Shown: positions 1 through 64,000 of the stretch, one piece after another
Layout of the letters: each line of letters opens with the position of its first letter
Position numbering within the stretch: the stretch's first letter is position 1
Origin: Escherichia phage vB_EcoM_LNA2
Sequence record: MZ311865.1
DNA length: 64,000 nucleotides
Reading direction: 5' to 3' (one strand)
The notes under the pieces: generated by a model
Seen by the model: only the letters and a program-made list of their open reading frames with translations
What the model was told of the DNA's origin: nothing
Database searches by the model: none
Position numbers and translations under genes: made by a program

Positions 1-696
1 AATAAACTCCAAGAATCAGAACAATATCTTGAAGGGCAAATTATTAATAAAATTGACCGATATTATATTGAAGATGTAGAAATTTTTAACTCATCGTTTG
101 CAAAATCTAAAATGCTAACTTATGTCGATGATGCAGATATTTCTATTATTGGTTCTTCAGCTACTATTCAAATGGTTCGCGAAGTACAAAACTTCTATAA
201 AACGCCTGAGGCCGGTATTAAATACAATAATCAGATTAAAGATAGATCGATGGAATCTAATATATTCTCGTTTGATTCGCACAGACCTAATCCAGAAAAT
301 GCAAACGAAACTATTAAATATGGTGTTCGCATAGTATCTTCTGACCGTAATGACCGTGGCATAGGTCAAGTTATTATTGGTCCATTTGCAGATGGCGATG
401 TTGTTGAAAACGAAAATATACAACCTTATACAGGTAATGATTTTAATAAACTTACTGTTACTGACGGACGAAACAAATACTATTCAATTGGTGAAGTGAA
501 TTATCCTGCCGATTCGATTTATTGGAACATTGCTAAAATTGACCTCACTTCAGACCGTTTTGAAGTTCAAACAATTGAACTTTATTCCGACCCTGCAGAT
601 GATATTATTTTTACAAAGGATGGTTCTTTAATCGTATTCGAAAACGACTTACGTCCTCAGTACTTAACTATAGATTTGGAGCCTATTTCACAATGA
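1..696 (+). CDS. 6: Baseplate wedge protein gp6, C-terminal part (5' end lies before the window)
   Basis: Frame is open from base 1 into ORF 112..696; sits directly upstream of gp7 as in T4. Confidence 0.8.
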   Translation, partial: NKLQESEQYLEGQIINKIDRYYIEDVEIFNSSFAKSKMLTYVDDADISIIGSSATIQMVREVQNFYKTPEAGIKYNNQIKDRSMESNIFSFDSHRPNPENANETIKYGVRIVSSDRNDRGIGQVIIGPFADGDVVENENIQPYTGNDFNKLTVTDGRNKYYSIGEVNYPADSIYWNIAKIDLTSDRFEVQTIELYSDPADDIIFTKDGSLIVFENDLRPQYLTIDLEPISQ

Positions 697-3600
697 CAGT
701 AAAAGCGCCAGCAGTCACAAGTCTCAGAATATCCAAGTTGTCCGCTAACCAAGTTCAAATACGCTGGGATGACGTTGGTGCTAATTTCTACTATTTCGTA
801 GAAATCGCTGAGACTAAAACGGCAGACGGGGAAATAATTCCCCCTGCCAGCTACAGATGGATAAATTTAGGATATACTCCTAATAGCAACTGGTTCGAAA
901 GTAGCTTAGACCCATTAACTTCTTATATTATTCGTGTATCAACTGCCGCCGAAGGCTTCGAGAGATCTGATTGGGTATATACCGAAATATTTGAATCATT
1001 TCAGACTAACGCGTATACATTTCAACATATGATTGAAATGCAATTGGCTAACACTTTTATTAGAGAAAAATTTACAAATAACAACATGGCTTATGTCGAT
1101 TTTAATAACGACACTATAATGGCAGCTCTAATGAATGAATCGTTCCAATTTAGCCCTGCTTATGCAGATATTTCATCTATTAAAAATTTCATTATTGGCG
1201 AAAATGAGTATCATGAAATTCAAGGTTCGATTCAACAGGTGTGTCATGATATAAACCGTGTTTATTTGATGGAATCCGAAGGAATTCTTTATTTGTTTGA
1301 ACGGTATCAGCCTGTGGTTAAAGTCTCTAATGATAAGGGACAAACCTGGAAATCAGTTAAATTGTTTAATGACCGTGTAGGGTACCCTGTATCAAGAACA
1401 GTGTATTACCAGACAGGTTATACCACGTATGTTCTTGGGTATGATAAATTATTTTACGGCCGTAAATCAACTGACGTTCGTTGGTCTGCTGATGATGTGA
1501 GATTTAGTTCTCAAGATATAACATTTGCTAAAATTGGTGACCAGTTAAATTTAGGATTTGATGTAGAAATATTTGGTAACTACGCATCATTACCTGCTAA
1601 CGTATCACGTATTGCAGAAGCTATCGTTTGCAACGACGATTATGTATACGTTGCTGCTCGAGATAAAGTTCGTTTTATTAAAACTAGTAATGCCCCTATT
1701 GATTCAGACCCGTTATCTCCGACATATTCCGAACGTTTGTTTGAACAAGAAACATTTAACATCACAGGTAACCCTAAGGCAGTTTGCTATAAAATGGATT
1801 CTGTTGGCGGTAAAATATTTGCACTGATTATCGGCGAAGTTGTTAATCTTAATGACGACCCGAGGACCACTCCTATTGTTGATTCTGCTGATAAGGGCGT
1901 TTACGTTCTAGACCATGATGCTGGCACATTTAAACGTGTGTTTGGTAATACTGAAGAAGAACGCCGTCGTATTGAACCTGGGTACACCAGTATGTCTACT
2001 GATGGTGTTGAGTTATCTATTTCATCTAGTAATTTTAAATTTCTAGAATCGGATATTGTTGATGACCCAAAAACACAAATCAAGTACGGTTTAATCGGTG
2101 CTGTTAAATATGAGTATCCTCGCGAATGGTTGGCTGATAAACATTATCATATGATGGCATTTATTTCAACTGAAGACTCTCAATGGGAATCGTTCACTCC
2201 TCAACCGATGGAATACTACGCTGAGCCATTCTTTAGTTATTCTAGAAAGTCCGGTACTCGATGTTGGATTAATAACTCAGACAAGGCTGTTGTAATTTAT
2301 TCTGATTTACTTTACACTAAGGTTATTGAGAATCATCCACTTAGTTCTTCAGACCGTGAAGTTCATGAATATTGGAAGGACGGTGACTGTACAATAGTGA
2401 TGCCTAACGTAGATTTCACCGGATTTAAAAAATATGCATCCGGCATGATTTTCTATAAATCATCAGGTGAGATTATTTCTTATTATGATTTTAGTTATCG
2501 TGTTAGAGATAATGTTTCTATAATTTGGAAGCCTACTAATATATTCTTAACAGCATCGTTACAAAACCAAGAAAAAGATACCACATGGACTCCTGTAGAA
2601 GAGAACGGTATTGCAGACCCAGATTTACGACCATTGCTCACTACAATGATGCCGGAGTCTTATCTTTTAGATAATACAAACTTCGAAGCATTCTGCGAGG
2701 CTTATATTCAGTATCTTTCTGACGGTTATGGGACTCATTATAACAACCTTTTAAATCTTATTAAAAATCAATATCCGCGAGAAGAACATGCGTGGGAATA
2801 TTTATGGTCTGAGATTTATAAACGAAACATTTACTTAAACGCCGAAAAACGCGATTTAGTGTCTCGTTTCTTTGAATCAAGAAGTTATGACTTCTATTCA
2901 ACTAAAGGAACCGAAGCGTCATATAAATTCTTGTTTAAAGTGCTTTATAACGAAGATGTTGAAATTGAAATTGAATCTAGTTCCGGGACCGAATATGATA
3001 TCATCATTGAATCTGATTCGTTGACAGAAGATTTGGTCGGACAAACCATATACACCGCTACAGGACGTTGTAATGTGACGTATATCGAGAGAAGTTACTC
3101 TAAAGGTAAATTACAATGGACTGTAACAATTCACAACCTCTTAGGTCGTTTAATCCAAGGACAGGAAGTTAAAGCTGAAAGACTCCCTGGTTTTGAAGGT
3201 GAAATTGTTCGTGGTATTAAAGGTAAAGAGCTTTCTCAGAACAACATCGATTACATAAATCGTGGTAGAGCATACTACGTAATGAAGATTAAATCTAAAC
3301 TTCCATCATCTCGTTGGAAATCAGACGTATTACGTTTTGTTCATCCGGTTGGATTTGGATTTATCGCAATTACCCTTCTCACAATGTTTATTAACACCGG
3401 ATTAACACTTAAACATGTTGAAACCATTATTAATAAATACAAAAACTATAAGTGGGATTCTGGATTACCAACTAAATATGCAGACCGAGTGGCTAAATTA
3501 GACCCACAAGGAAATGTTGAGTTTGACCCTATTACAGGTAAAGCGATATATGAAATAGGCCCTATGGCTGGTCAAGATTATCCATTGCCTGAAGATTATA

Positions 3601-3791
3601 ACGCTGAAAACAATAACTCCATATTTCAAGGTCAACTTCCATCGGAACGACGTAAACTGATGAGCCCATTATTTGATGCGTCCGGAACAACATTCTCTAG
3701 ATTTAGAGATTTGGTTGAACAACGGTTAATCGATAATGTAGGAAATCCAAGAGACCCCGTGAATCCACCACAGGTTAAATTAGATGAATGA
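693..3791 (+). CDS. 7: Baseplate wedge protein gp7
   Basis: 1032 aa ORF, same length as T4 gp7 as recalled; T4 synteny 6-7-8. Confidence 0.93.
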   Translation: MTVKAPAVTSLRISKLSANQVQIRWDDVGANFYYFVEIAETKTADGEIIPPASYRWINLGYTPNSNWFESSLDPLTSYIIRVSTAAEGFERSDWVYTEIFESFQTNAYTFQHMIEMQLANTFIREKFTNNNMAYVDFNNDTIMAALMNESFQFSPAYADISSIKNFIIGENEYHEIQGSIQQVCHDINRVYLMESEGILYLFERYQPVVKVSNDKGQTWKSVKLFNDRVGYPVSRTVYYQTGYTTYVLGYDKLFYGRKSTDVRWSADDVRFSSQDITFAKIGDQLNLGFDVEIFGNYASLPANVSRIAEAIVCNDDYVYVAARDKVRFIKTSNAPIDSDPLSPTYSERLFEQETFNITGNPKAVCYKMDSVGGKIFALIIGEVVNLNDDPRTTPIVDSADKGVYVLDHDAGTFKRVFGNTEEERRRIEPGYTSMSTDGVELSISSSNFKFLESDIVDDPKTQIKYGLIGAVKYEYPREWLADKHYHMMAFISTEDSQWESFTPQPMEYYAEPFFSYSRKSGTRCWINNSDKAVVIYSDLLYTKVIENHPLSSSDREVHEYWKDGDCTIVMPNVDFTGFKKYASGMIFYKSSGEIISYYDFSYRVRDNVSIIWKPTNIFLTASLQNQEKDTTWTPVEENGIADPDLRPLLTTMMPESYLLDNTNFEAFCEAYIQYLSDGYGTHYNNLLNLIKNQYPREEHAWEYLWSEIYKRNIYLNAEKRDLVSRFFESRSYDFYSTKGTEASYKFLFKVLYNEDVEIEIESSSGTEYDIIIESDSLTEDLVGQTIYTATGRCNVTYIERSYSKGKLQWTVTIHNLLGRLIQGQEVKAERLPGFEGEIVRGIKGKELSQNNIDYINRGRAYYVMKIKSKLPSSRWKSDVLRFVHPVGFGFIAITLLTMFINTGLTLKHVETIINKYKNYKWDSGLPTKYADRVAKLDPQGNVEFDPITGKAIYEIGPMAGQDYPLPEDYNAENNNSIFQGQLPSERRKLMSPLFDASGTTFSRFRDLVEQRLIDNVGNPRDPVNPPQVKLDE

Positions 3792-4788
3792 TTCAAGTGT
3801 TATCTATCGTGCAATAGTTACATCAAAATTTAGAACAGAGAAAATGCTGAATTTTTATAATTCAGTTGGGGATGGAGATGATAAGAACTCCATTTATATT
3901 ACGTTTGGACGTTCAGAGCCTTGGGCGTCAAATGAAAATGAGGTGGGCTTCGCCCCACCTTATCCTACAGATTCTGTTCTTGGTGTTACTGATATGTGGA
4001 CCCATATGATGGGCACCGTTAAAGTTTTACCTTCAATGTTAGATTCTGTTATTCCTAGACGTGATTGGGGAGATGTGCGATATCCAGACCCTTACACGTT
4101 TAGAATTAACGATATAGTCGCATGTAATACTGCTCCGTACAACGCGACAGAAGTTGGAGCTGGTTGGTTAATTTACCGTTGTTTAGATGTCCCTGACGTA
4201 GGGCTCTGTTCAATAGAATCTTTAGATAATAAAGATGAATGTCTTAAATTGGGTGGTAAATGGACTCCGTCTGTTCGTTCTATGTCTCCTCCTGAAGGCA
4301 GAGGCGATGCTAATGGGGTTATCGAAACCGGTGATGGATATATTTGGGAATATCTTTATGAGATTCCTGCCGATGTGTCAATTAACCGTTGCACTAACGA
4401 ATATCTTGTAGTTCCATGGCCGGAAGAAATTAAAGAAGACCCCACCCGTTGGGGATATGAAAATAACTTAACTTGGCAACAAGATGACTACGGTTTGATT
4501 TACCGTGTTAAAGCTAATACGATGCGGTTTAAAGCATATTTTGATTCTGTTTATTTCCCTGAGGCAGCTTTGCCTGGTAACAAGGGTTTTAGACAGATAT
4601 CAATTATCGCAAACCCGTTAGAAGCTAAGAAAAATCCAAATGACCCTAATGTTAAAGCAGAAAAGGATTATTACGACCCTAGAGACCTGCAACGTCATTC
4701 TGGTGAAATGATTTATATGGAAAACCGACCACCTGTTATTATGGCAATGGACCAAACAGAAGAAATTAACATTTTGTTTATGTTTTAA
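3784..4788 (+). CDS. 8: Baseplate wedge protein gp8
   Basis: 334 aa, matches T4 gp8 length and position; followed by UUCG hairpin terminator. Confidence 0.93.
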   Translation: MNDSSVIYRAIVTSKFRTEKMLNFYNSVGDGDDKNSIYITFGRSEPWASNENEVGFAPPYPTDSVLGVTDMWTHMMGTVKVLPSMLDSVIPRRDWGDVRYPDPYTFRINDIVACNTAPYNATEVGAGWLIYRCLDVPDVGLCSIESLDNKDECLKLGGKWTPSVRSMSPPEGRGDANGVIETGDGYIWEYLYEIPADVSINRCTNEYLVVPWPEEIKEDPTRWGYENNLTWQQDDYGLIYRVKANTMRFKAYFDSVYFPEAALPGNKGFRQISIIANPLEAKKNPNDPNVKAEKDYYDPRDLQRHSGEMIYMENRPPVIMAMDQTEEINILFMF

Positions 4789-4791
4789 TTA

Positions 4792-4816
4792 GGGAGCCTT
4801 CGGGCTCCCATTTTTG
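4792..4816 (+). terminator. Intrinsic terminator after gene 8 (GGGAGCC-UUCG-GGCUCCC plus U-run)
   Basis: Perfect 7-bp GC-rich stem with UUCG loop followed by ATTTTTG. Confidence 0.8.
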
Positions 4817-4820
4817 TATC

Positions 4821-4828
4821 TATAAATA
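4821..4828 (+). promoter_or_regulatory. T4-type late promoter (TATAAATA) for gene 9
   Basis: Exact TATAAATA about 30 bp upstream of the gene 9 ATG, just after the terminator. Confidence 0.7.
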
Positions 4829-4860
4829 GAATATAATATCGGACAACAAAAGGCAGAATT

Positions 4861-5733
4861 ATGGCATTTTTTAAGCAAACTCCTAAACAATTAATCGATA
4901 CCGGCGAAATTGGTAATGCCTCAACAGGTGATATCTTATTCGACGGTGGTAATAAAATAAATGATGATATCAACGCTATTTACAATGCATTTGGCGATCA
5001 ACGTAAAATGGCCGTAGCAGATGGAACCGGACCTACAGGTCAAACTATTCATGCCACAGGCTATTATCAAAAAGGAAAGGCGGTCGATTATCAAACTCCT
5101 ATTAAACCAGGCACTATGCATGATATTGATGCTTCTGATGGTGGTGTGATTGTTATTATTGACCGTCCTGAATTAGGTGACTCTGTAGAATTCATAAACT
5201 CTAATGGGTCTATTTCTGTTAACAATCCTTTAAGTATCCAAGTAACCGATGGTTCGATTAAAGGTGTTCTTAATAATCTTGTTATTTCAACCCCTTATAC
5301 CCATGTTGTTCTTCGTTGTGTTGAAATTAATGGGCCAACTTCAGTATGGAATTATTCTACTGATAGCATGTTTGGGCAGAAAGAATCTCCTGTCGATGGG
5401 ACTTGGAGTCTTACAGGAAACACAGTTTCTATTCCTCTGTTTTATCGCACAGATTATAACATGGCTAAATTGCTTGTTACATGCCAATCCGCTGACGGTA
5501 GAAAAATAAAAACATGCGAAATAAATATTCTAATAGATACAATTAACTCAGAAGTTCTTTCTACCGAATTTGCAGTAATGCGAGTTGGTAATGTAGATGA
5601 AACCGACGAGATTGCTAATATTAGCTTTAGTATTATTAACAACTTTGCTACTATGACGATTACATCCGATATTATTGGATTACGTTCGGCAGTTAAAATT
5701 ATCTCAACTCAGAAAATTGGGGTCGCTCAATAA
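4861..5733 (+). CDS. 9: Baseplate wedge / long tail fibre attachment protein gp9
   Basis: 290 aa; sequence closely resembles T4 gp9 (LIDTGEIGNASTGDILFDGGNKIN...ATQKIGVAQ); late promoter upstream. Confidence 0.95.
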   Translation: MAFFKQTPKQLIDTGEIGNASTGDILFDGGNKINDDINAIYNAFGDQRKMAVADGTGPTGQTIHATGYYQKGKAVDYQTPIKPGTMHDIDASDGGVIVIIDRPELGDSVEFINSNGSISVNNPLSIQVTDGSIKGVLNNLVISTPYTHVVLRCVEINGPTSVWNYSTDSMFGQKESPVDGTWSLTGNTVSIPLFYRTDYNMAKLLVTCQSADGRKIKTCEINILIDTINSEVLSTEFAVMRVGNVDETDEIANISFSIINNFATMTITSDIIGLRSAVKIISTQKIGVAQ

Positions 5734-7538
5734 TGAAACAAAATATTAAAATTGGTAACGTCGTTGATGACGGACAAGGCGATTACCTTCGTCGAGGTGG
5801 TGAAAAAATAAATGAGAACTTTGACGAAATCTATTATGAATTAGGTGATGGTGAAGTTCCTTATGCCGCTGGCGCATGGAAGACTTATGATGCGGCTGAT
5901 GGTCTTAATCTTAAGGCTGCTTGGGGTAAATCTTATGCAATTAATACTACTTCTGGGCGAGTTTCGGTAAATCTTCCTAAAGGGACAATTGCAGACTATA
6001 ATAAAGTTATTCGTGCTCGTGACGTATTTGCAACTTGGAACATTAACCCTGTTACTTTAATTCCGGCAAACGGAGACACGATTAAAGGTTCTTCATCTCC
6101 GGTAGAAATTAACGTTCAGTTCTCTGATTTAGAATTAGTTTATTGTGCTCCTGGACGTTGGGAATACATCAAGAACAAACAAATTGATAAAATAGTTAGC
6201 TCTGACATTAGTAATGTTGCTCGTAGAGAATATCTGGTTGAAACCCAAGGTCAGACCGATTTCATGGATGTTTTTAACGGTACCTCTTATAACGTTAACA
6301 ACATTCGCGTAAAACATCGTGGCAACGAATTGTATTATGGTGATGTATTCAGTGATAACAGTGATTTTGGTTCTCCAGGCGCTAATCCTGGTGAACTGGT
6401 TGCACTCGATGGATTTAATATTAGATTACGCCAACCATGTAATGTTGGGGACACTGTACAAATTGAGACATTCCTAGACGGTGTTTCTCAGTGGCGTAGT
6501 TCATATACTCGTCGCCAAGTTCGCATTTTAGATAGTAAATTGACTGCTAAAAAGTCTATTGACGGAAGTATTTACGTCACTGATTTGAGTACATTCAGGT
6601 CTATTCCATTTACAGCATTTGGTATTAATCCTACAGAACCACCTAACCCGAATTCATTAGAAGTTCGCTTCAATGGTATTCTCCAAGAATTAGCGGGTAC
6701 TGTTGGAACTCCTATTTTCCGTTGTGAAGGTGTGGATGCTGATTCTGAAGAGTCATGCGCTAATCTCGGTGGGACATGGACTCAATCGTATACAGATTAT
6801 GCGATTGAATATACTGATAATATCCCTAGCGCAATTCTGTTTGACCGTCAATTTGAAGACCAAGACATTATTACCATCACATGGTTTAATAACGATTTAG
6901 GAACTCTTCTTGAAATGGAAGAAATCCTTGATGTCGCTGATGAGAAATATGTTTCTCAAGGGTCTAACGTTGAAATTACTGGTGACGTTGCATTAACCGA
7001 TTTCGATAAAATTGGATGGCCTAATGTAGAACCTGTTCCTAAATATGAACGTGAATTCTCGACTATCTCAGCAATATTTGATACAATTTATCCTGTCGGG
7101 ACTATTTACGAAAATGCGGTTAACCCTAATAATCCGGCCACTTATTTAGGTTTTGGTTCGTGGAAAATTTGGGGACAAGGCAAAGTATTAGCAGGTTGGA
7201 ATGATGACGCGTCGGATCCTAATTTTGCATTAAATAATAATGACCTTGACGTCAATGGTAACCCTACTCATACCGCAGGTGGTACCGTTGGTGTAACAAC
7301 CATCACATTAGAAAATGCTGATTTACCAGCTACACAAACCGATGAAAAGGTTCTTATTTCTGATGATAATGGTACAGTAATTATAGGCGGTTGCCAATAC
7401 GACCCGGATGAAGAAGGTCCTATTTACACTAAATATCGTGAAGACCATGCAAAGACTAATGAATCTCATGTTCCAGCGCGTTCTATAACTAATATTCAGC
7501 CATCTATAACTGTATACCGTTGGGTAAGGATTGCATAA
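5733..7538 (+). CDS. 10: Baseplate wedge protein gp10
   Basis: 601 aa; T4 synteny and length. Confidence 0.93.
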
Positions 7539-8197
7539 TGACTGTACTTAATACAAAGGCGGGAGTTATTTCCCGCCATGCTGATTTTTTGAATTACAGA
7601 AAAAATCCAGCTCAAATTGATGTTTTAAACAACCAAGCTGTAGGTTCCGTGACTATTTCTCAGTTAGCTCGCGGTTTTTATGATGCTAACGTAGAATCTG
7701 CAATAAATGATGTCCATAATATGGCACGAGCTGATATTGGTACTGTTGTCACAAACACTTCAGGCATATCGCCTGAAGGTACAGCACAAGTTGATTATTG
7801 GACCTTTTCCGGTGATGTTCTCGACGATACTTTGGACACTGGAACGCCAGTCGTTATTAACGTATTTGGACTTGCTGTTAAAGCAACAATCGGTATGACT
7901 GATAACGAATTAACGGCACAAGTTCGTATAGCTTTACAAGAAGCCATTGCTAATCAAATCGCTATTTCTTCTTATAAAGACCATCCGTCTGAAGGTAATA
8001 AACTTCAGGTGACATATTTAGATAACCAACGTCATGTGTTGCCAACATATGCTTCGTTTGGTGTAACAATTTCGCAAGAAATTTTGTCTGAAGCAAAATC
8101 CGGATACGGAACATGGAATTTATTGGGTGCCCAAACGGTTACTCTTGATAACCATGATACTCCTACCGTTTTCTACCACTTTGTGAGAGCCTCATGA
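7538..8197 (+). CDS. 11: Baseplate wedge / short tail fibre attachment protein gp11
   Basis: ORF track starts at TTG 7520; ATG at 7538 overlaps the gp10 stop (TAATG) and gives 219 aa as in T4 gp11. Confidence 0.9.
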
Positions 8198-9777
8198 GTA
8201 ATAACAATACATACCAACACGTTTCAAACGAATCCATTTACGTTGAATTCGACCCTACGGGGTCGAATTTTCCAGATACAGTCACTAATGTCCAAGCCGC
8301 ATTAGCTGCCATTTCTCCTTCAGGTGTTAATGGGGTACCGGAAGCAACAACTACTACACCAGGAATTATTCAAATAGCTACTCCACAAGAAGTTATTGAT
8401 GGATTAGATAATAGTAAAGCTGTTACTCCGGCATCACTGAATGCTCGTCTACAATATCCTAATGCAACCGAAACTCAATATGGCTTAACTCGTTATGCTA
8501 CTGAAGATGAAGCAGTAACAGGAACTATTGACGATGCATCGATTACTCCGCTTAAATTGAATCAAAAAATAGACGATGTATTTCAGACAAAAGTGTCAAC
8601 AGAAGCAACAAATGGTGTAATTAAAATTTCAACTTCTGCTGCGGCATTAGCCGGTTCTGATGATACGACGGCAATGACTCCGTTAAAAACGCAACAATTA
8701 GCAATTAAACTTATTTCGCAAATTGCTCCAAATAATAGTGACGCCACCGAATCTATTACCGGTGTTGTTCGTTTGGCTACAGTTGCTCAAGCGCAACAAG
8801 GCACCCTACGTGAAGGCTATGCAATTTCACCTTATACCTTTATGAATTCAGTAGCATCAGAAACTAATAAAGGTGTCGTTAAACTAGGGACACAGACTGA
8901 AGTAAATAGTAACAACTCTTCAGTTGTAGTGACCGGCGCAACATTAAACGGACGTGGTGCTACAACTTCTTTACGTGGAGTTGTTCGTTTAACTACACAA
9001 GCGGGTAGCCAATCAGGAGGTGATGGTTCTTCTGCTCTTGCTTGGAATGCTGATGTTATCCACCAGCGAGGCGGACAAACTATTAATGGCACGCTTCGCA
9101 TTAATAATACGTTGACGGTTGGTTCTGGCGGCGCTAATATATCGGGCAATGTCAATATGTCCGGTGGTTATATTCAAGGCAATCGTATTGTGACTCAAAA
9201 TGAATTAGACCGAATTCTTCCAGTTGGCGCTATTACAATGTGGGCTGCAGATAGTTTACCGAGTTCTGATTGGCGCTTCTGCCATGGTGGGACCGTTTCT
9301 GCTTCAGAATGTCCGGTATATGCTTCCAGAATTGGGACACGATATGGTGGTAGTTCTTCTAACCCAGGCTTGCCTGATATGCGTGGATTATTTGTTCGTG
9401 GCTCAGGTCGTGGCTCTCACTTAACAAATCCAAATGTTAATGGTAATGACCAGTTTGGTAAGCCTAGATTAGGTGTAGGTTGTACTGGTGGATATGTTGG
9501 TGAAGTACAGAAACAACAGATGTCTTATCATAAACACGCTGGCGGATTTGGTGAGCATGATGATTCTGGAGCATTCGGTAATACCCGTAGATCAAATTTT
9601 GTTGGTACACGTAAAGGACTTGACTGGGATAACCGTTCATACTTCACCAATGACGGATATGAAATTGACCCGGCATCACAACGAAATTCCAAATATACAT
9701 TAAATCGTCCTGAATTAATTGGAAATGAAACACGTCCATGGAACATTTCTTTAAACTATATCATTAAGGTAAAATAA
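8194..9777 (+). CDS. 12: Short tail fibre protein gp12
   Basis: 527 aa, same length as T4 gp12; position between 11 and wac. Confidence 0.93.
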
Positions 9778-11225
9778 TGGCTGATATAACTCTGGTAGAT
9801 TTACCATATGTTGACGGCCCGCCAGACGCGGGTCAGAGTCGTATTGAATGGATTAAAAACGATGAAGAAATAACAGGTGCTGACACAAAATACGGTTCTG
9901 AAGGTGTAATGAACCGTCCTATTGTTGAAGTTCAACGTAACGTAGAAGCGTTAGATGTTAATATTAAAACTATAGCATCTTCTTTGAATACGGCCAATGA
10001 AGATATCAAAGTTATTCAAGGTATTTTAGATGTTTCCGGGGATGTTGATGCTCTTGCACAGATAGGCCAGAACACCCAAGATATTGATGTCATTAAAGTC
10101 ACAGTTCAAACCCATGCTAGTGAATTGAATGATTTGAATGAACATATTGATGCGAATACTGATGATATTGGTGTTTATAATCAGGAAACAGATTCAGTTT
10201 ATAGAACTGTTCGTAATGACCTGCTTTGGATTAAAAACGAATTAGGACAATATACGGGTCAAGATATTAATGGGGTTCCTACTCCAGGAAATGATAGCAC
10301 TGGTATGAAACGCCGTATTATGACTAATAGCTCCGTAATTGTTGACCACGGTGTTCGATTAACTGATTTAGAAACTAAATTTGCTGATTCTGACGTCGGC
10401 TCTTTAACTATTGAAGTTGAACACTTGCGCGAAGAAATGGGGCCTCGCACTTCTTTCACTACTCCAGTGTTTAGTCGTCTTTCCAGTATTGATTTAACTT
10501 TGTCACGTCAAAATGCTGACTTGGATGGCATTAAACAGTCTATTGGGTATCCTAATACGACTTCTATTATTACTACAACTAATGCGAATAGTTCAGCAAT
10601 AAATGACATTAATCTTGAGCTCAATCAATCCGGTGGTATTAAACCTCGTTTGACTACAGTAGAAACTGCCATTGGCGGCGATGATTTGCCTACTACAATC
10701 CAAGGACGTATTAAACTCAATACTGATGCTATCGGAGCATTGAACACTGTTGTCGGCTCTGATTCTTCGTCAGGATTGCGTTTTAATGTGTCATGGTTAA
10801 ATAACGTAGTTGGTGTTGACGCTTCAGGTGGGAAACCGGAACCAGACGGCTCTTTGCTTTATCGTACTCGAGAGCTTGAAGGAACTATCAGTGGGATGAG
10901 TAATGACATTCAGAACATTCAAACTGATGTTGGGACTAATTCCACAGGAATTAAAGGTTCTGTAAACACATTAAATACTCTTATAAATGGCACCAACCCA
11001 AATGGTTCGACTGTTGAAGAACGAGGTATATTGCCTACAGTTAAAAGTCATGATACGACAATTAATGGTTTAACTTCTAGAATTGCTACTCTTGAAACTG
11101 ATTTGGCCGCTGCAGAAGCTGAAATCCAAACTCTTAAGGACGCTGGATATATTGAAGATGCTCCTTCAGACGGTAAATTCTATGTTCGCAAAGATGGTGC
11201 ATGGGTTGAACTTCCTACAGCTTAA
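9777..11225 (+). CDS. wac: Fibritin (whisker antigen control) with C-terminal foldon
   Basis: 482 aa; C-terminus GYIEDAPSDGKFYVRKDGAWVELPTA resembles the T4 foldon; coiled-coil-like repeats. Confidence 0.95.
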   Translation: MADITLVDLPYVDGPPDAGQSRIEWIKNDEEITGADTKYGSEGVMNRPIVEVQRNVEALDVNIKTIASSLNTANEDIKVIQGILDVSGDVDALAQIGQNTQDIDVIKVTVQTHASELNDLNEHIDANTDDIGVYNQETDSVYRTVRNDLLWIKNELGQYTGQDINGVPTPGNDSTGMKRRIMTNSSVIVDHGVRLTDLETKFADSDVGSLTIEVEHLREEMGPRTSFTTPVFSRLSSIDLTLSRQNADLDGIKQSIGYPNTTSIITTTNANSSAINDINLELNQSGGIKPRLTTVETAIGGDDLPTTIQGRIKLNTDAIGALNTVVGSDSSSGLRFNVSWLNNVVGVDASGGKPEPDGSLLYRTRELEGTISGMSNDIQNIQTDVGTNSTGIKGSVNTLNTLINGTNPNGSTVEERGILPTVKSHDTTINGLTSRIATLETDLAAAEAEIQTLKDAGYIEDAPSDGKFYVRKDGAWVELPTA

Positions 11226-11231
11226 TGAAAA

Positions 11232-11245
11232 GGGCCTTCGGGCCC
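11232..11245 (+). other. UUCG hairpin between wac and gene 13, no U-run
   Basis: GGGCC-UUCG-GGCCC immediately before the gene 13 RBS. Confidence 0.55.
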
Positions 11246-11257
11246 TAAAGGATTTAT

Positions 11258-12184
11258 ATGTCAGGTTATAATGCACAAAACCCTAAAGAATTAAAGGATG
11301 TAATATTACGTCGTTTAGGCGCTCCTATTGTAAATGTTGAATTAACTACAGACCAAATTTATGATTGTATTTCACGGGCGTTAGAACTTTATGGCGAATA
11401 CCATTTTGACGGGTTGAATAAAGGTTTCCATGTATTTTTTGTTGATGACGAAGAAAAATACCGTCACGGCGTATTTGATATGCGTGGTTCTAACGTATTT
11501 GCTGTAACAAGAATTATAAGAACAAATGTTGGCTCTATTACTTCAATGGATGGTAATGCAACTTATCCGTGGTTCACTGATTTCCTTTTAGGAATGGCCG
11601 GTGTTTCAGGTGGTATGGGTAGTAATTGCGGTAAATTCTACGGCCCGAACGCTTTTGGCGCTGATCTCGGGTATTATTCTCAATTAGTATCTTATATGGG
11701 TATGCTTCAAGATATGATTGCTCCTCTTCCAGATTTTTGGTTTAACTCTGCAAACGAGCAATTAAAAGTAATGGGTAACTTTAGACAGAAAGATGTCATT
11801 ATCGTTGAATCATATGTTCGCTCTTATATCGAGACCCATAAGATGGTAGGAAATACAGTAGGGTACGGTCAAGTAGGTCCTCGTGATTCATGGTCTATTT
11901 CTGAACGTTATGATAATCCAGACCATAATTTGGTCGGACGCCGAGTTGGTGAAGATCCTGCAACTAAACAAGGCGCATATAACAACCGCTGGGTTAAAGA
12001 TTATGCAACTGCATTAGCTAAAGAGCTTAATGGACAAATTCTTGCTAAACATCAAGGTATGATGTTACCGGGTGGCGTCACTGTTGATGGTGTTCGATTA
12101 ATTGAAGAAGCTCGTTTAGAGAAAGAAGCTTTACGAGAAGAGTTATATTTACTGGACCCTCCTGCAGGTATTTTGGTAGGTTAA
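11258..12184 (+). CDS. 13: Neck protein gp13
   Basis: 308 aa; T4 synteny after wac. Confidence 0.92.
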
Positions 12185-12185
12185 T

Positions 12186-12950
12186 ATGGCAACTTATGAT
12201 AAAAATCTTTTCGCCAAACTAGAAAATCGCGGTGGGTATTCTCAGACAAATGAGACCGAAATCCTCAATCCATTTGTCAATTTTAATAACTATGAGAATA
12301 GTCAGACATTAGCCGATGTTCTAGTGGCAGAAAGCATACAGATGCGCGGTATTGAATGTTTTTATGTTCCACGTGAATATGTTGCCGTGGACCTTATCTT
12401 TGGTGAGGATCTTAAAAATAAATTTACTAAAGCATGGAAATTTGCTGCATATCTGAACTCTTTTGAAGGTTATGAAGGAGCGAAATCGTTCTTCAGCAAC
12501 TTCGGAATGCAAGTTCAAGACGAAGTTACATTATCTATTAACCCGGGTCTTTTCAAACACCAGGTCAACAATCAGGAGCCTAAGGAAGGTGATTTAATAT
12601 ACTTCCCAATGGATAACAGTTTGTTTGAGATTAACTGGGTTGAACCATATGACCCATTCTATCAAGTAGGTAAAAATGCGATTCGTAAAATTACTGCAGG
12701 CAAGTTTATTTACTCTGGCGAAGAAATCAATCCGGTGCTTCAGAAAAATGAAGGTATCAATATACCTGAATTTAGTGACTTGGAACTTAACCCTGTTAGA
12801 AATCTTGACGGTATCCATGACATTAATATCGATGAATATTCTGAAGTTGAGCAAATCAATTCAGAGGCAAGTGAATACGTTGAGCCGTATGTAGTAGTTA
12901 ACAACCGTGGTAGACAAAATTCACCATTTGACGATGGGTTTATGAATTAA
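12186..12950 (+). CDS. 14: Neck protein gp14
   Basis: 254 aa; T4 synteny. Confidence 0.92.
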
Positions 12951-12999
12951 TAAATAGATAAGATAAAGCAAACACCGGTCGAAAGGCCGGTTAGGAGAA

Positions 13000-13824
13000 A
13001 TGATGTTTGGTTATTTTTACAACTCGTCGTTCAGGCGATATATCACAATGATGGGCGATTTGTTTTCAAATATCCAAGTTAACCGTCAATTGTCTACAGG
13101 CAATAAATTAATTAGAGTTCCTATTACGTACGCATCTAAAGAGCACTTTATGATGAAACTTAATAAATGGACCTCTATAAACTCACAAGAAGATGTGGCT
13201 AAAGTCGAAACTATTCTACCGCGTATAAATCTTCAAATGGTAGATTTCGTTTATAACCCAACGTTTAAAACGAATATATTGAATAACTCTCTTTTGAGTA
13301 AATCGACTAAGGATATTGTAGACCAATACAACCCATCACCAATTAAAATGATTTTTGAACTGAGCATCTTTACTCGTTATGAAGATGATATGTTCCAAAT
13401 CGTTGAGCAAATTATTCCATATTTTCAGCCGCATTTTAATACGACTATGATTGAGCAATATGGGCAGGATATTCCATTTGAAAGGGATATTAAAGTCGTA
13501 TGGATGGCAGCAGCAATGGATGAACAAATAGACGGTGATAATTTATCCCGTCGACGTTTAGAGTGGTCATTAACATTTGAAGTAAATGGATGGATGTATC
13601 CTCCGGTAGGCGCAGCTGAAGGCCTTATTAAAACGACTTATCTTGATTTTCATGCTAATGAACGAGACCTTCAAACAGCCGCCAGCGTTTTTGAATCAGT
13701 TGATACAGAAATTAAACCGAGAGACGTTGAAGCCCAAGATTGGAATGGTGAAGTTGAACAAACTTATACTCATGATATTCCAATCCCGACTCCACCAACC
13801 CCTCCTGGTCCTAGAAAACAATAA
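13000..13824 (+). CDS. 15: Tail sheath stabiliser / tail completion protein gp15
   Basis: 274 aa; N-terminus MMFGYFYNSSFRRY... resembles T4 gp15. Confidence 0.94.
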   Translation: MMFGYFYNSSFRRYITMMGDLFSNIQVNRQLSTGNKLIRVPITYASKEHFMMKLNKWTSINSQEDVAKVETILPRINLQMVDFVYNPTFKTNILNNSLLSKSTKDIVDQYNPSPIKMIFELSIFTRYEDDMFQIVEQIIPYFQPHFNTTMIEQYGQDIPFERDIKVVWMAAAMDEQIDGDNLSRRRLEWSLTFEVNGWMYPPVGAAEGLIKTTYLDFHANERDLQTAASVFESVDTEIKPRDVEAQDWNGEVEQTYTHDIPIPTPPTPPGPRKQ

Positions 13825-13833
13825 GAGGTAAAT

Positions 13834-16150
<2,317 letters not shown>

Positions 16151-16177
16151 AAATAAAGCAAATTAAGAGGAATTAAA

Positions 16178-18160
16178 ATGGCACTTCTCTCTCCGGGCGT
16201 TGAGCTCAAAGAAACTACCGTACAGAGTACTGTAGTTAATAACTCCACTGGTACTGCTGCCCTGGCTGGAAAATTCCAATGGGGACCTGCATTCCAGATT
16301 AAACAAATCACTGATGAAGTTGCATTAGTTGATATGTTTGGTACTCCTAATACAGATACAGCAGATTATTTCATGTCTGCTATGAACTTCCTTCAATATG
16401 GTAATGACCTTCGTGTTGTACGCGCAGTTGACCGTGATACTGCTAAGAACTCATCTCCTGTAGCAGGCAATATTGAATTCACAATCTCTGCTGCTGGTAG
16501 TAACTATGCAGTTGGTGATAAAATTATCGTTAAGTATTTGACCGAAACTGTTGAAGCAGATGGTTATGTCACTTCAGTTGATGTCGATGGTAAAATTCTT
16601 AACATTTATATCCCAACCGGTAAAATTATTGCTCGTGCAAAAGAAATTAATGAATATCCGGCATTGGGTTCTAACTGGACCGCCGAAGTTGCCAGTTCTT
16701 CTTCTGGACTTTCTGGCGTTATTACAATTGGTTCTATCGTAACCGATTCGGGTATTCTGTTAACTGAAGTTGAAACTTCTGAAGAAGCTATTACTTCTCT
16801 AACTTTCCAAGAATCTATTAAAAAATATGGTGTCCCAGGCGTAGTTGCTCTTTATCCTGGTGAACTTGGCGACCAGCTCGAAATTGAAATCGTATCTAAA
16901 GCAGACTACGACAAAGGTGCTTCAGCCCAGTTAAAAATTTATCCTGATGGTGGTACTCGCGCATCTACTGCTAAAGCAATATTTGGGTATGGCCCACAAA
17001 CTGATGACCAATATGCAATTATCGTTCGTCGTAACGATGCTGTAGTCCAGAGTGTAGTTCTTTCTACTAAACGCGGTGAACGCGATATTTATGGTAGTAA
17101 TATCTTTATTGATGATTTCTTTGCTAAAGGCGCAAGCAATTATATTTTCGCTACTGCACAAGGTTGGCCAAAAGGTTTCTCTGGCGTAATCAAACTGGGT
17201 GGTGGCTTATCATCTAATGAAACGGTTGACGCTGGTGATTTAATGGAAGCTTGGGATTTGTTTGCTGACCGCGAATCTGTTAATGCGCAGTTGTTTATTG
17301 CAGGTTCTTGTGCAGGTGAATCTTTAGAAGTTGCTTCTACAGTTCAGAAACATGTTGTAGCAATTGGTGATTCTCGCCAAGATTGCTTGGTTCTTTGCTC
17401 ACCGCCACGTGCAACTATAGTCGGTATTCCTGTTAATCGTGCAGTTGATAATCTGGTTGATTGGCGTACTGCGTCAGGAACTTACACTGATAATAACTTT
17501 AATGTAAGTTCTACTTATGCCGCTATTGACGGTAACTATAAATATCAATATGATAAATATAACGATGTGAATCGTTGGGTTCCGTTAGCTGCTGATATCG
17601 CCGGTCTTTGTGCTCGCACAGACAATATTTCTCAGCCTTGGATGTCTCCTGCTGGCTATAATCGTGGACAAATTCTTAACGTTATTAAGCTTGCAATTGA
17701 AACTCGTCAACCACAACGTGATCGTTTGTATCAGGAAGCTATTAACCCTGTTACTGGTACCGGTGGTGATGGGTATGTTCTGTACGGTGATAAAACTGCC
17801 ACTTCTGTTCCTTCACCATTTGACCGTATTAACGTTCGTCGTTTGTTCAATATGGTTAAAACGAACATTGGTTCAGCATCCAAATATCGCCTGTTTGAAT
17901 TGAACAACGCATTTACCCGTTCTTCTTTCCGTACAGAGACTTCTCAATATCTACAGGGTATTAAAGCTCTCGGTGGTGTATATAACTTTAAAGTTGTTTG
18001 TGATACTACCAATAACACCCCAGCAGTTATCGACCGTAATGAATTTGTAGCTACTTTCTACTTACAACCTGCCCGCTCGATAAATTATATTACGTTGAAC
18101 TTTGTAGCAACAGCAACAGGTGCCGATTTCGACGAACTGATTGGTGCTGTAGGTGGTTAA
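16178..18160 (+). CDS. 18: Contractile tail sheath protein gp18
   Basis: 660 aa; RBS AAGAGG; late promoter upstream; T4 synteny. Confidence 0.95.
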   Translation: MALLSPGVELKETTVQSTVVNNSTGTAALAGKFQWGPAFQIKQITDEVALVDMFGTPNTDTADYFMSAMNFLQYGNDLRVVRAVDRDTAKNSSPVAGNIEFTISAAGSNYAVGDKIIVKYLTETVEADGYVTSVDVDGKILNIYIPTGKIIARAKEINEYPALGSNWTAEVASSSSGLSGVITIGSIVTDSGILLTEVETSEEAITSLTFQESIKKYGVPGVVALYPGELGDQLEIEIVSKADYDKGASAQLKIYPDGGTRASTAKAIFGYGPQTDDQYAIIVRRNDAVVQSVVLSTKRGERDIYGSNIFIDDFFAKGASNYIFATAQGWPKGFSGVIKLGGGLSSNETVDAGDLMEAWDLFADRESVNAQLFIAGSCAGESLEVASTVQKHVVAIGDSRQDCLVLCSPPRATIVGIPVNRAVDNLVDWRTASGTYTDNNFNVSSTYAAIDGNYKYQYDKYNDVNRWVPLAADIAGLCARTDNISQPWMSPAGYNRGQILNVIKLAIETRQPQRDRLYQEAINPVTGTGGDGYVLYGDKTATSVPSPFDRINVRRLFNMVKTNIGSASKYRLFELNNAFTRSSFRTETSQYLQGIKALGGVYNFKVVCDTTNNTPAVIDRNEFVATFYLQPARSINYITLNFVATATGADFDELIGAVGG

Positions 18161-18173
18161 TAAGACGCCTGAT

Positions 18174-18191
18174 GGGCTATTTCGGTAGCCC
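18174..18191 (+). other. Hairpin after gene 18, directly abutting the gene 19 late promoter
   Basis: GGGCUA-UUUCGG-UAGCCC inverted repeat. Confidence 0.5.
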
Positions 18192-18192
18192 A

Positions 18193-18200
18193 TATAAATA
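18193..18200 (+). promoter_or_regulatory. Late promoter for gene 19
   Basis: Exact TATAAATA in the 18-19 intergenic region. Confidence 0.65.
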
Positions 18201-18272
18201 TACTATATCGTTTAAAAATTAATTCTATGGGCATCAGGTTAATCCTAAGCCCATATTACTACAGAGGCTAAT

Positions 18273-18764
18273 ATGTTTGTAGATGACGTAACTCGTGCCT
18301 TCGAATCAGGTGATTTCGCACGCCCTAACCTGTTCGAAGTAGAAATCTCTTATCTTGGGCAAAACTTTAGCTTCCAGTGTCGTGCTACGGCTCTTCCTGC
18401 TGCGATCGTTGAAAAGGTTCCTGTTTCTTATATGAACCGTAAAATTAACGTGGCTGGTGATCGTACATTCGATGATTGGACTATTACAGTAATGAACGAT
18501 GATGCTCATAGCATTCGTCAGAAATTTGTTGATTGGCAAGGTATTGCAGCAGGACAAGGTAATGAAATTACCGGTGGTAAACCTGCTGAATATAAAAAGA
18601 CTGCTATCGTTCGTCAATTTGCTCGTGATGCTAAAACGGTCACTAAAGAAGTTGAAATTGTCGGCTTGTGGCCTACTAACGTTGGCGAAGTATCTCTTGA
18701 CTGGGACAGCAATAACGAGATTGAAACGTTCGAAGTAACTCTTGCTCTTGATTGGTGGGAATAA
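18273..18764 (+). CDS. 19: Tail tube protein gp19
   Basis: 163 aa, same as T4 gp19; synteny. Confidence 0.95.
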   Translation: MFVDDVTRAFESGDFARPNLFEVEISYLGQNFSFQCRATALPAAIVEKVPVSYMNRKINVAGDRTFDDWTITVMNDDAHSIRQKFVDWQGIAAGQGNEITGGKPAEYKKTAIVRQFARDAKTVTKEVEIVGLWPTNVGEVSLDWDSNNEIETFEVTLALDWWE

Positions 18765-18771
18765 TCTGGTT

Positions 18772-18785
18772 GGGGAGAAATCCCC
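18772..18785 (+). other. Hairpin after gene 19
   Basis: GGGGA-GAAA-UCCCC. Confidence 0.5.
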
Positions 18786-18812
18786 AGCTTCCCGTGATGA
18801 CGGAGAAGTCCA

Positions 18813-18820
18813 TATAAATA
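18813..18820 (+). promoter_or_regulatory. Late promoter for gene 20
   Basis: Exact TATAAATA about 30 bp before the gene 20 ATG. Confidence 0.7.
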
Positions 18821-18848
18821 TAACTATAATTCCCATTCGGAGAATACA

Positions 18849-20420
18849 ATGAAATTTAATATCTTAAGTTTGTTTGCTCCATGGGCAAAAATGGACGAAC
18901 GTGATTACAAAGACCAAGAAAAAGAAAATTTAGAATCTATCACCACACCAAAATTAGACGATGGTGCTAAAGAATACGAAGTATCTGAAAATGAAGCACA
19001 GCAAACATATAATGCTATGTTTCAGAGAATGTTTGGTAGTCAAGAACCAGGGCTCAAATCAACCCGTGAATTAATCGATACGTATCGAAATTTGATGACG
19101 AACTATGAAGTGGATAATGCAGTCTCTGAAATAGTTTCCGATGCTATCGTATATGAAGATGATACAGAAGTCGTTTCTATAAATTTAGACAACACAAAAT
19201 TTAGTCCAAATATAAAATCAATGATGTTGGATGAATTTAACGAAGTGTTGAATCATTTATCTTTCCAACGTAAAGGTTCAGACCATTTTAGACGTTGGTA
19301 CGTAGATTCTCGAATTTTCTTCCATAAAATTATTGACCCTAAACGCCCTAAAGAAGGTATTAAAGAGCTTCGTCGTTTAGACCCACGTCAAGTTCAATAT
19401 GTCCGTGAAGTTATTACAACCACTGAAGCCGGTGTTAAAATAGTCAAGGGTTATAAAGAATATTTCATTTATGACACATCACACGAATCTTATGCTTGTG
19501 ATGGTCGCATATATGAAGCTGGCACAAAAATAAAAATCCCTAAAGCCGCGATTGTTTATGCCCATTCTGGTTTAGTTGATTGTTGTGGTAAAAATATCAT
19601 CGGTTATTTGCATCGGGCTATTAAGCCGGCGAACCAATTAAAACTTCTTGAAGATGCCGTCGTAATTTATCGTATTACTCGTGCTCCTGATCGTCGTGTA
19701 TGGTACGTTGATACAGGTAATATGCCTTCAAGAAAAGCAGCAGAACATATGCAGCATGTTATGAATACGATGAAAAACCGTATTGCATATGATGCTACTA
19801 CAGGCAAGATTAAAAACCAGCAGCATATTATGTCGATGACCGAAGATTATTGGTTACAACGACGTGATGGTAAAGCAGTAACAGAAGTTGACACATTACC
19901 AGGTGCAGATAATACTGGAAATATGGAAGATGTACGTTGGTTCCGTAATGCGCTTTATATGGCTTTACGTATTCCTATTACCCGTATTCCAAGCGACCAA
20001 GGTGGTATACAGTTTGATGCTGGTACTTCTATTACACGAGATGAATTATCATTTGGTAAATTTATTCGTGAGCTGCAACATAAATTTGAAGAGATATTCC
20101 TAGACCCGCTTAAAACTAATTTAATTCTTAAAGGAATTATTACAGAAGATGAGTGGAATGATGAAATAAATAATATTAAGATAAAATTTCATCGGGATAG
20201 TTATTTCTCGGAATTAAAGGATGCTGAGATTCTGGAGCGTCGCATTAATATGCTTCAGATGGCCGAACCATTTATTGGTAAATATATTTCTCACAGAACA
20301 GCTATGAAAGATATTCTTCAGATGTCTGACGAGGAAATTGAACAAGAGGCTAAGCAAATTGAAGAAGAGTCGAAAGAGGCTCGTTTCCAAGACCCCGACC
20401 AAGAACAAGAGGATTTTTAA
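18849..20420 (+). CDS. 20: Portal vertex protein gp20
   Basis: 523 aa; late promoter and RBS upstream; T4 synteny. Confidence 0.95.
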
Positions 20421-20659
20421 TGGACGATTTAATTCAAGCTATTAAATCAAACGACCTCGTTGCTACTCGAAAGTTTTTTGAAAGTGCAATGGCAGAAAAA
20501 ACGGTTCGTTTGATTGAAGCACGCAAAGCAGAAATCGCTTCTCAATTTTTGATTGAAGGCGAAGAACCTGAAGAAGAAGAAAAGAAAGCTAAAGCTTCGG
20601 AAGACGACGCTGATGAAGGCGATGACGACGAAGACGAAGATGATGAGGACGATGAATAA
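20420..20659 (+). CDS. 67: Prohead core protein gp67
   Basis: 79 aa with acidic D/E-rich C-terminus; position after portal as in T4. Confidence 0.9.
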
Positions 20660-21084
20660 TGTATCTTATCCCTGAATCTTATGAATTGGTACTCGAAAAT
20701 GTCGAAGCACTTATTCCTGAAGCACAGGGCCGAATCGATGCATTGTCTTCTGCTCTCGATATTGACGATATAAATACTATTATCGAGAACATGCTTGAAA
20801 CTGAAACGGATTTAGCTGTTGCAATGGCTTCCATTATTAATGAAGAACAGTTAAATGAGTTTATCGTTAAACATGTTTCTTCTCGTGGTGAAGTCACCCG
20901 CACTAAAGACCGTAAAACTCGTGAACGTAACGCGTTCCAAACAACCGGACTTTCTAAAGCAAAACGTAGACAAATCGCTCGTAAGGTCGTTAAAGCTAAA
21001 AAAGCTAACCCTTCAGGCCAAGTTAAAGGCCTGCGTAAGCGTAAAAAAGCTCTTAAACGTCGTAAAGCATTAGGATTAAGCTAA
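20659..21084 (+). CDS. 68: Prohead core protein gp68
   Basis: 141 aa, basic K/R-rich C-terminus; T4 synteny. Confidence 0.9.
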
Positions 21085-21725
21085 TGAATAAACCCGAGTT
21101 ACTTATTGAAACTTGGGGTCAACCCGGTGAGATTATTGATGGCGTTCCAATGTTGGAATCTCATGATGGAAAAGATTCTGGCTTAAAACCAGGGCTTTAT
21201 ATAGAAGGTATTTTTCTTCAGGCAGAGGTTGTTAACCGAAATAAACGTTTATATCCTAAACGCGTTTTGGAAAAAGCAGTAAGTGACTATATTAAAGAAC
21301 AAGTCGCAACCAAACAAGCCCTTGGAGAATTAAACCATCCACCTCGCGCAAATGTTGACCCTATGCAAGCCGCTATCATTATTGAAGATATGTGGTGGAA
21401 AGGAAACGATGTATATGGACGCGCTAGAATTATTGAAGGCGACCACGGTCCCGGTGATAAATTAGCTGCTAATATACGAGCTGGTTGGATTCCAGGTGTT
21501 TCCTCTCGTGGTCTTGGTTCTTTAACCGACACCAATAAAGGGTACCGTATCGTGAACGAAGGATTTAAATTAACCGTCGGTGTAGATGCCGTATGGGGGC
21601 CTTCTGCTCCAGATGCTTGGGTTACTCCTAAACAAATATCAGAATCAGAAAATTCGGTGGAAATCACCAAAAACAGTGCTGATGAAGCATTTAAAGCTCT
21701 CGCAGAGAGTTTAAAAGCATTATAA
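21084..21725 (+). CDS. 21: Prohead core protease gp21
   Basis: 213 aa; T4 synteny and length. Confidence 0.94.
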   Translation: MNKPELLIETWGQPGEIIDGVPMLESHDGKDSGLKPGLYIEGIFLQAEVVNRNKRLYPKRVLEKAVSDYIKEQVATKQALGELNHPPRANVDPMQAAIIIEDMWWKGNDVYGRARIIEGDHGPGDKLAANIRAGWIPGVSSRGLGSLTDTNKGYRIVNEGFKLTVGVDAVWGPSAPDAWVTPKQISESENSVEITKNSADEAFKALAESLKAL

Positions 21726-21728
21726 ATA
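21721..21728 (+). promoter_or_regulatory. Late promoter for gene 22
   Basis: Exact TATAAATA overlapping the gene 21 stop. Confidence 0.7.
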
Positions 21729-21758
21729 ATAATGTAATCTAAACCACAGGACACTAAA

Positions 21759-22571
21759 ATGATCAAAGAACAACTTTTGAAAGAAGCTCAGAATATCGAG
21801 ACTTCAGTTGCTCTTAATAGTGTTTTCGAATCAGTAGAACTGTCTCCGGACGTTAAAGCTAATTTCAGCACTGTATTCGAAGCCACCGTTAAGCAGGAAG
21901 CAGTCAAACTAGCTGAATCTCATATCAAAGCTATCGCCGAAAAAGCCGAAGAAGAAGTTGAAAAGGCTAAAGAAGATGCTGAAGAGAAAGCTGATAAAAA
22001 ATTGGCTGAACAAGCTTCTAAATTCCTAGACCATCTTGCAAAAGAATGGCTCGCAGAAAACCAAATCGCAGTTGATAAAGGCATTAAAGCTGATTTGTTC
22101 GAATCCATGCTTGGTGGTCTGAAAGAACTGTTTGTTGAACATAACGTTGTTGTTCCAGAAGAATCTGTAGATGTTGTAGCAGAAATGGAAGAAGAGCTGG
22201 CCGAACATAAAGAAGAAACCGCTCGTTTGTTCGAAGAAGTTACCAAACGTGATGCATATATCAATTACGTTCAGCGTGAAACCGCTATTAATGAAAGCGT
22301 AAAAGACCTGACTGAATCTCAGAAAGAAAAAGTTATTGGCCTGGTTGAAGGTATGGATTATTCTGACGCATTTGGTACTAAGTTAACTGCTATTGTAGAA
22401 ATGGTTAAAGGTTCTACTAAAGAAGAAGCCGCTATTACCGAAAGTATAAATACAGTTGACAATGACGCTGCCGGTCTTAATTTTGTTGCCGAAGCAGTTG
22501 ACACTACCACAACTCAGGTAGAACAGAATTCTAATGTAAGTTTATATGCGAAAGTCGCATCTCGTTTCTAA
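21759..22571 (+). CDS. 22: Prohead core scaffold protein gp22
   Basis: 270 aa, E/K-rich alpha-helical composition; T4 synteny. Confidence 0.94.
   Translation: MIKEQLLKEAQNIETSVALNSVFESVELSPDVKANFSTVFEATVKQEAVKLAESHIKAIAEKAEEEVEKAKEDAEEKADKKLAEQASKFLDHLAKEWLAENQIAVDKGIKADLFESMLGGLKELFVEHNVVVPEESVDVVAEMEEELAEHKEETARLFEEVTKRDAYINYVQRETAINESVKDLTESQKEKVIGLVEGMDYSDAFGTKLTAIVEMVKGSTKEEAAITESINTVDNDAAGLNFVAEAVDTTTTQVEQNSNVSLYAKVASRF
22445..22452 (+). promoter_or_regulatory. Candidate late promoter for gene 23, inside the 3' end of gene 22
   Basis: Exact TATAAATA about 140 bp upstream of the gene 23 ATG; none in the short 22-23 spacer. Confidence 0.4.
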
Positions 22572-22588
22572 TTTAAAGGTTAACACAA

Positions 22589-24157
22589 ATGACTACTATC
22601 AAAACTAAAGCTCAGCTCGTAGACAAATGGAAAGAACTGCTGGAAGGTGAAGGCCTGCCGGAAATCGCTAATAGCAAGCAGGCTATTATCGCTAAAATCT
22701 TCGAAAACCAGGAAAAAGATTTCGAAGTATCCCCTGAATATAAAGACGAGAAAATCGCTCAGGCATTTGGTTCTTTCTTGACCGAAGCTGAAATTGGTGG
22801 TGACCATGGTTATAATGCTCAGAACATCGCAGCAGGTCAAACCTCTGGTGCAGTAACCCAAATTGGGCCGGCAGTTATGGGTATGGTTCGTCGTGCTATT
22901 CCTAATCTGATCGCTTTTGATATTTGTGGTGTTCAGCCTATGAACAGCCCGACCGGTCAGGTATTTGCTCTCCGTGCAGTATATGGTAAAGACCCTATCG
23001 CTGCTGGCGCTAAAGAAGCTTTCCATCCGATGTATGCTCCAGATGCGATGTTCTCTGGTCAGGGTGCTGCTAAGAAATTCCCAGCTCTGGCTGCTGACAC
23101 TACTACTGTTGTAGGTGATATCTATACTCACTTCTTCCAAGAAACTGGTACTGTATATCTGCAAGCTTCTGCTGTCGTAACACTTGATTCTGGTGCAACT
23201 GATGCAGCTAAATTAGATGCAGAAGTTAAGAAACAAATGGAAGCTGGTGCACTGGTAGAAATCGCTGAAGGTATGGCTACTTCTATCGCTGAACTCCAGG
23301 AAGGTTTCAACGGTTCTACCGATAACCCATGGAATGAAATGGGCTTCCGTATCGATAAACAAGTTATCGAAGCTAAATCTCGCCAGCTGAAAGCTGCTTA
23401 CTCTATCGAATTAGCACAAGACCTCCGTGCAGTACACGGTATGGATGCTGATGCTGAACTGAGCGGTATTCTGGCTACAGAAATTATGCTAGAAATCAAC
23501 CGTGAAGTTGTTGATTGGATTAACTACTCAGCACAGGTCGGTAAATCTGGTATGACCCTGACTCCTGGTTCTAAAGCTGGTGTATTTGACTTCCAGGACC
23601 CGATTGATATCCGTGGTGCTCGTTGGGCCGGTGAAAGCTTTAAATCTCTGTTGTTCCAGATTGATAAAGAAGCAGTTGAAATTGCTCGTCAAACCGGCCG
23701 TGGTGAAGGTAACTTCATTATCGCTTCCCGTAACGTAGTTAACGTACTGGCTTCAGTTGATACTGGTATTTCTTACGCTGCACAGGGTCTGGCTTCTGGT
23801 TTTAATACCGACACTACTAAGTCTGTATTTGCCGGTGTACTTGGTGGTAAATACCGCGTATACATCGACCAGTATGCTAAACAGGATTACTTCACCGTTG
23901 GTTACAAAGGCGCTAACGAAATGGATGCAGGTATTTACTATGCTCCTTACGTTGCACTTACCCCACTGCGTGGTTCCGATCCTAAGAACTTCCAGCCGGT
24001 AATGGGCTTTAAAACTCGTTACGGTATCGGTGTTAACCCGTTTGCTGAAAGTTCCCTGCAGGCTCCAGGTGCTCGCATCCAGTCCGGTATGCCGTCTATC
24101 CTGAACAGCCTTGGTAAGAACGCTTACTTCCGCCGTGTATATGTAAAAGGCATCTAA
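22589..24157 (+). CDS. 23: Major capsid protein gp23
   Basis: 522 aa; T4 synteny; terminator hairpin downstream. Confidence 0.96.
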   Translation: MTTIKTKAQLVDKWKELLEGEGLPEIANSKQAIIAKIFENQEKDFEVSPEYKDEKIAQAFGSFLTEAEIGGDHGYNAQNIAAGQTSGAVTQIGPAVMGMVRRAIPNLIAFDICGVQPMNSPTGQVFALRAVYGKDPIAAGAKEAFHPMYAPDAMFSGQGAAKKFPALAADTTTVVGDIYTHFFQETGTVYLQASAVVTLDSGATDAAKLDAEVKKQMEAGALVEIAEGMATSIAELQEGFNGSTDNPWNEMGFRIDKQVIEAKSRQLKAAYSIELAQDLRAVHGMDADAELSGILATEIMLEINREVVDWINYSAQVGKSGMTLTPGSKAGVFDFQDPIDIRGARWAGESFKSLLFQIDKEAVEIARQTGRGEGNFIIASRNVVNVLASVDTGISYAAQGLASGFNTDTTKSVFAGVLGGKYRVYIDQYAKQDYFTVGYKGANEMDAGIYYAPYVALTPLRGSDPKNFQPVMGFKTRYGIGVNPFAESSLQAPGARIQSGMPSILNSLGKNAYFRRVYVKGI

Positions 24158-24181
24158 TCTTAATTGATTAAATCTTATTTT

Positions 24182-24206
24182 GGGAGACTTCGGTCTCCCA
24201 TTTTTG
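24182..24206. terminator. Bidirectional terminator between gene 23 and the convergent small early gene
   Basis: GGGAGAC-UUCG-GUCUCCC followed by TTTTTGGTTTT; lies between convergent stops. Confidence 0.8.
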
Positions 24207-24209
24207 GTT

Positions 24210-24479
24210 TTATTTCTGTGCAATTTTGATGTAAGTTTTCAAAATATTTTGCCAATTAGGCATACCTTCTTGGACATATGCCGGAGAACCGTCTTTGTTT
24301 TTGAATGATGCAAGTTTATCAGTGGCCCAATAACCTTTAGCTCGAGCTTCAGAATCAACTTTCATCCATACTTTGTTGAAGGCATTACCATTAACTTTTG
24401 CACTATATTTTTCTACTAACTTAACTGCTTCAGCTTCCAGAACTTTTAAAGTATCTCGTAAGAAACGTGCTTTAGTCAT
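24210..24479 (-). CDS. Hypothetical small protein, early gene embedded between capsid genes 23 and 24 (segD position in T4)
   Basis: 89 aa ORF with ATG, RBS AGGAG, own GTTTAC/-10 promoter upstream and a hairpin terminator downstream; no family recognised. Confidence 0.6.
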   Translation of the reverse strand: MTKARFLRDTLKVLEAEAVKLVEKYSAKVNGNAFNKVWMKVDSEARAKGYWATDKLASFKNKDGSPAYVQEGMPNWQNILKTYIKIAQK

Positions 24480-24509
24480 TTTGTTTACTCCTCTGTAGTT
24501 GATAAGTTT

Positions 24510-24539
24510 ATAGTATCACATACTAAATACGTTGTAAAC
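24510..24539 (-). promoter_or_regulatory. T4 early-type promoter for the small gene between 23 and 24
   Basis: Minus strand GTTTAC, 18 bp, TACTAT. Confidence 0.55.
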
Positions 24540-24545
24540 AATCTT

Positions 24546-24553
24546 TATAAATA
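24546..24553 (+). promoter_or_regulatory. Late promoter for gene 24
   Basis: Exact TATAAATA 27 bp before the gene 24 ATG. Confidence 0.7.
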
Positions 24554-24579
24554 ATCTATATCACATAAGGAAAAATGCA

Positions 24580-25863
24580 ATGAGTAAAATCCAAAAATTA
24601 TTGCGTGAATCTACAACGTCTACTAGCAACTCAATTGGTCGCCCAAATCTCGTTGCTTTGACTCGCGCTACGACTAAATTAATATATTCTGACATTGTAG
24701 CAACACAAAGAACTAATCAACCTGTTGCTGCTTTTTATGGTATCAAATATCTTAACCCAGATAACGAATTCACATTTAAAACTGGTGCTACTTATGCAGG
24801 CGAAGTTGGATATGTAGACCGAGAAAAAATTACCGAACTCACAGAAGAATCAAAAGTCACACTAAATAAAGGTGATTTTTTCAAATATAATAATATCGTC
24901 TATAAGGTGTTAGAAGATACACCATTTGCAGATATTCAAGAAAGTGATCTAGAATTAGCTCTTCAGATTGCAGTCGTTCATTTAAAGGTACGGTTATTTT
25001 CAGATGCAGCGGTAACAAGCAAATTTGAAAGCTCTGATAGCGAAATTTCTGATGCAAGATTCCAGATTAATAAATGGCAAACTTCAGTCAAATCTCGTAA
25101 ACTTAAAACTGGCCTCACGGTCGAATTAGCGCAAGATTTGGAAGCGAATGGATTTGATGCCCCTAACTTCTTAGAAGATTTGCTTGCTACTGAAATGGCC
25201 GATGAAATTAATAAAGATATTCTTCAGTCTTTAATTACTGTATCGAAACGTTATAAAGTTACTGGAATTACTGACACCGGATTTATTGACTTGAGTTATG
25301 CATCAGCTCCAGAAGCAGGTCGTTCATTATATCGAATGGTGTGTGAAATGGTATCACACATTCAAAAAGAGACAACTTATACTGCAACGTTTTGTGTAGC
25401 CTCAGCTCGTGCAGCTGCTATTCTTGCTGCTTCCGGTTGGTTAAAACATAAGCCAGAAGATGACAAGTATCTTTCACAAAATGCTTATGGATTCTTGGCA
25501 AATGGATTACCTCTTTACTGCGATACCAACAGCCCGTTAGATTATGTTATTGTGGGTGTTGTAGAAAATCTCGGCGAAAAAGAAATTGTAGGGTCCATCT
25601 TTTATGCTCCATACACTGAAGGAGTAGATTTAGATGACCCAGAACATGTTGGTGCATTTAAAGTTGTAGTTGATCCAGAAAGCTTGCAACCGTCTATCGG
25701 ATTATTGGTTAGATATGCTTTATCAGCAAATCCTTACACAGTAGCAAAAGATGAAAAAGAAGCGAGAATAATTGATGGCGGGGACATGGATAAAATGGCA
25801 GGACGTTCAGACTTGTCTGTTTTATTAGGTGTTAAACTACCAAAAATTATCATTGATGAATAA
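24580..25863 (+). CDS. 24: Capsid vertex protein gp24
   Basis: 427 aa, same as T4 gp24; late promoter upstream. Confidence 0.95.
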   Translation: MSKIQKLLRESTTSTSNSIGRPNLVALTRATTKLIYSDIVATQRTNQPVAAFYGIKYLNPDNEFTFKTGATYAGEVGYVDREKITELTEESKVTLNKGDFFKYNNIVYKVLEDTPFADIQESDLELALQIAVVHLKVRLFSDAAVTSKFESSDSEISDARFQINKWQTSVKSRKLKTGLTVELAQDLEANGFDAPNFLEDLLATEMADEINKDILQSLITVSKRYKVTGITDTGFIDLSYASAPEAGRSLYRMVCEMVSHIQKETTYTATFCVASARAAAILAASGWLKHKPEDDKYLSQNAYGFLANGLPLYCDTNSPLDYVIVGVVENLGEKEIVGSIFYAPYTEGVDLDDPEHVGAFKVVVDPESLQPSIGLLVRYALSANPYTVAKDEKEARIIDGGDMDKMAGRSDLSVLLGVKLPKIIIDE

Positions 25864-25893
25864 AAAAAAAGGGACCGTAAGGTCCCTTTTTTT
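25862..25893. terminator. Bidirectional terminator between gene 24 and rnlB
   Basis: A-run, GGGACC-GUAA-GGUCCC hairpin, T-run. Confidence 0.8.
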
Positions 25894-25895
25894 CG

Positions 25896-26894
25896 TTATG
25901 ATACTAATTCAATCCATGCAGGACGCAGAACATCTTGCACCATTCGGACCAATTCTTTCTTAACAAGATTCGGATTATCAGATGATGTTAATACAATACC
26001 TTCACGAGAAGTTTCTTCCAGAATATCTTGAACAGTCAATCCCATCACTTTGCCAAAATCTTTTGGCGTTACAGCACCAATCTTAGAAATCACATTATTA
26101 ACACGATTTAATGTAACATAACAAGCTAGAACATCAAGCAAGTTTTTGTCAGTTTCGGTTAATGGAACCTGAGTTTTAATAGGCTTATCAGACTTTTTCT
26201 TTTCGCTGAATTTAGAGTTCTTGCACTTAATAGCTACACGAGTACCGTTTGGCAGCCATTTAGGGAAACAAGGTTTCAGAACATAACCTTCCGCAGTATT
26301 ATCACCAATAACATTAGCATCAAATACGCAATTATTTGCTTCGACAAGGTCTTCTGACGCAGTAGCATTATAAGCGGCTAAGACGGAATCAAGGTCGTTT
26401 GGAATCATGATAAGAGCGTCAAATGTTCCACGACCAAGCATTGGTGCCATTTTAAAACCAAATTCATTACAGAAATCTTGCATTTCGTAATCGGTCAAAT
26501 ACGTATTATCACCACTTTCTGTATTGATAAGGATATCGAACACATAAAAATCTTTTTCACCGTAGTCAACACCTTTCTGGATTCCACCACCGGCGAATTC
26601 ACCGAATACTTGATATGATACGGCTCGAGCTGTATACATGAATTCCTGAACGGCTTTAATAGCTTTATCATACTTCTTGAGTACGATTTCATAACCATAA
26701 AAATCTTCTGCTGGAAGAATAGGGCCTGTGCGCTTGGCGCATGTGACGTTGTCACGTTCAATTATTAACGAGAAGTTGGTCCCATGGATTTTCTCACGTG
26801 CTACCCAAACACCAGTAGTCAAACCATTAGTGTAGAGTTTTTCAATAAACTTAGAGTTGTAGTGGTTTTCAAGACTGCTGTATTTCTTAAACAT
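25896..26894 (-). CDS. rnlB: RNA ligase 2
   Basis: 332 aa; N-terminal nucleotidyltransferase motif (EKIHGTN); T4 position after gene 24. Confidence 0.92.
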
Positions 26895-27013
26895 AAATCA
26901 CCATTATAAATAATAATATCAAAATAATTAGCAGAGACTCTGTCTCCGACCAGATGTTTAATTTGAATGGATAGAACCTAGATTCATTATACCATCAAAA
27001 AATGTAAAGCATA

Positions 27014-27265
27014 TTAGAACTTGATTTCTATCCAATGACCATCACGTTGGTCGTGATTAATTTTATACTGAAAGCCATTATCACGTAACCACTGCCCAAC
27101 TTGCTCAGTGATAGTTAAATCATTCTTTGATGGATAGTACGTGAATTGTGTCTGACCTTTGTCAGCAGCTTTCTCTGCCATCACAGAGAAGTTAGCAATA
27201 AAATCACTCAACAAATTAGCTTTAGTGGCCAGAGCCCTTTCTCTTAATTCCTGTGCAAAACTCAT
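27014..27265 (-). CDS. Hypothetical protein (24.2/24.3-like position)
   Basis: 83 aa ORF with ATG; between rnlB and hoc. Confidence 0.6.
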   Translation of the reverse strand: MSFAQELRERALATKANLLSDFIANFSVMAEKAADKGQTQFTYYPSKNDLTITEQVGQWLRDNGFQYKINHDQRDGHWIEIKF

Positions 27266-27468
27266 TTCTTCACCTTTTTGTTAATCAAACGTTTACGGTA
27301 TACAACTTTTTCTTTTGCTTTAAACTTTGACCGAGCTGTCTCGGCTTTAGTCCATAGTAATCCAACTTCTTTAGGTTGTAAACCGATTTTTTGAGCAATT
27401 TCTACGAATGAAAATCCCGCCTCATGTAATGTATAAACTTCAACCTCAGTTCTCATAATCAATCTCAT
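27262..27468 (-). CDS. Hypothetical small protein, possible helix-turn-helix DNA-binding protein
   Basis: 68 aa; central segment FSFVEIAQKIGLQPKEVG resembles an HTH; basic C-terminus. Confidence 0.55.
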   Translation of the reverse strand: MRLIMRTEVEVYTLHEAGFSFVEIAQKIGLQPKEVGLLWTKAETARSKFKAKEKVVYRKRLINKKVKK

Positions 27469-27520
27469 GTTATCGAGTTGGTGCCATTATATACATCAAT
27501 CTCAAGTTGTGTTTTTATGC

Positions 27521-27550
27521 TTTAAAAACGAAGAAAGGGGCCGAAGCCCC
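27521..27550 (-). terminator. Terminator downstream of hoc
   Basis: GGGGC-UUCG-GCCCC on the minus-strand transcript followed by U-rich tract. Confidence 0.7.
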
Positions 27551-27556
27551 TTACGA

Positions 27557-28972
27557 TTATGGATATGTATAGATGATACCAGTTTCTAAAGCAGTTTTAT
27601 GGATGATGTATCCATTACGTGATTCTTGAACATCAACTTCTGGGTAGTCTTTCATCATCTTCTGAAGAGTATAACGATGCAAGTAGTATTTACTATCTGG
27701 ATCGTCAATTTTCCAATCTTTACCTTCTTCAGTCATTTTTTGGATTTCATCCATAACCCACCATCCGCACCAGATGTAAGCTGAAGTACGATGTGGAAGA
27801 GGATGAACATAAGGTAGTTCACCTTCTGGTTCAACTGGAGTCCGTTCAGCAATGACAACTTCAGCGGTTGAACTAATTGTCTTTGAAGTATAATTATCTT
27901 TAGTTAATACTGCTTCAACTTTAATTGTATGAGTACCCGCTGTGGAGGTATCAATACTATAAGTATTAGTAGAATTACTTTCTGCTACATTGTCTTTCTT
28001 CCAAGAGTACACAATATTAGTATCACCAGGAGCACCAGTAACAGATGCTGTTAAAGTTGCAGTTTCACCAACAGTAGTATTAACTGATGACGGAGATAAA
28101 GAAATGGTGGCACTATTAAATGTCGCATTATTAGTTACTACTGTTGCTTCTGCTGAAATTTCTTTTGTAACATAATTTGTTGCAGAAACAGATGCGGTGC
28201 ATTTAAGAGTTTTACTTCCGACTTTGGTTGGAGTGAATTTATACGTAGCAGAAGTTGCATCCGGAATATTACTGTCATCCATTGACCATTGGAATGTTAT
28301 AGTAGCACCTGAAGGTGCACTAGAGACATTTGCAGTTAAAGTAATAGGAACACCAAAGACTGTAGTCGGAGACTCTGGTGTAATTTTTAGCGTTGAAGAA
28401 TTAGCCTTTTTATTTACAGTCAAAGAAACCGCTGATGATTCTACCGTTTTATCAACGTAATCAGTTGCAGTCACTGTGGCAGAGCAAGTTATAGACTTAG
28501 TTCCTTCAGATGTTGGTGTATATTCAAAGGTTGATTGTTTTTGACCGTCGACAGCGACCCCGTCAACTTTCCATGTATAAGCAATAGCAGCACCACTAGG
28601 TTGATTGCTTACATTAGCAGTGAATGTTGTTGCTGTTCCAATTTCTACTGCCGCCGGAGAAGCCGGAGTAACAGCGACGGTAGAATTATTTTCTTTCTTA
28701 TTAACAGTGATAGTTGTTGACGCTTCAGCTATTTCCGGATCTCCTGCGGAAAGTGTATTAGTTGCAACCACTTTAATTTTTTTTGTTCCTGCTGGAGAAG
28801 CAAGAGTATAATCCATTGTAGCAGCCGTAGAATCCTGTGCTATATCATCTACAGTCCAGACGTATGTAATAGTACCGTCCGGAGTTTCACCTGCAGGTGT
28901 AGCAGTGAATGTTTGTGAACCTCCAATAACCCCTGTAGGAGTTAAAGGAGATAACGTGACAGTGAATGCCAT
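27557..28972 (-). CDS. hoc: Highly immunogenic outer capsid protein Hoc with four Ig-like repeats
   Basis: 471 aa; C-terminal capsid-binding region (ELPYVHPLPHR...IIYTYP) resembles T4 Hoc; four repeats each carrying an I[TAV]YxW[TSK]xDD-type motif. Confidence 0.93.
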   Translation of the reverse strand: MAFTVTLSPLTPTGVIGGSQTFTATPAGETPDGTITYVWTVDDIAQDSTAATMDYTLASPAGTKKIKVVATNTLSAGDPEIAEASTTITVNKKENNSTVAVTPASPAAVEIGTATTFTANVSNQPSGAAIAYTWKVDGVAVDGQKQSTFEYTPTSEGTKSITCSATVTATDYVDKTVESSAVSLTVNKKANSSTLKITPESPTTVFGVPITLTANVSSAPSGATITFQWSMDDSNIPDATSATYKFTPTKVGSKTLKCTASVSATNYVTKEISAEATVVTNNATFNSATISLSPSSVNTTVGETATLTASVTGAPGDTNIVYSWKKDNVAESNSTNTYSIDTSTAGTHTIKVEAVLTKDNYTSKTISSTAEVVIAERTPVEPEGELPYVHPLPHRTSAYIWCGWWVMDEIQKMTEEGKDWKIDDPDSKYYLHRYTLQKMMKDYPEVDVQESRNGYIIHKTALETGIIYTYP

Positions 28973-28981
28973 AAGTTATCC

Positions 28982-29650
28982 TTATTTTAATGTTACGAAA
29001 GAAGAATTACGAGTTTCGCGAATTAGAACTGATCCATCGCGATTAATATAATAAATTAAGCTAAATAATGTTTGGTGTGCCGACGCATGTTCAAAACTGG
29101 TTGGGCGAGATTTCCAATCAGGTGTTTCGGCTATCCATTGATAAATCCACCAAGGAACAGTAACATACCCTGGGCCTTTGCCTAATTTAATAAGCGTAGG
29201 ACTAAAATTTTCAGGCAGAACAAATTTTACTTCTTTATTTACTTCTGGCTCAGGCTCTTTTTCAGATTCAACAACCTGAGTAATTGCTTCTTCAAATTTA
29301 TCATGGTCGAATTCTATTTCTTGTTCGACAACTTCTAATACTTCAACTTGTTCTGTTGGAGAATCAAACAACAGAATAGCTTCTTCTTTAACTTCTTCGT
29401 TGGTGAAATTAACACCGTCTACATCATCTGCGGCAGTAATTAAATCAGTGATAGATAATCCATCAGTTTCAGGTAATGGTTCATCAGCCAGTGCGTTAAG
29501 AGCTTCTTCGATATCAATAACAATATTATCGAATGATTTTGTTTTCTTAACACTAATACCAAATTGTTCCGCATATTCAGACAGTTTAGCTTTGGCTTCC
29601 TTTTTATCAGAAAGAGCACGTAACTCTTCAATATAGTCTTTATCGATCAT
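28982..29650 (-). CDS. inh: Prohead protease inhibitor Inh
   Basis: 222 aa acidic protein immediately downstream of hoc as in T4. Confidence 0.8.
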   Translation of the reverse strand: MIDKDYIEELRALSDKKEAKAKLSEYAEQFGISVKKTKSFDNIVIDIEEALNALADEPLPETDGLSITDLITAADDVDGVNFTNEEVKEEAILLFDSPTEQVEVLEVVEQEIEFDHDKFEEAITQVVESEKEPEPEVNKEVKFVLPENFSPTLIKLGKGPGYVTVPWWIYQWIAETPDWKSRPTSFEHASAHQTLFSLIYYINRDGSVLIRETRNSSFVTLK

Positions 29651-29663
29651 GGTATTTCCTCAT

Positions 29664-29671
29664 TATAAATA
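29664..29671 (+). promoter_or_regulatory. Late promoter for uvsW
   Basis: Exact TATAAATA 30 bp before the uvsW ATG. Confidence 0.65.
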
Positions 29672-29700
29672 TAACTATATTTATTACATGGTAATTTGAC

Positions 29701-31215
29701 ATGACTGACATTAAAGTACATTTTTATGATTTTAGTCACGTGCGCATTGAATGCGACGAAAGTACGTTTTACGAACTTCGTGACTTTTTTAGCTTTGAAG
29801 CTGACGGGTATAAATTTAACCCAAAATATCGCTATGGGCAATGGGATGGTAGAATTCGACTTTTAGATTACAACCGTTTGTTACCATATGGACTTGTAGG
29901 ACAAATAAAAAAGTTCTGTAGCAATATGAGTTATTCTGTATGGATTGACCCTAAAATCTTTGAGACCGAAGACCTTACCAGAGAAGATTTTGACGCATGG
30001 CTTTCTAAACAAGAAATTTATTCGGGCAACACCAAAATCGAACCACATTGGTATCAAAAAGATGCAGTATATGAAGGACTAGTTAATCGTCGTCGAATTT
30101 TAAACCTTCCGACATCAGCAGGTAAATCACTAATCCAAGCACTTTTAGCTCGGTATTATTTAGAGAACTATGAAGGTAAAATTCTCATTATCGTCCCTAC
30201 AACAGCATTGACAACCCAGATGGCTAATGATTTTGTTGATTATCGCTTGTTTAGTCATTCGATGATTAAGAAAATTGGCGGTGGTGCTGATAAAGCGGAC
30301 AAATCTAAAAGTGATGCTCCAATTATTGTTGGCACATGGCAAACGGTAGTTAAGCAGCCTAAAGAATGGTTCTCTCAGTTCGGTATGATGATGAACGATG
30401 AATGCCACTTAGCAACAGGCAAAAGTATTTCTTCAATCATCTCAGGATTAAATAATTGCATGTTTAAATTCGGATTATCCGGCTCATTAAGAGACGGAAA
30501 AGCCAATGTAATGCAGTATGTAGGCATGTTCGGCGAAATCTTCCGTCCTGTTAGCACGTCTAAATTAATGGAAGACGGACAGGTAACCGAGCTTAAGATT
30601 AATAGTATTTTCCTTCGTTATCCGGACGAATTCGCCACCAAATTAAAAGGTAAAACATACCAAGAAGAAGTTAAAATTATTACCGGACTAAAACGACGTA
30701 CAAAGTGGATTGCTCAACTTTCAGTCAAATTGGCTAAGAAAGACGAGAACGCCTTTGTAATGTTTAAACACGTTACACACGGTAAAGAAATATTTGAAGC
30801 TATTAAAGAGCTTGGATACGAAAAAGTTTATTACGTATCAGGTGAAGTTGATACTGAAACACGTAACGCGCTTAAAGTCATGGCAGAAAATGGTAAAGGC
30901 ATTATTATTGTCGCATCATATGGAGTATTCTCTACTGGTATTTCAGTCAAGAATCTTCATCATGTTATTTTTGCCCATGGTGTTAAATCAAAAATTATCG
31001 TACTTCAAACCGTAGGTCGCGTGCTTCGTAAGCATGGTTCTAAAGCTGTTGCTACAGTTTGGGATCTCATCGATGACGCAGGTGTAAAACCTAAATCATT
31101 AAATACTAAAAAGAAGTATACTCATCTTAATTACTTGTTAAAACACGGTATTGATCGTATCCAACGTTACGCTGATGAGAAATTTAACTATGTAATGAAA
31201 ACAATTAATTTATAA
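29701..31215 (+). CDS. uvsW: UvsW RNA-DNA / DNA-DNA helicase
   Basis: 504 aa; helicase motifs (PTSAGKS Walker A, DECH box); late promoter upstream; T4 synteny. Confidence 0.94.
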   Translation: MTDIKVHFYDFSHVRIECDESTFYELRDFFSFEADGYKFNPKYRYGQWDGRIRLLDYNRLLPYGLVGQIKKFCSNMSYSVWIDPKIFETEDLTREDFDAWLSKQEIYSGNTKIEPHWYQKDAVYEGLVNRRRILNLPTSAGKSLIQALLARYYLENYEGKILIIVPTTALTTQMANDFVDYRLFSHSMIKKIGGGADKADKSKSDAPIIVGTWQTVVKQPKEWFSQFGMMMNDECHLATGKSISSIISGLNNCMFKFGLSGSLRDGKANVMQYVGMFGEIFRPVSTSKLMEDGQVTELKINSIFLRYPDEFATKLKGKTYQEEVKIITGLKRRTKWIAQLSVKLAKKDENAFVMFKHVTHGKEIFEAIKELGYEKVYYVSGEVDTETRNALKVMAENGKGIIIVASYGVFSTGISVKNLHHVIFAHGVKSKIIVLQTVGRVLRKHGSKAVATVWDLIDDAGVKPKSLNTKKKYTHLNYLLKHGIDRIQRYADEKFNYVMKTINL

Positions 31216-31227
31216 GGGCTTCGGCCC
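31216..31227 (+). other. UUCG hairpin between uvsW and uvsW.1
   Basis: GGGC-UUCG-GCCC immediately before RBS AGGAG. Confidence 0.5.
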
Positions 31228-31240
31228 TTAGGAGATAAAA

Positions 31241-31474
31241 ATGGTACTTGAATTTAAACAATTTTTATACGAAGCATCTATTGACGAATTCATGGGTAAA
31301 ATTGCTAGTTGTCATACCTTAGAAGGGCTTGAAGAATTGGAAGCTTATTATAAGAAACGTATAAAAGAAACGGAATTAAAAGATACAGATGATATTTCTG
31401 TCAGGGATGCCTTAGCAGGTAAGCGTGCCGAACTTGAAGGCGACGATGATGAGGATGAGGAAGAAGACTTCTAA
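31241..31474 (+). CDS. uvsW.1: UvsW.1 small acidic protein
   Basis: 77 aa; immediately after uvsW, preceded by UUCG hairpin and RBS AGGAG. Confidence 0.85.
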   Translation: MVLEFKQFLYEASIDEFMGKIASCHTLEGLEELEAYYKKRIKETELKDTDDISVRDALAGKRAELEGDDDEDEEEDF

Positions 31475-31506
31475 TTAAAAAAAGGCCCGACCTTTTTGGA
31501 AGGGCC
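31475..31506. terminator. Hairpin with flanking A/T runs between convergent uvsW.1 and the 55-aa ORF
   Basis: GGCCC...GGGCC imperfect stem flanked by A-runs (T-run on the minus-strand transcript). Confidence 0.5.
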
Positions 31507-31533
31507 AAAAACCATAGGCAAAAAAAGGTAACA

Positions 31534-31701
31534 CTATAGTAAAAGTTGGGTTTCGTTCAATTGCTCTTCTGAACTTTCTGAAACCGGCAATTGTTGGACA
31601 TAATTATAACAAGGACCAGGATGTGCCGGACCTTTGTCTGTTTCAACAACCAATGCAGAATCGATTGGAGTTTTACAGACAACACAAATCTTATCTGACA
31701 T
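31534..31701 (-). CDS. Hypothetical 55-aa Cys-containing protein (uvsY.-2-like position), below the ORF-track size cutoff
   Basis: ATG preceded by RBS TAGGAGG; MSDKICVVCKTP...PGPCYNY; TATTTATA late promoter about 30 bp upstream; terminator downstream. Confidence 0.6.
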   Translation of the reverse strand: MSDKICVVCKTPIDSALVVETDKGPAHPGPCYNYVQQLPVSESSEEQLNETQLLL

Positions 31702-31730
31702 GATTGCCTCCTAAGTTGAAATTACATATC

Positions 31731-31738
31731 TATTTATA
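31731..31738 (-). promoter_or_regulatory. Late promoter upstream of the 55-aa ORF
   Basis: Forward TATTTATA, that is TATAAATA on the minus strand, 30 bp upstream of the ATG. Confidence 0.55.
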
Positions 31739-31958
31739 CCATTCGCATGCACATATCGATACCCATATCTTTTGTATAAAAATACTCGTCGATGTACCCG
31801 GCAAACTTCCCTTTAATATAAAGGACGTCTTCGCCACAAGGGTGGTCCGCCAGAATACGAATATCCTGGCGACGCAGACGATACTTTTCCATTAAGAATT
31901 TAATTTCAGTTTCAAATTCTTCATCATTATTAAAGGCATCTTCAATTGAATAACGCAT
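31734..31958 (-). CDS. Hypothetical protein (uvsY.-1-like position)
   Basis: 74 aa ORF; its ATG overlaps the uvsY stop (TAATG). Confidence 0.7.
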   Translation of the reverse strand: MRYSIEDAFNNDEEFETEIKFLMEKYRLRRQDIRILADHPCGEDVLYIKGKFAGYIDEYFYTKDMGIDMCMRMV

Positions 31959-32371
31959 TATTGCCCCGCTTCAAATTCTCGCATATCCTGGATATGTTTA
32001 AGTGCAAAACTACGAGACTTAACTGCGTCAAGTGCACCACTACAGAACTCAAGTAAAATTCCCCAGTATTGTAAAGTAGTCTCTATTTTAAGCACATCTT
32101 TATCTGCAGCCAGGACAGTTTTCATTTCAGATTTCTCGTATCGGTCCATACTGAATTCATCACCATCACCTCGTCCCGAGTAGTAGTCTAATCTTGCTTT
32201 TAGAGCAGTTTTCTTCTGAGTCTCTATACGCAACATTTCTTTACGAATAAATGAGTGCTTACGTAGCCATTTGCTGTATAACTTAACATTATTCGCCGTC
32301 TCATATTGCAACTTTGTCGTATCAATAGCTAAGTCTGCGTCTAACTCTTCCTGTAAATCTTCCAGCTTCAT
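31958..32371 (-). CDS. uvsY: Recombination mediator UvsY
   Basis: 137 aa from the internal ATG; MKLEDLQEEL... aligns with T4 UvsY; the ORF-track 164-aa version runs through the middle promoter. Confidence 0.93.
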   Translation of the reverse strand: MKLEDLQEELDADLAIDTTKLQYETANNVKLYSKWLRKHSFIRKEMLRIETQKKTALKARLDYYSGRGDGDEFSMDRYEKSEMKTVLAADKDVLKIETTLQYWGILLEFCSGALDAVKSRSFALKHIQDMREFEAGQ

Positions 32372-32426
32372 AATGTTCTCTCTTTTAACTAATAATCTCC
32401 CGGCTGTATCGGAAGGACCTAAAACC

Positions 32427-32451
32427 ATTATACATAGGTTGCCTTGAAGCA
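32427..32451 (-). promoter_or_regulatory. MotA-dependent middle promoter for uvsY
   Basis: Minus strand reads aaTGCTTCA, 12 bp, TATAAT between gene 25 and uvsY. Confidence 0.65.
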
Positions 32452-32850
32452 TTACACTCTATTGCTTGATGCTAACTGAAGTTTGATTTGTTCGATATCA
32501 TCAGGGTTATCTACGACCGAAAATCTAATCTCTACTATAACTGTATAGTCATCATATACTGGCGTTACACTTACAGAAAGTTTGTCGATGCGCGGCTCAT
32601 AGTTACGGACGGCTGCCTGGATATTACGCTCAATCGTATCAGCTGTAAGCGGTGTCATGTTCTCGAAAAGTTCATCAACCAAATCGCATCCAAATTCAGG
32701 GTCGAAGGGGCGTGAGCCTTTTCTAGTTGTCACTATGCCAAGAAGACTATTTTTAATAGAACGAAGTCCTACAGAACGAGCAACGTCCTTGTTCCAATCC
32801 ATACGCATTTCTGGGTCGATATCTGAATAAAGTTTATTGATATTAGACAT
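32452..32850 (-). CDS. 25: Baseplate wedge protein gp25
   Basis: 132 aa; very high similarity to T4 gp25 (NINKLYSDIDPEM...IKLQLASSNRV). Confidence 0.96.
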   Translation of the reverse strand: MSNINKLYSDIDPEMRMDWNKDVARSVGLRSIKNSLLGIVTTRKGSRPFDPEFGCDLVDELFENMTPLTADTIERNIQAAVRNYEPRIDKLSVSVTPVYDDYTVIVEIRFSVVDNPDDIEQIKLQLASSNRV

Positions 32851-33476
32851 TATAATAACTCAAAGAATTCTTTGAGGCCTCGTATTGTGTGAACGTGTGA
32901 CGCCCCACATTTGGGACATTTAATAGGGGTTGCCAGATAAATTGACGGCGATACCAAAAGATTTTTAATATTGATCATGTCATCTTCTGTTATAAGGCCG
33001 TAAAGGTCGTTTATTTCTGCTTCAGTTAAATCTTCAACAGGGATGGACTCTCCATTGACAAAAACGGCCTCAATACATGAAGCAATCATTAATGCGATAT
33101 TTTTATCGTCAAATAATTTAGGTTGTCGGAACTTAATTTTAATACCACTAAACGAATACCAGGGGTCGGCCTGTTCATCCAATTGGGTGTGCAATAAATT
33201 CATATAGACTTGAAATGAATGCCCACAGGAACAATTCCAGGTGTGTTCTTGATTCACTTCACCTAACGAATGTGCCCACAGATTTACCAACAATAACTCG
33301 GCTTCTTGTTTAGTCAAGTTTTTAGCATTAGAGCAATTAGTGATAATATTGTTCACTGCGGATTCAATAGTACCGGTAGCCCGCGCACCTATGAGTCCTA
33401 AATATTCTTTTAAAGTAAAGGCTCTACAATTCACTTCTTTATCGCCTAAACGTACGGTAAACGTATATTTGTACAT
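32850..33476 (-). CDS. 26: Baseplate hub protein gp26
   Basis: 208 aa; T4 synteny; divergent late promoter upstream. Confidence 0.92.
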   Translation of the reverse strand: MYKYTFTVRLGDKEVNCRAFTLKEYLGLIGARATGTIESAVNNIITNCSNAKNLTKQEAELLLVNLWAHSLGEVNQEHTWNCSCGHSFQVYMNLLHTQLDEQADPWYSFSGIKIKFRQPKLFDDKNIALMIASCIEAVFVNGESIPVEDLTEAEINDLYGLITEDDMINIKNLLVSPSIYLATPIKCPKCGASHVHTIRGLKEFFELL

Positions 33477-33494
33477 GTTAACTCCTTTATTGTG

Positions 33495-33502
33495 TATTTA
33501 TA
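33495..33502 (-). promoter_or_regulatory. Late promoter for genes 26-25 (divergent pair)
   Basis: Reverse-complement TATAAATA overlapping the plus-strand copy by 4 bp. Confidence 0.7.
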
Positions 33503-33506
33503 AATA
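33499..33506 (+). promoter_or_regulatory. Late promoter for gene 51 (divergent pair)
   Basis: TATAAATA within TATTTATAAATA in the 26/51 divergent spacer. Confidence 0.7.
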
Positions 33507-33523
33507 ATAGAAAAGGAGTAATT

Positions 33524-34276
33524 ATGGCTAATATAATTCGTTGTAAATTACCGGATGGTGTTCATCGTTTCAAGCCGTTCACCGTAGCGGATTATAGAGA
33601 CTTTTTACTAGTTAGAAATGATATCGAACATCGTTCGCCACAAGAACAAAAAGAAATAATTGCCGATCTGATTGATGATTATTTTGGCGAGTACCCTAAA
33701 ACATGGCAACCATTTATATTCCTGCAAGTTTTTGCAGGCTCTATAGGCAAAACAAAAGTTCCCGTTATTTTCACTTGCCCTAAATGCTCTAAAGAAAAAA
33801 CTGCACCATTTGAGATATATCAAAAAGAACTAGTCGAACCTGAACTTGATGTTGCTGGTATAAAAATACGTTTTTCTTTCCCTGAAAAGTTTTATGACAA
33901 CAAGGCATTAATGATAAGTGAAAACATAAAAGAAATATATTATAATGACGAATGGTACCCATGGAATGATTTGACTGAAGAGAACCAAATCCAAGTAATA
34001 GAAGCAATAGACATTGACTCGCTCGAGAAGGTTATTGCTTCTATGAATCCTATTAATTTGACCCTTAGATTAGGATGTTGTGAACGACATGTTAAAACAT
34101 ATACTGATATCTTAGAGGTTTTTAAATTGTTAGTTAACCCTGATGAGATTTTTACATTCTATCAGATAAACCATTCACTGGTAAAGAGTCAATACACATT
34201 GGATTCTATTATGCAAATGATTCCTGTTGAACGTGGTATTGCTTTAACATTAGTAGAAAAGGACCATAAAAAATGA
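33524..34276 (+). CDS. 51: Baseplate hub assembly catalyst gp51
   Basis: 250 aa; T4 synteny; RBS AAGGAG and late promoter. Confidence 0.92.
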
Positions 34277-35445
34277 AAGTATTCCAACGTCCAGGATATC
34301 CTAACTTAAGCGTTAAATTATACCAAGATTATTCGGCTTGGCAAGAAAATAGATACGTTGAACTCGCGGCAACAATAACAACTTTAACCATGCGAGATTC
34401 GCTATATGGAAGAAATGAAGGGATTCTTCAATTTTATGACACTAAAAACATCCACACTAAAATGGACGGTAGACAGATAGTTCAAATCTCTGTTTCAAAT
34501 TCAAACACACCTCTCCAAGTTAGAACTCGAATTTATGGATGTAGACATTATTCTGTGTCTGTGGACTCAAAAGGTGACAATATTATTGCAATTGAGCTTG
34601 GAACAATACATTCTATAGAGAACCTTAAATTTGGGCGACCATTCTTCCCGGACGCAGGCGAATCTATACGTGAAATGTTAGGTGTCATATACAAAGACCG
34701 TGCGTTAATTACTCCGCCAATAAACACTATTAATGCTTATGTTCCTGATATTCCTTGGACAAGCACATTTGATGATTATTTGGCATATGTCAGAGAATTA
34801 GGACTTGCTACAGCGAGTGATAAGTTCGTATTCGTATGGCAAGATATTTTAGGCGTAAACATGATTGACTATGATACTCTTATTGGTCAGGAAGGCATTA
34901 AGATGATTGTAGGCGAGCCAAATACTGTAGGTCAGTATATTCAAGAGCTTGAGTATCCATTAGTATGGGATTTCACCTGGATGACTAAAGCTAACCAATT
35001 TACAAGAGACCCTATTAAAAACGCCACGATATTCGCTCATTCATTTTTAGATACATCTATTCCGGTTATTGTTACAGGCGATGGTGATAACGCTATTCTT
35101 GTGTCAAGATCTGGTGGATATTCCGAAATGACCTATCGTAATGGATTTGAAGAAGCAAGTCGTCTTCAGACAATGGCTCAATATGACGGATATGCTAAAT
35201 GCACTACTACAGGTAATTTTAACATAACGCCTGCTACTAAAATTATATTTGTTGACCAAAAGAACCAATTCAAATCCGAATTTTACGTAGATGAAGTTAT
35301 TCATGAGTTATCAAATAACAACTCACAAACTCATCTGTACATGTTTACCAACTCAATGGTGTTAGAACCTGTTAACCCAGTTAAGGTTAAAAATGAACTT
35401 AAATCTGATTCTACCTCTAAAGAAAATAATTCTACCACAGTCTAA
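34273..35445 (+). CDS. 27: Baseplate hub protein gp27
   Basis: 390 aa; T4 synteny. Confidence 0.93.
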
Positions 35446-35926
35446 TAAAAAGGTAATGATTCCTAAATTAGGGCTCAAACATTATAATCTTTTAAAGGAC
35501 GTTAAAGGCCCTGATGAAAACATGAAAATCTTAGCTGATTCTATTTGTAAAAATATGAGTCCCGCAGATTTTGATTTTGCATGTCTACACATATTGGAAT
35601 TTAATAACAAACTTAAGTCTGAAGTTGAAAAAGATGGATTCACTTATAAACTAGATGACGTCTATGTATGCCAACGAACAGAATTCCAATTTCAAGGTAA
35701 TACTTTTTATTTTAGACCCCCAGGCAAATTTGAACAATTCGCTACAATCAGTGAAATGCTATCAAATTGCTTAATAAAAGTTAATGACGAAGAGAAAGAA
35801 ATTTCTTTCCTTGAGATGCCTGCTTTTGTAATCAAATGGGCAGAAGACCTTTCGACAACTATTGCTATTCCGGGCCCTAATGGTCCTATTAAGGGTATAG
35901 CAGAAATTATTGGATTGCTTGAATGA
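35393..35926 (+). CDS. 28: Baseplate hub distal protein gp28
   Basis: 177 aa, same as T4 gp28; overlaps gene 27 end. Confidence 0.9.
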
Positions 35927-37695
35927 AACCTGAAGAAATGAAATCCATGCGTAGAAATAAGGTCATTGCCGATAATAAACCACAAAAAGTAGCTGCAACA
36001 GCAGCTACCGATTCATTAGAAGCATTGAATGACATTTCATCAAAACTAGACGATGTCCAAGCCGCGTCTGAACTCACATCACAAAGTGTAGAAGATAAAG
36101 GCAATGGAATTATTGAATCAATTGGAGACTTAAAGAATTCGACAGATAATACTGCTGAAGGCACAGAGCTTATCGCAGAAGTTATTGAAAAACAAACTGA
36201 AGTCACTAAAAGTATAAACGAAGTTTCTAGTGCAATAAGCTCTAAGTTAGACCGATTAGCTACATTATTAGAGCAAAAATTACAAGCATCTACCGCTATT
36301 CAAAATACAGGAGGCACCTCTCTTGAAGTAATTGAGAACGCGATACCTGTTAAAGTGGTTGAGAATGAAACTTCTGATGAGTTGTTTAAAGCATTACCTA
36401 CACCTGAAAAGATTGATAATAAGCCAGACGAAGATTTCTTCCCAACACCGGTTCAAGAAAGTGCTAATTCTACTTCCGATTCTAAAGGCGGAATTAGCTT
36501 TAAATTGAGCGATAAAATTGCAATGCTCACCAAAACAGTTCAAACCGGGTTTAATAAATCAATATCAATTTCAGACAGAATTGCTGGAATGCTTTTCAAA
36601 TACACTATAACAGCTGCTATTGAAGCAGCAAAAATGGCCGCACTTATTCTTGGTATTGTTATCGGTATTGATTTATTGATAGTCCATTTCAAATATTGGA
36701 CAGACAAGTTCACTTCTGCCTGGGATTTATTTGATGAAAACTTTACTAAATTCTCCGATGAAGCTAAAGAGTGGGGTAAATTCTTAAGCGATATATTCAC
36801 CTCTGTTGACTCGATAAAACAATTATGGGAAGCTGGAGACTGGGGTGGTTTAACCGTTGCTATTGTCAAAGGTGTAGGAACAGCATTAATGAACTTAGGT
36901 GAACTAATTCAATTAGGAATGGCTAAACTCTCCGCGTCTATATTGCGTGCTATAGGTTTTGGCGATACGGCGGACGAAATAGAAGGACGTGCTTTAGAAG
37001 GATTCCAAGAAACTACTGGGAACAAATTAAAGAAAGAAGACCAAGAGAAAGTCGCTAAATATCAAATGAAGCGTGACGATGGGGAATTAGGAACCGTTTC
37101 TAAAGGTCTTGATATGTTACAACGCGGCAAAACATTCGTTACTAACTGGGTTCGTGGTAATGACAATAAAGAAGAGTTTAGTACAAGCGATGAGCGTGCT
37201 GCGGAATCAGCAAAATTAAAAGAGCTACCTGAAGAGGAGCGTAAAGAGGCATATATAAAAGCTAATGAAACTCGTGCGGCACTGGTTAGATTTGAGGATT
37301 ATATCGATAAAATCGATATGACTAATCCGGAAAATGCTAAAAACGTCGAGAAGTCTTATGCTGATTTAAGTAAACTTATTAAAGACCCTGAACTTAATAA
37401 AACTCCTGTTGTTAAAAAGGAAATAGACGCTAGATTTGAAAAGCTAAATAATAAAATGGCTGAAGCCAAAAAGGCTCAGACAACAGTTAAGCCTGAATCT
37501 TCGTCTAAATCTCCAGAAGCAAAACAAGTTCAGTCAATAGAGAAAGGACGTGCTTCTGAATCTAAACAACAGCAACCGGTAGCGGCGATTAGTAACACAA
37601 ATAATGTCGTCAAAAAGAATACCGTAGTCCAGAATATGACCCCTGTAACAAGTACAACGGCTCCTGGAATTTTCCATGCCACCGGTGTTAATTAA
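35923..37695 (+). CDS. 29: Baseplate hub / tail length determinator gp29
   Basis: 590 aa, same as T4 gp29; T4 synteny. Confidence 0.93.
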   Translation: MKPEEMKSMRRNKVIADNKPQKVAATAATDSLEALNDISSKLDDVQAASELTSQSVEDKGNGIIESIGDLKNSTDNTAEGTELIAEVIEKQTEVTKSINEVSSAISSKLDRLATLLEQKLQASTAIQNTGGTSLEVIENAIPVKVVENETSDELFKALPTPEKIDNKPDEDFFPTPVQESANSTSDSKGGISFKLSDKIAMLTKTVQTGFNKSISISDRIAGMLFKYTITAAIEAAKMAALILGIVIGIDLLIVHFKYWTDKFTSAWDLFDENFTKFSDEAKEWGKFLSDIFTSVDSIKQLWEAGDWGGLTVAIVKGVGTALMNLGELIQLGMAKLSASILRAIGFGDTADEIEGRALEGFQETTGNKLKKEDQEKVAKYQMKRDDGELGTVSKGLDMLQRGKTFVTNWVRGNDNKEEFSTSDERAAESAKLKELPEEERKEAYIKANETRAALVRFEDYIDKIDMTNPENAKNVEKSYADLSKLIKDPELNKTPVVKKEIDARFEKLNNKMAEAKKAQTTVKPESSSKSPEAKQVQSIEKGRASESKQQQPVAAISNTNNVVKKNTVVQNMTPVTSTTAPGIFHATGVN

Positions 37696-37703
37696 GGATT
37701 ATT

Positions 37704-38813
37704 ATGATTAGTGTAAAAGAAATAGTAGTAGATGCAAAGGATTTAAATAAAGCAATCCCAGTCTCAGAAAGTGCTGGGCAAAGCACTAAAACCGAAACAA
37801 CTACTAAAACTTATGTTGCTCAATTTCCTACAGGAAGAGCAGCCGGAAATGACTCCACAGGAGACTTCCAGGTAACAGACCTTTATAAGAATGGATTATT
37901 ATTTACCGCGTACAATATGTCTGCACGCGATTCAGGATCCCTCAGGAATTTACGTCCGGCATACGCCGGGACTTCATCTAATGGTATCATATCAGATTTA
38001 ACCGATAATGTGAAAGATGCAGTGACTAAATTCTCAAACGGATTGCTTCCTGCTGGAGCTAATAAATCTACCATAAATAAAACTCCTGTTGCCAATATCC
38101 TTTTGCCACGTTCCAAATCTGACGTTGATACAACTTCACATCGTTTTAATGATATCGGTGATAGTCTTATTACTAAAGGTGGAGGTACTGCTACGGGTGT
38201 TTTAAGTAACATTGCTTCTACTGCAGTCTTTGGTGCATTAGATTCTATTACCCAAGGGCTTATGGCTGATAATAACGAACAGATTTATACGACTTCTCGT
38301 AGTATGTATGGTGGTGCTGAGAACCGTACTAAAGTCTTTACATGGGATTTAACTCCGCGTTCAACTGAAGACCTTATGGCTATTATAAACATTTACCAGT
38401 ATTTTAACTATTTCTCATATGGTGAGACAGGTAAATCACAATACGCCCAAGAGATTAAAAGTTATTTAGACGAATGGTACCGTTCAACGTTTATTGAGCC
38501 TATGACACCAGATGATGCAGTAAAAAATAAGACATTGTTTGAAAAGATTACTGCGTCATTAACAAATGTATTAGTTGTAAGTAACCCTACAATTTGGATG
38601 GTTAAAAACTTTGGTTATACATCTAAATTTGACGGGTTAACTGATGTATTTGGCCCATGTCAAATTCAAAGCGTACGTTTTGATAAAACTCCAAATGGAC
38701 AATTTAATGGTCTCGCTGTTGCTCCTAACTTACCATCAACATTTACGTTAGAGATAACAATGCGAGAAATTATTACATTAAACCGTTCTTCACTTTATGC
38801 GGGGACTTTCTAA
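37704..38813 (+). CDS. 48: Baseplate tail-tube junction protein gp48
   Basis: 369 aa; T4 synteny. Confidence 0.92.
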   Translation: MISVKEIVVDAKDLNKAIPVSESAGQSTKTETTTKTYVAQFPTGRAAGNDSTGDFQVTDLYKNGLLFTAYNMSARDSGSLRNLRPAYAGTSSNGIISDLTDNVKDAVTKFSNGLLPAGANKSTINKTPVANILLPRSKSDVDTTSHRFNDIGDSLITKGGGTATGVLSNIASTAVFGALDSITQGLMADNNEQIYTTSRSMYGGAENRTKVFTWDLTPRSTEDLMAIINIYQYFNYFSYGETGKSQYAQEIKSYLDEWYRSTFIEPMTPDDAVKNKTLFEKITASLTNVLVVSNPTIWMVKNFGYTSKFDGLTDVFGPCQIQSVRFDKTPNGQFNGLAVAPNLPSTFTLEITMREIITLNRSSLYAGTF

Positions 38814-39775
38814 TGTACTCTTTAGAAGAATTTAATAACCAAGCTATAAATGCAGATTTCCAACGAAACAATATGTTTAGTTGTGTATTTGCTACTACAC
38901 CGTCGACCAAATCGTCTTCACTAATTTCGTCAATTGGTAGTTTTGCTTATAATAACTTAGGGTTGGATTCCGATTGGCTAGGATTAACTCAAGGTGATAT
39001 CAATCAGGGCGTAACAACCCTGATTACGGCAGGAACACAGAAATTAATTCGAAAATCAGGTATAAGTAAATATCTGATTGGAGCAATGAGTCAACGTACG
39101 GTACAAAGCTTGTTAGGTGAGTTCACAGTAGGAGCTTATCTGATAGACTTCTTCAATATGGCATATAATAATACAGGTTTAATGATTTATTCTGTAAAAA
39201 TGCCTGAGAACCGATTATCTTATGAAACGGATTTCAACTATAACTCACCGAACATCCGAATTACCGGCCGAGAAATGGACCCATTAGTAATAAGCTTTAG
39301 AATGGATTCCGAAGCATCTAACTTTAGAGCAATGCAAGACTGGGTAAACTCAGTCCAAGACCCTGTAACAGGTCTTCGCGCTTTACCACAAGACGTCGAA
39401 GCAGATATTCAGGTTAATTTACATGCGCGAAATGGTTTACCACATACCGCTGTCATGTTCACTGGTTGTATTCCTGTTAGTGTCTCTTCTCCTGAGTTAA
39501 CGTATGATGGTGATAATCAAATAACAGTTTTTGATGTAACATTTGCTTATCGCGTTATGCAATCAGGTGCTGTAAATAGACAGGCTGCTTTAGAATGGTT
39601 GGAATCAGGACTTATTAGTAGTGTTTCAGGAATGTTTGGAAATAATCAGAATGATTCTGGTCTAGGAAGTGCAGTATCAAGACTTTCTAGATTAGGTGGG
39701 ACTGCTGGAGGTGTGTCTAATATAAACACATTGACAGGTGTGGTGAATTCTGCGTCAAGAGTTTTAGGACTATAA
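38813..39775 (+). CDS. 54: Baseplate tail-tube initiator gp54
   Basis: 320 aa, same as T4 gp54; T4 synteny. Confidence 0.92.
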   Translation: MYSLEEFNNQAINADFQRNNMFSCVFATTPSTKSSSLISSIGSFAYNNLGLDSDWLGLTQGDINQGVTTLITAGTQKLIRKSGISKYLIGAMSQRTVQSLLGEFTVGAYLIDFFNMAYNNTGLMIYSVKMPENRLSYETDFNYNSPNIRITGREMDPLVISFRMDSEASNFRAMQDWVNSVQDPVTGLRALPQDVEADIQVNLHARNGLPHTAVMFTGCIPVSVSSPELTYDGDNQITVFDVTFAYRVMQSGAVNRQAALEWLESGLISSVSGMFGNNQNDSGLGSAVSRLSRLGGTAGGVSNINTLTGVVNSASRVLGL

Positions 39776-39807
39776 GAAAAAGGGAGACGTTGTCTCCCTT
39801 TAGGGGT
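39776..39807. terminator. Bidirectional terminator between gene 54 and the convergent alt.-1-like gene
   Basis: GGGAGAC-GUUG-GUCUCCC hairpin with T-rich tracts on both sides. Confidence 0.75.
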
Positions 39808-40101
39808 TTATTTACGGAATGAAAGGAATGCTGGTGCTCGGAATGGAGTATCATCTTTAGAGTATTTAACTAATACGACCATTGGTACCTCTGTTTCTAA
39901 ATGACCTGTCACTACACCGACAAAAATTTGATCAGTGTGCTCAGGGTCGCGAAAGTTTTTAAGAGGTTCCATAGCAATATGGAATGCACCTGGGAATACT
40001 CGATTCAATTCTTCAATCACAGCTTCGTTAAAAACATCATCTGCCGGGATAACATCTTCAACTACTAGTTCTTGACCATTAAAGCGAAGCATAGATTTCA
40101 T
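39808..40101 (-). CDS. Hypothetical protein (alt.-1-like position)
   Basis: Internal ATG with RBS GAGGAAAA gives 97 aa; the ORF-track 121-aa version starts inside the promoter. Confidence 0.65.
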   Translation of the reverse strand: MKSMLRFNGQELVVEDVIPADDVFNEAVIEELNRVFPGAFHIAMEPLKNFRDPEHTDQIFVGVVTGHLETEVPMVVLVKYSKDDTPFRAPAFLSFRK

Positions 40102-40130
40102 AACGTTTTCCTCATGTTGTTGATTGGATG

Positions 40131-40160
40131 ATAGTATCACACATCCATGTGTTTGTAAAC
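40131..40160 (-). promoter_or_regulatory. Early-type promoter for the alt.-1-like gene
   Basis: Minus strand GTTTAC, 18 bp, TACTAT; about 30 bp upstream of the corrected ATG. Confidence 0.55.
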
Positions 40161-42247
40161 TATCCTTGGACAAATTTAAACGGAACTGATTCTAAATCCA
40201 TTAAAGATGCTAACAATTTCAAACCTTTAGGTGCACTAGTTTTTTCTACAAATGAGGCAAAAGATACCGGCTCATCTGATTCGATTTCACCAGTCATAGC
40301 AACTACCTCGCCTGTTTCCATGAGAACATCACCATCGTAAATGACAGCTTCGTCCAACTGGTCCGAGGACATGACTTCAGCTTGAATAAATTTAAGGTTG
40401 GATTCTAAACCTGCACCGGTGTCAGATGACGCATCTGTAATTTTATTTATCTGCAAGAGAATGCCTCTAGGCAAAATAATTTCTTGCTCATTAGGGTGAT
40501 TACTCAACTGTCCTGGATAAATCACGTTAACTTTATGGGCACCATCAATAGCCCATCCAACGTTAACACGGATTTGTTCTGGTGCATGCATAGCTGTTCT
40601 TACTTGACTAGGAGAAATAGTAACACCTTCGTCATTATTATCAATGTTAAGCTCTTTGCGAACTTCTTCAGGAGCAAGTCCAAGGGCAACGTTCTCTTTA
40701 AACCCGCCGAAAATAATAGGAGCTAGTGAAGTGGAAACATAGTTTCTGAAGTAGAATACCTTATTTTTAACCATTGCTTCGTAAATAGGCATTCTGATAG
40801 ACTGGGCTCTATACAACGTTAGTCCTTCAGGTAAACGGTCTCCATTTAAAAACGCCGAATCAAGACCATCAATAGCGCGTTTAACTTCATCTTCATCTGC
40901 AACATCATAAAAATCCGGTTTATAACGGCCTAACAACATATTATTGATATCGGTATACGCAGAAGAGGCATATTCGCGAATAGCTCGTTTTTCAGCAACA
41001 GAGTATTGTTTAGGGTCCCGATTCATTGTTATATTAAAGGTGCCTCTAGCCGATTCCCGTGCATAAGTATACATCACATTAGACAAGAACGCTGATTTAC
41101 GTTGTTTCCAAGTTCTTTCAGATACTTCAGCTAAAACGTCGTCGGGCAGTTGGAAATTATCACGTCTAAAATCTTCAAACCATTCGTCTTTAATAGAGTC
41201 TGCAATTTCATTTGCAGCTTCAACAAAAGCAGCTAATGCTTTAACAGATGTTGTTTTTTCAGTTTTAATTTTCTTAGCAAACTTTTCTAAAGTTGGCTTA
41301 ATAACACTACCATAAGAAACTTCATCGGCAAATCTAAAGGATTCATCAATACGATTATAAATCTTATTTTCGATATCAGCAACTAAAGTGCCTTTTGCTG
41401 TGGACGATGCTTGGGCTAGTACGATTTCATATGCTTCAGGAAGTAATTCGGCTGTAGCTGGGCCGCTAACTTCTTTAGCAGAATTTTCGTATTTCTGGAA
41501 TAACTCACCTTCTTGACGGTCAGCTTCTAAAGATTGACTTGCTGCAATAGCACGACGAGAAATTTTAGTACGAGCAATAACAGGCTTATCTTTACGTTTT
41601 TCTTCTACAGCAGCAATAGAACCAGCGATAGCCGTTTCTTTGGTGACCATTTCGCCAGTCTTTTTACTCACATAAACTTCGCCAACATCAGAATCTACTT
41701 TCGTGTACAACTCTGTGTTAATGTTAGGGATGCCTTTAATATCTTCAATGTTAGCATTTTTACGAACCATCATCACATAGGTGTGTTTACCTGTGAATTG
41801 ATACATTGCCGACAATACTTTAAAACGACCACCGGTTTTAGTAGAAACTAAACGAGCAAGAAGAGTTTGAAGTTGTTGTCCGCGTCCTTTCAATTTCTTG
41901 GTAGGGAATCGGAACAGAACTGCATCCATACGAAGAGCTTTAACCTGTTCATATACTGTATTGAAAATGGTGTTGATTGCATCAATAGGAGCAGGACCAA
42001 GGCCATTTTTCAATTCAGCGAGATTACCCTTTTCAGACAGACTCATAATAACAACATGAGCGTATTTGTCGCCAAGTTTAACTTGTTTTACAGCATCGCC
42101 TTCAGAAAGGTAAGAGAATAAGCGAACTACGATGTTTGTATCAACATCACCAATTTTCCAGACTTGTGGAACTTTAGCTTTAGGGTTCAAATTGACGACA
42201 GGAAGACTGCCTTCAGATTCAAACACTTCATTTAATTGTTCAGACAT
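40160..42247 (-). CDS. alt: Alt ADP-ribosyltransferase (packaged RNA polymerase modifier)
   Basis: 695 aa; T4 position between 54 and 30; similar length to T4 Alt. Confidence 0.88.
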   Translation of the reverse strand: MSEQLNEVFESEGSLPVVNLNPKAKVPQVWKIGDVDTNIVVRLFSYLSEGDAVKQVKLGDKYAHVVIMSLSEKGNLAELKNGLGPAPIDAINTIFNTVYEQVKALRMDAVLFRFPTKKLKGRGQQLQTLLARLVSTKTGGRFKVLSAMYQFTGKHTYVMMVRKNANIEDIKGIPNINTELYTKVDSDVGEVYVSKKTGEMVTKETAIAGSIAAVEEKRKDKPVIARTKISRRAIAASQSLEADRQEGELFQKYENSAKEVSGPATAELLPEAYEIVLAQASSTAKGTLVADIENKIYNRIDESFRFADEVSYGSVIKPTLEKFAKKIKTEKTTSVKALAAFVEAANEIADSIKDEWFEDFRRDNFQLPDDVLAEVSERTWKQRKSAFLSNVMYTYARESARGTFNITMNRDPKQYSVAEKRAIREYASSAYTDINNMLLGRYKPDFYDVADEDEVKRAIDGLDSAFLNGDRLPEGLTLYRAQSIRMPIYEAMVKNKVFYFRNYVSTSLAPIIFGGFKENVALGLAPEEVRKELNIDNNDEGVTISPSQVRTAMHAPEQIRVNVGWAIDGAHKVNVIYPGQLSNHPNEQEIILPRGILLQINKITDASSDTGAGLESNLKFIQAEVMSSDQLDEAVIYDGDVLMETGEVVAMTGEIESDEPVSFASFVEKTSAPKGLKLLASLMDLESVPFKFVQG

Positions 42248-42275
42248 AGTGTTTTCCTTTTAGTAATAATTTATA

Positions 42276-42303
42276 TTTATGCCAAAAAGAGCCCGAAGGC
42301 TCT
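42276..42303 (-). terminator. Terminator between the 62-aa ORF and alt
   Basis: AGAGCC-UUCG-GGCUCU on the minus-strand transcript followed by UUUUUGG. Confidence 0.65.
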
Positions 42304-42491
42304 TAATCCACAATCGGGAGCAAAGTACGATAAACTTCAAAATTAGGGCCTTTTTCGTACTTATCAAAATTGTCCATAAAAATATTATAGGAATCGTTAT
42401 TAGGAAAATCTAATATAATCTGAGAGCAAGAGGTGGAAACATCTCCACCATCCTTCTTAGCTACAATAACTGTTTCTAAATAAGCTTTCAT
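42303..42491 (-). CDS. Hypothetical small protein between ligase and alt
   Basis: ATG overlaps the ligase stop (TAATG), 62 aa; ORF-track start is GTG further upstream; hairpin terminator overlaps its stop. Confidence 0.55.
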   Translation of the reverse strand: MKAYLETVIVAKKDGGDVSTSCSQIILDFPNNDSYNIFMDNFDKYEKGPNFEVYRTLLPIVD

Positions 42492-43984
42492 TATAAACCT
42501 GTCTGGGACCACGGTCCAAATACGTCTTCAAATGAATCCGCTTCTGTTTTATCAAAACGGAACCCTTTAATAATTGGAAGGAAAATACCTACAGTGCCTT
42601 CACGGCCTTTAGAATGAACCCAACCATTACATTCACAATCAGCGATACGTCCGATTAATTTACCTTCACGAGCTTCGGTCATTAATCGTTCACGGTCTAA
42701 ATCATGACGCTCGTCTAAAGGAATAAGAACCTTTACACCGTCAACTGTTTTATGAGTTGTATCTTTAAACCCTGAACCACAATCGGTTGTAATACGACGA
42801 CAACGTGATACGAGTTCGACACCACCTAATTTGTTAGGGTCTTTAGAGTGTTCATAGTATCCTACAACTTCTAAAGCGATATCAATAACTTCTTTAAATT
42901 TAATTAGGTTCTTAGAGCGTTTGTTTTCCCAATATGAATCACGGTTTTTAAGGATAATACCTTCAAGACCTTGGTCAACATATTTTTTATAAACCACTTT
43001 AGCTTCGTCAAGATTACGAACTAACTGATTTTCAATTGGCTCAATTCGCTTAAAGCCTTCAGCCATATTTTCAAGAGCAGCAAAACGAACATCGTATTTC
43101 TGACCTTTAATTTTGCCATCAGAATAGACTTCATCTAAAGGAACATAGTCCCAGGCTTGAAGAACCATACCTTCCGCTTCTTTAGGAGAAATAGTCCCTT
43201 GAAGAGATTTATTTGCTAAACCATTTGAAGTGCTACGGTCTGCAACTCGTACTTCTTCGGATTCTTCATTATCACCAAATAAGAACGATAGGTCATTTCC
43301 TGAGCTCACAGCCTTTTTAATATCAAATGAATGATAAACTAATTCACCGTCGATTAAAACCCCATTAGGGTGTCTTTCACGAGCTTCTTTAGTCATTTCC
43401 ATTAGTTCATCCGCTAATAGAGTAAGACCATGGTATTCGTTACCGGCACGAGAAAAGAATTGAACGCCATCATCGCGAACTTCAGCGAAACAACGAGCAC
43501 CATCTGCCTTTAATTGGGCAAATGCAGGCCATTTAATATTTTTAGTAATCAATTTCTCATCATATGCAGATGCTAACATCTGTGGCTGCAATTGAATAAG
43601 TCCAGGCCACACCTTATTCGCGATAGACACTGAAGCACCTACTTCAAGGTCTCGCATCATTACACGACGAAGGACTTCTACATCGTCAGGTTTACCGTCA
43701 GCGATATAACCCATGAGCTCTTTAATTGCAGCATTACCAGTGAGTTTACGAGTGGCTAATGTGAACTCAATAAAATCCAACATGTCATCTAATTCAAGAA
43801 GACCATACGCTTGAGACCTTTCACCTGGTCCTGGCCATTTCTTAATATAATACTGGATACCACGTGCATATGTTAAACGATACACACGTTCAAGTAATTT
43901 GTTGTCCTTATTTTTCTTAAGGATTTCTTGTTTTGTTTTAGTAGAACCGATCGCAGCTATTTGGTTTAAAATATCTAAAATCAT
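42491..43984 (-). CDS. 30: ATP-dependent DNA ligase
   Basis: 497 aa; N-terminus nearly identical to T4 ligase (MILDILNQIAAIGSTK...); adenylation motif AQLKADGARCF. Confidence 0.96.
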   Translation of the reverse strand: MILDILNQIAAIGSTKTKQEILKKNKDNKLLERVYRLTYARGIQYYIKKWPGPGERSQAYGLLELDDMLDFIEFTLATRKLTGNAAIKELMGYIADGKPDDVEVLRRVMMRDLEVGASVSIANKVWPGLIQLQPQMLASAYDEKLITKNIKWPAFAQLKADGARCFAEVRDDGVQFFSRAGNEYHGLTLLADELMEMTKEARERHPNGVLIDGELVYHSFDIKKAVSSGNDLSFLFGDNEESEEVRVADRSTSNGLANKSLQGTISPKEAEGMVLQAWDYVPLDEVYSDGKIKGQKYDVRFAALENMAEGFKRIEPIENQLVRNLDEAKVVYKKYVDQGLEGIILKNRDSYWENKRSKNLIKFKEVIDIALEVVGYYEHSKDPNKLGGVELVSRCRRITTDCGSGFKDTTHKTVDGVKVLIPLDERHDLDRERLMTEAREGKLIGRIADCECNGWVHSKGREGTVGIFLPIIKGFRFDKTEADSFEDVFGPWSQTGL

Positions 43985-44250
43985 TTGATGTCCTCGATTT
44001 TGGTTACGGTTCTATTATAAGCCACTTCATCTAGAAGCGATTTCAGCGTTTTCTGATAAGTGGTAATCCATTTACCGAGCCCTTCAACATAGTATTCTGA
44101 AATGTAGATGAACCCTTGTTCAACACACTCTTTAAATATTTCTGCGTCTTTTACTGAACGAAACAATGGCCAGTCTCGAAAGAACATGTTAACGTGACCG
44201 TAGTCACGTGTGGTGTTTTTGCCATCTGTAATATCATGAACTACAAACAT
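43981..44250 (-). CDS. Hypothetical protein (30.1-like)
   Basis: 89 aa ORF with ATG; overlaps ligase start. Confidence 0.7.
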   Translation of the reverse strand: MFVVHDITDGKNTTRDYGHVNMFFRDWPLFRSVKDAEIFKECVEQGFIYISEYYVEGLGKWITTYQKTLKSLLDEVAYNRTVTKIEDIK

Positions 44251-44259
44251 AAGTATCCC

Positions 44260-45075
44260 TTAACAATTTATAGACCAAGTCCATTTAGACGAATCTAAAG
44301 GAAAGTTTTGAATCGTCCACCATGGCCGCATATCGGTTGGTCCTGGAGTTCGCCAGGTATACGGATTCGACGGAGCGCCAATTTGATTAGGCCATGCGCC
44401 TGGACTTGTTGCACCAGATTCTTTAAGCAAATCTGCCAATCGTTTTAAAAGGTCTTCATGATCTGAATCTGAATTATGCTTGGGTGGAACCAAACGAGAT
44501 TCAATATCATCCCACGTGTGTACACGTTGTGCAGTACGAGGAATATCATCACGTTCACCACGAGCCAACCAATAAATCGGTACATTAAGAATTTCTGCTG
44601 CATGGTCACAGTGATGAGCTAAATCGTCAACGTAACAAATCACGTTATATTTTGTTTTAGCTAGTTCAAATAATTGTTCCTTTGACGAATCGTGACCACA
44701 CATCATTACTTCAGAAAAAGCGCCTGGGAACAAAGCATTCAAATTAAATTGTCTATTCAATCGAGCATCAATTGAATCACCTAGCGCCGTCACGGCTACA
44801 AAATTATAGTCTTCTTTTAGTTTATTGATAACTCGAAGAGCATCCGAATAAGGCGCTAAGTAACGAATAAAATCAGAGCGATTATATTTTTCTATTAATT
44901 GTTTACCGAGGTTATCATCGGTATTGAATAGTTTACCAGGAGAAATAAATTTTTCGTCCTGAATCATTTTTAAAATATGTTCTAATGGAAGATTATATTT
45001 TTGGGCAAAATAAGGAAGTCCAGATTGCCAGCTTAAACATACACCATCAATATCAGTCAAAATAGTAGGCTTCAT
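44260..45075 (-). CDS. HAD-superfamily phosphatase-like protein, possibly 5'(3')-deoxyribonucleotidase-like (30.2 position)
   Basis: 271 aa; N-terminal HAD motif I ILTDIDGV and later hhhhDD motif (ICYVDD). Confidence 0.65.
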   Translation of the reverse strand: MKPTILTDIDGVCLSWQSGLPYFAQKYNLPLEHILKMIQDEKFISPGKLFNTDDNLGKQLIEKYNRSDFIRYLAPYSDALRVINKLKEDYNFVAVTALGDSIDARLNRQFNLNALFPGAFSEVMMCGHDSSKEQLFELAKTKYNVICYVDDLAHHCDHAAEILNVPIYWLARGERDDIPRTAQRVHTWDDIESRLVPPKHNSDSDHEDLLKRLADLLKESGATSPGAWPNQIGAPSNPYTWRTPGPTDMRPWWTIQNFPLDSSKWTWSINC

Positions 45076-45530
45076 AAAGAGTCTCTTAATAGGTTTAACA
45101 CATCAATAAATTCAGCTTCGGTTAATATTGTATCATCTTTTGTTAGGTGGCTGGCCATGCTGTGCTTCAAAATTTTTCCTTTAGAGGCTTGTAAGGCATC
45201 GCGAAACCCCTTGTTTTGGATCGCTGCTTCAAAATATGCATTTGTATATAATTCTTTCCATGCTTCAGAGTATCTTGAAAATGGAACTCCTAACCAGAAG
45301 AGAGTCCCACTGTCCTGAGCTCTTGCGTAAGACCTTCCAGCTTGCTGTGCAGCCAATCCAGACAACCCAAATATACGTCTTTGTTGTTCAACATTTTTCA
45401 CCTTACATCCTTGGAGAAATCCTTCAAGACCTCCGAATTGAATACCATCCATAACAAAAGGCCATTGAGCAAAGTTACTTAATGCACATGATGGCCATTT
45501 GAAATTACTTCTTATTTCTAATTCAGACAT
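45072..45530 (-). CDS. NADAR (YbiA/DUF1768)-like protein, putative ADP-ribose-processing enzyme (30.3 position)
   Basis: 152 aa from the ATG at 45530 (ORF-track start is GTG); N-terminal SNFKWP...ALSNFAQWPF pattern typical of NADAR domains. Confidence 0.55.
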   Translation of the reverse strand: MSELEIRSNFKWPSCALSNFAQWPFVMDGIQFGGLEGFLQGCKVKNVEQQRRIFGLSGLAAQQAGRSYARAQDSGTLFWLGVPFSRYSEAWKELYTNAYFEAAIQNKGFRDALQASKGKILKHSMASHLTKDDTILTEAEFIDVLNLLRDSL

Positions 45531-45741
45531 CTTTAACACTTATAATTTCAACATCAGCCCAATGACCGTATCCAGGTATACGGTCTTCGATAGATAAATT
45601 TCTGTCATTTTTAGGCATTTTAATTGACGTAACGTATGGTTCTAAACGGTTTTCTGCATAATGTGGAAAAACGTCTGTTACACGATAAGTAACTTCAATC
45701 ATTTCCGTACCAAACAATTTCTGGATTAATTTATTCAACAT
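45523..45741 (-). CDS. Hypothetical protein
   Basis: 72 aa ORF with ATG. Confidence 0.55.
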   Translation of the reverse strand: MLNKLIQKLFGTEMIEVTYRVTDVFPHYAENRLEPYVTSIKMPKNDRNLSIEDRIPGYGHWADVEIISVKDV

Positions 45742-45928
45742 GTTTCAACCCTTTAATAGGAGATAACTCTTTACCCATACGTATGTCAGAAGTCCAATCA
45801 ACCCATTGAACAGCATACGCTTCATTGATAATTCCAGCGGCGGTTTTAAATTCAGGGAGAACTTTAAAAATCACCCCAGGAATTCCAACACCTTTTAATT
45901 GGACTGTTTGTGCTATTAAAAATTTCAT
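45731..45928 (-). CDS. Hypothetical protein
   Basis: 65 aa ORF with ATG. Confidence 0.55.
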   Translation of the reverse strand: MKFLIAQTVQLKGVGIPGVIFKVLPEFKTAAGIINEAYAVQWVDWTSDIRMGKELSPIKGLKHVE

Positions 45929-45982
45929 ATTTTTCCACTTACTAAAGAAATCATTATACTCTAATCCGTCCTTGGATGTACA

Positions 45983-46597
45983 CTACTTAATGAAATTAAT
46001 TTCTACCGGATGAACAACAGGTTGAGCAGTGATATATTGAGTAATTGCTTTCATGACTAGAGCTTCAGAACCAGGATTTTTCTCAACGAATTCACGTGCT
46101 AGGTTATGAGCTTCAAGTTCACTTAGTAAACCACTTCGTTGACATCCACGGTCTTGAGTACCCTGTTCAGATAAAAAGGCGACGATGTATTTTTCATCGT
46201 CATACGGTTTAGACGGTTGAGCAAATGTTCCTTTACTTCCAAAAGGAGAGTTATGACGCCACATCACGCCGTTAGGAGTTTCAACCTTCGTATATTCGTG
46301 TGGGCCATTTTTCTTAGTTTCTTGATGTGGAACTTCGTGGACCTTAGGGTTAGGACATTCAATAAAATGCTCATCTAAATCGGTCGAGAATATTAAAGAA
46401 AAACAATTACTAAATTTACCAACACCTGCCTGATAAATTTTACCTTCAGACGTTCTAATTTCACAAACCGAGCCGGCATCAGTAACTTCTAAAACTTCAA
46501 AAGGCTCGATAAGGTCATATGAGAACATGTTTTTAAGGCGTGGAGTAATATCCCCATTTTTAAAATTCATTTTATAAAAAGTATTAACTTTAAACAT
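45983..46597 (-). CDS. Hypothetical protein
   Basis: 204 aa ORF; RBS GAGGAAA; UUCG hairpin immediately upstream; His-containing segment NPKVHEVPHQETKKNGPHEY; no family recognised. Confidence 0.7.
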   Translation of the reverse strand: MFKVNTFYKMNFKNGDITPRLKNMFSYDLIEPFEVLEVTDAGSVCEIRTSEGKIYQAGVGKFSNCFSLIFSTDLDEHFIECPNPKVHEVPHQETKKNGPHEYTKVETPNGVMWRHNSPFGSKGTFAQPSKPYDDEKYIVAFLSEQGTQDRGCQRSGLLSELEAHNLAREFVEKNPGSEALVMKAITQYITAQPVVHPVEINFIK

Positions 46598-46609
46598 AAT
46601 TTCCTCAGT

Positions 46610-46625
46610 GGGAGCCGAAGCTCCC
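46610..46625 (-). other. UUCG hairpin immediately upstream of the 204-aa ORF RBS
   Basis: GGGAGC-UUCG-GCUCCC on the minus-strand transcript. Confidence 0.5.
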
Positions 46626-46632
46626 AGTTAAA

Positions 46633-46998
46633 TTAGATATCGAATTCATTAAGAACTACATCAAAGATTGCTTCGAGATGTTCAGGTTTAGCTCGATGAC
46701 TCAGGATATGACGAATCCAAGTTTTAACCAGAAGTTTACGATTAACACCGTTCCAGCAAGGATGGGTACCTAAATCACGTTGACGGAAATCGTCATCTAA
46801 AGCGATTTTAAAAGTAGAACCTTCCATCGTGATTGAAACCGTGATGCCATTTTCAAATCGCATATAAACGTAATTAGGAGTCATGCACTGTTCGATTTCA
46901 CAAACTGTACCGTTTTCATGTTTCCATAAGCAAATAACTTCAGAAGAACCAGCGATACCGTTAGAAACATATCTGCGTTCGAAGTTGATGTAGTTCAT
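46633..46998 (-). CDS. Hypothetical protein (30.7-like position)
   Basis: 121 aa ORF; early-type promoter upstream. Confidence 0.7.
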   Translation of the reverse strand: MNYINFERRYVSNGIAGSSEVICLWKHENGTVCEIEQCMTPNYVYMRFENGITVSITMEGSTFKIALDDDFRQRDLGTHPCWNGVNRKLLVKTWIRHILSHRAKPEHLEAIFDVVLNEFDI

Positions 46999-47039
46999 TT
47001 TATTCTCCAGATGTTTAAGTTGTTTGTTGGTACAGGTCT

Positions 47040-47068
47040 ATAATAACATAACCTGTACCAAAGTAAAC
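47040..47068 (-). promoter_or_regulatory. Early-type promoter for the 121-aa ORF
   Basis: Minus strand GTTTAC, 17 bp, TATTAT. Confidence 0.5.
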
Positions 47069-47072
47069 TGTT

Positions 47073-47441
47073 TTATGCAACTTTAATCCAATTGTCTAAA
47101 TTTAAAACACCTTTGGCTTTCATTTTTTCGATCAGGCTATCTGCTGTAATGCGTCCATTTTGATACCATGTAACATCTTCAGAGTAACCAGTTTCTTCGT
47201 CAACATATGTTTCTGAACGAATTTTACCGGTAATAATAGTTTTTAATTCGTATGTGTCACCTGTGAAAAAGTTTGCTAACACAATTTTCCAAGAGAAATC
47301 ATCTGAAGGACCTTCAGGGGTCATACAACCTACGAACTCAAATTGCTCTTTGTATAACATCCACCGGAATTCTTTAATTTCGATAGCTTTATAACCGCCG
47401 TGGTCTTTACATTTGATGTATGAGTTCAGATTGATTTTCAT
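47073..47441 (-). CDS. Hypothetical protein (30.8-like position)
   Basis: 122 aa ORF; early-type promoter upstream. Confidence 0.7.
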   Translation of the reverse strand: MKINLNSYIKCKDHGGYKAIEIKEFRWMLYKEQFEFVGCMTPEGPSDDFSWKIVLANFFTGDTYELKTIITGKIRSETYVDEETGYSEDVTWYQNGRITADSLIEKMKAKGVLNLDNWIKVA

Positions 47442-47483
47442 TTTGTTCTCCGGTTTGTTTTATTGATTAGGTGGTACAAGTCT

Positions 47484-47512
47484 ATAGTAACACATCCTAC
47501 AGGAGAGTAAAC
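47484..47512 (-). promoter_or_regulatory. Early-type promoter for the 122-aa ORF
   Basis: Minus strand GTTTAC, 17 bp, TACTAT. Confidence 0.5.
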
Positions 47513-47540
47513 ATCTTTTTTTAAACTTTTTCTGCCCTAA

Positions 47541-47568
47541 ACGCACAAAAGGGAGACCGAAGTCTCCC
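47541..47568 (-). terminator. Terminator downstream of the 59-aa basic ORF
   Basis: GGGAGAC-UUCG-GUCUCCC on the minus-strand transcript followed by UUUUGUG. Confidence 0.75.
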
Positions 47569-47573
47569 TAAAT

Positions 47574-47753
47574 TTATGCAACAACCTTTCCAAAACGAGA
47601 AGCATCATCTCGAAGAACTGCACGTGCTCTGCGCATGATCTTCTCAACTGTTTGATTAATACGAGAGTTCGACCCACGCTTGTATCCAGCGCGTTTAGAG
47701 GTACCATCAACTTTCTTTTCAACTGCTTTCTTTGCTTTAGCTTGTTTTGCCAT
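47574..47753 (-). CDS. Hypothetical small basic protein (59 aa), below the ORF-track cutoff
   Basis: ATG start; MAKQAKAKKAVEKKVDGTSKRAGYKR...; exact-copy UUCG hairpin terminator downstream; the ORF-track 47537..47722 ORF is in another frame. Confidence 0.55.
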   Translation of the reverse strand: MAKQAKAKKAVEKKVDGTSKRAGYKRGSNSRINQTVEKIMRRARAVLRDDASRFGKVVA

Positions 47754-48021
47754 TATAAATTCTCTTTAAATGAAAATGCAGGACTTATTGACATTGCCTG
47801 CGCAAGCCCTCAAGGGGAACATAGGTTTTGGGTATTTAACGACAGGATAACCATAAACCCGTCATCATACTTACCATGACTTACACAGCTAACCTTTTGC
47901 TGACGCATGATAGTACAAAATACATTCAAGAGGTACACCGTAAAATTGTCGGGGCGGTACTTCTAAAACATAGCGATTCGCAAATCGATAATCAGACAAT
48001 TCGACGGCTCCTCGATTTAGC

Positions 48022-48270
48022 TTACTTCAGGGTAATAATAAAATGACGTACTGCTTTACGTGCGGCAGAAGCCAGAGGCTTAGCATATTTCAATTCATCT
48101 TTCTGGACCAGGATATCGCGAAGATCGGCTTGTGCTGGATTCAGATGTTTGAAATACTGTAAGATTTCGAGGGCTTCGGCTTCGACATCAATAGATGCAC
48201 CGTAATTTTCGTGGCCATTATTCCATGCATGGCGTTGCAGTTCAAGAGCGTGTTGTAATTGTTTAATCAT
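48022..48270 (-). CDS. rIII: Lysis inhibition accessory protein rIII
   Basis: 82 aa as in T4 rIII; position between the 30.x region and gene 31. Confidence 0.85.
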   Translation of the reverse strand: MIKQLQHALELQRHAWNNGHENYGASIDVEAEALEILQYFKHLNPAQADLRDILVQKDELKYAKPLASAARKAVRHFIITLK

Positions 48271-48386
48271 TTTAAATTCTCAATTCGAGACAATATTTAG
48301 TAGCCACGTTCGTCTGAATTTCACCTTCTTTCGACAGGTCTCTCAGTTGTAGGCTACCGCTTAGAAGAGTGTTCTCTTCATATAGT

Positions 48387-48394
48387 TATTTATA
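48387..48394 (-). promoter_or_regulatory. Candidate late promoter for rIII
   Basis: Minus-strand TATAAATA directly after the gene 31 stop. Confidence 0.5.
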
Positions 48395-48727
48395 TCACTT
48401 ATAAAGACACGGAATAGCTTTATAGTGGCATGTTACGAATTTCTGTTTAATTTCTTTAGGTTGTTTAAGTCCCAAAGCCACAAATGGATGTGGAACATTT
48501 CGAATTTGTCCAACTGGTATTGGAGTCAAATCACCGACTTCAACAAAACCTTCAGGAACATCAGGACCTACAGAATGAACTACACATAGTTCAGGAACTT
48601 CACCTTGAACACGTTTACCAATCACAAGTCCTGATTCTGTAACTTCTTCATCACCTGCTTGAGCTGGTTCAGAAACCAGAATGACATATTCACCAACAGC
48701 ACGAATTGGGAGTTGTACTTCAGACAT
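48395..48727 (-). CDS. 31: Head assembly co-chaperonin gp31 (GroES-like)
   Basis: 110 aa; T4 position and length; MotA-box middle promoter upstream. Confidence 0.9.
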
Positions 48728-48757
48728 CTTATTTCCTTGTTGTTTGACTATAGATTA

Positions 48758-48782
48758 ATAATACCATACTATTCGTAAAGCA
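48758..48782 (-). promoter_or_regulatory. MotA-dependent middle promoter for gene 31
   Basis: Minus strand reads TGCTTTA, 12 bp, TATTAT. Confidence 0.6.
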
Positions 48783-48784
48783 TA

Positions 48785-49081
48785 TTACATAAGAAGCAAA
48801 CGTTCCGCCGGAGTACCATCAACCGAAATTACTTTATCAAGGCGGAAAGAACGCCACTGGCCTAACTTGGTATCGAATGCTCGAACTGATTCACGAGGTT
48901 CATAACGAACTTCTGTTGCTGGATTGTTATTTTCATATTTGACTTCAAGTTCATCGCGCGAAGCAAACATAGTGCGTACCTCGCCGTTAGCCTTTTCAAA
49001 TACAACACAATGAACGCCTACAGACAGAATAGTTTTAATACGTTCACGAAGAACCATAGTTTCTTGTTCAGTTAAAATCAT
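48785..49081 (-). CDS. Hypothetical protein (31.1-like position)
   Basis: ATG at 49081 overlaps the cd stop; 98 aa; ORF-track start is GTG. Confidence 0.65.
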   Translation of the reverse strand: MILTEQETMVLRERIKTILSVGVHCVVFEKANGEVRTMFASRDELEVKYENNNPATEVRYEPRESVRAFDTKLGQWRSFRLDKVISVDGTPAERLLLM

Positions 49082-49082
49082 A

Positions 49083-49664
49083 TTATTCACCACAAAAGTT
49101 TCGGATTTGTTCCCAATTCAGAGAACGAAGATTATTACGAGAGTACTGAATTACTTCAATACCGGCTTGTTTTAGAATGTCTGCCCAATTTTCAGGAGAT
49201 CGATCGTATAATTCTGCGTATACAACCTTTTTAATACCTGACTGCGTAATAGCTTTAGTGCAATCAGGACATGGAGAAAGCGTCGTATATAACGTAGCGC
49301 CTTCAATAGAATTACCTTTACGAGCTGCAAACAAAATTGCATTCAATTCTGCATGGATTTCATTATTAGCAGACCATGCACTATGAGCGGCCCGATGTTC
49401 TTTAGCCAAAACAAAATTATCTGCCCGTCCAAATGCTGTAGTGCCTTCTTTATGTCCAGCAACGATGACCGGGCTTGGTTTATTCTTCAACCAACCATTT
49501 TCGGATGCATGTTCACAACAGTTAACGCCACCTGCTGGTGAGCCATTATATCCAGTAGAGATAATGCGCCCATCTTTTTCAATGACTGCGCCAACTTTCC
49601 ATGAACAACATTTTGATTCTTGAGAAATCAGATATGCAATCTGAAGGTATGTGCTAGCTTTCAT
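49083..49664 (-). CDS. cd: dCMP deaminase
   Basis: 193 aa as in T4 Cd; zinc-binding deaminase motifs HAE...PCPDC. Confidence 0.95.
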   Translation of the reverse strand: MKASTYLQIAYLISQESKCCSWKVGAVIEKDGRIISTGYNGSPAGGVNCCEHASENGWLKNKPSPVIVAGHKEGTTAFGRADNFVLAKEHRAAHSAWSANNEIHAELNAILFAARKGNSIEGATLYTTLSPCPDCTKAITQSGIKKVVYAELYDRSPENWADILKQAGIEVIQYSRNNLRSLNWEQIRNFCGE

Positions 49665-50656
49665 TATTGAACCTTATTAATATAAGTTAACAGCTCTTTA
49701 GTTTGTTCCCAACTGATGCACGCATCGGTAACGGAAACGCCATAGGACATATTATCAGAAATTTTTTGATTTCCTTCATGTAGGAATGATTCTATCATAA
49801 TTCCTTTGACCAAATCATTAGCTGCTAAATTTTTACCAATACCAATTTGATTGCTATAATGTCCATCAGCGTTTGCATGGCTACAGTCAACCATTACATA
49901 ATGATTCAGACCTACTGCCCTTGCTTTGTTAGAAGCTTCTTGAATATCAGAAGAATGATAGTTCGGGCCGTTGGTCCCGCCACGCAATACGATATGCGTA
50001 TTCTGATTACCTTCAGCTTCAACAATGCCTACAGTACCATCGACGTCCATACCCATATACCGATGAGGCCAGGCGGCACTATACATCGCGTCTGTAGCTA
50101 CTTTAATAGAACCATTGGTTGCGTTCTTGAAGCCTACGCACATCGGTAGACCTGAAGCAATTTCACGATGTGTCTGACTTTCAGTCGTACGGGCGCCAAT
50201 AGCAACCCATGAGAAAATACCAGAAAGATACTTAATCGTGAATGGGTCTAATACTTCAGTTGCTAATGGAAGTCCCATACGTAGAAGTTTACGACACAAT
50301 GTTCGTGCAACTATAAGACCGTGGTTCATATCAAAACTTCCGTCAAGATATGGATCATTTACAAGACCTTTCCAACCTACGGTAGTTCGAGGCTTTTCAA
50401 AATAAACGCGCATCACTAACAGAACATTAGGAAGACGAGTTTGAAGTTCAGCCAGACGTTTGCCGTATTCAACAGCAGCAATAGGGTCATGAATTGAACA
50501 AGGACCTACAACAATAAGTTTGCGTGGGTCTTCACCATTCATAATCGAATTAACTTGTTCGCGATGAGAAGCCACTTGTGATGCGTAAGCTTCCGACAAA
50601 GGAATAATCTCAGCTAGTTCTTTTGGAGAAATAAGTTTTCCGACGACAGGTAACAT
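49664..50656 (-). CDS. 3-deoxy-D-arabino-heptulosonate 7-phosphate (DAHP) synthase, AroG/AroF/AroH class I-alpha
   Basis: 330 aa; hallmark AroG motifs KLIVVGPCSIHDP, YFEKPRTTVGWKGLVNDP, IGARTTESQTHREIASGL, IVLRGG, MVDCSHAN, ESFLHEGNQ; stop overlaps the cd start (TAATG); RBS AAGGA. Confidence 0.93.
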   Translation of the reverse strand: MLPVVGKLISPKELAEIIPLSEAYASQVASHREQVNSIMNGEDPRKLIVVGPCSIHDPIAAVEYGKRLAELQTRLPNVLLVMRVYFEKPRTTVGWKGLVNDPYLDGSFDMNHGLIVARTLCRKLLRMGLPLATEVLDPFTIKYLSGIFSWVAIGARTTESQTHREIASGLPMCVGFKNATNGSIKVATDAMYSAAWPHRYMGMDVDGTVGIVEAEGNQNTHIVLRGGTNGPNYHSSDIQEASNKARAVGLNHYVMVDCSHANADGHYSNQIGIGKNLAANDLVKGIMIESFLHEGNQKISDNMSYGVSVTDACISWEQTKELLTYINKVQ

Positions 50657-50776
50657 AACAATCCTTAGGAGATATAAACAGATTCTGATTCAACAATACC
50701 TTTAACCGGATTAGACAGGCTAAGTTGGTAGTGCTCAGATTTATGACCATTCTCGATAGTAATGAGATAGCTCTCA

Positions 50777-51013
50777 TTATAGTGTTCCATATACTCGAGT
50801 TGCTTCAACAAGACCATCGCTGCCTAATTTAAGATTAGTAATTTGGTCACCATCTTTAGGATTAACGATTATGAGAAAAGAACGTGGAGATTCTTGAATA
50901 ACTCGTAATGTTGCATCTTGGAAACGTTCAGACACTTTATTGATGAGTGCTTGAGCAAATTCTTTTACTTTAATCTGAAATTCGTGTACTGTAATTGGGT
51001 TTTCACTTAGCAT
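50777..51013 (-). CDS. Hypothetical protein (cd.x-like)
   Basis: 78 aa ORF; RBS GAGGAAA; early-type promoter upstream. Confidence 0.7.
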   Translation of the reverse strand: MLSENPITVHEFQIKVKEFAQALINKVSERFQDATLRVIQESPRSFLIIVNPKDGDQITNLKLGSDGLVEATRVYGTL

Positions 51014-51041
51014 TTCTATTTCCTCATTTGTTGGTAGAGTT

Positions 51042-51071
51042 ATAGTATCACAACTCCACCATGTTGTAAAC
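51042..51071 (-). promoter_or_regulatory. Early-type promoter for the 78-aa ORF / DAHP synthase / cd transcription unit
   Basis: Minus strand GTTTAC, 18 bp, TACTAT; no other promoter motif seen before DAHP synthase. Confidence 0.5.
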
Positions 51072-51073
51072 CA

Positions 51074-51349
51074 TTAAATTGCTTTGCATTCAATTTTTTG
51101 TGTACCGAAATTGATATCACATTGGATAACTAAATCGCCGTCAAGATCAAATACCACTATGACGTGTGCAGACCCAGGGAGAAGAGTAATAGCAATAGAA
51201 TCTACTTGGTCTGGGAGCAAAGCATTGAGTACATGAGTTAGTTGAGCATGAACTCTGAGTTCGGCTGCATTATCAAGCACTTCAAACATATTATTAGCAA
51301 TAATCTGACTGAAGACTACCTTTACAATTTCAGAATAAGTTGGGAACAT
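51074..51349 (-). CDS. Hypothetical protein (cd.x-like)
   Basis: 91 aa ORF with ATG. Confidence 0.65.
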   Translation of the reverse strand: MFPTYSEIVKVVFSQIIANNMFEVLDNAAELRVHAQLTHVLNALLPDQVDSIAITLLPGSAHVIVVFDLDGDLVIQCDINFGTQKIECKAI

Positions 51350-51356
51350 AATTACC

Positions 51357-51581
51357 TCAGTGTACAGTATTTACTTTAACTCGAACAACAAATCGCTCGG
51401 TCGGTTCACCTACAGGAACAAACTCTACATGATATTCACCTTTGTAACGAGTATTCAGATCATTACGAATTCCTGCGAGTTTGTTGATTAATGTAGGACT
51501 CATATTAAGTCCCACTAGTTCACGAAGCATTTTGTATGCTTCATCTTCGATTTCATGATGTTTATCGTACATAGTTTTCAT
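51357..51581 (-). CDS. Hypothetical protein (cd.x-like)
   Basis: 74 aa ORF with ATG. Confidence 0.65.
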   Translation of the reverse strand: MKTMYDKHHEIEDEAYKMLRELVGLNMSPTLINKLAGIRNDLNTRYKGEYHVEFVPVGEPTERFVVRVKVNTVH

Positions 51582-51752
51582 TTAACCATTCAATTGCCTG
51601 GTCGACGTTATCAAATATACCGCCGTCCAACCATTCTTCATGTTCATAGTCCAGCACATCAATACCGAACCGTCCATTTACTAAAGGCCATACTACAAAC
51701 AAATATTCTTTATGCTGTTCGATGGCCTCAATCACTTCATATAATCGTTTCA

Positions 51753-51753
<1 letters not shown>
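51562..51753 (-). CDS. Hypothetical protein (cd.x-like)
   Basis: 63 aa ORF with ATG; overlaps neighbours. Confidence 0.6.
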
Positions 51754-52839
<1,086 letters not shown>

Positions 52840-52840
<1 letters not shown>

Positions 52841-53139
52841 TATTTTATTCCTAAGAAAATTTCAAGAATACGAATGTTATGCTCGCGCCGGTCTTTATTA
52901 ATTTCAGCAACGTTTTTATTAATTGACGTACTTCTAACGTTTGAAGAAATAAATTTAATCATATGACTTTTGAGTTGTTGCAAATCCAACCCTTTTTCTT
53001 TAGCAGCTTTACGAAGAGCTTTACCTGCTTCATCTAGTGCCTTTGCTGCATCTTTGTCATAATTGCCAAGTGACATTCCACGACAGATATCAATATACTC
53101 ATCAGACCGTTTGATGTAATTCTCTAGTAATGTTTTCAT
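52840..53139 (-). CDS. Hypothetical protein
   Basis: 99 aa ORF; RBS GAGGAAA; early-type promoter upstream. Confidence 0.7.
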
Positions 53140-53167
53140 TTAGATTTCCTCAATTATCCATAGGAGC

Positions 53168-53197
53168 ATTATACTCTGCTCCTGAGAGTTTGTAAAC
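53168..53197 (-). promoter_or_regulatory. Early-type promoter for the 99-aa ORF
   Basis: Minus strand GTTTAC, 18 bp, TATAAT; -10 sits in the loop of a GGAGCA/TGCTCC inverted repeat. Confidence 0.55.
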
Positions 53198-53421
53198 TAT
53201 TTTACTAAAGATTCAATATACTCGTGAAGAGCTTTAGTCGCTACTGCCCACTTATTCTGATATTCATTTTTCAGATTAGCCCGAGACTGAACTAACAATC
53301 GGTCATTAGTCGGAGGCAAAGATTCTAATCGTTGAATCTGGCGCCCATAAATCATAGCCGCCATTTCAGATTCATAGATAAGCCCTTTAATGTATTCATG
53401 TTGTTCTTTAGTCATTGGCAT
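53197..53421 (-). CDS. Hypothetical protein
   Basis: 74 aa ORF; RBS AGAGGAAAA. Confidence 0.65.
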   Translation of the reverse strand: MPMTKEQHEYIKGLIYESEMAAMIYGRQIQRLESLPPTNDRLLVQSRANLKNEYQNKWAVATKALHEYIESLVK

Positions 53422-53702
53422 TTTTCCTCTTTTAAACCACTACGATAATAACATATCATAGTCTTCTGGTCATGTACATATCTTTTTACATCGTTTAACC
53501 AGATACGAAATTCTTGAGAGTCTTCAAACGGCATTCCAACCCACGGATTACCATCAATAACCTTTACTTGCCATTTCTGGTTATATTCAACAATAGATTC
53601 AGGCCATGGCGGATGTAAAGTTTCTTTAGGGCTTAAGGGCACATCCTGGGCACATCCAGCCAAAATGCCAATAGATAATACAACTGCGGTTAATTTAATC
53701 AT
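53412..53702 (-). CDS. Outer-membrane spanin (o-spanin) lipoprotein
   Basis: 96 aa; signal peptide with lipobox ILAGC; C-terminal cysteines; start overlaps the i-spanin stop. Confidence 0.8.
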   Translation of the reverse strand: MIKLTAVVLSIGILAGCAQDVPLSPKETLHPPWPESIVEYNQKWQVKVIDGNPWVGMPFEDSQEFRIWLNDVKRYVHDQKTMICYYRSGLKEEKCQ

Positions 53703-54055
53703 TCTGAGAGCTTCCTGAGGTCTTCTGCAAAGGAATCGAAGGACTTGTTGATTTGTTTTTCGACCAATCCTGGTTTACTTGCCACCACGTTCTTCTTCTT
53801 CGAATCCTTACGGAGCTTTTCATTTTCGGCCTTAAGTTGGTCAACTAAAACACGGTTCTTATAAGTCATTTCTTCGATTGACTGATATTGAACCTTGAAG
53901 TCGTCTAATACTTTAGCATTGTTTTTAGCAGTCTCTTTAACAGAAGCTAATTCAGTATTCAACGAATCAACTTTGTTGTTTAAGACAACTATTGTTACCG
54001 TAGAAACTAGAGCAAAAGCTGCTACTATAGCATAAATCGGGTTTACTTTAAGCAT
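53699..54055 (-). CDS. Inner-membrane spanin (i-spanin)
   Basis: 118 aa; N-terminal transmembrane helix then charged coiled-coil; immediately upstream of the lipoprotein. Confidence 0.8.
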   Translation of the reverse strand: MLKVNPIYAIVAAFALVSTVTIVVLNNKVDSLNTELASVKETAKNNAKVLDDFKVQYQSIEEMTYKNRVLVDQLKAENEKLRKDSKKKNVVASKPGLVEKQINKSFDSFAEDLRKLSE

Positions 54056-54543
54056 GTTTTAATAATCTCAATGATTTCATCTCGGGATAATCCATTGATA
54101 AGAACGGTTTTCGGACCATCACACTGGATTTTGTACGATTCAAACAATACACACAACTCTTCTGCTGTATGATATGGACTTGAAATTCCGAGGCGGTTGA
54201 ATTTGTCTGTAAGAGGGTCGCAAATAATGTAGAATTTTATACCTGCGATATGTACGTTTGGTTGACTAATATTAATGAAAACATTGGCGTCATATTTAGT
54301 CAAATTGTTTTGAAGAAATTCTACCATAGCATTAACTGCTTCTGGCATCGCTTCACGTTTCTCTTCGGTGTAACGTGTTGAATATTCCTTTTGCTTTAAC
54401 TTCTTTTTAGCATTTTTGGCCAGTGTAACACGTAGGTCAGTAAGATAACCAACTGGACGTCCTTTCTTAAAGACCCTGATTCCATCTGAAGAATCACCAA
54501 ATGCTGCCACAACCATATCGTTAGTAATCAATTGCATATTCAT
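54043..54543 (-). CDS. alc: Alc, inhibitor of host transcription
   Basis: 166 aa from the internal ATG with RBS GAGGA; the ORF-track 187-aa start lies inside the promoter; T4 position before rnlA. Confidence 0.85.
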   Translation of the reverse strand: MNMQLITNDMVVAAFGDSSDGIRVFKKGRPVGYLTDLRVTLAKNAKKKLKQKEYSTRYTEEKREAMPEAVNAMVEFLQNNLTKYDANVFINISQPNVHIAGIKFYIICDPLTDKFNRLGISSPYHTAEELCVLFESYKIQCDGPKTVLINGLSRDEIIEIIKTCLK

Positions 54544-54573
54544 AATTTTCTCCTCGTGATGTTGATAAAAGCC

Positions 54574-54603
54574 ATAGTAACACCATCCTTGGTGTTTGTA
54601 AAC
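54574..54603 (-). promoter_or_regulatory. Early-type promoter for alc
   Basis: Minus strand GTTTAC, 18 bp, TACTAT, about 30 bp before the alc ATG. Confidence 0.55.
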
Positions 54604-54605
54604 CA

Positions 54606-55739
<1,134 letters not shown>

Positions 55740-55757
55740 TCAGTTAGTTTTTTTTAA

Positions 55758-55787
55758 ATTGTACCACAATCCTTGTGGTGTGTAAAC
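55758..55787 (-). promoter_or_regulatory. Early-type promoter for rnlA
   Basis: Minus strand GTTTAC, 18 bp, TACAAT. Confidence 0.55.
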
Positions 55788-56197
55788 TACTTTTTCTTAT
55801 GTTGGATATTCCAAGGCGGGTTGAACTTTTTGATAAAAAGTGGTTCTTCAAGGTCCATTGTTGCGATGGTCATTGAACCAAGTTCGTTGGTGACTGAAAG
55901 ATCAAAACATTGGCGGGCCCAGAATTCAACCTTTTTGCCTTGCATTAAGGCATCCAAAATCATAAGTGATTTTCTTGAATCTGAAGTCTGGTCTTTTCGA
56001 TTTATGGCTGTTCGATAATAGTTAATGCGTTTCTTTAAATTCTTGGTTTTACCAATATACACAAGTTCGTCATCTATAGCAATAGCGTATATGACATTTT
56101 TCTTATTAGGGACATCAACTGTTTTAATTGTTGCATCTTCTAATAGCTCCAATTCTGTATATTTAATAAAGGAATATTCGGCGGCAATATCTTTCAT
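55787..56197 (-). CDS. denA: Endonuclease II (GIY-YIG family)
   Basis: 136 aa as in T4 DenA; GIY-YIG-like VIYAIAI...LVYIGKT; T4 position between rnlA and nrdB. Confidence 0.88.
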   Translation of the reverse strand: MKDIAAEYSFIKYTELELLEDATIKTVDVPNKKNVIYAIAIDDELVYIGKTKNLKKRINYYRTAINRKDQTSDSRKSLMILDALMQGKKVEFWARQCFDLSVTNELGSMTIATMDLEEPLFIKKFNPPWNIQHKKK

Positions 56198-56219
56198 AAT
56201 AAAGTGGGACCGAAGTCCC
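56198..56219 (-). other. UUCG hairpin between nrdB and denA (weak terminator or mRNA-stabilising structure)
   Basis: GGGAC-UUCG-GUCCC on the minus-strand transcript; short U-rich tail. Confidence 0.5.
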
Positions 56220-56223
56220 GTCC

Positions 56224-57402
56224 TTAGAAATATTTTTTGTATGAATTGATTACATTTTGGTCTACATCATTATCAATTTGTGCGACAAGATAAGAACTGA
56301 TTTCAACTTCCTGAGGAGCTGCTTGAACTAAATCGGAGTTCAGATATTCACGAATCCAAGGATATGGATGCTTGGTCGGAGCATCAGTGATTGGGCATGG
56401 CAAACCACACTGTTTCATACGAGACACAGTCAAGTAATCGACAAAAGCACACATACTCTGCGTATTGATACCTGGACATGTACCGTCTTTAAAGAGGTGT
56501 GCAGCCCATTCCTTCTCTTGTCTATTTACTTCCATAAAAATATCAACTGCTTCTTGTTCACATTCTTTAGCAATTTGAACCCACTCATCACCATCAGTAC
56601 CAGATTGAAGTTGACGGATAATGTACTGAGTACCCTTGAGGTGGAGTTGTTCGTCACGAGCAATGAACTTCATAATCTTTGCATTGCCTTCCATAATTTC
56701 CATATTTTTATGGAAGTTAAAGGTACATGCAAATGATACGTAAAAACGAATAGCTTCTAAGGCGTTGATAACATGCAAACAGAGATAAAGAGACTTCATT
56801 AAATCACGCTTAGCAGCGGCTTCTTGCTTAATAGCACGTTCTAATTGAAGGTCTGCACCAATTGACGCTTTGGCTAGTTCCGTGAATTCTTTCTGGTTTT
56901 CCCAATGGCGGGTCTTGACTAGAACATCATCGTAATATTTACCTATTGATTCAGCTCGTTTCATGATTGCTTCGTCTAATACAATCTCATCAAATACCTT
57001 AGATGGGTCTGTATAAAGATTTCGCATGATATGAGTATATGAACGAGAGTGAATAGTTTCACTGAATGTCCATGTTGCAACCCATGTATCTAATGAAGGG
57101 TCAGAAATCAGTGCCATAAGTACCGCAGATGGGGCTCTGCCTTGGATAGAATCTAATAATGATTGATACTTAAGGTTGTTTGTAAAGATGTCCTGTTGGA
57201 ACTGAGGAAGCTTATTGAACTGCGCAGAGTCCAACATCAAGTTTACCTCTTCGGGGCGCCAGAAAAATGACAATTGCTTTTCGGTCAAATCTTCAAAAAC
57301 TTTATGGCGTTGAATATCATAACGCGCAATACCAAGACCCGAACCGAAGAACATAGGTTCGTTCAAAACATCGACTTGTTGTGTGTTAAAAACTGTACTC
57401 AT
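56224..57402 (-). CDS. nrdB: Ribonucleotide reductase small subunit, uninterrupted
   Basis: 392 aa from ATG 57402 (MSTVFNTQQ...); ORF-track start is 4 codons upstream; no intron. Confidence 0.94.
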   Translation of the reverse strand: MSTVFNTQQVDVLNEPMFFGSGLGIARYDIQRHKVFEDLTEKQLSFFWRPEEVNLMLDSAQFNKLPQFQQDIFTNNLKYQSLLDSIQGRAPSAVLMALISDPSLDTWVATWTFSETIHSRSYTHIMRNLYTDPSKVFDEIVLDEAIMKRAESIGKYYDDVLVKTRHWENQKEFTELAKASIGADLQLERAIKQEAAAKRDLMKSLYLCLHVINALEAIRFYVSFACTFNFHKNMEIMEGNAKIMKFIARDEQLHLKGTQYIIRQLQSGTDGDEWVQIAKECEQEAVDIFMEVNRQEKEWAAHLFKDGTCPGINTQSMCAFVDYLTVSRMKQCGLPCPITDAPTKHPYPWIREYLNSDLVQAAPQEVEISSYLVAQIDNDVDQNVINSYKKYF

Positions 57403-57455
57403 TATATTTCTCACTTAGTTTTAACTCATCCATGAGTAAATTATAATCAAAAGAC

Positions 57456-59711
57456 TTAAAGCTTACAAGCAGAACAATCTTCAGCTTTAGGTGTTTCTAA
57501 TTCATAGTCATCTGTACCCGACCCATCACGAGTGTTATGATAGTAGAGGTTTTTTCCGCCAAAGTACCAGAAGTAAAGCAAATCGTCAAGCATTACTGAC
57601 ATTGGCACTTTACCTTTCTCAAATACTGCAGGGTCATAGTAAGTATTAGCAGAAGCAGATTGGCACACCCATTTCAACATGATAACAACTTGGGTCAAAT
57701 AAGGTTTATTACCTTTCTTAGCAAGTTTCCACGCATAGTCGTAAAGACTCATGTTATGTTCGATATTAGGAACAACCTGTCGGAAGTTGCCTTCTTTAGA
57801 TTCTTTAATACTTACTGGGCCGCGTGGGGGCTCAATCCCATTTGTAGAGTTCGATACTTGACTGCTTGACTCACAAGGCATGAGTGCAGACAACGTTGAG
57901 TTACGAATTCCATGTTCTTTGAGTTCAGCTCGAAGTTCTTCCCAGTCACAGACGTAGTTCGGGGCTGCGATTTGGTCAATCTTTTTATTGTACCAGTCGA
58001 TAGGTAATTCGCCTCTAGACCATTTAGTGTCTGAATAATACTCGCAACATCCTTTTTCTTTGGCGAGTTTGATTGATGCTTTGATAAGGCCATATTGCAA
58101 TCTCTCAAACAATTCATGAGTCAAATCGTTAGCGTCTTCATATGAAGCAAAGTTAGAAGCTAACCATGCGGCATAGTTCGTCACACCAACACCGAGGTTT
58201 CGACGCTTTTTAGCTTTTAAAGCTTCCGGAACCGGATAATCTTGATAGTCTAGCAGGTTATCAAGTGCACGTACTTGTACTTCGGCAAGTTCATTAATTT
58301 TATCTTGGTCTTGCCAATCAAATTTATCTAATACAAAAGCAGATAATGTGCATAAACCAATTTCAGCATCAGGACCATTCACATCATTAGTTGGAATAGC
58401 GATTTCACAACATAAGTTACTCTGACGAATTGGAGCTTTTTCACGAATAAATGGAGTGTAGTTGTTCGTGTTATCAACGAATTGCGGATAAATTCGAGCG
58501 GTGCCAGAACGTTCAGTCATGAACAATTCAAAGAGTTCTAGTGCTTTGATTCTTTTCTTTCTGATTGTTGGGTCTTTTTCAGCTTTCTCATAAAGCTCAC
58601 GGAATTTATCTTGATCTTCAAAGAACGAGTAGTATAGTTCGCCTGACATTTCGTGAGGGCTAAATAAAGTAATATAATCATTTTTACCAAGGCGTTCCAT
58701 CATAAGGTCATTAATCTGAATTCCGTAGTCCATATGTCGAATACGGTTTTCATCCACGCCTTTGTTATTTTTCAGAACTAATAGGTTCTCTACTTCCAAG
58801 TGCCACATCGGATAATACGCTGTAGCAGCACCACCACGAATACCACCTTGAGAACAAGATTTTACTGCAGTTTGGAAATGTTTCCAGAATGGAATAACAC
58901 CCGTATGTCGAACTTCACCCATACCGATCTTAGAACCTTCTGCACGAAGCATACCAACGTTGATACCAATACCAGCTCGTTTAGAAATATATTCAATAAT
59001 TGATGCTGAAGTTTTGTTAATAGATTTTAACGAATCACCGGCTTCAATAACTACACAACTAGAGAACTGGCGAGTTGGAGTACGAGCACCTGCCATAATT
59101 GGGGTTGGCAATGAAACTTGATGAGTAGAAACGGCATCATAAAAACGAATAATATGTTTCAAACGGTCATGAGTTTCGTCTTGGTGTAAGGCCATGCCAA
59201 TAGCCATGATAGCAAACTGGGGAGTTTCATAAATCTTCCCAGTTGTTTTATCTTTAACTAGATATTTTTCTTTAAGCTGCATAGCACCAGCATAAGTCAG
59301 GTCAAAGTCTCGTTCATGTTTAATCTGTGAATCGAGATAAATGATTTCTTCTGCTGAATATTGAGACAACAGCTCAGGGTCATATTTGCCTTCATTAACA
59401 CAATAAGAAATATGGTCGATAAAAGCAGGCGGTTCAAACTGCCCATATACATCTTTACGAAGTGCAAACATTAGCCCTTTGGCGGCGACATATTGATAAT
59501 CAGGTTCTTCGACAGAAATCGAGTTAGCTGCAACTTTAATACAAATCTTCTGGATATCTTTGGTGCTCATCCCGTCGACAAGATGGGTCTTAATTTCTTC
59601 GTACAATTCATATGGGTCAATTTGTGTTCCTTCACATTGCCAAGTTAAGACTTGAATAATTTTCTGTGCATCAAAATTTTGGGATACACCACTGCTCTTA
59701 GTTACTTGCAT
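57456..59711 (-). CDS. nrdA: Ribonucleotide reductase large subunit
   Basis: 751 aa; class Ia RNR active-site region; T4 synteny; middle promoter upstream. Confidence 0.95.
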   Translation of the reverse strand: MQVTKSSGVSQNFDAQKIIQVLTWQCEGTQIDPYELYEEIKTHLVDGMSTKDIQKICIKVAANSISVEEPDYQYVAAKGLMFALRKDVYGQFEPPAFIDHISYCVNEGKYDPELLSQYSAEEIIYLDSQIKHERDFDLTYAGAMQLKEKYLVKDKTTGKIYETPQFAIMAIGMALHQDETHDRLKHIIRFYDAVSTHQVSLPTPIMAGARTPTRQFSSCVVIEAGDSLKSINKTSASIIEYISKRAGIGINVGMLRAEGSKIGMGEVRHTGVIPFWKHFQTAVKSCSQGGIRGGAATAYYPMWHLEVENLLVLKNNKGVDENRIRHMDYGIQINDLMMERLGKNDYITLFSPHEMSGELYYSFFEDQDKFRELYEKAEKDPTIRKKRIKALELFELFMTERSGTARIYPQFVDNTNNYTPFIREKAPIRQSNLCCEIAIPTNDVNGPDAEIGLCTLSAFVLDKFDWQDQDKINELAEVQVRALDNLLDYQDYPVPEALKAKKRRNLGVGVTNYAAWLASNFASYEDANDLTHELFERLQYGLIKASIKLAKEKGCCEYYSDTKWSRGELPIDWYNKKIDQIAAPNYVCDWEELRAELKEHGIRNSTLSALMPCESSSQVSNSTNGIEPPRGPVSIKESKEGNFRQVVPNIEHNMSLYDYAWKLAKKGNKPYLTQVVIMLKWVCQSASANTYYDPAVFEKGKVPMSVMLDDLLYFWYFGGKNLYYHNTRDGSGTDDYELETPKAEDCSACKL

Positions 59712-59774
59712 ATATTCCTCAGTATAGGTTGATAGACATTACTCCAAACGGGATAGTATTTATCCCGTTAATTT

Positions 59775-59798
59775 ATTATACACTTTTAAACTGAAGCA
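59775..59798 (-). promoter_or_regulatory. Candidate middle promoter for nrdA
   Basis: Minus strand reads TGCTTCA, 11 bp, TATAAT; 5'UTR hairpin 59749..59767 follows. Confidence 0.5.
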
Positions 59799-60053
59799 TT
59801 AATTATCCTCAGCAATAATTTCTTCATATTCTTTAGGTGTCAAGACTGTGATATTGAAATAAACCAACGGTTCTTTTTCTATACCGAATCCACCACAAAA
59901 TTCACGATATTCATAAATTCGTTCATGTGAATAACAAATGAATCGTTCACCTTTAACTGTGATTTCACTATTCGGTGAAGGGATATCTAGTTCGGTAGGA
60001 TTTTTCATTTCAAAAATTGTGGTGCCATATGAATTAATAAAACGTAAAATCAT
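59799..60053 (-). CDS. Hypothetical protein (nrdA.1-like position)
   Basis: 84 aa ORF with ATG, between td and nrdA. Confidence 0.65.
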   Translation of the reverse strand: MILRFINSYGTTIFEMKNPTELDIPSPNSEITVKGERFICYSHERIYEYREFCGGFGIEKEPLVYFNITVLTPKEYEEIIAEDN

Positions 60054-60054
60054 T

Positions 60055-61740
<1,686 letters not shown>

Positions 61741-61742
61741 AA

Positions 61743-61991
61743 TTATTTCCTCAGATTTTTCTTAACAACTTTCCAATCGGCTTTGAACATTTCAACATCA
61801 GAGTGGCAAATCCAGAATCCTGCACTTTCACCATCTTCGTAGAGTGGACATCCATCACATTCTTCGTTCCAACCCATTTCGCGTAAAGCTTCTTCAGCTT
61901 GTTCAAGGAGTTCAGCATCTTTACCAACGATGTTGAAGTACCATTTACCTCTAACTTCAGAATCTTTGATGCTCTGACGTTGCAATCTCAT
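61743..61991 (-). CDS. Hypothetical protein (frd.2-like)
   Basis: Internal ATG with RBS AAGGAG gives 82 aa; the ORF-track 103-aa GTG start overlaps the promoter. Confidence 0.65.
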   Translation of the reverse strand: MRLQRQSIKDSEVRGKWYFNIVGKDAELLEQAEEALREMGWNEECDGCPLYEDGESAGFWICHSDVEMFKADWKVVKKNLRK

Positions 61992-62024
61992 TTTATTCTC
62001 CTTCACTTTTGATTTGATAGGGCT

Positions 62025-62054
62025 ACTATAACATAACCCTATCTGATTGTACAC
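62025..62054 (-). promoter_or_regulatory. Early-type promoter for the frd.2-like ORF
   Basis: Minus strand GTGTAC, 18 bp, TATAGT. Confidence 0.45.
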
Positions 62055-62446
62055 TACTTTTTAAAAGTTTTTTGCAAAAGTTCGATGATTTCGTCGACGT
62101 TGGTTTCATCTACGATACAATGGATTTTTGTTACACCTAAAGCTATACCTTCGTTAGTAGGTTGAGGCTTTACTATATCTACCTCAGTAAAGTATTTGAA
62201 CTCGTCAGGATAAATCTCAAAATAAGTTTCAATTTCACCACCGGCAGAACATACAGTACCATCTTCCATAGTTACACTTACTACGTTTGACGTATCGCTA
62301 TCATAATCAGGTTCCATTCCGTTTACAACAAAACTAGGCCCGTGGAGTTCAATCAATTTTAACATCTTAGCGTTATTGTGTGGTGCTTCTTGAACAAAGT
62401 CGTCTTTAAATAAAGGGTTAATGATATAAGATTTTCCGATTTCCAT
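62054..62446 (-). CDS. Hypothetical protein (frd.3-like)
   Basis: 130 aa ORF; RBS GAGGAAA; early-type promoter upstream. Confidence 0.7.
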   Translation of the reverse strand: MEIGKSYIINPLFKDDFVQEAPHNNAKMLKLIELHGPSFVVNGMEPDYDSDTSNVVSVTMEDGTVCSAGGEIETYFEIYPDEFKYFTEVDIVKPQPTNEGIALGVTKIHCIVDETNVDEIIELLQKTFKK

Positions 62447-62475
62447 TTTGATTTCCTCATGTTGTTGATAGGTCT

Positions 62476-62504
62476 ATACTAACACATCCAGGGAAGAAGT
62501 AAAC
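62476..62504 (-). promoter_or_regulatory. Early-type promoter for the frd.3-like ORF
   Basis: Minus strand GTTTAC, 17 bp, TAGTAT. Confidence 0.5.
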
Positions 62505-62525
62505 AACTTTTTCAGCAATTTACAG

Positions 62526-62553
62526 ATACTCAAAAGGGAGACCGAAGTCTCCC
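62526..62553 (-). terminator. Terminator downstream of gene 32
   Basis: Exact copy of the GGGAGAC-UUCG-GUCUCCC hairpin followed by UUUUGAG. Confidence 0.75.
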
Positions 62554-62559
62554 AATTTA

Positions 62560-63462
62560 TTATAGACCAGCTAACAGGTCATCGAGGTCGCCATCATCAG
62601 AGGATGAGGTAGAGCTCATGAAGTCATCTTCAGTTTTTGCAGAACTAAAGGCTTCCATGTCTTTATCAAAATCGTCAAGGTCAGAAGCAACTTTATCTGC
62701 AACAGAAGCTGCTGCGGCTGCTGCACCACCAAGAGCGGCAGTACCAAGAACCTTAGCGAAAGATTCATTTAATTTTTCAAAGGATTTGAACTGGTCTTTA
62801 GCCGTCAAAGTAGTAAGGTCTACCATCTGGTCATATAGTTCTTTCTGGAATGCTTCGTCATTAATACGAGGAATTTCAGATTGACCCAAGAATTTAGATT
62901 CGTCATAGTTGCTAAAACCAGAAACCTGCTTAGCTTTAAGAACGAAGTTAGCACCTTCAAACGGGCAAGTAACATCAACTGGAGTTTCACCCATTTCAGT
63001 ATCAACTGCAATCATTGCATTAATTTTGTCCCAAATCTTTTTACCGAAACGATATTTAAATACTTTACCTTCGTTATCTGGAGCTTGAGGGTCTTTAACA
63101 ACCAGAATATTAGCCCAATAAGAAGTTTTACGTTTCAGTTGAGAATATTCATTTTTGTTGGTATTGTACAGGTCATTTTTACTAATGTACTGACATACAG
63201 GACAAGAGTCATAATCACCATGTGTAGAAGAGCAATTTTCAATATACCATTTACCATTTTTCTTGAAACCGTGGTTAACAAGAATTGCAAATGGTAGTGC
63301 ATCATCAGTTTTTGCTGGCAAGAAACGAATTACCGCTTGACCATTACCGGATGCATCTAGCTTCAGCTTCCATTCGCCTTTATCTTCTGAAGAGAAACCT
63401 TTGTTACCATTCAGTTTAGCCATTTGAGCAGCGAGGTCAGCAGTAGATTTACGTTTAAACAT
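62560..63462 (-). CDS. 32: Single-stranded DNA-binding protein gp32
   Basis: 300 aa; zinc-binding region and acidic C-terminus; T4 synteny; operator-like leader upstream. Confidence 0.96.
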
Positions 63463-63541
63463 GGATTATTACCTTTATTTAGATTATTTAGATTATTTAA
63501 TTTATTTACAGTTGGTTGCTACGACACTTATACCTCGTAGC
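63463..63541 (-). promoter_or_regulatory. Gene 32 leader: candidate autoregulatory translational operator (hairpin/pseudoknot plus A/U-rich repeats)
   Basis: mRNA leader has GCUACG...CGUAGC stem then an unstructured A/U-rich tract with tandem AAAUAAUCU repeats before the start. Confidence 0.55.
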
Positions 63542-63551
63542 TGGTATGATT

Positions 63552-63559
63552 TATTTATA
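63552..63559 (-). promoter_or_regulatory. Candidate late promoter for gene 32
   Basis: Minus-strand TATAAATA about 90 bp upstream of the gene 32 ATG. Confidence 0.5.
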
Positions 63560-63564
63560 AAGTA

Positions 63565-63589
63565 ATTTTAACACACAAGAAATAAAGCT
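63565..63589 (-). promoter_or_regulatory. Candidate middle promoter for gene 32
   Basis: Minus strand reads AGCTTTA (MotA-box-like), 12 bp, TAAAAT. Confidence 0.4.
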
Positions 63590-64000
63590 TAATACCTACA
63601 TGATTTGATTGTTTCTATGAACAATTTCTTAGCAGCATTTCCATCGATTTGAAGTATTTTTCGATATGCCTTTAATTTGGTAGAATAATTTTGCCAGACT
63701 AAGTTATCAGTGAGTTCGTCATGCTTATCTATAATATTCAAAAATGAGTCCAACAATAAGAAAGTCTCAAATGAAATTATATTGCTTTGTAGCAATTTGA
63801 ATATGTAGCTCGACTGAACGTTGTTATTATAATCAAATATCTCTTGAAGCGCGCTAACTTCAACTTTCTTACTGAAATAGTAGATGTTACGTACGTCTTC
63901 AGCAAACGTCTCCTTGGCTTGTTTGAGACGTCCAATATATTCCCTATAGAAAACTAATGCATCAGCGTCTGATATCTCACCAATCCATGCGTCTTGGTTA
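63589..64000 (-). CDS. 59: Helicase loader gp59, C-terminal part (5' end lies beyond the window)
   Basis: Frame open to the window end; translation ...NQDAWIGEISDADALVFYREYIGRLKQ...KLLQSNIISFETFLLLDSFLNIIDKHDE... aligns with T4 gp59. Confidence 0.9.
   Translation of the reverse strand, partial: NQDAWIGEISDADALVFYREYIGRLKQAKETFAEDVRNIYYFSKKVEVSALQEIFDYNNNVQSSYIFKLLQSNIISFETFLLLDSFLNIIDKHDELTDNLVWQNYSTKLKAYRKILQIDGNAAKKLFIETIKSCRY

Follow-up and report, generated by a model that had tools for sequence, protein, structure and literature searches.

Introduction

What an antisense gene might be doing in the middle of the late head-gene block of a T4-like phage is the question raised by Escherichia phage vB_EcoM_LNA2 (MZ311865.1). 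We analysed a stretch of 64,000 nucleotides of this genome, referred to here as the window. It derives from a Mosigvirus (RB69-like, Tevenvirinae), the region in question being 99% identical to Mosigvirus genomes such as Shf125875, SA79RD and APCEc01. A first-pass annotation of the window had described an 89-aa open reading frame (ORF) on the minus strand between two plus-strand late genes, read it as a self-contained early gene cassette, and put it forward as a candidate for a host-interaction or anti-defence function. The ORF is already a "hypothetical protein" in more than 200 GenBank records, one of which (OL960576) annotates the same CDS together with the early promoter, the late promoter and the terminators. 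Here, we consider whether the ORF is a gene in its own right, how it came to occupy this position, and what its product may do.

An antisense gene between capsid genes 23 and 24

The ORF was found as described, with gene 23 and gene 24 on either side, and the signals around it are closely packed (Table 1). Its stop codon falls within the U-tract of the gene 23 terminator, the hairpin of which sits 10 nt past that stop, and the cassette as a whole fits precisely between this terminator and the late promoter of gene 24. The strong ribosome-binding site attributed to the ORF is present, and the same Shine-Dalgarno sequence is kept in JS98 and LF82-1. A late promoter for gene 24 does lie beside the cassette, as had been proposed, and its motif was found at 16 sites against 7.5 expected. 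The early and late promoters stand back-to-back and diverge; a gap of 6 nt separates the -35 hexamer from TATAAATA, which sits where an AT-rich UP element would be placed relative to the early promoter. The next gene after gene 24, rnlB, is on the minus strand as well.

Table 1. Features of the 23/24 locus, with positions in the window and the basis for each assignment.
Feature	Position	Strand	Basis
Gene 23 (major capsid protein), upstream late gene	22589-24157	+	ORF list; so annotated in 99%-identical records
Hairpin, 8-bp, GC-rich	24181-24200	both	Terminator scan (plus strand only); folding of both strands
U-tract of the gene 23 intrinsic terminator	24201-24215	+	
ORF, 89 aa, phrog_6003 member	24210-24479	-	ORF list, PHROG match, AlphaFold2 model, dN/dS
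Shine-Dalgarno GAGGAG	24493-24488	-	8 nt upstream of the ATG, read from the sequence
T4-type early (sigma-70) promoter: GTTTAC -35 (24539-24534), 18 nt, TACTAT -10 (24515-24510)	24539-24510	-	Motif and sigma-70 scans
Late promoter TATAAATA for gene 24	24546-24553	+	Motif scan; OL960576 annotation; empty-site comparison
Gene 24 (capsid vertex protein), downstream late gene	24580-25863	+	

The claim of an early-type promoter with a GTTTAC hexamer was borne out by two scans. The T4 early consensus is GTTTAC-N14-gtggTAttaT, with 18 nt to TAnnnT, which the OL960576 annotation credits to Miller 2003. The site upstream of the ORF reads GTTTAC-AACGTATTTAGTAT-GTGATACTAT; its TACTAT is preceded by GTGA, giving a T4-like extended -10 element, and its sequence agrees with the early consensus. 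Across the window, GTTTAC-N18-TANNNT occurs seven times where 1.09 sites are expected, a count that none of 100 shuffled sequences reached. Each of the seven lies on the minus strand, and the GTGATACTAT form of the -10 element is present at three of them, that of the ORF included. A generic sigma-70 scan picks the same site, which is conserved in RB69, mogra, JS98, LF82-1 and L012. Transcription would start, we infer, near 24503.

The hairpin and the end of the transcript

One element of the first-pass annotation did not stand, namely that the hairpin downstream of the ORF is a bidirectional UUCG terminator. On the plus strand, the 8-bp stem carries a UUCG loop and runs into a U-tract, forming the intrinsic terminator of gene 23. 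In the minus-strand RNA, the stem closes on a CGAA loop and runs into AAAAUAAGAUUU instead of a U-tract; our terminator scan returned the plus-strand site and no minus-strand site at this hairpin. The hairpin is conserved in RB32, KP179 and T4, and the gene 23 terminator was present in all six T4-like genomes studied by Nolan 2006 (PMC1524935). The ORF transcript is able to fold the hairpin (-19 kcal/mol over a 76-nt segment, z = -6.0), which may mark or stabilise its 3' end. As the minus strand has no canonical terminator, the position of that 3' end is uncertain.

This arrangement brings up the possibility that the functional product is the early RNA itself, running antisense into gene 23 or interfering with the gene 24 late promoter and so timing the capsid genes. 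The 6-nt distance between the early -35 hexamer and the divergent late promoter would suit such a role, as would the missing U-tract on the minus strand, which makes read-through antisense to gene 23 possible. An RNA function does not account for the preservation of protein sequence, length and motifs at about 30% identity, where synonymous sites are saturated. Further, members of the protein family are found elsewhere with no capsid genes around them, RB32 and KP179 manage genes 23 and 24 with no cassette between them, and an Rfam scan of the region gave nothing above gathering scores. We therefore regard a regulatory RNA as a very unlikely explanation of the locus. The cassette architecture itself, an early promoter serving a single antisense gene, is very probably as first described, the terminator aside.

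A small orphan protein family

The protein matches phrog_6003, a PHROGs v4 family of unknown function, over residues 1-89 of 90 profile positions (E = 1.4e-44), as do all 22 of its aligned relatives. Searches of 5.8 billion proteins returned a family of about 25 clusters; three word-indexed rounds saturated, and we found no genuine fusions. Family members are 83-93 aa long, and both length and motifs are kept down to about 30% identity, with F6, N30-G31-N32, N35 and Q70 invariant. The window protein is hydrophilic (GRAVY -0.56) with a pI of 9.8. All members are hydrophilic, and in 21 of the 22 the pI falls between 9.2 and 9.9; such basicity argues weakly for nucleic-acid binding. The ORF protein has no signal peptide and no transmembrane segment, and the family HMM detected no paralog elsewhere in the window. 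Pairwise dN/dS values (Nei-Gojobori) range from 0.04 to 0.39, with 0.13 for the unsaturated JS98/LF82-1 pair, and these ratios indicate that the ORF is under purifying selection. Conservation of this kind marks the ORF as a real gene.

AlphaFold2, given a 22-sequence alignment, predicts a confident compact structure (pLDDT 94.5, pTM 0.80, all five models above 91) in which a helix at residues 3-25 and a second at 31-48 are followed by a beta-hairpin (52-60/66-70) and a third helix (76-88). Structure prediction had been recommended as a check on the ORF; it yielded this fold, and a Foldseek search against BFVD recovered only a family member and no informative structural neighbor. Sequence profile searches of the PDB with two alignments gave no match below E = 0.06, NCBIfam and PADLOC searches returned only noise, and neither sequence nor fold similarity to characterised anti-defence inhibitors with solved structures was found.

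Several weaker resemblances were followed and set aside. DUF4859 (PF16151), the only Pfam signal, scored 19.1 bits (E = 0.0013) against a gathering threshold of 22.6 bits, and only two of 11 members matched it at all. When 1.84 billion representatives were scanned exhaustively with HMMER, seven matches came back, and one of these fell outside the family: a protein with six Cyt-b5 domains (P0013), in which a 30-residue motif was matched five times. The cytochrome b5-like domain (PF00173) is about 74 residues long and the resemblance is confined to profile residues 41-70 and the first 30 or so of each repeat; no family member matches PF00173 in a Pfam search, and we take the likeness to be one of motif and not of homologous domains. 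An apparent fusion protein (P0030) came from a chimeric 701-bp contig. By sequence and by predicted structure, then, the family is a closed orphan. The earlier view that the protein has no endonuclease motifs and belongs to no recognisable family agrees with these results, in that it shows no similarity to SegD, falls into no curated family and matches only phrog_6003.

A polymorphic slot

A tblastn search of 50,697 phage records detected the protein in 239. In about 119 of these, the copy is at least 90% identical to that of the window; in one, the frameshifted copy of mogra, identity is 79%, and in 119 it is 30-37%. Of the divergent copies, those in JS98 (Dhakavirus) and VR20 (Gaprivervirus) likewise lie antisense in the slot that genes 23 and 24 enclose, and so do metagenomic intermediates with 60-70% identity.

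Among collinear relatives, the slot is polymorphic. It is empty in RB32 and KP179, in which the gene 23 UUCG hairpin is followed by about 15 nt and then TATAAATA, against about 336 nt between the same two elements in the window. T4 has segD there, on the minus strand and at the same position, and phiR1-RT has a large homing endonuclease. The ORF fills the slot in the window, JS98 and VR20, and in 38 records, LF82-1 and IME08 among them, a segD orthologue (57% identity to T4 SegD, E = 3e-86) stands in tandem behind the ORF. The description of this site as a plasticity hotspot that holds segD in T4 is thus confirmed, and the suggested check of related phages for the ORF or an endonuclease turned up both, singly and in tandem. 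That the cassette had been "inserted" here is accurate in part: it exactly fills the gap seen at the empty site, but the ORF keeps its syntenic position in Mosigvirus, Dhakavirus and Gaprivervirus, and so has long been established in the slot in these three genera instead of arriving there recently.

The likeness to the T4 segD locus extends beyond position. The two share the intergenic slot, the antisense orientation and the gene 23 UUCG hairpin downstream, and T4 retains a promoter-like element, ATTTAC-N18-TATTAT, at the position homologous to the early promoter of the window (GTTTAC-N18-TACTAT), likewise back-to-back with the gene 24 late promoter. SegD, in contrast, is a free-standing GIY-YIG endonuclease of 223 aa, and the 89-aa ORF protein has no GIY-YIG domain and no similarity to it. 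As the two genes stand side by side in 38 phages, they are not alternatives to one another.

This shared position nevertheless makes it reasonable to ask whether the ORF is what is left of a decayed homing endonuclease gene, be it segD, another GIY-YIG gene or an HNH gene, that once occupied the slot. The endonuclease in the phiR1-RT slot could be taken in the same sense, and a BLASTP comparison of the ORF protein with SegD did give one match of 17 residues (18.5 bits, E = 0.022 as a single comparison), which is not significant. Several results tell against a remnant. The ORF and its segD neighbor are both intact in the tandem records, dN/dS lies far under 1, and the protein is confidently predicted to adopt its own compact fold. 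Pfam searches gave no GIY-YIG or HNH match, and some phages that carry the family lack any endonuclease in the vicinity. Given that the ORF coexists with segD and bears no similarity to it, we reject the remnant reading, which seems to us highly improbable. The first-pass annotation had named this beforehand as an outcome that would undo its own interpretation; coexistence, dissimilarity and purifying selection all speak the other way.

Outside the T4-like phages, family members were found in a Vequintavirinae record (ABPH49), in contigs of 35-63 kb with long arrays of small same-strand genes, in a contig related to 48-kb Klebsiella phages, where the gene adjoins primase and helicase genes, and in a contig related to Serratia siphophages, where it adjoins a tail-tip gene. 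Each of these non-T4 copies has a Shine-Dalgarno sequence and a GC-rich hairpin downstream, and most have an identifiable promoter-like element; the two contigs of smaller phages also have a terminator just upstream of the family gene. A moron-like layout, with the gene set between others and equipped with its own promoter and hairpin, is thereby also seen at homologs in three other phage backgrounds. We found no partner gene that travels with the ORF across these backgrounds. As a single-gene unit with signals of its own, the family is shared among unrelated virulent phages of the Enterobacterales.

Its location between genes 23 and 24 could also point to a capsid-assembly or virion accessory protein, and a weak resemblance to the PHROG of an "internal virion protein" (E = 0.054) might be cited in favor of this, although it is not significant. 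The early-type promoter and the strand opposite to the late genes do not fit a virion role; neither does the absence of the gene from T4, RB32 and KP179 despite near-identical capsid genes, nor the position of homologs elsewhere among early, replication or accessory genes. We consider it most improbable that the protein serves the virion.

Cassette replacement between genera

LF82-1 offers a view of how the slot changes its contents. In gene 23, this phage is 97-100% identical to the window up to about position 24085, and in gene 24 identity is mostly 92-99%, with two 100-nt bins at 84-86%. Across the ORF, identity to the window falls to 46-60% and identity to JS98 is 88-95%; LF82-1 also carries segD. 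We mapped the junctions by comparing LF82-1 with IME08, a Dhakavirus that has both the ORF and segD. The right junction coincides with the shared Shine-Dalgarno sequence. The left junction lies within the last nine codons of gene 23, which are recoded synonymously so that the peptide still reads YFRRVYVKGI. This identity profile and these junctions imply that a segment of about 1 kb, comprising the ORF allele and segD, replaced a window-type cassette of 0.39 kb on an otherwise identical backbone. LF82-1, as judged from these alignments, is a phage with window-type capsid genes and a Dhakavirus-type ORF allele plus segD, the result of a cassette replacement between genera.

We also looked for repeats that would suggest transposition and saw only a 28-nt inverted repeat, 75% complementary, and a 9-mer direct repeat, both of which are probably chance occurrences in AT-rich DNA.

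The LF82-1 exchange bears on a further possibility, that the ORF protein is cargo or a helper of SegD, either a hitch-hiker in co-conversion or a protein that tunes cleavage by SegD or guards against it. In the 38 tandem records, the two genes are on the same strand behind one promoter, the patch on the Mosigvirus backbone of LF82-1 holds both of them, and a left junction inside the end of gene 23 is what would be expected of a co-conversion tract. Such a partnership is hard to reconcile with the roughly 200 of 239 records, the window included, in which the ORF has no segD beside it, with T4, which has segD and no ORF, and with the non-T4 homologs, which have no endonuclease partner. A SegD helper is accordingly an unlikely identity for this protein.

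Dispensability and timing of expression

In addition to its absence from T4, RB32 and KP179, the ORF is interrupted in two of its carriers. The RB69 reference copy has -1 and +1 indels about 150 nt apart, and the mogra copy has a -1 in a T-run; promoter, Shine-Dalgarno sequence and hairpin are intact in both. These frameshifts may be real losses or sequencing errors. From this distribution among related phages, the ORF is dispensable.

With regard to timing, T4 provides the closest evidence. No promoter was reported for segD (Edgell et al. 2010, PMC2988022), and T4 segD is classed as early RNA and middle protein, its peptides having been detected by mass spectrometry (PMC9697503 supplements). 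In T4 at least, the early class of segD shows this antisense slot to be active early in infection. Our literature search found no expression dataset for Mosigvirus or Dhakavirus, the PhageExpressionAtlas paper makes no mention of RB69, Mosigvirus, Dhakavirus, JS98, T4-like or Tevenvirinae, and a search by accession and locus tag of the ORF returned no paper. In the early-protein screen of AV110, candidates were picked by homology to T4 early proteins, and an ORF with no T4 homolog would fall outside such a screen.

A possible role in host takeover or counter-defense

The best overall explanation of these observations, in our view, is an early transcription unit that stands on its own in the gap between the terminator of gene 23 and the late promoter of gene 24 and encodes an accessory binder for host takeover or counter-defense; we would give this reading slightly better than an even chance. 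Host sigma-70 RNA polymerase would transcribe the ORF in the first minutes of infection, from the putative start given above, and the transcript would end at, or be stabilised by, the downstream hairpin. Late transcription of genes 23 and 24 on the opposite strand would come later, and the two programmes would for that reason not collide. The product would be a small, soluble, basic protein of three helices and a beta-hairpin with no catalytic motif, and would most likely act stoichiometrically, with a nucleic acid or an acidic protein of the host as its binding partner. The benefit of such a dispensable accessory factor would differ from one host strain to another, and this would account for its patchy distribution, the allele replacement and the occasional loss.

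The functional class is the less secure part of this proposal. A host-interaction or anti-defense role, as first suggested, is a plausible guess from the early promoter, dispensability, horizontal spread and allele replacement, and we hold the assignment to an accessory host-takeover or counter-defense factor as possible, at somewhat less than even odds. More tentatively still, phrog_6003 might represent an unrecognised early counter-defense or host-takeover family with a new fold, a plug-in cassette shared between T4-like phages, Vequintavirinae-like phages and smaller ones of Klebsiella and Serratia type; replacement by an allele of about 32% identity on a near-identical capsid backbone could then reflect an arms race with a host target that varies between strains.

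Alternatively, the protein may act against other phages, as a factor in inter-phage competition or superinfection exclusion directed at co-infecting relatives. A gene that is probably expressed early, is dispensable and has undergone allele replacement between co-infecting genera would fit such a function, as would its linkage to a slot used by a homing endonuclease, a site of conflict between phages. The T4 proteins Imm and Sp are membrane or periplasm associated, and a protein with neither a signal peptide nor a transmembrane segment is unlike them. We judge an exclusion factor improbable, and the present data cannot separate it from a host-takeover or counter-defense factor.

Relation to known phage systems

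The cassette resembles phage morons in being a single gene with its own promoter and hairpin amid another operon, polymorphic for presence and absence, and horizontally shared. Classical morons, however, are defined in temperate phages and are expressed from the prophage, whereas the carriers of the ORF that have identifiable relatives are of the lytic type (e.g., the T4-likes) and its promoter is of the early lytic class. Similar to MotB and Emp (Gp94) of the Mosigvirus AV110, the protein is small, early (in the case of the ORF, by its promoter) and non-essential, with a fold of no known function; no sequence or structural relation between those proteins and phrog_6003 was detected.

For now, the ORF adds to the uncharacterised accessory ORFs of T4-like phages and is of modest value. 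What is new is a 23/24 slot with four documented states (empty, ORF, ORF plus segD, and segD) and a clean single-gene early cassette within it, along with a sharply mapped inter-genus replacement of that cassette, with junctions at the Shine-Dalgarno sequence and the last nine codons of gene 23. A tiny, closed orphan family with a confidently predicted fold is also a cheap and tractable candidate for anti-defense and host-takeover screens. Should its target be identified, the family would be a further entry among the small phage effectors, whose number is growing, and the understanding of T4-like genomes would stay as it is.

The cassette also fits a pattern described for RB69, in which 13 of 57 predicted early promoters lie upstream of novel ORFs with no T4 orthologues (Nolan et al. 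2006, PMC1524935). Most of those novel ORFs are clustered and co-oriented, whereas this one is single and antisense within the late head-gene block, and it is the RB69 reference copy of this very ORF that is frameshifted.

Variation and Promoters Between Genes 23 and 24

A Dhakavirus-type allele of the ORF, together with segD, is present on a Mosigvirus capsid backbone in the phages LF82-1, F2, ATK47, and JK45. The replaced patch, delimited in LF82-1 by sequence comparison, is marked at its left junction by synonymous recoding of the final nine gene 23 codons, and its right junction lies at the Shine-Dalgarno sequence.

Frameshifted copies of the ORF were also identified. The RB69 reference genome has the ORF divided into ORF188c and ORF189c, a split caused by two 1-bp indels, one a deletion and the other an insertion, about 150 nt apart. 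The copy in mogra lacks 1 bp within a T-run. The hairpin, Shine-Dalgarno sequence, and promoter are all intact in both phages, and the indels may reflect either true pseudogenes or sequencing errors.

In T4, which carries the homing endonuclease gene segD in the same slot, that gene is preceded by the sequence ATTTAC-N18-TATTAT. This element stands back-to-back with the late promoter of gene 24, and its position is homologous to that of the early promoter in the window. No promoter was found for segD according to Edgell 2010 (PMC2988022); in T4 omics data, segD RNA is classed as early and SegD protein was detected (PMC9697503). On its minus strand the window has six more sites that fit the T4 early-promoter pattern, GTTTAC-N18-TANNNT, exactly and would mark other early transcription units.

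Two repeats were observed around the cassette. One is a 28-nt inverted repeat, imperfect at 75% complementarity, that brackets it; the other is the 9-mer TATCACATA, with one copy in the early -10 region and a second a short way downstream of the late promoter. Each is probably a chance occurrence in AT-rich DNA.

Coordinates of features in the window and in compared genomes and contigs
Feature	Sequence	Position	Strand	Basis
Replaced patch	LF82-1 (L016, PV648359)	2440-3560		sequence comparison
Replaced patch	window	24130-24495		sequence comparison
Region with ATTTAC-N18-TATTAT	T4 (L005, NC_000866)	5234-5323
Divided ORF	RB69 (L020, NC_004928)	5292-5532
ORF with 1-bp deletion	mogra (L004)	2001-2269
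Candidate early promoter	window	27354-27383	-	GTTTAC-N18-TANNNT
Candidate early promoter	window	40131-40160	-	GTTTAC-N18-TANNNT
Candidate early promoter	window	51042-51071	-	GTTTAC-N18-TANNNT
Candidate early promoter	window	53168-53197	-	GTTTAC-N18-TANNNT
Candidate early promoter	window	54574-54603	-	GTTTAC-N18-TANNNT
Candidate early promoter	window	55758-55787	-	GTTTAC-N18-TANNNT
Inverted repeat, arms	window	24200-24227 / 24571-24598
9-mer, two copies	window	24514-24522; 24559-24567
Tandem 24a/24b	JS98 (L002)	335-2899
Tandem 24a/24b	VR20 (L003)	330-2894
Tandem 24a/24b	CIP9 (L007)	464-3026
Tandem 24a/24b	L021	837-3401
Erwinia phage matches	contig L010	4657-4749		megablast

Gene 24 and Proteins Resembling phrog_6003

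Gene 24 is present in two tandem copies, 24a and 24b, in Dhakavirus, Gaprivervirus, and Kanagawavirus phages and as a single copy in the window, T4, and RB32. The gp24 of PV654520.1 (match H114; "Pseudomonas phage vB_PSGBLB0006", 142 kb) is 95% identical to that of the window, which is unexpected for a phage with P. aeruginosa as its listed host; E. coli Tequatrovirus gp24 records show the same 95% identity.

In a scan of 1.84 billion proteins, the sole match outside phrog_6003 was P0013, a 655-aa metagenomic protein with six cytochrome b5-like repeats. It has in common with the helix 2/beta-hairpin region of the family a motif of ~25 residues (W.T.KLA.Y.GK.G.PAY...), a likeness that we judge to be a motif-level resemblance. 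Within the family, the 90-aa member P0006 bears the JGI name "NADPH-dependent curcumin reductase CurA", an evident misannotation. In the 160-aa protein P0030, whose contig measures 701 bp, an oxidoreductase-like N-terminus is followed by part of the JS98-type allele, apparently as the result of a chimeric assembly. For contig L010, which carries the protein P0009, the sole megablast matches were short ones to 84-kb Erwinia phages (85-89% identity), all confined to a single stretch of ~93 nt.

Follow-up and report, generated by a model that had tools for sequence, protein, structure and literature searches.

The analysed stretch of DNA (the window) comprises 64,000 nucleotides of Escherichia phage vB_EcoM_LNA2 (MZ311865.1). 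The part of it described here runs from alt to gene 30.5; its genes all lie on the minus strand and are tightly packed. They are listed here with the features around them, by position in the window.

40160..42247, minus strand: alt ADP-ribosyltransferase (Pfam PF03496), given as context only
42491..43984, minus strand: gp30 ATP-dependent DNA ligase (Pfam PF01068)
43981..44250, minus strand: ortholog of T4 30.1, DUF3045, 89 aa (Pfam PF11243, E 1.4e-26)
44260-45075, minus strand: gp30.2 open reading frame, 271 aa, as read in the sequence
45072..45075, minus strand: ATGA overlap of the adfN stop with the 30.2 start, read directly in the sequence
45072..45530, minus strand: adfN, the ortholog of T4 gene 30.3, 152 aa counted from the ATG
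45523..45741, minus strand: 30.4 ortholog, 72 aa (phrog_2042), its 3' end overlapping the adfN start by 8 nt
45731..45928, minus strand: 30.5 ortholog, 65 aa (phrog_1690 and synteny), the first gene in the packed run
45953..45982, minus strand: candidate sigma-70-like promoter 5' of 30.5, TGTACA-18-TATAAT, with 10/12 matches in a consensus scan (a candidate by consensus only)

This order agrees with that annotated in T4 (alt / alt.1 / 30 / 30.1 / 30.2 / 30.3 / 30.4 / 30.5), and the run is the early operon 30.5-30.4-30.3-30.2-30.1-ligase of an RB69-like Mosigvirus. Over the 1.9 kb surrounding adfN and 30.2 the window is 98% identical to Escherichia phage vB_EcoM_SA79RD (Mosigvirus, the genus of RB69), in whose record a promoter is annotated at the equivalent spot upstream of 30.5. 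The gp30.2 protein is 99% identical to that of RB69, which marks the window phage as RB69-type. DNA resembling the adfN/30.2 region is present in 719 phage records.

An earlier description of these two genes, made from the letters of the window and a list of open reading frames (the sequence-only reading), had proposed a NADAR protein next to a HAD phosphatase. Both reading frames, with their coordinates, their lengths and the short motifs quoted for them, are confirmed on the minus strand, and ligase and alt adjoin them downstream, as it had noted. An in-frame GTG at 45539 would lengthen the adfN product to 155 aa; the ATG is the start used in the T4 annotation. The sharing of ATGA between the adfN stop and the 30.2 start suggests translational coupling of the two genes.

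The adfN product: an ortholog of T4 gp30.3

The 152-aa protein matches the Pfam family PF08010 (Phage_30_3) at 231.3 bits (E 3.8e-69; curated cut-off 36 bits), over positions 1-138 of the 138 in the profile. It aligns without gaps to T4 gp30.3, a protein of equal length (152 aa), at 96% identity. The six substitutions from the window to T4 AdfN (K11R, S74R, E89P, I120V, M125I and H128G) leave the catalytic residues unaffected. The stretch from which a NADAR domain had been called, 'ALSNFAQWPF', is residues 16-25. The columns of this LSNF-type motif, like those of the HAD-type motifs in the 271-aa protein, are invariant across 60-67 homologues, and the quoted motifs of both proteins are far beyond chance. 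Likewise invariant, in an alignment of 67 homologues, are the catalytic residues E36, K43 and H123, encoded as follows.

45423-45425, minus strand: codon for AdfN catalytic residue E36
45402-45404, minus strand: codon for AdfN catalytic residue K43
45162-45164, minus strand: codon for AdfN catalytic residue H123

An AF2 model of the adfN product built with the 67 homologues has a mean pLDDT of 94.5 and a pTM of 0.89. It places H123 directly after the last beta strand (residues 120-122) and has an intact C-terminal helix (residues 138-151). The first three Foldseek matches of this model are all NADAR structures: YbiA (2b3w, E 7.9e-5), the Phytophthora NADAR (PnNADAR) with ADP-ribose (8bau), and the Geobacter lovleyi NADAR (8bat); the remaining matches have a probability of 0.02 or less. 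A single-sequence search of the PDB with gp30.3 found nothing. Searched with a profile of the gp30.3 family (41 sequences), the PDB gave E. coli YbiA as the sole significant match (E 0.0014), in an alignment that spans the SNF...E...Q..K motif and puts E36 and K43 on the YbiA motif. As the sequence-only reading had it, the adfN product is a NADAR-fold protein, and its ortholog in T4 is gp30.3/AdfN. It shares with T4 AdfN the location between 30.4 and 30.2, the E36/K43/H123 set and the C-terminal helix; the two differ in the genome that carries them, Tequatrovirus for T4 and Mosigvirus for the window. With the DarG1-type NADAR antitoxins and YbiA (8bat, 8bau, 2b3w) it shares the NADAR fold and the SNF...E..F/Q..K active-site motif, but at 16-19% identity, and it has neither a cognate toxin gene nor an N-terminal extension. 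In PHROGs, the gp30.3 family carries the label 'unknown function', and so does that of gp30.2.

The function of adfN is already known. Papers of 2024-2025 describe T4 gp30.3 as a DNA glycohydrolase that acts on guanine-ADP-ribose and overcomes DarTG1. In the work of Schuller and colleagues it strips ADP-ribose from DNA guanine, not thymine, in vitro, yet leaves DarT1 toxicity in cells unrelieved; the last-strand catalytic residue is given there as His for phage gp30.3 proteins, Asp for the BC4488/DarG1 group and Glu for YbiA (PMC11125620). H123 of the window protein is this histidine, by which phage NADARs are told apart from the other two groups. Johannesman et al. (Nat Commun 2025, PMC11825919) named the protein AdfN, for anti-DarT factor NADAR, and found it both necessary and sufficient for the DarTG1 resistance of T-even phages. 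In their work ADP-ribose removal from DNA by T4 AdfN depends on E36, deletion of the gene abolishes DarTG1 resistance, E36A and K43A impair the protein, and AdfN shows no binding to DarT1. For full anti-DarTG1 activity an intact C-terminal helix counts as a requirement. Full AdfN-T4 function was seen only in T-even infection, and the authors suggest that another phage protein may be needed (PMC11825919). The link that had been drawn from the NADAR domain to reversal of guanine ADP-ribosylation is thus the published activity of the T4 ortholog (PMC11825919, PMC11125620). The proposed trial of the protein against DarT has likewise been carried out already, with T4 gp30.3, for which DarTG1 resistance depends on AdfN.

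The 271-aa protein: a predicted HAD-fold enzyme

The second gene encodes a predicted catalytic domain followed by a tail, with the following features.

44476..45075, minus strand: predicted gp30.2 catalytic domain, residues 1-200, with a HAD Rossmannoid core and a helical C1-type cap (about residues 16-86)
45052-45054 and 45046-45048, minus strand: codons for D8 and D10, motif I
44788-44790, minus strand: codon for T96, motif II
44680-44682, minus strand: codon for K132, motif III
44623-44628, minus strand: codons for D150 and D151, motif IV
44260..44475, minus strand: tail, residues 201-271 and the stop codon, with one predicted helix (202-219) and then disorder

The two motifs that had led to the HAD call are residues 5-12 ('ILTDIDGV') and 146-151 ('ICYVDD'). 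An alignment of 60 homologues shows no substitution at D8, D10, K132, D150 or D151 and keeps T96 in at least 90%; D8, D10 and K132 are still invariant among 118 distant relatives. The AF2 model is confident over residues 1-220, with pLDDT above 90 in the core, and shows the Rossmannoid HAD fold. Its cap, inserted between strands 1 and 2, consists of helices at residues 16-26, 32-40, 46-49, 54-65, 68-72 and 77-86, and holds aromatic residues that are invariant in the 60-homologue alignment (W16, F43, F50 and Y64). Capped C1 HADs reportedly take small molecules in general, while those with macromolecular substrates, PNKP among them, are said to be capless; an Asp at the +2 position is likewise said to mark a phosphoryl-transfer HAD, not a dehalogenase (both points are ascribed to Burroughs et al., from 2006).

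Searches with curated models gave weaker results. Against Pfam HAD_2 the protein scores 15.5 bits (E 0.019), below the cut-off of 23.8, and the sole NCBIfam match, TIGR01428, reaches 12.7 bits where 125.4 would be needed. A PDB sequence search with gp30.2 alone yields noise only, and the family profile finds nothing significant there, its best HAD match being cdN (2jao, E 0.4). Of the profile matches expected for the two proteins, then, the one for NADAR was obtained and the one for HAD was not. Existing curated models do not reach a family as divergent as that of gp30.2, so that the HAD assignment is carried by fold and motifs, and on those grounds the HAD call of the sequence-only reading is upheld: gp30.2 is, by its predicted fold and conserved residues, a HAD-fold enzyme. 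T4 gp30.2 (PHROG 420) is its ortholog, at 71% identity over 262 aligned residues, mostly within the first ~200.

Relatives of gp30.2 and its variable tail

An exhaustive profile search recovers 1081 representatives of the gp30.2 family (one per cluster at 50% identity) at E <= 0.001. When 118 of these were compared with Pfam, 35 matched NT5C (best E 4.2e-10), 21 matched HAD_2 and 19 matched Hydrolase; among the 60 close homologues, eight match NT5C weakly. Among these relatives NT5C (PF06941, the 5'(3')-deoxyribonucleotidases) appears to be the one specific Pfam family to come up. Relative P0370 scores 29.3 bits against PF06941, for which the cut-off is 24.8; the window gp30.2 has no match to PF06941 at E <=0.1. 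The link is therefore transitive, by way of the relatives, and we term the protein NT5C-like rather than a member of that family. The nucleotidase-type phosphatase that had been proposed accordingly has indirect backing, from the 35 distant relatives that match NT5C, which does not extend to a match of the window protein itself.

The known NT5C enzymes (human and mouse cdN and mdN; PDB 6g2n, 2jao) differ from the window protein in having no 70-residue tail. Most of the 1081 representatives are about 190-215 aa long, a length at which the tail is absent. Across homologues, protein lengths run from 196 to 347 aa, and the tails are highly variable in length and sequence and cannot be aligned. In the window protein the disordered part of the tail is rich in Trp and Pro, contains 'TWRTPGP', and has a pLDDT below 50 over residues 227-271. 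It has diverged from the T4 tail and does not have the 'GIEYLYNRPT' element of the latter. The possibility that it is a frameshifted T4-type tail was considered and rejected, as the sequence holds no such remnant.

Names attached to gp30.2 homologues are few: one JGI entry reads 5'(3')-deoxyribonucleotidase, and two GenBank phage records read 'HAD-like hydrolase'. A full-text literature search for 'gp30.2' found no published function, nor were biochemical data found for any homologue. In the proteins that fuse this HAD domain to another (P0291, P0326, P0237 and P0280) the partner domains are unrecognisable. The gp30.2 protein belongs to a very widespread family of phage enzymes whose public names are generic or automated, a piece of conserved 'dark matter'.

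Insertion data from T4

Transposon insertion data for T4 are given in the HIDEN-SEQ preprint (10.1101/2025.11.20.689424, Extended Data Table 6). Under DarTG1, insertions in 30.3 are lost (log2FC -7.25, adjusted p 0), those in 30.2 are neutral (log2FC -0.12, p 0.61, 71 sites), those in alt are neutral, and those in 30.4 are mildly depleted (log2FC -1.79), probably through a polar effect on 30.3. Gene 30.2 is non-essential, with insertions at 72/72 TA sites; the ligase gene is essential. Insertions in 30.2 are also neutral under DarTG2 and in minimal versus rich medium (10.1101/2025.11.20.689424). As no T4 30.2 phenotype is on record in the screened conditions (LB, M9, DarTG1 and DarTG2), any physiological substrate named for gp30.2 is a guess.

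These data bear on the target of AdfN as well. Iyer et al. (2022) argued, on the basis of genomic neighbourhoods, that small ADP-ribose derivatives are the main targets of phage NADARs, and described NADARs co-expressed with ADP-ribosyltransferases (ARTs) in T4-like phages. The window NADAR might then act mainly on targets other than those of DarT1, either soluble immune signals derived from ADP-ribose or the adducts left by Alt, ModA and ModB. The position of alt, about 3 kb from adfN, would fit, as would the failure of AdfN-T4 to rescue DarT1 toxicity in uninfected cells. Against this, T4 AdfN has been shown directly to remove ADP-ribose from DNA in an E36-dependent manner, DarTG1 resistance is lost when the gene is deleted, and 30.3 insertions vanish completely under DarTG1. 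The neutrality of alt insertions under DarTG1 also leaves the proximity of that gene, to which the sequence-only reading had attached weight, without demonstrated meaning; a functional link was not found. A main activity on targets other than DarT1-modified DNA we consider very unlikely; AdfN may nonetheless have an additional substrate besides DarT1-modified DNA.

Pairing of adfN and 30.2

The sequence-only reading had raised the idea of a counter-defence or salvage pair, and a two-enzyme module of this kind can be put in specific terms: gp30.2 could be the T-even factor on which AdfN relies, or could clear away what AdfN sets free, be it ADP-ribose or a phosphorylated product. Several observations would suit it, namely the ATGA stop/start overlap, the restriction of full AdfN-T4 function to T-even infection (with the authors' suggestion of another phage protein), and the presence of 30.2 in RB69, a phage that ectopic AdfN rescues. 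In addition, where a gp30.3-type NADAR lies near a HAD gene in viral loci collected from the HAD side, it is always on the same strand, 0-1.5 kb upstream. Such a neighbour is found within 6 kb in 36/78 of these loci, however, and is absent nearby in the other 42; starting from the NADAR side, a HAD gene lies within 6 kb in only 19/80. Roughly ten complete T4-like genomes carry both genes some 55-60 kb apart. Together with the neutrality of 30.2 beside the loss of 30.3 under DarTG1 (-0.12 against -7.25), these counts largely refute the module, to which we give very little credence. A functional NADAR-HAD pair is thus not supported, the two genes being separated in most related phages, and gp30.2 as the T-even factor needed by AdfN is rejected on the same synteny and TnSeq data. 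The adjacency of adfN and 30.2 appears, from the loci compared, to follow the general gene order of T4-like phages. The ATGA overlap and the published hint of a T-even co-factor leave some room for a link between AdfN and gp30.2 beyond the conditions of the TnSeq screen.

The gene that accompanies the HAD gene most regularly is instead DNA ligase, found downstream of it in 71/78 loci from T4-like phages of enterobacteria, Aeromonas and Acinetobacter. A 43-kb contig that is not T4-like has an ATP-dependent ligase just downstream of a HAD 25% identical to gp30.2. One could imagine from the adjacent ligase that gp30.2 is an end-healing 3'-phosphatase, resembling the HAD domain of PNKP, that prepares nicks for ligation. 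The model speaks against it, with a multi-helix cap directly after motif I where PNKP-type enzymes are capless, and so do the relatives, among which (118 distant ones) NT5C matches outnumber PNKP matches 35 to 1. End healing is in T4 already performed by PseT. Moreover, a distant HAD subgroup, examined in 80 environmental loci, mostly has PhoH (53 loci), a glutaredoxin, RNase H and the clamp loader beside it, and no ligase family is among its 14 commonest neighbour families; we therefore take the adjacency of HAD and ligase to reflect shared gene order and not functional coupling. The T4 ligase, finally, is essential where 30.2 is dispensable. An end-healing role is in our estimate very unlikely.

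Proposed roles of the two enzymes

The reading that we prefer, with a probability of roughly 85%, is that adfN and 30.2 encode two independent, co-transcribed enzymes, AdfN and an NT5C-like HAD enzyme that does not serve it as a cofactor. For AdfN the mechanism has an experimental basis in the 96%-identical T4 protein and is extended to the window protein by orthology. Host DarT1 would ADP-ribosylate guanine in single-stranded phage DNA and so block replication; AdfN would cleave the bond between guanine and ADP-ribose, using E36, K43 and H123, and replication would be restored. Since it restores replication, AdfN would serve the phage that carries it as an orphan 'antitoxin'.

The gp30.2 protein is predicted to be a Mg2+-dependent HAD phosphomonoesterase, with one Asp of the DxD motif as nucleophile and the Asp at +2 as acid/base. 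Its helical cap should close over a small substrate. Because of the distant kinship to NT5C, a nucleotide-type substrate seems most likely, such as a (deoxy)nucleoside monophosphate, or else a related phospho-sugar. The disordered, fast-evolving tail may serve as a docking peptide. Nothing at gp30.2 suggests a new kind of system; it looks to be an ordinary HAD enzyme, conserved and dispensable, with an intact predicted active site.

A broader reading joins several of these elements and would put gp30.2 at the head of a very large and so far nameless NT5C-like branch of phage nucleotidases, as its first member, with a conditional role and a tail that docks it onto a partner from the host or the phage. 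We regard the conjunction as unlikely. The branch so defined would be the 1081 clusters, spread across the T4 superfamily including marine myoviruses. Roles that can be imagined for it include destruction of a nucleotide-derived immune signal and editing of the dNMP pool to counter a defence that targets nucleotides; another option is a context-dependent helper of AdfN that was missed by a single TnSeq condition.

An intact adfN in an RB69-like phage

The adfN gene of RB69 has a T insertion at position 411 that introduces a premature stop codon and shortens the protein by its last 15 residues; RB69 is sensitive to DarTG1 because its AdfN is truncated in this way (PMC11825919). The corresponding site in the window, from a three-way DNA alignment, is the following.

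45120..45121, minus strand: site of the extra T of RB69 (gene position 411)

Here the window and T4 both read 'AAC-CGAAG' where RB69 has 'AACTTGAAG'. The RB69-type insertion is absent from the window gene, which is uninterrupted. As adfN is intact at the frameshift site, we predict that the AdfN of the window phage is active and that the phage resists DarTG1, unlike reference RB69. A prediction of DarTG1 resistance where RB69 is sensitive would be useful in choosing or engineering phages, and the practical value of the result is one of annotation: an intact adfN in an RB69-like phage as against the frameshifted copy in RB69. The two phages share a genus, and their DNA near the adfN 3' end is almost identical.

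The adfN region and DarTG1

The adfN gene, the T4 30.3 ortholog encoding a NADAR-fold DNA ADP-ribosylglycohydrolase predicted to counter host DarTG1, was compared with its RB69 counterpart (L245, 6268-6681).

45120-45121, minus strand: site in adfN corresponding to the RB69 T insertion
45523-45741: 30.4, which shares 8 nt with the start of adfN
45167-45394, minus strand, alternative frame: region within adfN corresponding to 30.3' as annotated in T4

The RB69 copy is truncated by insertion of a T, whereas adfN of the window, although from an RB69-like Mosigvirus, lacks the insertion, from which resistance to DarTG1 is predicted. Judged from this sequence comparison, the window phage would be a DarTG1-resistant relative of RB69, the DarTG1-sensitive reference phage.

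In published T4 transposon sequencing, insertions in 30.4 are significantly depleted under DarTG1 (log2FC -1.79, adjusted p 0.014). The simplest reading of this depletion is that adfN is affected through polarity or translational coupling, while a helper role for gp30.4 itself is a possible alternative. The internal, out-of-frame 30.3' (75 aa in T4) meets a stop at codon 34 of the same frame in the window. Hence this ORF has not been conserved, and 30.3' may not be a real gene. Separately, the Methods of PMC11125620, on the in vitro activity of T4 gp30.3, give the construct as "residues 1-208," which does not match the 152 aa length of that protein; the figure may count tags, refer to another phage protein, or be an error.

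Gene content upstream of 30.5

45983-46597, minus strand: 204-aa ORF, phrog_17531

Close relatives differ in the genes upstream of 30.5. The position of this ORF, which has no Pfam match, is occupied in T4 by the 95-aa 30.6 and in RB69 by that phage's own 30.6.

The gp30.2 family

44260-44475: residues 201-271 of the HAD-fold protein gp30.2, a disordered, Trp/Pro-rich tail
L074 7140-8285, and L076: HAD-ligase locus of a non-T4-like 43-kb contig

The tail turns over far faster than the catalytic core in both length and sequence: between the window and T4 the core is about 88% identical, as read off the alignment, and the tail is barely alignable. A semi-conserved "W-R-T-P-G" motif lies within it, and the tail may serve as a short linear docking motif.

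A distant subgroup carries E-D rather than D-D as motif IV, and occurs in very large numbers among environmental phage contigs (at least 578 matches); a gene for a PhoH-like ATPase adjoins it in 53 of 80 loci (L163-L242). The HAD protein of the non-T4-like contig is 25% identical to gp30.2, and an ATP-dependent DNA ligase (372 aa, KxDG motif) is encoded about 600 nt downstream, an order resembling that of T4-like phages.

Follow-up and report, generated by a model that had tools for sequence, protein, structure and literature searches.

According to PMC8948821, citing Tuerk et al. (1988), CUUCGG hairpins are especially abundant in the intergenic regions of bacteriophage T4, and the motif CC-UUCG-GG has been described as "recurrent in T4 hairpins", with a function in termination or RNA stabilisation (bioRxiv 10.1101/2022.08.31.505936). 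A UUCG cap placed on a terminator stem in an engineered system cut read-through approximately 2-fold (PMC3905868). Intergenic T4 terminators with GGAG, often capped by UUCG, resist RegB (Durand et al., PMC1702504); since structured GGAG in such UUCG-capped terminators is RegB-resistant, a special RegB role for the GGAG in the 5' arm of the hairpins described here was dropped. The T4 RefSeq and GenBank records contain no terminator features, and a search of the literature on 3'-end mapping (Term-seq, long-read) of T4-type phages found nothing usable.

The window analysed here, a stretch of 64,000 nucleotides of Escherichia phage vB_EcoM_LNA2 (MZ311865.1), belongs to a T-even phage of the genus Mosigvirus (RB69-like group) that is ~97% identical to phage HX01, with identities of 96-99% to phages including APCEc01, 308Ecol101PP, JS09 and HX01. 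A hairpin scan of the window recovered 11 strong UUCG hairpins, comprising three exact copies of one 18-mer and eight variants. We posit that these hairpins are very probably Rho-independent terminators or attenuators and 3'-end protective hairpins of the classical T4-type c(UUCG)g intergenic kind. The feature is already known as the classical cUUCGg hairpin of T4, and in phage ATK47 the same hairpin already carries an annotation as a predicted terminator. More specifically, the GenBank record of ATK47 annotates the gene 32 hairpin, and that of R5505 the gene 23 hairpin, as terminators predicted by ARNold, and the ATK47 record lists another nearby element (locus 1311-1331) as a possible terminator predicted by PHIRE.

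The 18-mer GGGAGACUUCGGUCUCCC (= GGGAGACTTCGGTCTCCC) occurs at 24182-24199 on the plus strand and at 47551-47568 and 62536-62553 on the minus strand, exactly where the initial annotation had placed it. No matches are expected by chance, as none were found in 100 dinucleotide-preserving shuffles, which rules out a chance origin of the three copies. When up to three mismatches are allowed, the sole extra match in the window is GGGAGCCTTCGGGCTCCC at 4792. The exact copies lie 4-25 nt past the stop codons of genes 23, 30.9 and 32. Copy 1 (24181..24215, plus strand) reads U-GGGAGAC-UUCG-GUCUCCC-A and then UUUUUGGUUUUAUUU, 24 nt past the stop codon of gene 23, which encodes the major head protein (22589-24157). 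Copy 2 (47537..47569, minus strand) reads A-GGGAGAC-UUCG-GUCUCCC-U and then UUUGUGCGUUU, 4 nt past the stop of a gene for a basic protein of 59 aa (47574-47753), named gene 30.9 after the HX01 annotation gp30.9. Copy 3 (62524..62553, minus strand) reads GGGAGAC-UUCG-GUCUCCC and then UUUUGAGUAUCU, 6 nt past the stop of gene 32, the gene for the ssDNA-binding protein (SSB; 62560-63462).

The variants listed by the initial annotation were all recovered, with coordinates that differ by 1-3 nt; that list was correct as far as it went, but it did not include the u(UUCG)g hairpin at 18172-18193 or the fourth use of the 7-bp stem, under a triloop, at 39782-39798. Five of the variants are followed by a U-run. 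On the plus strand, the hairpin at 4792..4815 (GGGAGCC-UUCG-GGCUCCC then AUUUUUG) lies 3 nt past the baseplate wedge gene (gene 8, 3784-4788) and upstream of a late promoter motif, TATAAATA, at 4821-4828, and that at 18172..18193 (AUGGGCUAU-UUCG-GUAGCCCAU, closed by U-G) follows the tail sheath gene (gene 18, 16178-18160), its last base overlapping a second TATAAATA motif at 18193-18200. On the minus strand, the variant at 27535..27552 (AAGGGGC-UUCG-GCCCCUU then UCUUCGUUUUU) lies 4 nt past a hoc-like gene (27557-28972), that at 42287..42304 (AAGAGCC-UUCG-GGCUCUU then UUUGG) lies between alt.1 (42303-42512) and alt (40160-42247), and the short hairpin at 56206..56219 (GGGAC-UUCG-GUCCC then ACUUUAUUAU) lies between nrdB (56224-57414) and an endonuclease gene (55787-56197).

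The other three variants have no U-tract and are placed right before a Shine-Dalgarno sequence. The hairpin at 11231..11246 (plus strand; AGGGCC-UUCG-GGCCCU) is located between the fibritin gene (9777-11225) and the gene at 11258-12184, and directly precedes the Shine-Dalgarno sequence of the latter. The hairpin at 31213..31230 (plus strand; UAAGGGC-UUCG-GCCCUUA) includes the stop codon of a UvsW-type helicase gene (29701-31215), and immediately after it come GGAG and the start codon, at 31241, of the gene that follows. Lastly, the hairpin at 46609..46626 (minus strand; UGGGAGC-UUCG-GCUCCCA) lies between gene 30.7 (46633-46998) and the gene at 45983-46597, 3 nt before the Shine-Dalgarno sequence of the second gene.

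The MFE folds of the local RNA include every hairpin of the set, and the exact copies have z-scores of -3.1 to -3.6 against shuffled sequences (-3.6 for copy 1). Stems are 5-9 bp long with at least four G-C pairs, the isolated hairpins have energies of -7.5 to -14.1 kcal/mol, and the loop is closed by a C-G pair in 10 of the 11 (U-G in the remaining one, at 18172); by computation, the set thus consists of the stable G+C-rich RNA hairpins characteristic of intrinsic terminators. A comparison of the whole window with Rfam at gathering thresholds gave no family match, and a known RNA family was rejected, the sub-threshold matches at 47540-47666 being to the terminator ends of unrelated sRNA models.

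Location and orientation set these hairpins apart from the rest of the sequence. Coding sequence takes up 95.2% of the window, yet the 11 strong UUCG hairpins are confined to the remaining 4.8% (3,080 nt); of 15 strong tetraloop hairpins in intergenic DNA, 11 have this loop. In every case it is UUCG, and never CGAA, that lies on the sense strand of the preceding gene, which bears out the statement of the initial annotation that the loop is UUCG on the transcribed strand. Scanning the complete HX01 genome for tetraloop hairpins revealed 21 intergenic and 2 coding-region UUCG hairpins, the next commonest loop being GAAA (n = 2), and the first 50 kb of T4 contain seven UUCG hairpins, the gene 60 take-off hairpin among them. 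A sense-strand position downstream of a gene end, as expected for terminators, was found for 11/11 hairpins in the window and for at least 22 of the 23 in HX01, which lie downstream of a gene on the same strand; all seven T4 hairpins (1-50 kb) are likewise in the sense orientation. As a DNA palindrome is indifferent to the orientation of its loop, this bias puts the selected function in the transcript. The gain predicted by the Turner model for UUCG over its reverse complement CGAA is merely ~0.9 kcal/mol; a bias this strict for so small a modelled gain suggests that something beyond modelled stability contributes, for example the kinetics of folding or a tetraloop bonus missing from the model.

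We infer termination at these hairpins from their anatomy, position, orientation, conservation and covariation. Once E. coli RNA polymerase has moved past the stop codon, the nascent RNA would fold fast, nucleated by the tetraloop; where a U-run is present, the RNA:DNA hybrid would be destabilised and a fraction of the transcripts released, and the terminal hairpin would then block 3'-to-5' exonucleases and thereby stabilise the upstream message (gene 23, 30.9 or 32). A U-run is found 3' of the stem in 8 of the 11 UUCG hairpins, the exceptions being those at 11231, 31213 and 46609. The initial annotation had reported a U-tract after each exact copy; the tracts are present, but they are short or interrupted (UUUUUGGUUUU, (U)UUUGUGCGUUU and UUUUGAGUAU), with just four U and then a purine at copies 2 and 3. 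A generic terminator scan did not list copy 2 (47551), copies 1 and 3 being outside the region scanned. The four-residue U-runs of copies 2 and 3, combined with the missing listing of copy 2, make partial termination likely, and the copies with four U would probably allow some read-through. Variants with no U-tract cannot be canonical terminators; those at 11231, 31213 and 46609 are most likely only intercistronic barriers for stability or processing ahead of the next ribosome-binding site.

These features also bear on a somewhat unlikely alternative, in which the main role of the hairpins lies in RNA stability or processing (as barriers to 3' exonucleases once an endonuclease has cut, as 5' protection of the downstream cistron, or as spacers insulating neighbouring ribosome-binding sites) and transcription reads through them. 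It would account for the three hairpins that lack a U-tract and directly adjoin a Shine-Dalgarno sequence, and for the short U-tracts of copies 2 and 3, and most T4 transcription units are long and overlapping. RNA stabilisation is moreover named as a function of CUUCGG hairpins in the literature (PMC8948821; bioRxiv 10.1101/2022.08.31.505936). A pure stability element, however, needs no T-run, whereas one follows 8 of the 11 hairpins here and, among the matches listed, 107 of 122 occurrences of the 18-mer elsewhere (see below). Convergent gene ends also argue against it, since they reuse the stem flanked by an A-run and a T-run in the manner of bidirectional terminators. More specifically, the same 7-bp stem occurs with a GUU/AAC triloop at 39779..39801 (hairpin 39782-39798; AAA-GGGAGAC-GUU-GUCUCCC-UUU), with the A-run on one side and the T-run on the other, between the convergent tail tube gene (38813-39775, plus strand) and an ORF on the minus strand (39808-40173), and we regard it as a putative bidirectional terminator. 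A second convergent-end hairpin, at 25864-25894, has a GUAA loop and is likewise flanked by an A-run and a T-run. Both elements have the sequence anatomy expected of bidirectional terminators.

Further evidence against transcription simply reading through comes from new promoters, which lie immediately beyond all three exact copies and also beyond the 4792 and 18172 hairpins, an arrangement that fits one transcription unit ending and the next beginning. Late TATAAATA motifs are found after the 4792 and 18172 hairpins and also before gene 24. Ten early promoter motifs were identified in the window, all on the minus strand, against 0.9 expected by chance. Two of these T4-type promoters follow exact copies: GTTTAC-N17-TACTAT at 47484..47512 (minus strand), 38 nt downstream of copy 2 and preceding the gene at 47073-47441, and GTTTAC-N17-TAGTAT at 62476..62504 (minus strand), 31 nt downstream of copy 3 and preceding frd.2 (62054-62446). 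Copies 2 and 3 each make, with the promoter downstream, a module of terminator and early promoter.

Absence of the copies from otherwise collinear relatives, which the initial annotation had named as the result that would speak against its reading, was not seen. HX01 carries the same hairpins at every orthologous site compared (26-64 kb of the window and the gene 23 copy), and contains four exact 18-mers, the fourth being located after gene 35, outside the window, and one triloop variant. Beyond HX01, orthologous loci were surveyed in IMG/VR regions around homologues of gp32, gp23 and RIII, the hairpin of each relative being the best one chosen in the respective downstream region (gene 32, gene 23 and rIII-30.9 surveys). 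In T4-like relatives, a strong hairpin with a U-run is almost always present 3' of gene 32, gene 23 and the rIII-30.9 unit. A hairpin with U-tract occupies the same position at the gene 23 site in ~70 relatives, and orthologous hairpins were found at the gene 30.9 site in 25 of 29. The loop at orthologous sites is usually UUCG within the Tevenvirinae, and GCAA, GAAA, UACG, CUAGA or GCAAU in more distant relatives.

The stems themselves are far from fixed, with at least eight different ones recovered at the three orthologous sites (GGGAGAC, GGAGCC, GGGACC, GGGACUC, GGACUCC, GGGAACC, GGGAGCC and others); T2 and T4, for example, have different stems in their orthologues of the gene 23 hairpin. 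Structure is therefore conserved over sequence at three sites, as judged from hairpins picked as the best per region, and RNAalifold, run on an alignment made without such picking and spanning the first 62 nt past the gene 32 stop, also predicts the hairpin, with compensatory double changes in 5 of the 6 consensus pairs. The combination of an intergenic 3' position, a sense-strand loop, U-runs and positional conservation with compensatory changes points to a selected structural module, and supports the suggestion of the initial annotation that the module serves termination or RNase protection.

Exact reuse of one hairpin had been taken as a sign of that selection, and while the module does appear to be selected, the reuse itself deserves less weight. 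The identical 18-mer was found in at least 120 unrelated viral contigs of IMG/VR, from many environments and of many sizes, with unrelated flanks. Among the matches listed, 107 of 122 occurrences, read in the direction that gives UUCG, have a T-tract after the hairpin (five or more T within 8 nt), and just 28 of the 122 have an upstream A-tract. Stems also resemble one another across genomes: of pairs drawn from different sites in different genomes, 10% agree in all six loop-proximal bases, whereas random sequence would do so once in 4,096. It is possible that few stems meet all the demands placed on such a hairpin, namely a 5' G-run, a 3' C-run beside the U-tract, a purine-rich 5' arm and a C-G closing pair, and we propose that the same 18 bases recur because so few satisfy these constraints together. 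From these sequence comparisons, we take the 18-mer to have been reached convergently, and not by the spread of an element. With a stem vocabulary this narrow, and with recurrence in unrelated phages, three or four identical copies are less remarkable than the shuffle statistic implies, and the exact reuse of the 18-mer here is not special.

We regard it as extremely improbable that the 18-mer spread by copying, whether as a REP- or MITE-like mobile miniature element or as the binding site of a sequence-specific phage protein. Identical copies do occur at unrelated loci, four of them in HX01, and PHIRE-type finders have flagged repeated regulatory elements or possible terminators in this group of genomes (ATK47 record). 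Nothing similar extends beyond the hairpin, however, and neither terminal repeats nor target duplications accompany it; orthologous sites hold other stems and are not empty; unrelated environmental phages carry the 18-mer within unrelated flanks, nearly always with a T-tract; and no Rfam family was found above threshold. Neither conservation beyond the palindrome nor presence/absence polymorphism, the hallmarks of REP- and MITE-like elements, was observed. Repeat searches and alignments showed the three copies to be alike over the 18-20 nt of the hairpin and no further, and a longer dispersed repeat around them was rejected for this reason. Exceptions to this pattern of similarity are a separate family of early promoters, and the terminators of genes 8 and 23, which are 78% identical over 50 nt.

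A different role in DNA exchange was also considered, in which the palindromes and early promoters form the borders of exchangeable cassettes, in the manner of the promoter early stem-loop (PeSL) elements, and supply short patches of homology in addition to the RNA role. The initial annotation had raised a short repeat mediating recombination, and this suggestion has a precedent in published PeSL-mediated shuffling, where crossover points map to the stem-loop or its vicinity, and in deletions of T4 at GGGC/GCCC motifs (PMC2839356). The positions are also suggestive: the copies sit at cassette borders, the coincidence with mosaic junctions that the initial annotation had proposed to check. The gene 23 copy in particular lies exactly at a variable cassette, where T2 has nothing, T4 has segD and the window has an ORF of 89 aa, which has its own early promoter beside the gene 23 terminator. 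Copies 2 and 3 are followed, 31-38 nt on, by a conserved family of early promoter, 5'UTR and Shine-Dalgarno sequences, and the promoter/5'UTR segment of copy 3 has a counterpart of ~85% identity over 102 nt in phage ECCR664, where it follows another UUCG hairpin at a different locus. This promoter/5'UTR/Shine-Dalgarno part is a repeated family with ~65-80% identity, the identity between copies 2 and 3 being interrupted between hairpin and promoter; PeSL cassettes are characterised by ~100 bp conserved from copy to copy, enough for homologous exchange. Stems and flanks at the three sites vary among Mosigvirus sublineages, in which the neighbouring proteins are 84-95% identical.

Several observations weigh against exchange as the reason for these hairpins. 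Firstly, a DNA palindrome needs no UUCG on the sense strand, yet this orientation holds for 11/11 hairpins in the window and at least 22/23 in HX01, so that the bias reflects selection on RNA and not on the palindrome. Secondly, the copies are similar over 18-20 nt only, the homology patches used by T4 recombination being put at under 50 bp by Arbiol et al. (PMC2839356), and the same 18-mer is found in unrelated phages within unrelated flanks. Lastly, spacers tolerate insertions anyway, and a location at mosaic borders is thus expected for any terminator. We therefore regard a recombination role as possible but secondary, and the cassette-border reading as unlikely.

The identity of stems at different sites is 30% within a genome compared with 10% between genomes (three sites; kinship ignored), and different-site stems thus match more often within than between genomes, as cassette exchange would have it, although this excess ignores shared ancestry. 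Pure convergence does not predict such an excess. Among the 26 genome types sampled, the lineage of the window is alone in using a single stem, GGGAGAC, at each of the three sites. We do not regard the excess of matching stems within genomes as established. One speculative and rather improbable extension is that T-even terminator stems evolve in concert through short-patch recombination or gene conversion of the ~20-nt palindromes, perhaps together with cassette exchange. If so, this would explain the presence of GGGAGAC at four or five sites and the threefold within-genome matching of stems, and the hairpins, besides terminating transcription, would be favoured sites of crossover that help to set where the mosaic borders of T4-like genomes fall.

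Read as terminators and 3'-end stabilisers, the hairpins would show where transcription units have their 3' ends (genes 8, 18, 23, hoc, alt.1, 30.9, 32 and others), which is useful for operon maps, and they could be employed as compact natural terminator parts; their importance beyond annotation is small. An 18-nt terminator reached by convergence, together with the narrow stem vocabulary of T4-type phages, also cautions against inferring mobility or recombination from short exact repeats.

Compared with E. coli intrinsic terminators, the hairpins share a G+C-rich stem of 5-9 bp with G in the 5' and C in the 3' arm, a tetraloop, a U-run and a position after the stop codon. They differ in the runs of four U at two exact copies and in the three members without a U-run. 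UUCG accounts for 21 of the ~30 strong intergenic tetraloop hairpins of HX01, and this dominance of a single loop seems greater than in E. coli terminators.

The PeSL cassettes of phages RB49 and phi1 (Arbiol et al. 2010, PMC2839356) likewise unite a stem-loop, a strong early promoter of the sigma-70 type, an A/T-rich stretch and a Shine-Dalgarno sequence within a single intergenic unit, and resemble the present elements in their GGG...CCC-rich stems and in their ties to small genes of unknown function at variable loci. In the commonest PeSL classes the stem-loop lies within or overlaps the promoter, whereas here it is located 31-38 nt upstream of the -35 element, and no early promoter shares a strand with the gene 23 copy or with the other copies of the late region. 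PeSL stems are not described as UUCG-capped (PMC2839356), unlike the hairpins reported here.

The closest described counterparts are the C(UUCG)G intercistronic hairpins of T4 (Tuerk et al. 1988 PNAS 85:1364), which, as summarised in the citing literature, occur in the same subfamily (Tevenvirinae), have the same loop and closing pair, lie at the same intergenic sense-strand location, and have been assigned the same proposed roles as terminators or stabilisers. T4 itself has a UUCG hairpin at the orthologous gene 23 site, as do T4-like IMG/VR genomes at the gene 32 site, and the difference from the T4 type is confined to the stems, which are GGGAACC after gene 23 in T4 and AAGGAGCC after gene 32 in the T4-like IMG/VR genomes. 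The take-off stem-loop of T4 gene 60, involved in translational bypass, is also capped by CC-UUCG-GG, which shows that T4 employs the same tetraloop module for other RNA functions as well; unlike the hairpins of the window, it sits in a coding gap and acts on the ribosome.

Early-promoter motifs of the form GTTTAC-N16-18-TANNAT occur ten times in the window, against 0.9 expected by chance, and all ten lie on the minus strand (24510, 27354, 40131, 47040, 47484, 51042, 53168, 54574, 55758 and 62476). Several of these continue into a 5'UTR and Shine-Dalgarno segment that is conserved (TATAGAC.TATCAACAA.TGAGGAAAT.AAAATG), and early promoter, 5'UTR and Shine-Dalgarno segment form a dispersed family in the window with members of about 55 nt each. 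The spacer 3' of gene 32 contains a 102-nt match (62451-62554) of 85% identity to positions 2501-2602 of Escherichia phage ECCR664 (OL631257.1), another Tevenvirinae phage, where they lie in a spacer of the e.6/tRNA.2 region. Both spacers have the early promoter and 5'UTR in common, while the UUCG hairpin that precedes them differs in its stem.

An interval of approximately 270 nt separates rIII from gene 30.9 (47754-48021, minus strand). It yielded no convincing ORF, its reading frames being only 36-42 aa long with GTG or TTG starts, and an Rfam search of the interval returned zero significant matches. Among relatives the downstream terminator follows the rIII stop codon at a spacing of 347-606 nt, so the interval is variable. 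In one of these relatives, the IMG/VR contig IMGVR_UViG_2706796116, the site orthologous to the exact UUCG hairpin copy 3' of gene 30.9 lies ~347 nt past the rIII stop codon and carries AGGGGCUCC-CGAA-GGAGCCCCU followed by UUUUU, as would result from inversion of the hairpin; this is the only case seen of a CGAA loop on the sense strand.

Hairpins with other tetraloops are also encoded in the window. Two are capped by c(UACG)g, a loop of the UNCG class like UUCG, and both are coding and in sense orientation: one with an 11-bp stem near the start of a 527-aa gene (8245-8270, plus strand; gene 8194-9777), the other with a 7-bp stem inside an 89-aa gene (44192-44209, minus strand; gene 43981-44250). 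In the late region, the main hairpins without a UUCG loop are a pair of intergenic GAAA hairpins, both plus-strand (sense) and without a U-tract, of which ACCGGUC-GAAA-GGCCGGU (12974-12991) precedes a Shine-Dalgarno sequence and GGUUGGGGA-GAAA-UCCCCAGCU (18768-18789) lies 3' of the gene at 18273-18764. A symmetric hairpin of 13-14 bp, A7-GGGACC-GUAA-GGUCCC-U7/8 (25864-25894, both strands), occupies the 32-nt spacer between the convergent gene 24 (capsid vertex, plus strand) and an RNA ligase gene (minus strand). It is very strong whichever strand is read (about -18 kcal/mol) and has the appearance of a bidirectional terminator whose loop is not UUCG.

In the region 24210-24579, upstream of gene 24, an 89-aa ORF assigned to phrog_6003 (unknown function; 24210-24479, minus strand) and its own T4-type early promoter (24510-24539) are inserted, with the gene 23 terminator on one side and the late promoter of gene 24 (TATAAATA, 24546) on the other. 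At the same gene 23/24 position T2 has nothing, and T4 carries the homing endonuclease gene segD.

Follow-up and report, generated by a model that had tools for sequence, protein, structure and literature searches.

An AroF-like DAHP synthase with a rebuilt inhibitor pocket in Escherichia phage vB_EcoM_LNA2 and related T4-like phages

DAHP synthase is the opening enzyme of the aromatic and chorismate pathway, and engineered AroG and AroF fbr alleles are standard tools in strains that produce aromatic compounds. The N-terminal residues Asp6 and Asp7 of AroG reportedly make contacts in the inhibitor site. Among the E. coli enzymes, AroF is Tyr-sensitive (PDB 6agm/6agl) and AroG is Phe-sensitive (PDB 1kfl/1gg1). 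AroG P150L is fully resistant to Phe, and the S180F and F209A/S variants are resistant as well; Q151/Q152 and S180/S181 contact the main chain of the inhibitor, and a stabilising salt bridge is formed by D155 (PMC9529685, a review). Replacement of Gln152 or deletion of Ile11 in AroF results in a Tyr-insensitive enzyme (PMC5791370). The existence of a DAHP synthase gene in phages is already known and not new here: it is present in many GenBank records, PHROGs lists the family phrog_5045 (phospho-2-dehydro-3-deoxyheptonate aldolase) under its moron/auxiliary metabolic gene category, and at least two genome papers include it, with the domain named or called an AMG (PMC8022965; PMC11845039). Experimental work on any phage DAHP synthase (enzyme assay, complementation or transcript map) was not found in the literature. 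As far as they could be searched, neither the database entries nor these papers comment on the regulatory site, and the sole fresh point beyond existing annotation is a clade-wide rewriting of the inhibitor pocket.

We analysed a window of 64,000 nt of Escherichia phage vB_EcoM_LNA2 (MZ311865.1), a T4-like phage (Mosigvirus), and demonstrate here the identity of its DAHP synthase gene, a conserved active site, purifying selection, synteny and a remodelled pocket. The gene and its immediate surroundings are:

49664..50656, minus strand: DAHP synthase gene, type I-alpha, AroF-like phage clade, 330 aa (from the ORF, profiles, PDB comparison and catalytic residues)
50657..50686, minus strand: ribosome-binding region of the DAHP synthase gene, with AAGGA 5 nt before the ATG at 50656 (read from the sequence)
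49083..49664, minus strand: cd, dCMP deaminase, directly downstream (Pfam dCMP_cyt_deam_1, E=1.5e-26; 73% identity to T4 Cd)

A sequence-only reading of this DNA had proposed a full-length class I-alpha DAHP synthase on the strength of six motifs, and this holds: the 330-aa ORF exists, its translation contains all six, the family profiles are passed and every catalytic residue is kept. The protein matches Pfam DAHP_synth_1 (PF00793, E=5e-75) and exceeds the cut-offs of both the NCBIfam aroFGH equivalog TIGR00034 (427.7 bits against 173.2, full-length) and the profile PRK12755 (455.1 bits against 343). Residues 1-330 align with positions 8-337 of the 341 in phrog_5045 (E=3.2e-182), and the best PDB match is E. 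coli AroF (6agm, E=5e-105, residues 8-327). We aligned 128 sequences, 30 of the phage clade and 98 cellular ones. The metal tetrad C53/H260/E289/D311 corresponds to AroG C61/H268/E302/D326, and the PEP ligands R83, K88, G154-A155-R156, K177 and R225 to AroG R92, K97, G163-A164-R165, K186 and R234; the loop that holds the E4P phosphate, KPRTT, is intact at residues 88-92. All of these positions are invariant in the 128 sequences. Judged by these features, the 330-aa protein is a type I-alpha DAHP synthase, predicted to convert PEP and E4P into DAHP.

That the gene encodes no working DAHP synthase, being a decaying passenger of host origin, an assembly contaminant, a KDO8P synthase or another member of the PF00793 superfamily, is very improbable and, on the sequence evidence, effectively refuted. 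PF00793 does span KDO8P synthases too, the phiC120 paper ties the domain to lipopolysaccharide as well as to aromatic amino-acid biosynthesis, and the gene is dispensable, since RB69, moha and T4 live without it. However, the score far exceeds the cut-off of the aroFGH-specific equivalog and every DAHP synthase-specific residue is in place, which removes KDO8P synthase and other PF00793 members as candidates, and over 200 phage records carry the gene at the same locus. It is under purifying selection, with dN/dS of 0.15-0.25 against five other genera (dS saturated), and its codon composition is phage-like. GC3 is 28.7%, compared with 25.8% for cd and 32.0% for pseT, and 50-57% for E. coli aroF, aroG and aroH.

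The label "AroG-type", which had been attached to the protein at first, does not stand. Its score falls below the cut-off for the AroG equivalog NF006723 (363.2 bits against 568), as it does for the AroH model NF009396 (386 bits against 463). Identity is highest to E. coli AroF (51% over the full length, compared with 47% to AroG). At the position that discriminates the isozymes, the phage protein carries the AroF-type glycine (G202, equivalent to AroF G212). The marks of a Phe-type pocket are absent, AroG S211, Q151 and S180 being replaced by G202, K142 and P171. Compared with AroG, the catalytic residues are identical, and the changes of S211 to Gly and M147 to Pro are both AroF-like. Compared with AroF, the metal, PEP and E4P-loop residues are common to both and the alignment is ungapped in the regulatory hairpin segment (AroG 207-223), while the phage protein has clade-specific indels, a shorter C-terminus and a phage-like codon composition.

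It could be argued from this that the phage encodes an ordinary Tyr-sensitive isozyme of AroF type with host-like regulation, supplying extra DAHP synthase capacity after host expression is shut off. AroF is indeed the closest characterised relative, the glycine at position 202 points the same way, and many GenBank records bear the label "Tyr-sensitive". We nevertheless regard such an isozyme as quite unlikely. The GenBank labels come from automated annotation transfer, and the Tyr-contact residues of AroF, Gln152 and Ser181 (AroG Gln151 and Ser180), are replaced by K142 and P171; throughout the phage clade these positions are Lys and Pro, with Arg for Lys in one sequence, whereas in the 98 cellular homologues they are essentially invariant Gln and Ser (one Thr). 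Replacement of Gln152 is itself a change that makes AroF Tyr-insensitive (PMC5791370). AroF residues 2-10 are absent as well.

The N-terminus had been described as about 20 residues shorter than that of AroG. The real deficit is 8-9 residues relative to AroG and AroF, and internal deletions together with the shorter C-terminus make up the remainder of the 20-26 aa difference in length. Of the regulatory decorations, the segment of the hairpin (AroG ~207-223) shows no gaps in the alignment, and the N-terminal extension is present in shortened form. In the 30 phage-clade sequences the conserved proline is preceded by 8-12 residues, in the 98 cellular ones by 16-53. We considered an earlier start codon that would lengthen the N-terminus and rejected it: the listed ORF already opens at the first start codon past an in-frame stop, a good Shine-Dalgarno sequence precedes the existing ATG, and the beginning of the protein, M-(L/R)-P-V-V-E, is conserved across genera.

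An unbiased scan of the alignment for columns that are at least 90% conserved in both the phage and the cellular group and yet differ between them returned only six. In AroG numbering these are P150 to I, Q151 to K, D155 to G, S180 to P, F209 to Y and T223 to A (AroF P151, Q152, D156, S181, F210 and T224). All six fall in segments with published inhibitor-site residues (Fisher p=5e-6, with allosteric segments that we defined from published mutant positions, partly after the residues had been seen). Five of them (P150, Q151, D155, S180 and F209) are named in the review as inhibitor contacts or targets for feedback resistance, T223 is not. Against the engineered resistant enzymes (AroG P150L, S180F, F209A/S and D146N; AroF P148L, Q152I and delta-Ile11), the phage clade is naturally substituted at AroG P150, Q151, S180 and F209 and at AroF Q152, and is truncated at the N-terminus. 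The residues are different, I, K, P and Y in the phages compared with L, A/I, F and A/S in the engineered variants, and D146 and the AroF-type P148 are unaltered in the phage enzyme. The remodelling supports the view that feedback by aromatic amino acids is altered and probably lost, and it gives the feedback insensitivity that had been suggested from the N-terminus alone a firmer basis than it had at first.

The rebuilt pocket does not appear to be decaying. Each of the six substituted positions is at least 97% conserved across phage genera, and within the phage clade the pocket segments vary less than the remaining sequence (0.66 versus 1.11 bits, p=0.005). This pattern would fit a retained role as well as a simple loss of regulation; such a role may be structural, at the dimer interface, or may consist in the binding of a different ligand, and the lysine that replaces Gln may still bind a carboxylate. 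One could therefore imagine an active DAHP synthase whose pocket binds another effector (a phage-relevant metabolite, for instance a nucleotide, a different amino acid, or a folate or chorismate-branch intermediate) and sets entry into the pathway by the needs of the phage. The conservation of the six positions among genera with saturated synonymous sites and that of the pocket segments speak for it, as do the introduced Lys and Tyr, which are capable of ligand contacts, the position of the gene within a nucleotide-precursor cluster (cd) with which it is probably co-transcribed, and the DHFR and thymidylate synthase genes a few kb away in one contig (L017). We consider a new effector unlikely, however. 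Conservation could equally reflect packing of the tight-dimer interface, the phage enzymes lack the N-terminal lid with which host enzymes close the pocket, Ser to Pro and Pro to Ile are the kind of change that abolishes binding in engineered host enzymes, and the sequence points to no particular ligand. That the enzymes of T4-like phages form a distinct regulatory class, in which the I-K-G-P-Y-A pocket and the truncated lid respond to a cue specific to the phage, for example nucleotide or folate status, instead of to aromatic amino acids, is similarly doubtful.

The gene lies where T4 carries only small ORFs, as had been proposed; in T4 these are cd.1 and cd.2. The elements upstream of it in the window are:

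50777..51013, minus strand: cd.2 homologue (DUF7320), the gene next downstream of the promoter (Pfam, E=1.5e-35; PhAPEC2 annotation)
51042..51071, minus strand: T4-type early promoter (GTTTACA ... TACTAT) between cd.3 and cd.2 (from the scan and T4 homology)
50657..50776, minus strand: 120-nt spacer, part of a 50-aa ORF (50665..50817), remnant of a second, foreign-type cd.2 (DUF7320)

The early-type promoter had been recognized before, and both our scan and its homology to T4 agree with it. The scan gives a match TTTACA-17-TACTAT at 51070..51042 (minus strand; 9/12, with TG), and the only GTTTAC[A/T] on the minus strand within 48900..52700 is the one of this promoter. Promoter-like matches in the region are not above the shuffled expectation (11 observed, 14.9 expected), and the support for the promoter therefore comes from homology rather than from its fit to the consensus: the site aligns base for base with the T4 early promoter Pe133295, which lies between cd.2 and cd.3 in the T4 record, and the cd.3-cd.2 spacer of the window aligns with that of T4 across both promoter elements. 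Neither a terminator-like site on the minus strand nor a late promoter motif was found between the early promoter and cd. A promoter of its own just upstream of the DAHP synthase gene was rejected, since the late motif TATAAATA, MotA-box promoters and the early GTTTAC motif are all absent from the 120-nt spacer. Of the sigma-70-like matches near the gene, one weak match lies inside its 3' end and the others are on the wrong strand. The early promoter is likely the start of a cd.2-DAHP synthase-cd transcript, and it is from T4 homology that we infer early co-transcription.

The stop codon of the DAHP synthase gene does overlap the start of cd, the last A of the TAA being the first base of the cd ATG at 49664 (CAATAATGAAA, TAATG). 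It is not the special feature it had been taken for. Genes of this operon typically overlap by 1 nt or 4 nt, and the overlap with cd is for that reason uninformative on function. A specific functional link to cd by translational coupling was rejected on the same ground, and because the adjacency is lost in four other genera, in which one or two ORFs or homing-endonuclease genes stand between the two genes.

Taken together, we favour, with a probability of about 70%, a phage AroF-like DAHP synthase that is expressed early, catalytically host-like, freed from feedback and feeding the chorismate pathway. The enzyme belongs to a long-resident monophyletic clade of T4-like phages and is probably transcribed early from the conserved cd.3/cd.2 promoter, on an mRNA shared with cd.2 and cd. 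Its catalytic core is that of host AroF, AroG and AroH. The pocket that binds Phe, Tyr or Trp in the host enzymes is remodelled throughout the phage clade, and the N-terminus lacks the first 8-9 residues. The phage enzyme likely no longer responds to aromatic amino acids, and carbon would be kept flowing into the shikimate/chorismate pathway of the host despite plentiful aromatic amino acids and inhibited host isozymes. We infer the loss of feedback and a metabolic benefit, which may lie in aromatic amino acids or in folate and other cofactors derived from chorismate. The feature of potential importance is the regulatory-site signature. If the enzyme is feedback-insensitive, a lytic coliphage seizes the committed, flux-controlling step of the aromatic/chorismate pathway by removing host control, beyond adding an enzyme, and the phage clade would hold ready-made, evolution-tested deregulated variants for production strains.

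Whether close relatives already carry the annotation, a question left open by the sequence-only reading, is answered by large numbers of records. At 95% DNA identity or more, 139 GenBank phage records have the gene, mostly annotated as aroF, AroG or phospho-2-dehydro-3-deoxyheptonate aldolase. DNA identity to many deposited Mosigvirus genomes is 99.6-99.8% and protein identity to several is 100%; PhAPEC2 gp185, Shf125875 gp195, phiC120 ORF64 and that of Kanagawavirus KLB31 are the same gene, and nothing material differs. The DAHP synthase gene fills the slot between pseT and cd in T4-like phages of at least six genera (Mosigvirus, Kanagawavirus, Kagamiyamavirus, Marfavirus, Winklervirus and Bragavirus) and in another T4-like contig. 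The phage clade is monophyletic, its bipartition being recovered in 100/100 NJ bootstraps, the divergence of the enzyme among phages tracks that of Cd, and the best cellular matches reach at most 55% identity. These comparisons indicate a long residence of the gene in phages. Recent capture from a host or contamination was rejected on the bootstraps, the low identity to all cellular proteins and a GC3 far from that of the host genes.

Within Mosigvirus the DAHP synthase segment is more uniform than cd (99-100% compared with 93-97%). A recent sweep may lie behind this low diversity; since cd.3 and gp31 nearby vary just as little and the region has a mosaic structure, we do not infer one.

The borders of the segment are marked by a 13-nt direct repeat:

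50768..50780, minus strand: left copy, ATAATGAGAGCTA, bordering the 1113-bp DAHP synthase segment
49655..49667, minus strand: right copy, ATAATGAAAGCTA, which includes the DAHP synthase stop and the cd start (TAATG)

RB69 and moha are without exactly this 1113-bp segment and have a single copy of the repeat at the cd.2/cd junction. As most Mosigvirus genomes have the gene, its presence and absence within one genus offers near-isogenic material for comparing burst size with and without it in media rich or poor in aromatics. The ORF in the spacer matches Pfam DUF7320 (positions 43-76, E=1.3e-6) and phrog_15876 (E=3.8e-32), and is closer to a cd.2-like protein of Kanagawavirus (46% identity) than to the cd.2 of the window itself (25%). 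This cd.2 remnant is present or absent together with the DAHP synthase gene, and both are missing in RB69 and moha.

The DAHP synthase (DAHPS) gene is preceded by an AAGGA Shine-Dalgarno sequence 5 nt ahead of its ATG at 50656, and all six motif strings quoted for it in the sequence-only reading are present in its translation.

49664..50656, minus strand: DAHPS open reading frame, uninterrupted, 330 codons

Pfam assigns the protein to DAHP_synth_1 (E=5e-75), and it passes the NCBIfam equivalog model for AroF/G/H, TIGR00034 (427.7 bits, cut-off 173.2), as well as PRK12755 (455 bits, cut-off 343). When the protein is aligned with AroF, AroG and AroH of E. coli MG1655, every catalytic residue checked is kept, namely the metal ligands C53/H260/E289/D311 (AroG C61/H268/E302/D326) and the PEP ligands R83/K88/G154/A155/R156/K177/R225, together with the KPRTT loop; the catalytic roles of these AroG positions we take to be those of the Shumilin and Kretsinger structures. 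Thus, the assignment to class I-alpha holds. The earlier label "AroG-type", in contrast, is imprecise, because the protein fails the AroG-specific model (363, cut-off 568) and also the AroH-specific one (386, cut-off 463), is 51% identical to AroF, 47% to AroG and 43% to AroH, and shares with AroF a Gly where AroG has Ser211. The best solved structure is likewise E. coli AroF (6agm, E=5e-105, DAHPS residues 8-327 on AroF 17-344), with AroG second (E=3.7e-91). Judged by these comparisons, DAHPS is a type I-alpha enzyme with AroF nearest. Its N-terminus is 8-9 residues shorter than those of AroG and AroF and not about 20 as first estimated; internal deletions and a shorter C-terminus make up the remaining length deficit.

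The inhibitor pocket, where the host isozymes bind Tyr, Phe or Trp, differs from that of cellular enzymes throughout the DAHPS clade of T4-like phages. Inhibitor-contact positions were checked first, followed by an unbiased scan for columns at least 90% conserved within the phage clade and within cellular homologues, with different residues in the two. Only six columns behave in this way (AroG to DAHPS: P150 to I141, Q151 to K142, D155 to G146, S180 to P171, F209 to Y200 and T223 to A214), compared with 98 that are conserved and identical in both groups. All six fall within three short segments carrying published inhibitor-site residues (Fisher p=5e-6, for segments that we delimited partly after seeing the residues). 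In AroG, the P150L change confers complete resistance to Phe, and S180F and F209A/S also give resistant enzymes; Q151 (AroF Q152) and S180 (AroF S181) contact the inhibitor main chain, and D155 holds a stabilising salt bridge (reviewed in PMC9529685). AroF becomes Tyr-insensitive by replacement of Gln152 or deletion of Ile11 (PMC5791370). Ahead of the conserved Pro11, all phage-clade sequences have 8-12 residues, cellular enzymes 16-53. The missing residues presumably include the partner-subunit contacts Asp6/Asp7 of the AroG-Phe structure. With the catalytic residues kept and the six changed columns in inhibitor segments, the catalytic core is untouched and the pocket sensing aromatic amino acids specifically rebuilt. 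Feedback insensitivity, proposed earlier from the N-terminal truncation, is better supported by this rebuilding than by the truncation alone. Speaking against it, within the phage clade the rebuilt segments vary less than the remainder of the protein (0.66 vs 1.11 bits, p=0.005). Hence, the pocket is not just in decay; the protein may need it for its structure, or it may bind something else. In the literature searched we found neither a report of this clade-wide remodelling nor experimental work on any phage DAHPS, and the remodelled allosteric pocket adds a modest, testable point to what is known of the gene.

The gene itself is indeed already known and widely annotated, which answers the question whether close relatives carry the annotation; the original find was real and its identification correct in outline. 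Megablast matches it to 145 phage records, 139 of them at >=95% identity, most labelled aroF, AroG, DAHP synthetase or phospho-2-dehydro-3-deoxyheptonate aldolase, and the copies in many deposited Mosigvirus genomes (PhAPEC2, O157 typing phages, Shf125875, phiC120 and others) are 99.6-99.8% identical in DNA. By tblastn, DAHPS occurs in 212 phage records, with 58-77% identity in phages of Klebsiella, Enterobacter, Edwardsiella, Serratia, Erwinia and Proteus. The phiC120 genome paper describes a DAHP synthetase domain in ORF 64 (PMC8022965). The view of an auxiliary metabolic gene is shared by PHROGs v4 (phrog_5045, "moron, auxiliary metabolic gene and host takeover", E=3e-182) and by a Klebsiella phage survey, where the copy in Kanagawavirus is classed as an amino-acid AMG (PMC11845039). 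Some GenBank records list DAHPS as "hypothetical protein", and several label the adjacent T4-type dCMP deaminase "ribD riboflavin biosynthesis protein" or "tRNA-specific adenosine deaminase". Distant homologues (35-38% identity) occur in Aeromonas phage HJ05 (sequence L010, 2399..3562) and the human faecal phage contigs MT837410/MT838377; their unrelated contexts outside Straboviridae suggest independent acquisitions.

Within T4-like genomes, DAHPS identities to other genera (77, 68, 66, 67 and 58%) parallel those of Cd (79, 70, 75, 68 and 62%), and dN/dS is 0.15-0.25, with dS saturated; the gene is an old, selected resident. Recent host capture is ruled out by a phage-like GC3 (28.7%; cd 25.8%, pseT 32.0%, E. 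coli aroF/G/H 50-57%), by at most 55% identity to cellular proteins (the nearest, from many phyla, reach 48-55%) and by monophyly (in a 128-sequence alignment, the 30 sequences of phage type group together as one bipartition in 100/100 NJ bootstraps).

Gene order in the window is T4-like: alc, pseT.3-.1, pseT, cd.4, cd.3, cd.2, DAHPS, cd, 31.1, 31, rIII. T4 has cd.2-cd.1-cd without DAHPS, in keeping with the earlier remark that it carries only small cd.x ORFs there. The same slot holds DAHPS in Kanagawavirus Entb_45, Kagamiyamavirus EcS1, Marfavirus EI, Winklervirus X20, Bragavirus PM2 and a T4-like metagenomic contig. Since T4 Cd.1 homologues sit between DAHPS and cd in EcS1 (L006 3483..3818), X20 (L008 3498..3839) and PM2 (L009 3457..3732), the fuller order is cd.2-DAHPS-cd.1-cd, from which T4 lacks DAHPS and the window lineage cd.1. 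EI has two homing-endonuclease-like ORFs between DAHPS and cd. Homing-endonuclease genes (SegB-like, MobE-like, Seg-like) adjoin DAHPS in EI (L007 981..1575, 3510..4048) and PM2 (L009 1106..1822), and are a possible vehicle for cassette transfer among T4-like phages. In the window, the last base of the DAHPS stop codon TAA is also the first of the ATG that opens the dCMP deaminase gene (cd, 193 aa) directly downstream (CAATAATGAAA). The overlap underlying the proposed translational coupling is therefore real; it is no evidence of a special functional tie, as 1-nt and 4-nt stop/start overlaps are routine in this operon (e.g. pseT/cd.4, ORF230/pseT). The abutment is moreover confined to few lineages, because Cd.1 homologues or endonuclease ORFs intervene elsewhere. 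Downstream of cd, the start of the 31.1 homologue overlaps the cd end by 11 nt.

48785..49093, minus strand: 31.1 homologue with a WYL_2 / Sm-like SH3 beta-barrel domain (Pfam E=2e-9)
51071..51042, minus strand: promoter-like site from the scan (GTTTACA, 17-nt spacer with TG, TACTAT)

The early-type promoter was picked up by the scan and is supported by alignment with T4: the cd.3-cd.2 spacer aligns with that of T4, in whose record early promoter Pe133295 is noted between these two genes, and both promoter elements are kept, as they are in RB69 and PhAPEC2. Taken by itself, the consensus scan does not reach significance here (11 hits in the region, 14.9 expected). Between this site and cd we found no minus-strand terminator-like hairpin, late promoter motif or MotA-box promoter. 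Given the homology with T4 and this uninterrupted stretch, it is a reasonable inference that cd.2, DAHPS and cd share one early transcript.

DAHPS is probably made early, independently of host transcription, and would probably not respond to Phe, Tyr or Trp. It would sustain DAHP supply to the remaining shikimate enzymes of the host even where aromatics are plentiful, as in the gut, and host AroF/G/H are repressed and inhibited. Because E. coli also controls the branches to Phe, Tyr and Trp by feedback on their enzymes, we speculate that the main gain may be chorismate and other products (p-aminobenzoate/folate, quinones) as much as aromatic amino acids. Synthesis of dTMP and hydroxymethyl-dCMP, on which T4-like phages draw heavily, depends on folate. 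RB69, moha and T4 all do without the DAHPS gene, which is therefore dispensable.

Between cd.2 and DAHPS lies a gene remnant, 46% identical to the Kanagawavirus cd.2-like protein, 36% to that of Marfavirus and 25% to the window's own cd.2.

50657..50776, minus strand: 3' remnant (120 nt) of a second cd.2-family (DUF7320) gene
50665..50817, minus strand: 50-aa ORF over the remnant, starting inside cd.2 in another frame; matches phrog_15876
50780..50768 and 49667..49655, minus strand: copies of a 13-nt direct repeat, ATAATGA(G/A)AGCTA

Remnant and DAHPS together form a 1113-bp segment bracketed by the repeat. The Mosigvirus phages RB69 and moha are missing precisely this segment and show a single repeat copy exactly at the cd.2/cd junction, a footprint left by a single microhomology-mediated event. 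The segment may have come in from a related phage, the other crossover then lying within cd, or may have been deleted precisely in the lineages that lack it. When window positions 48022..52652 were compared with sequences L001, L013, L014, L015, L016 and L011, DAHPS and remnant were 98.9-100% identical among Mosigvirus species, the adjacent cd 93-97% and rIII 84-96%. The region is a recombination mosaic. Spread of the cassette through the genus may be recent, although cd.3 and gp31 are similarly uniform. Phage JK45, filed under Tequatrovirus, has a Mosigvirus-like DAHPS region and annotates the remnant as a CDS (gp197).
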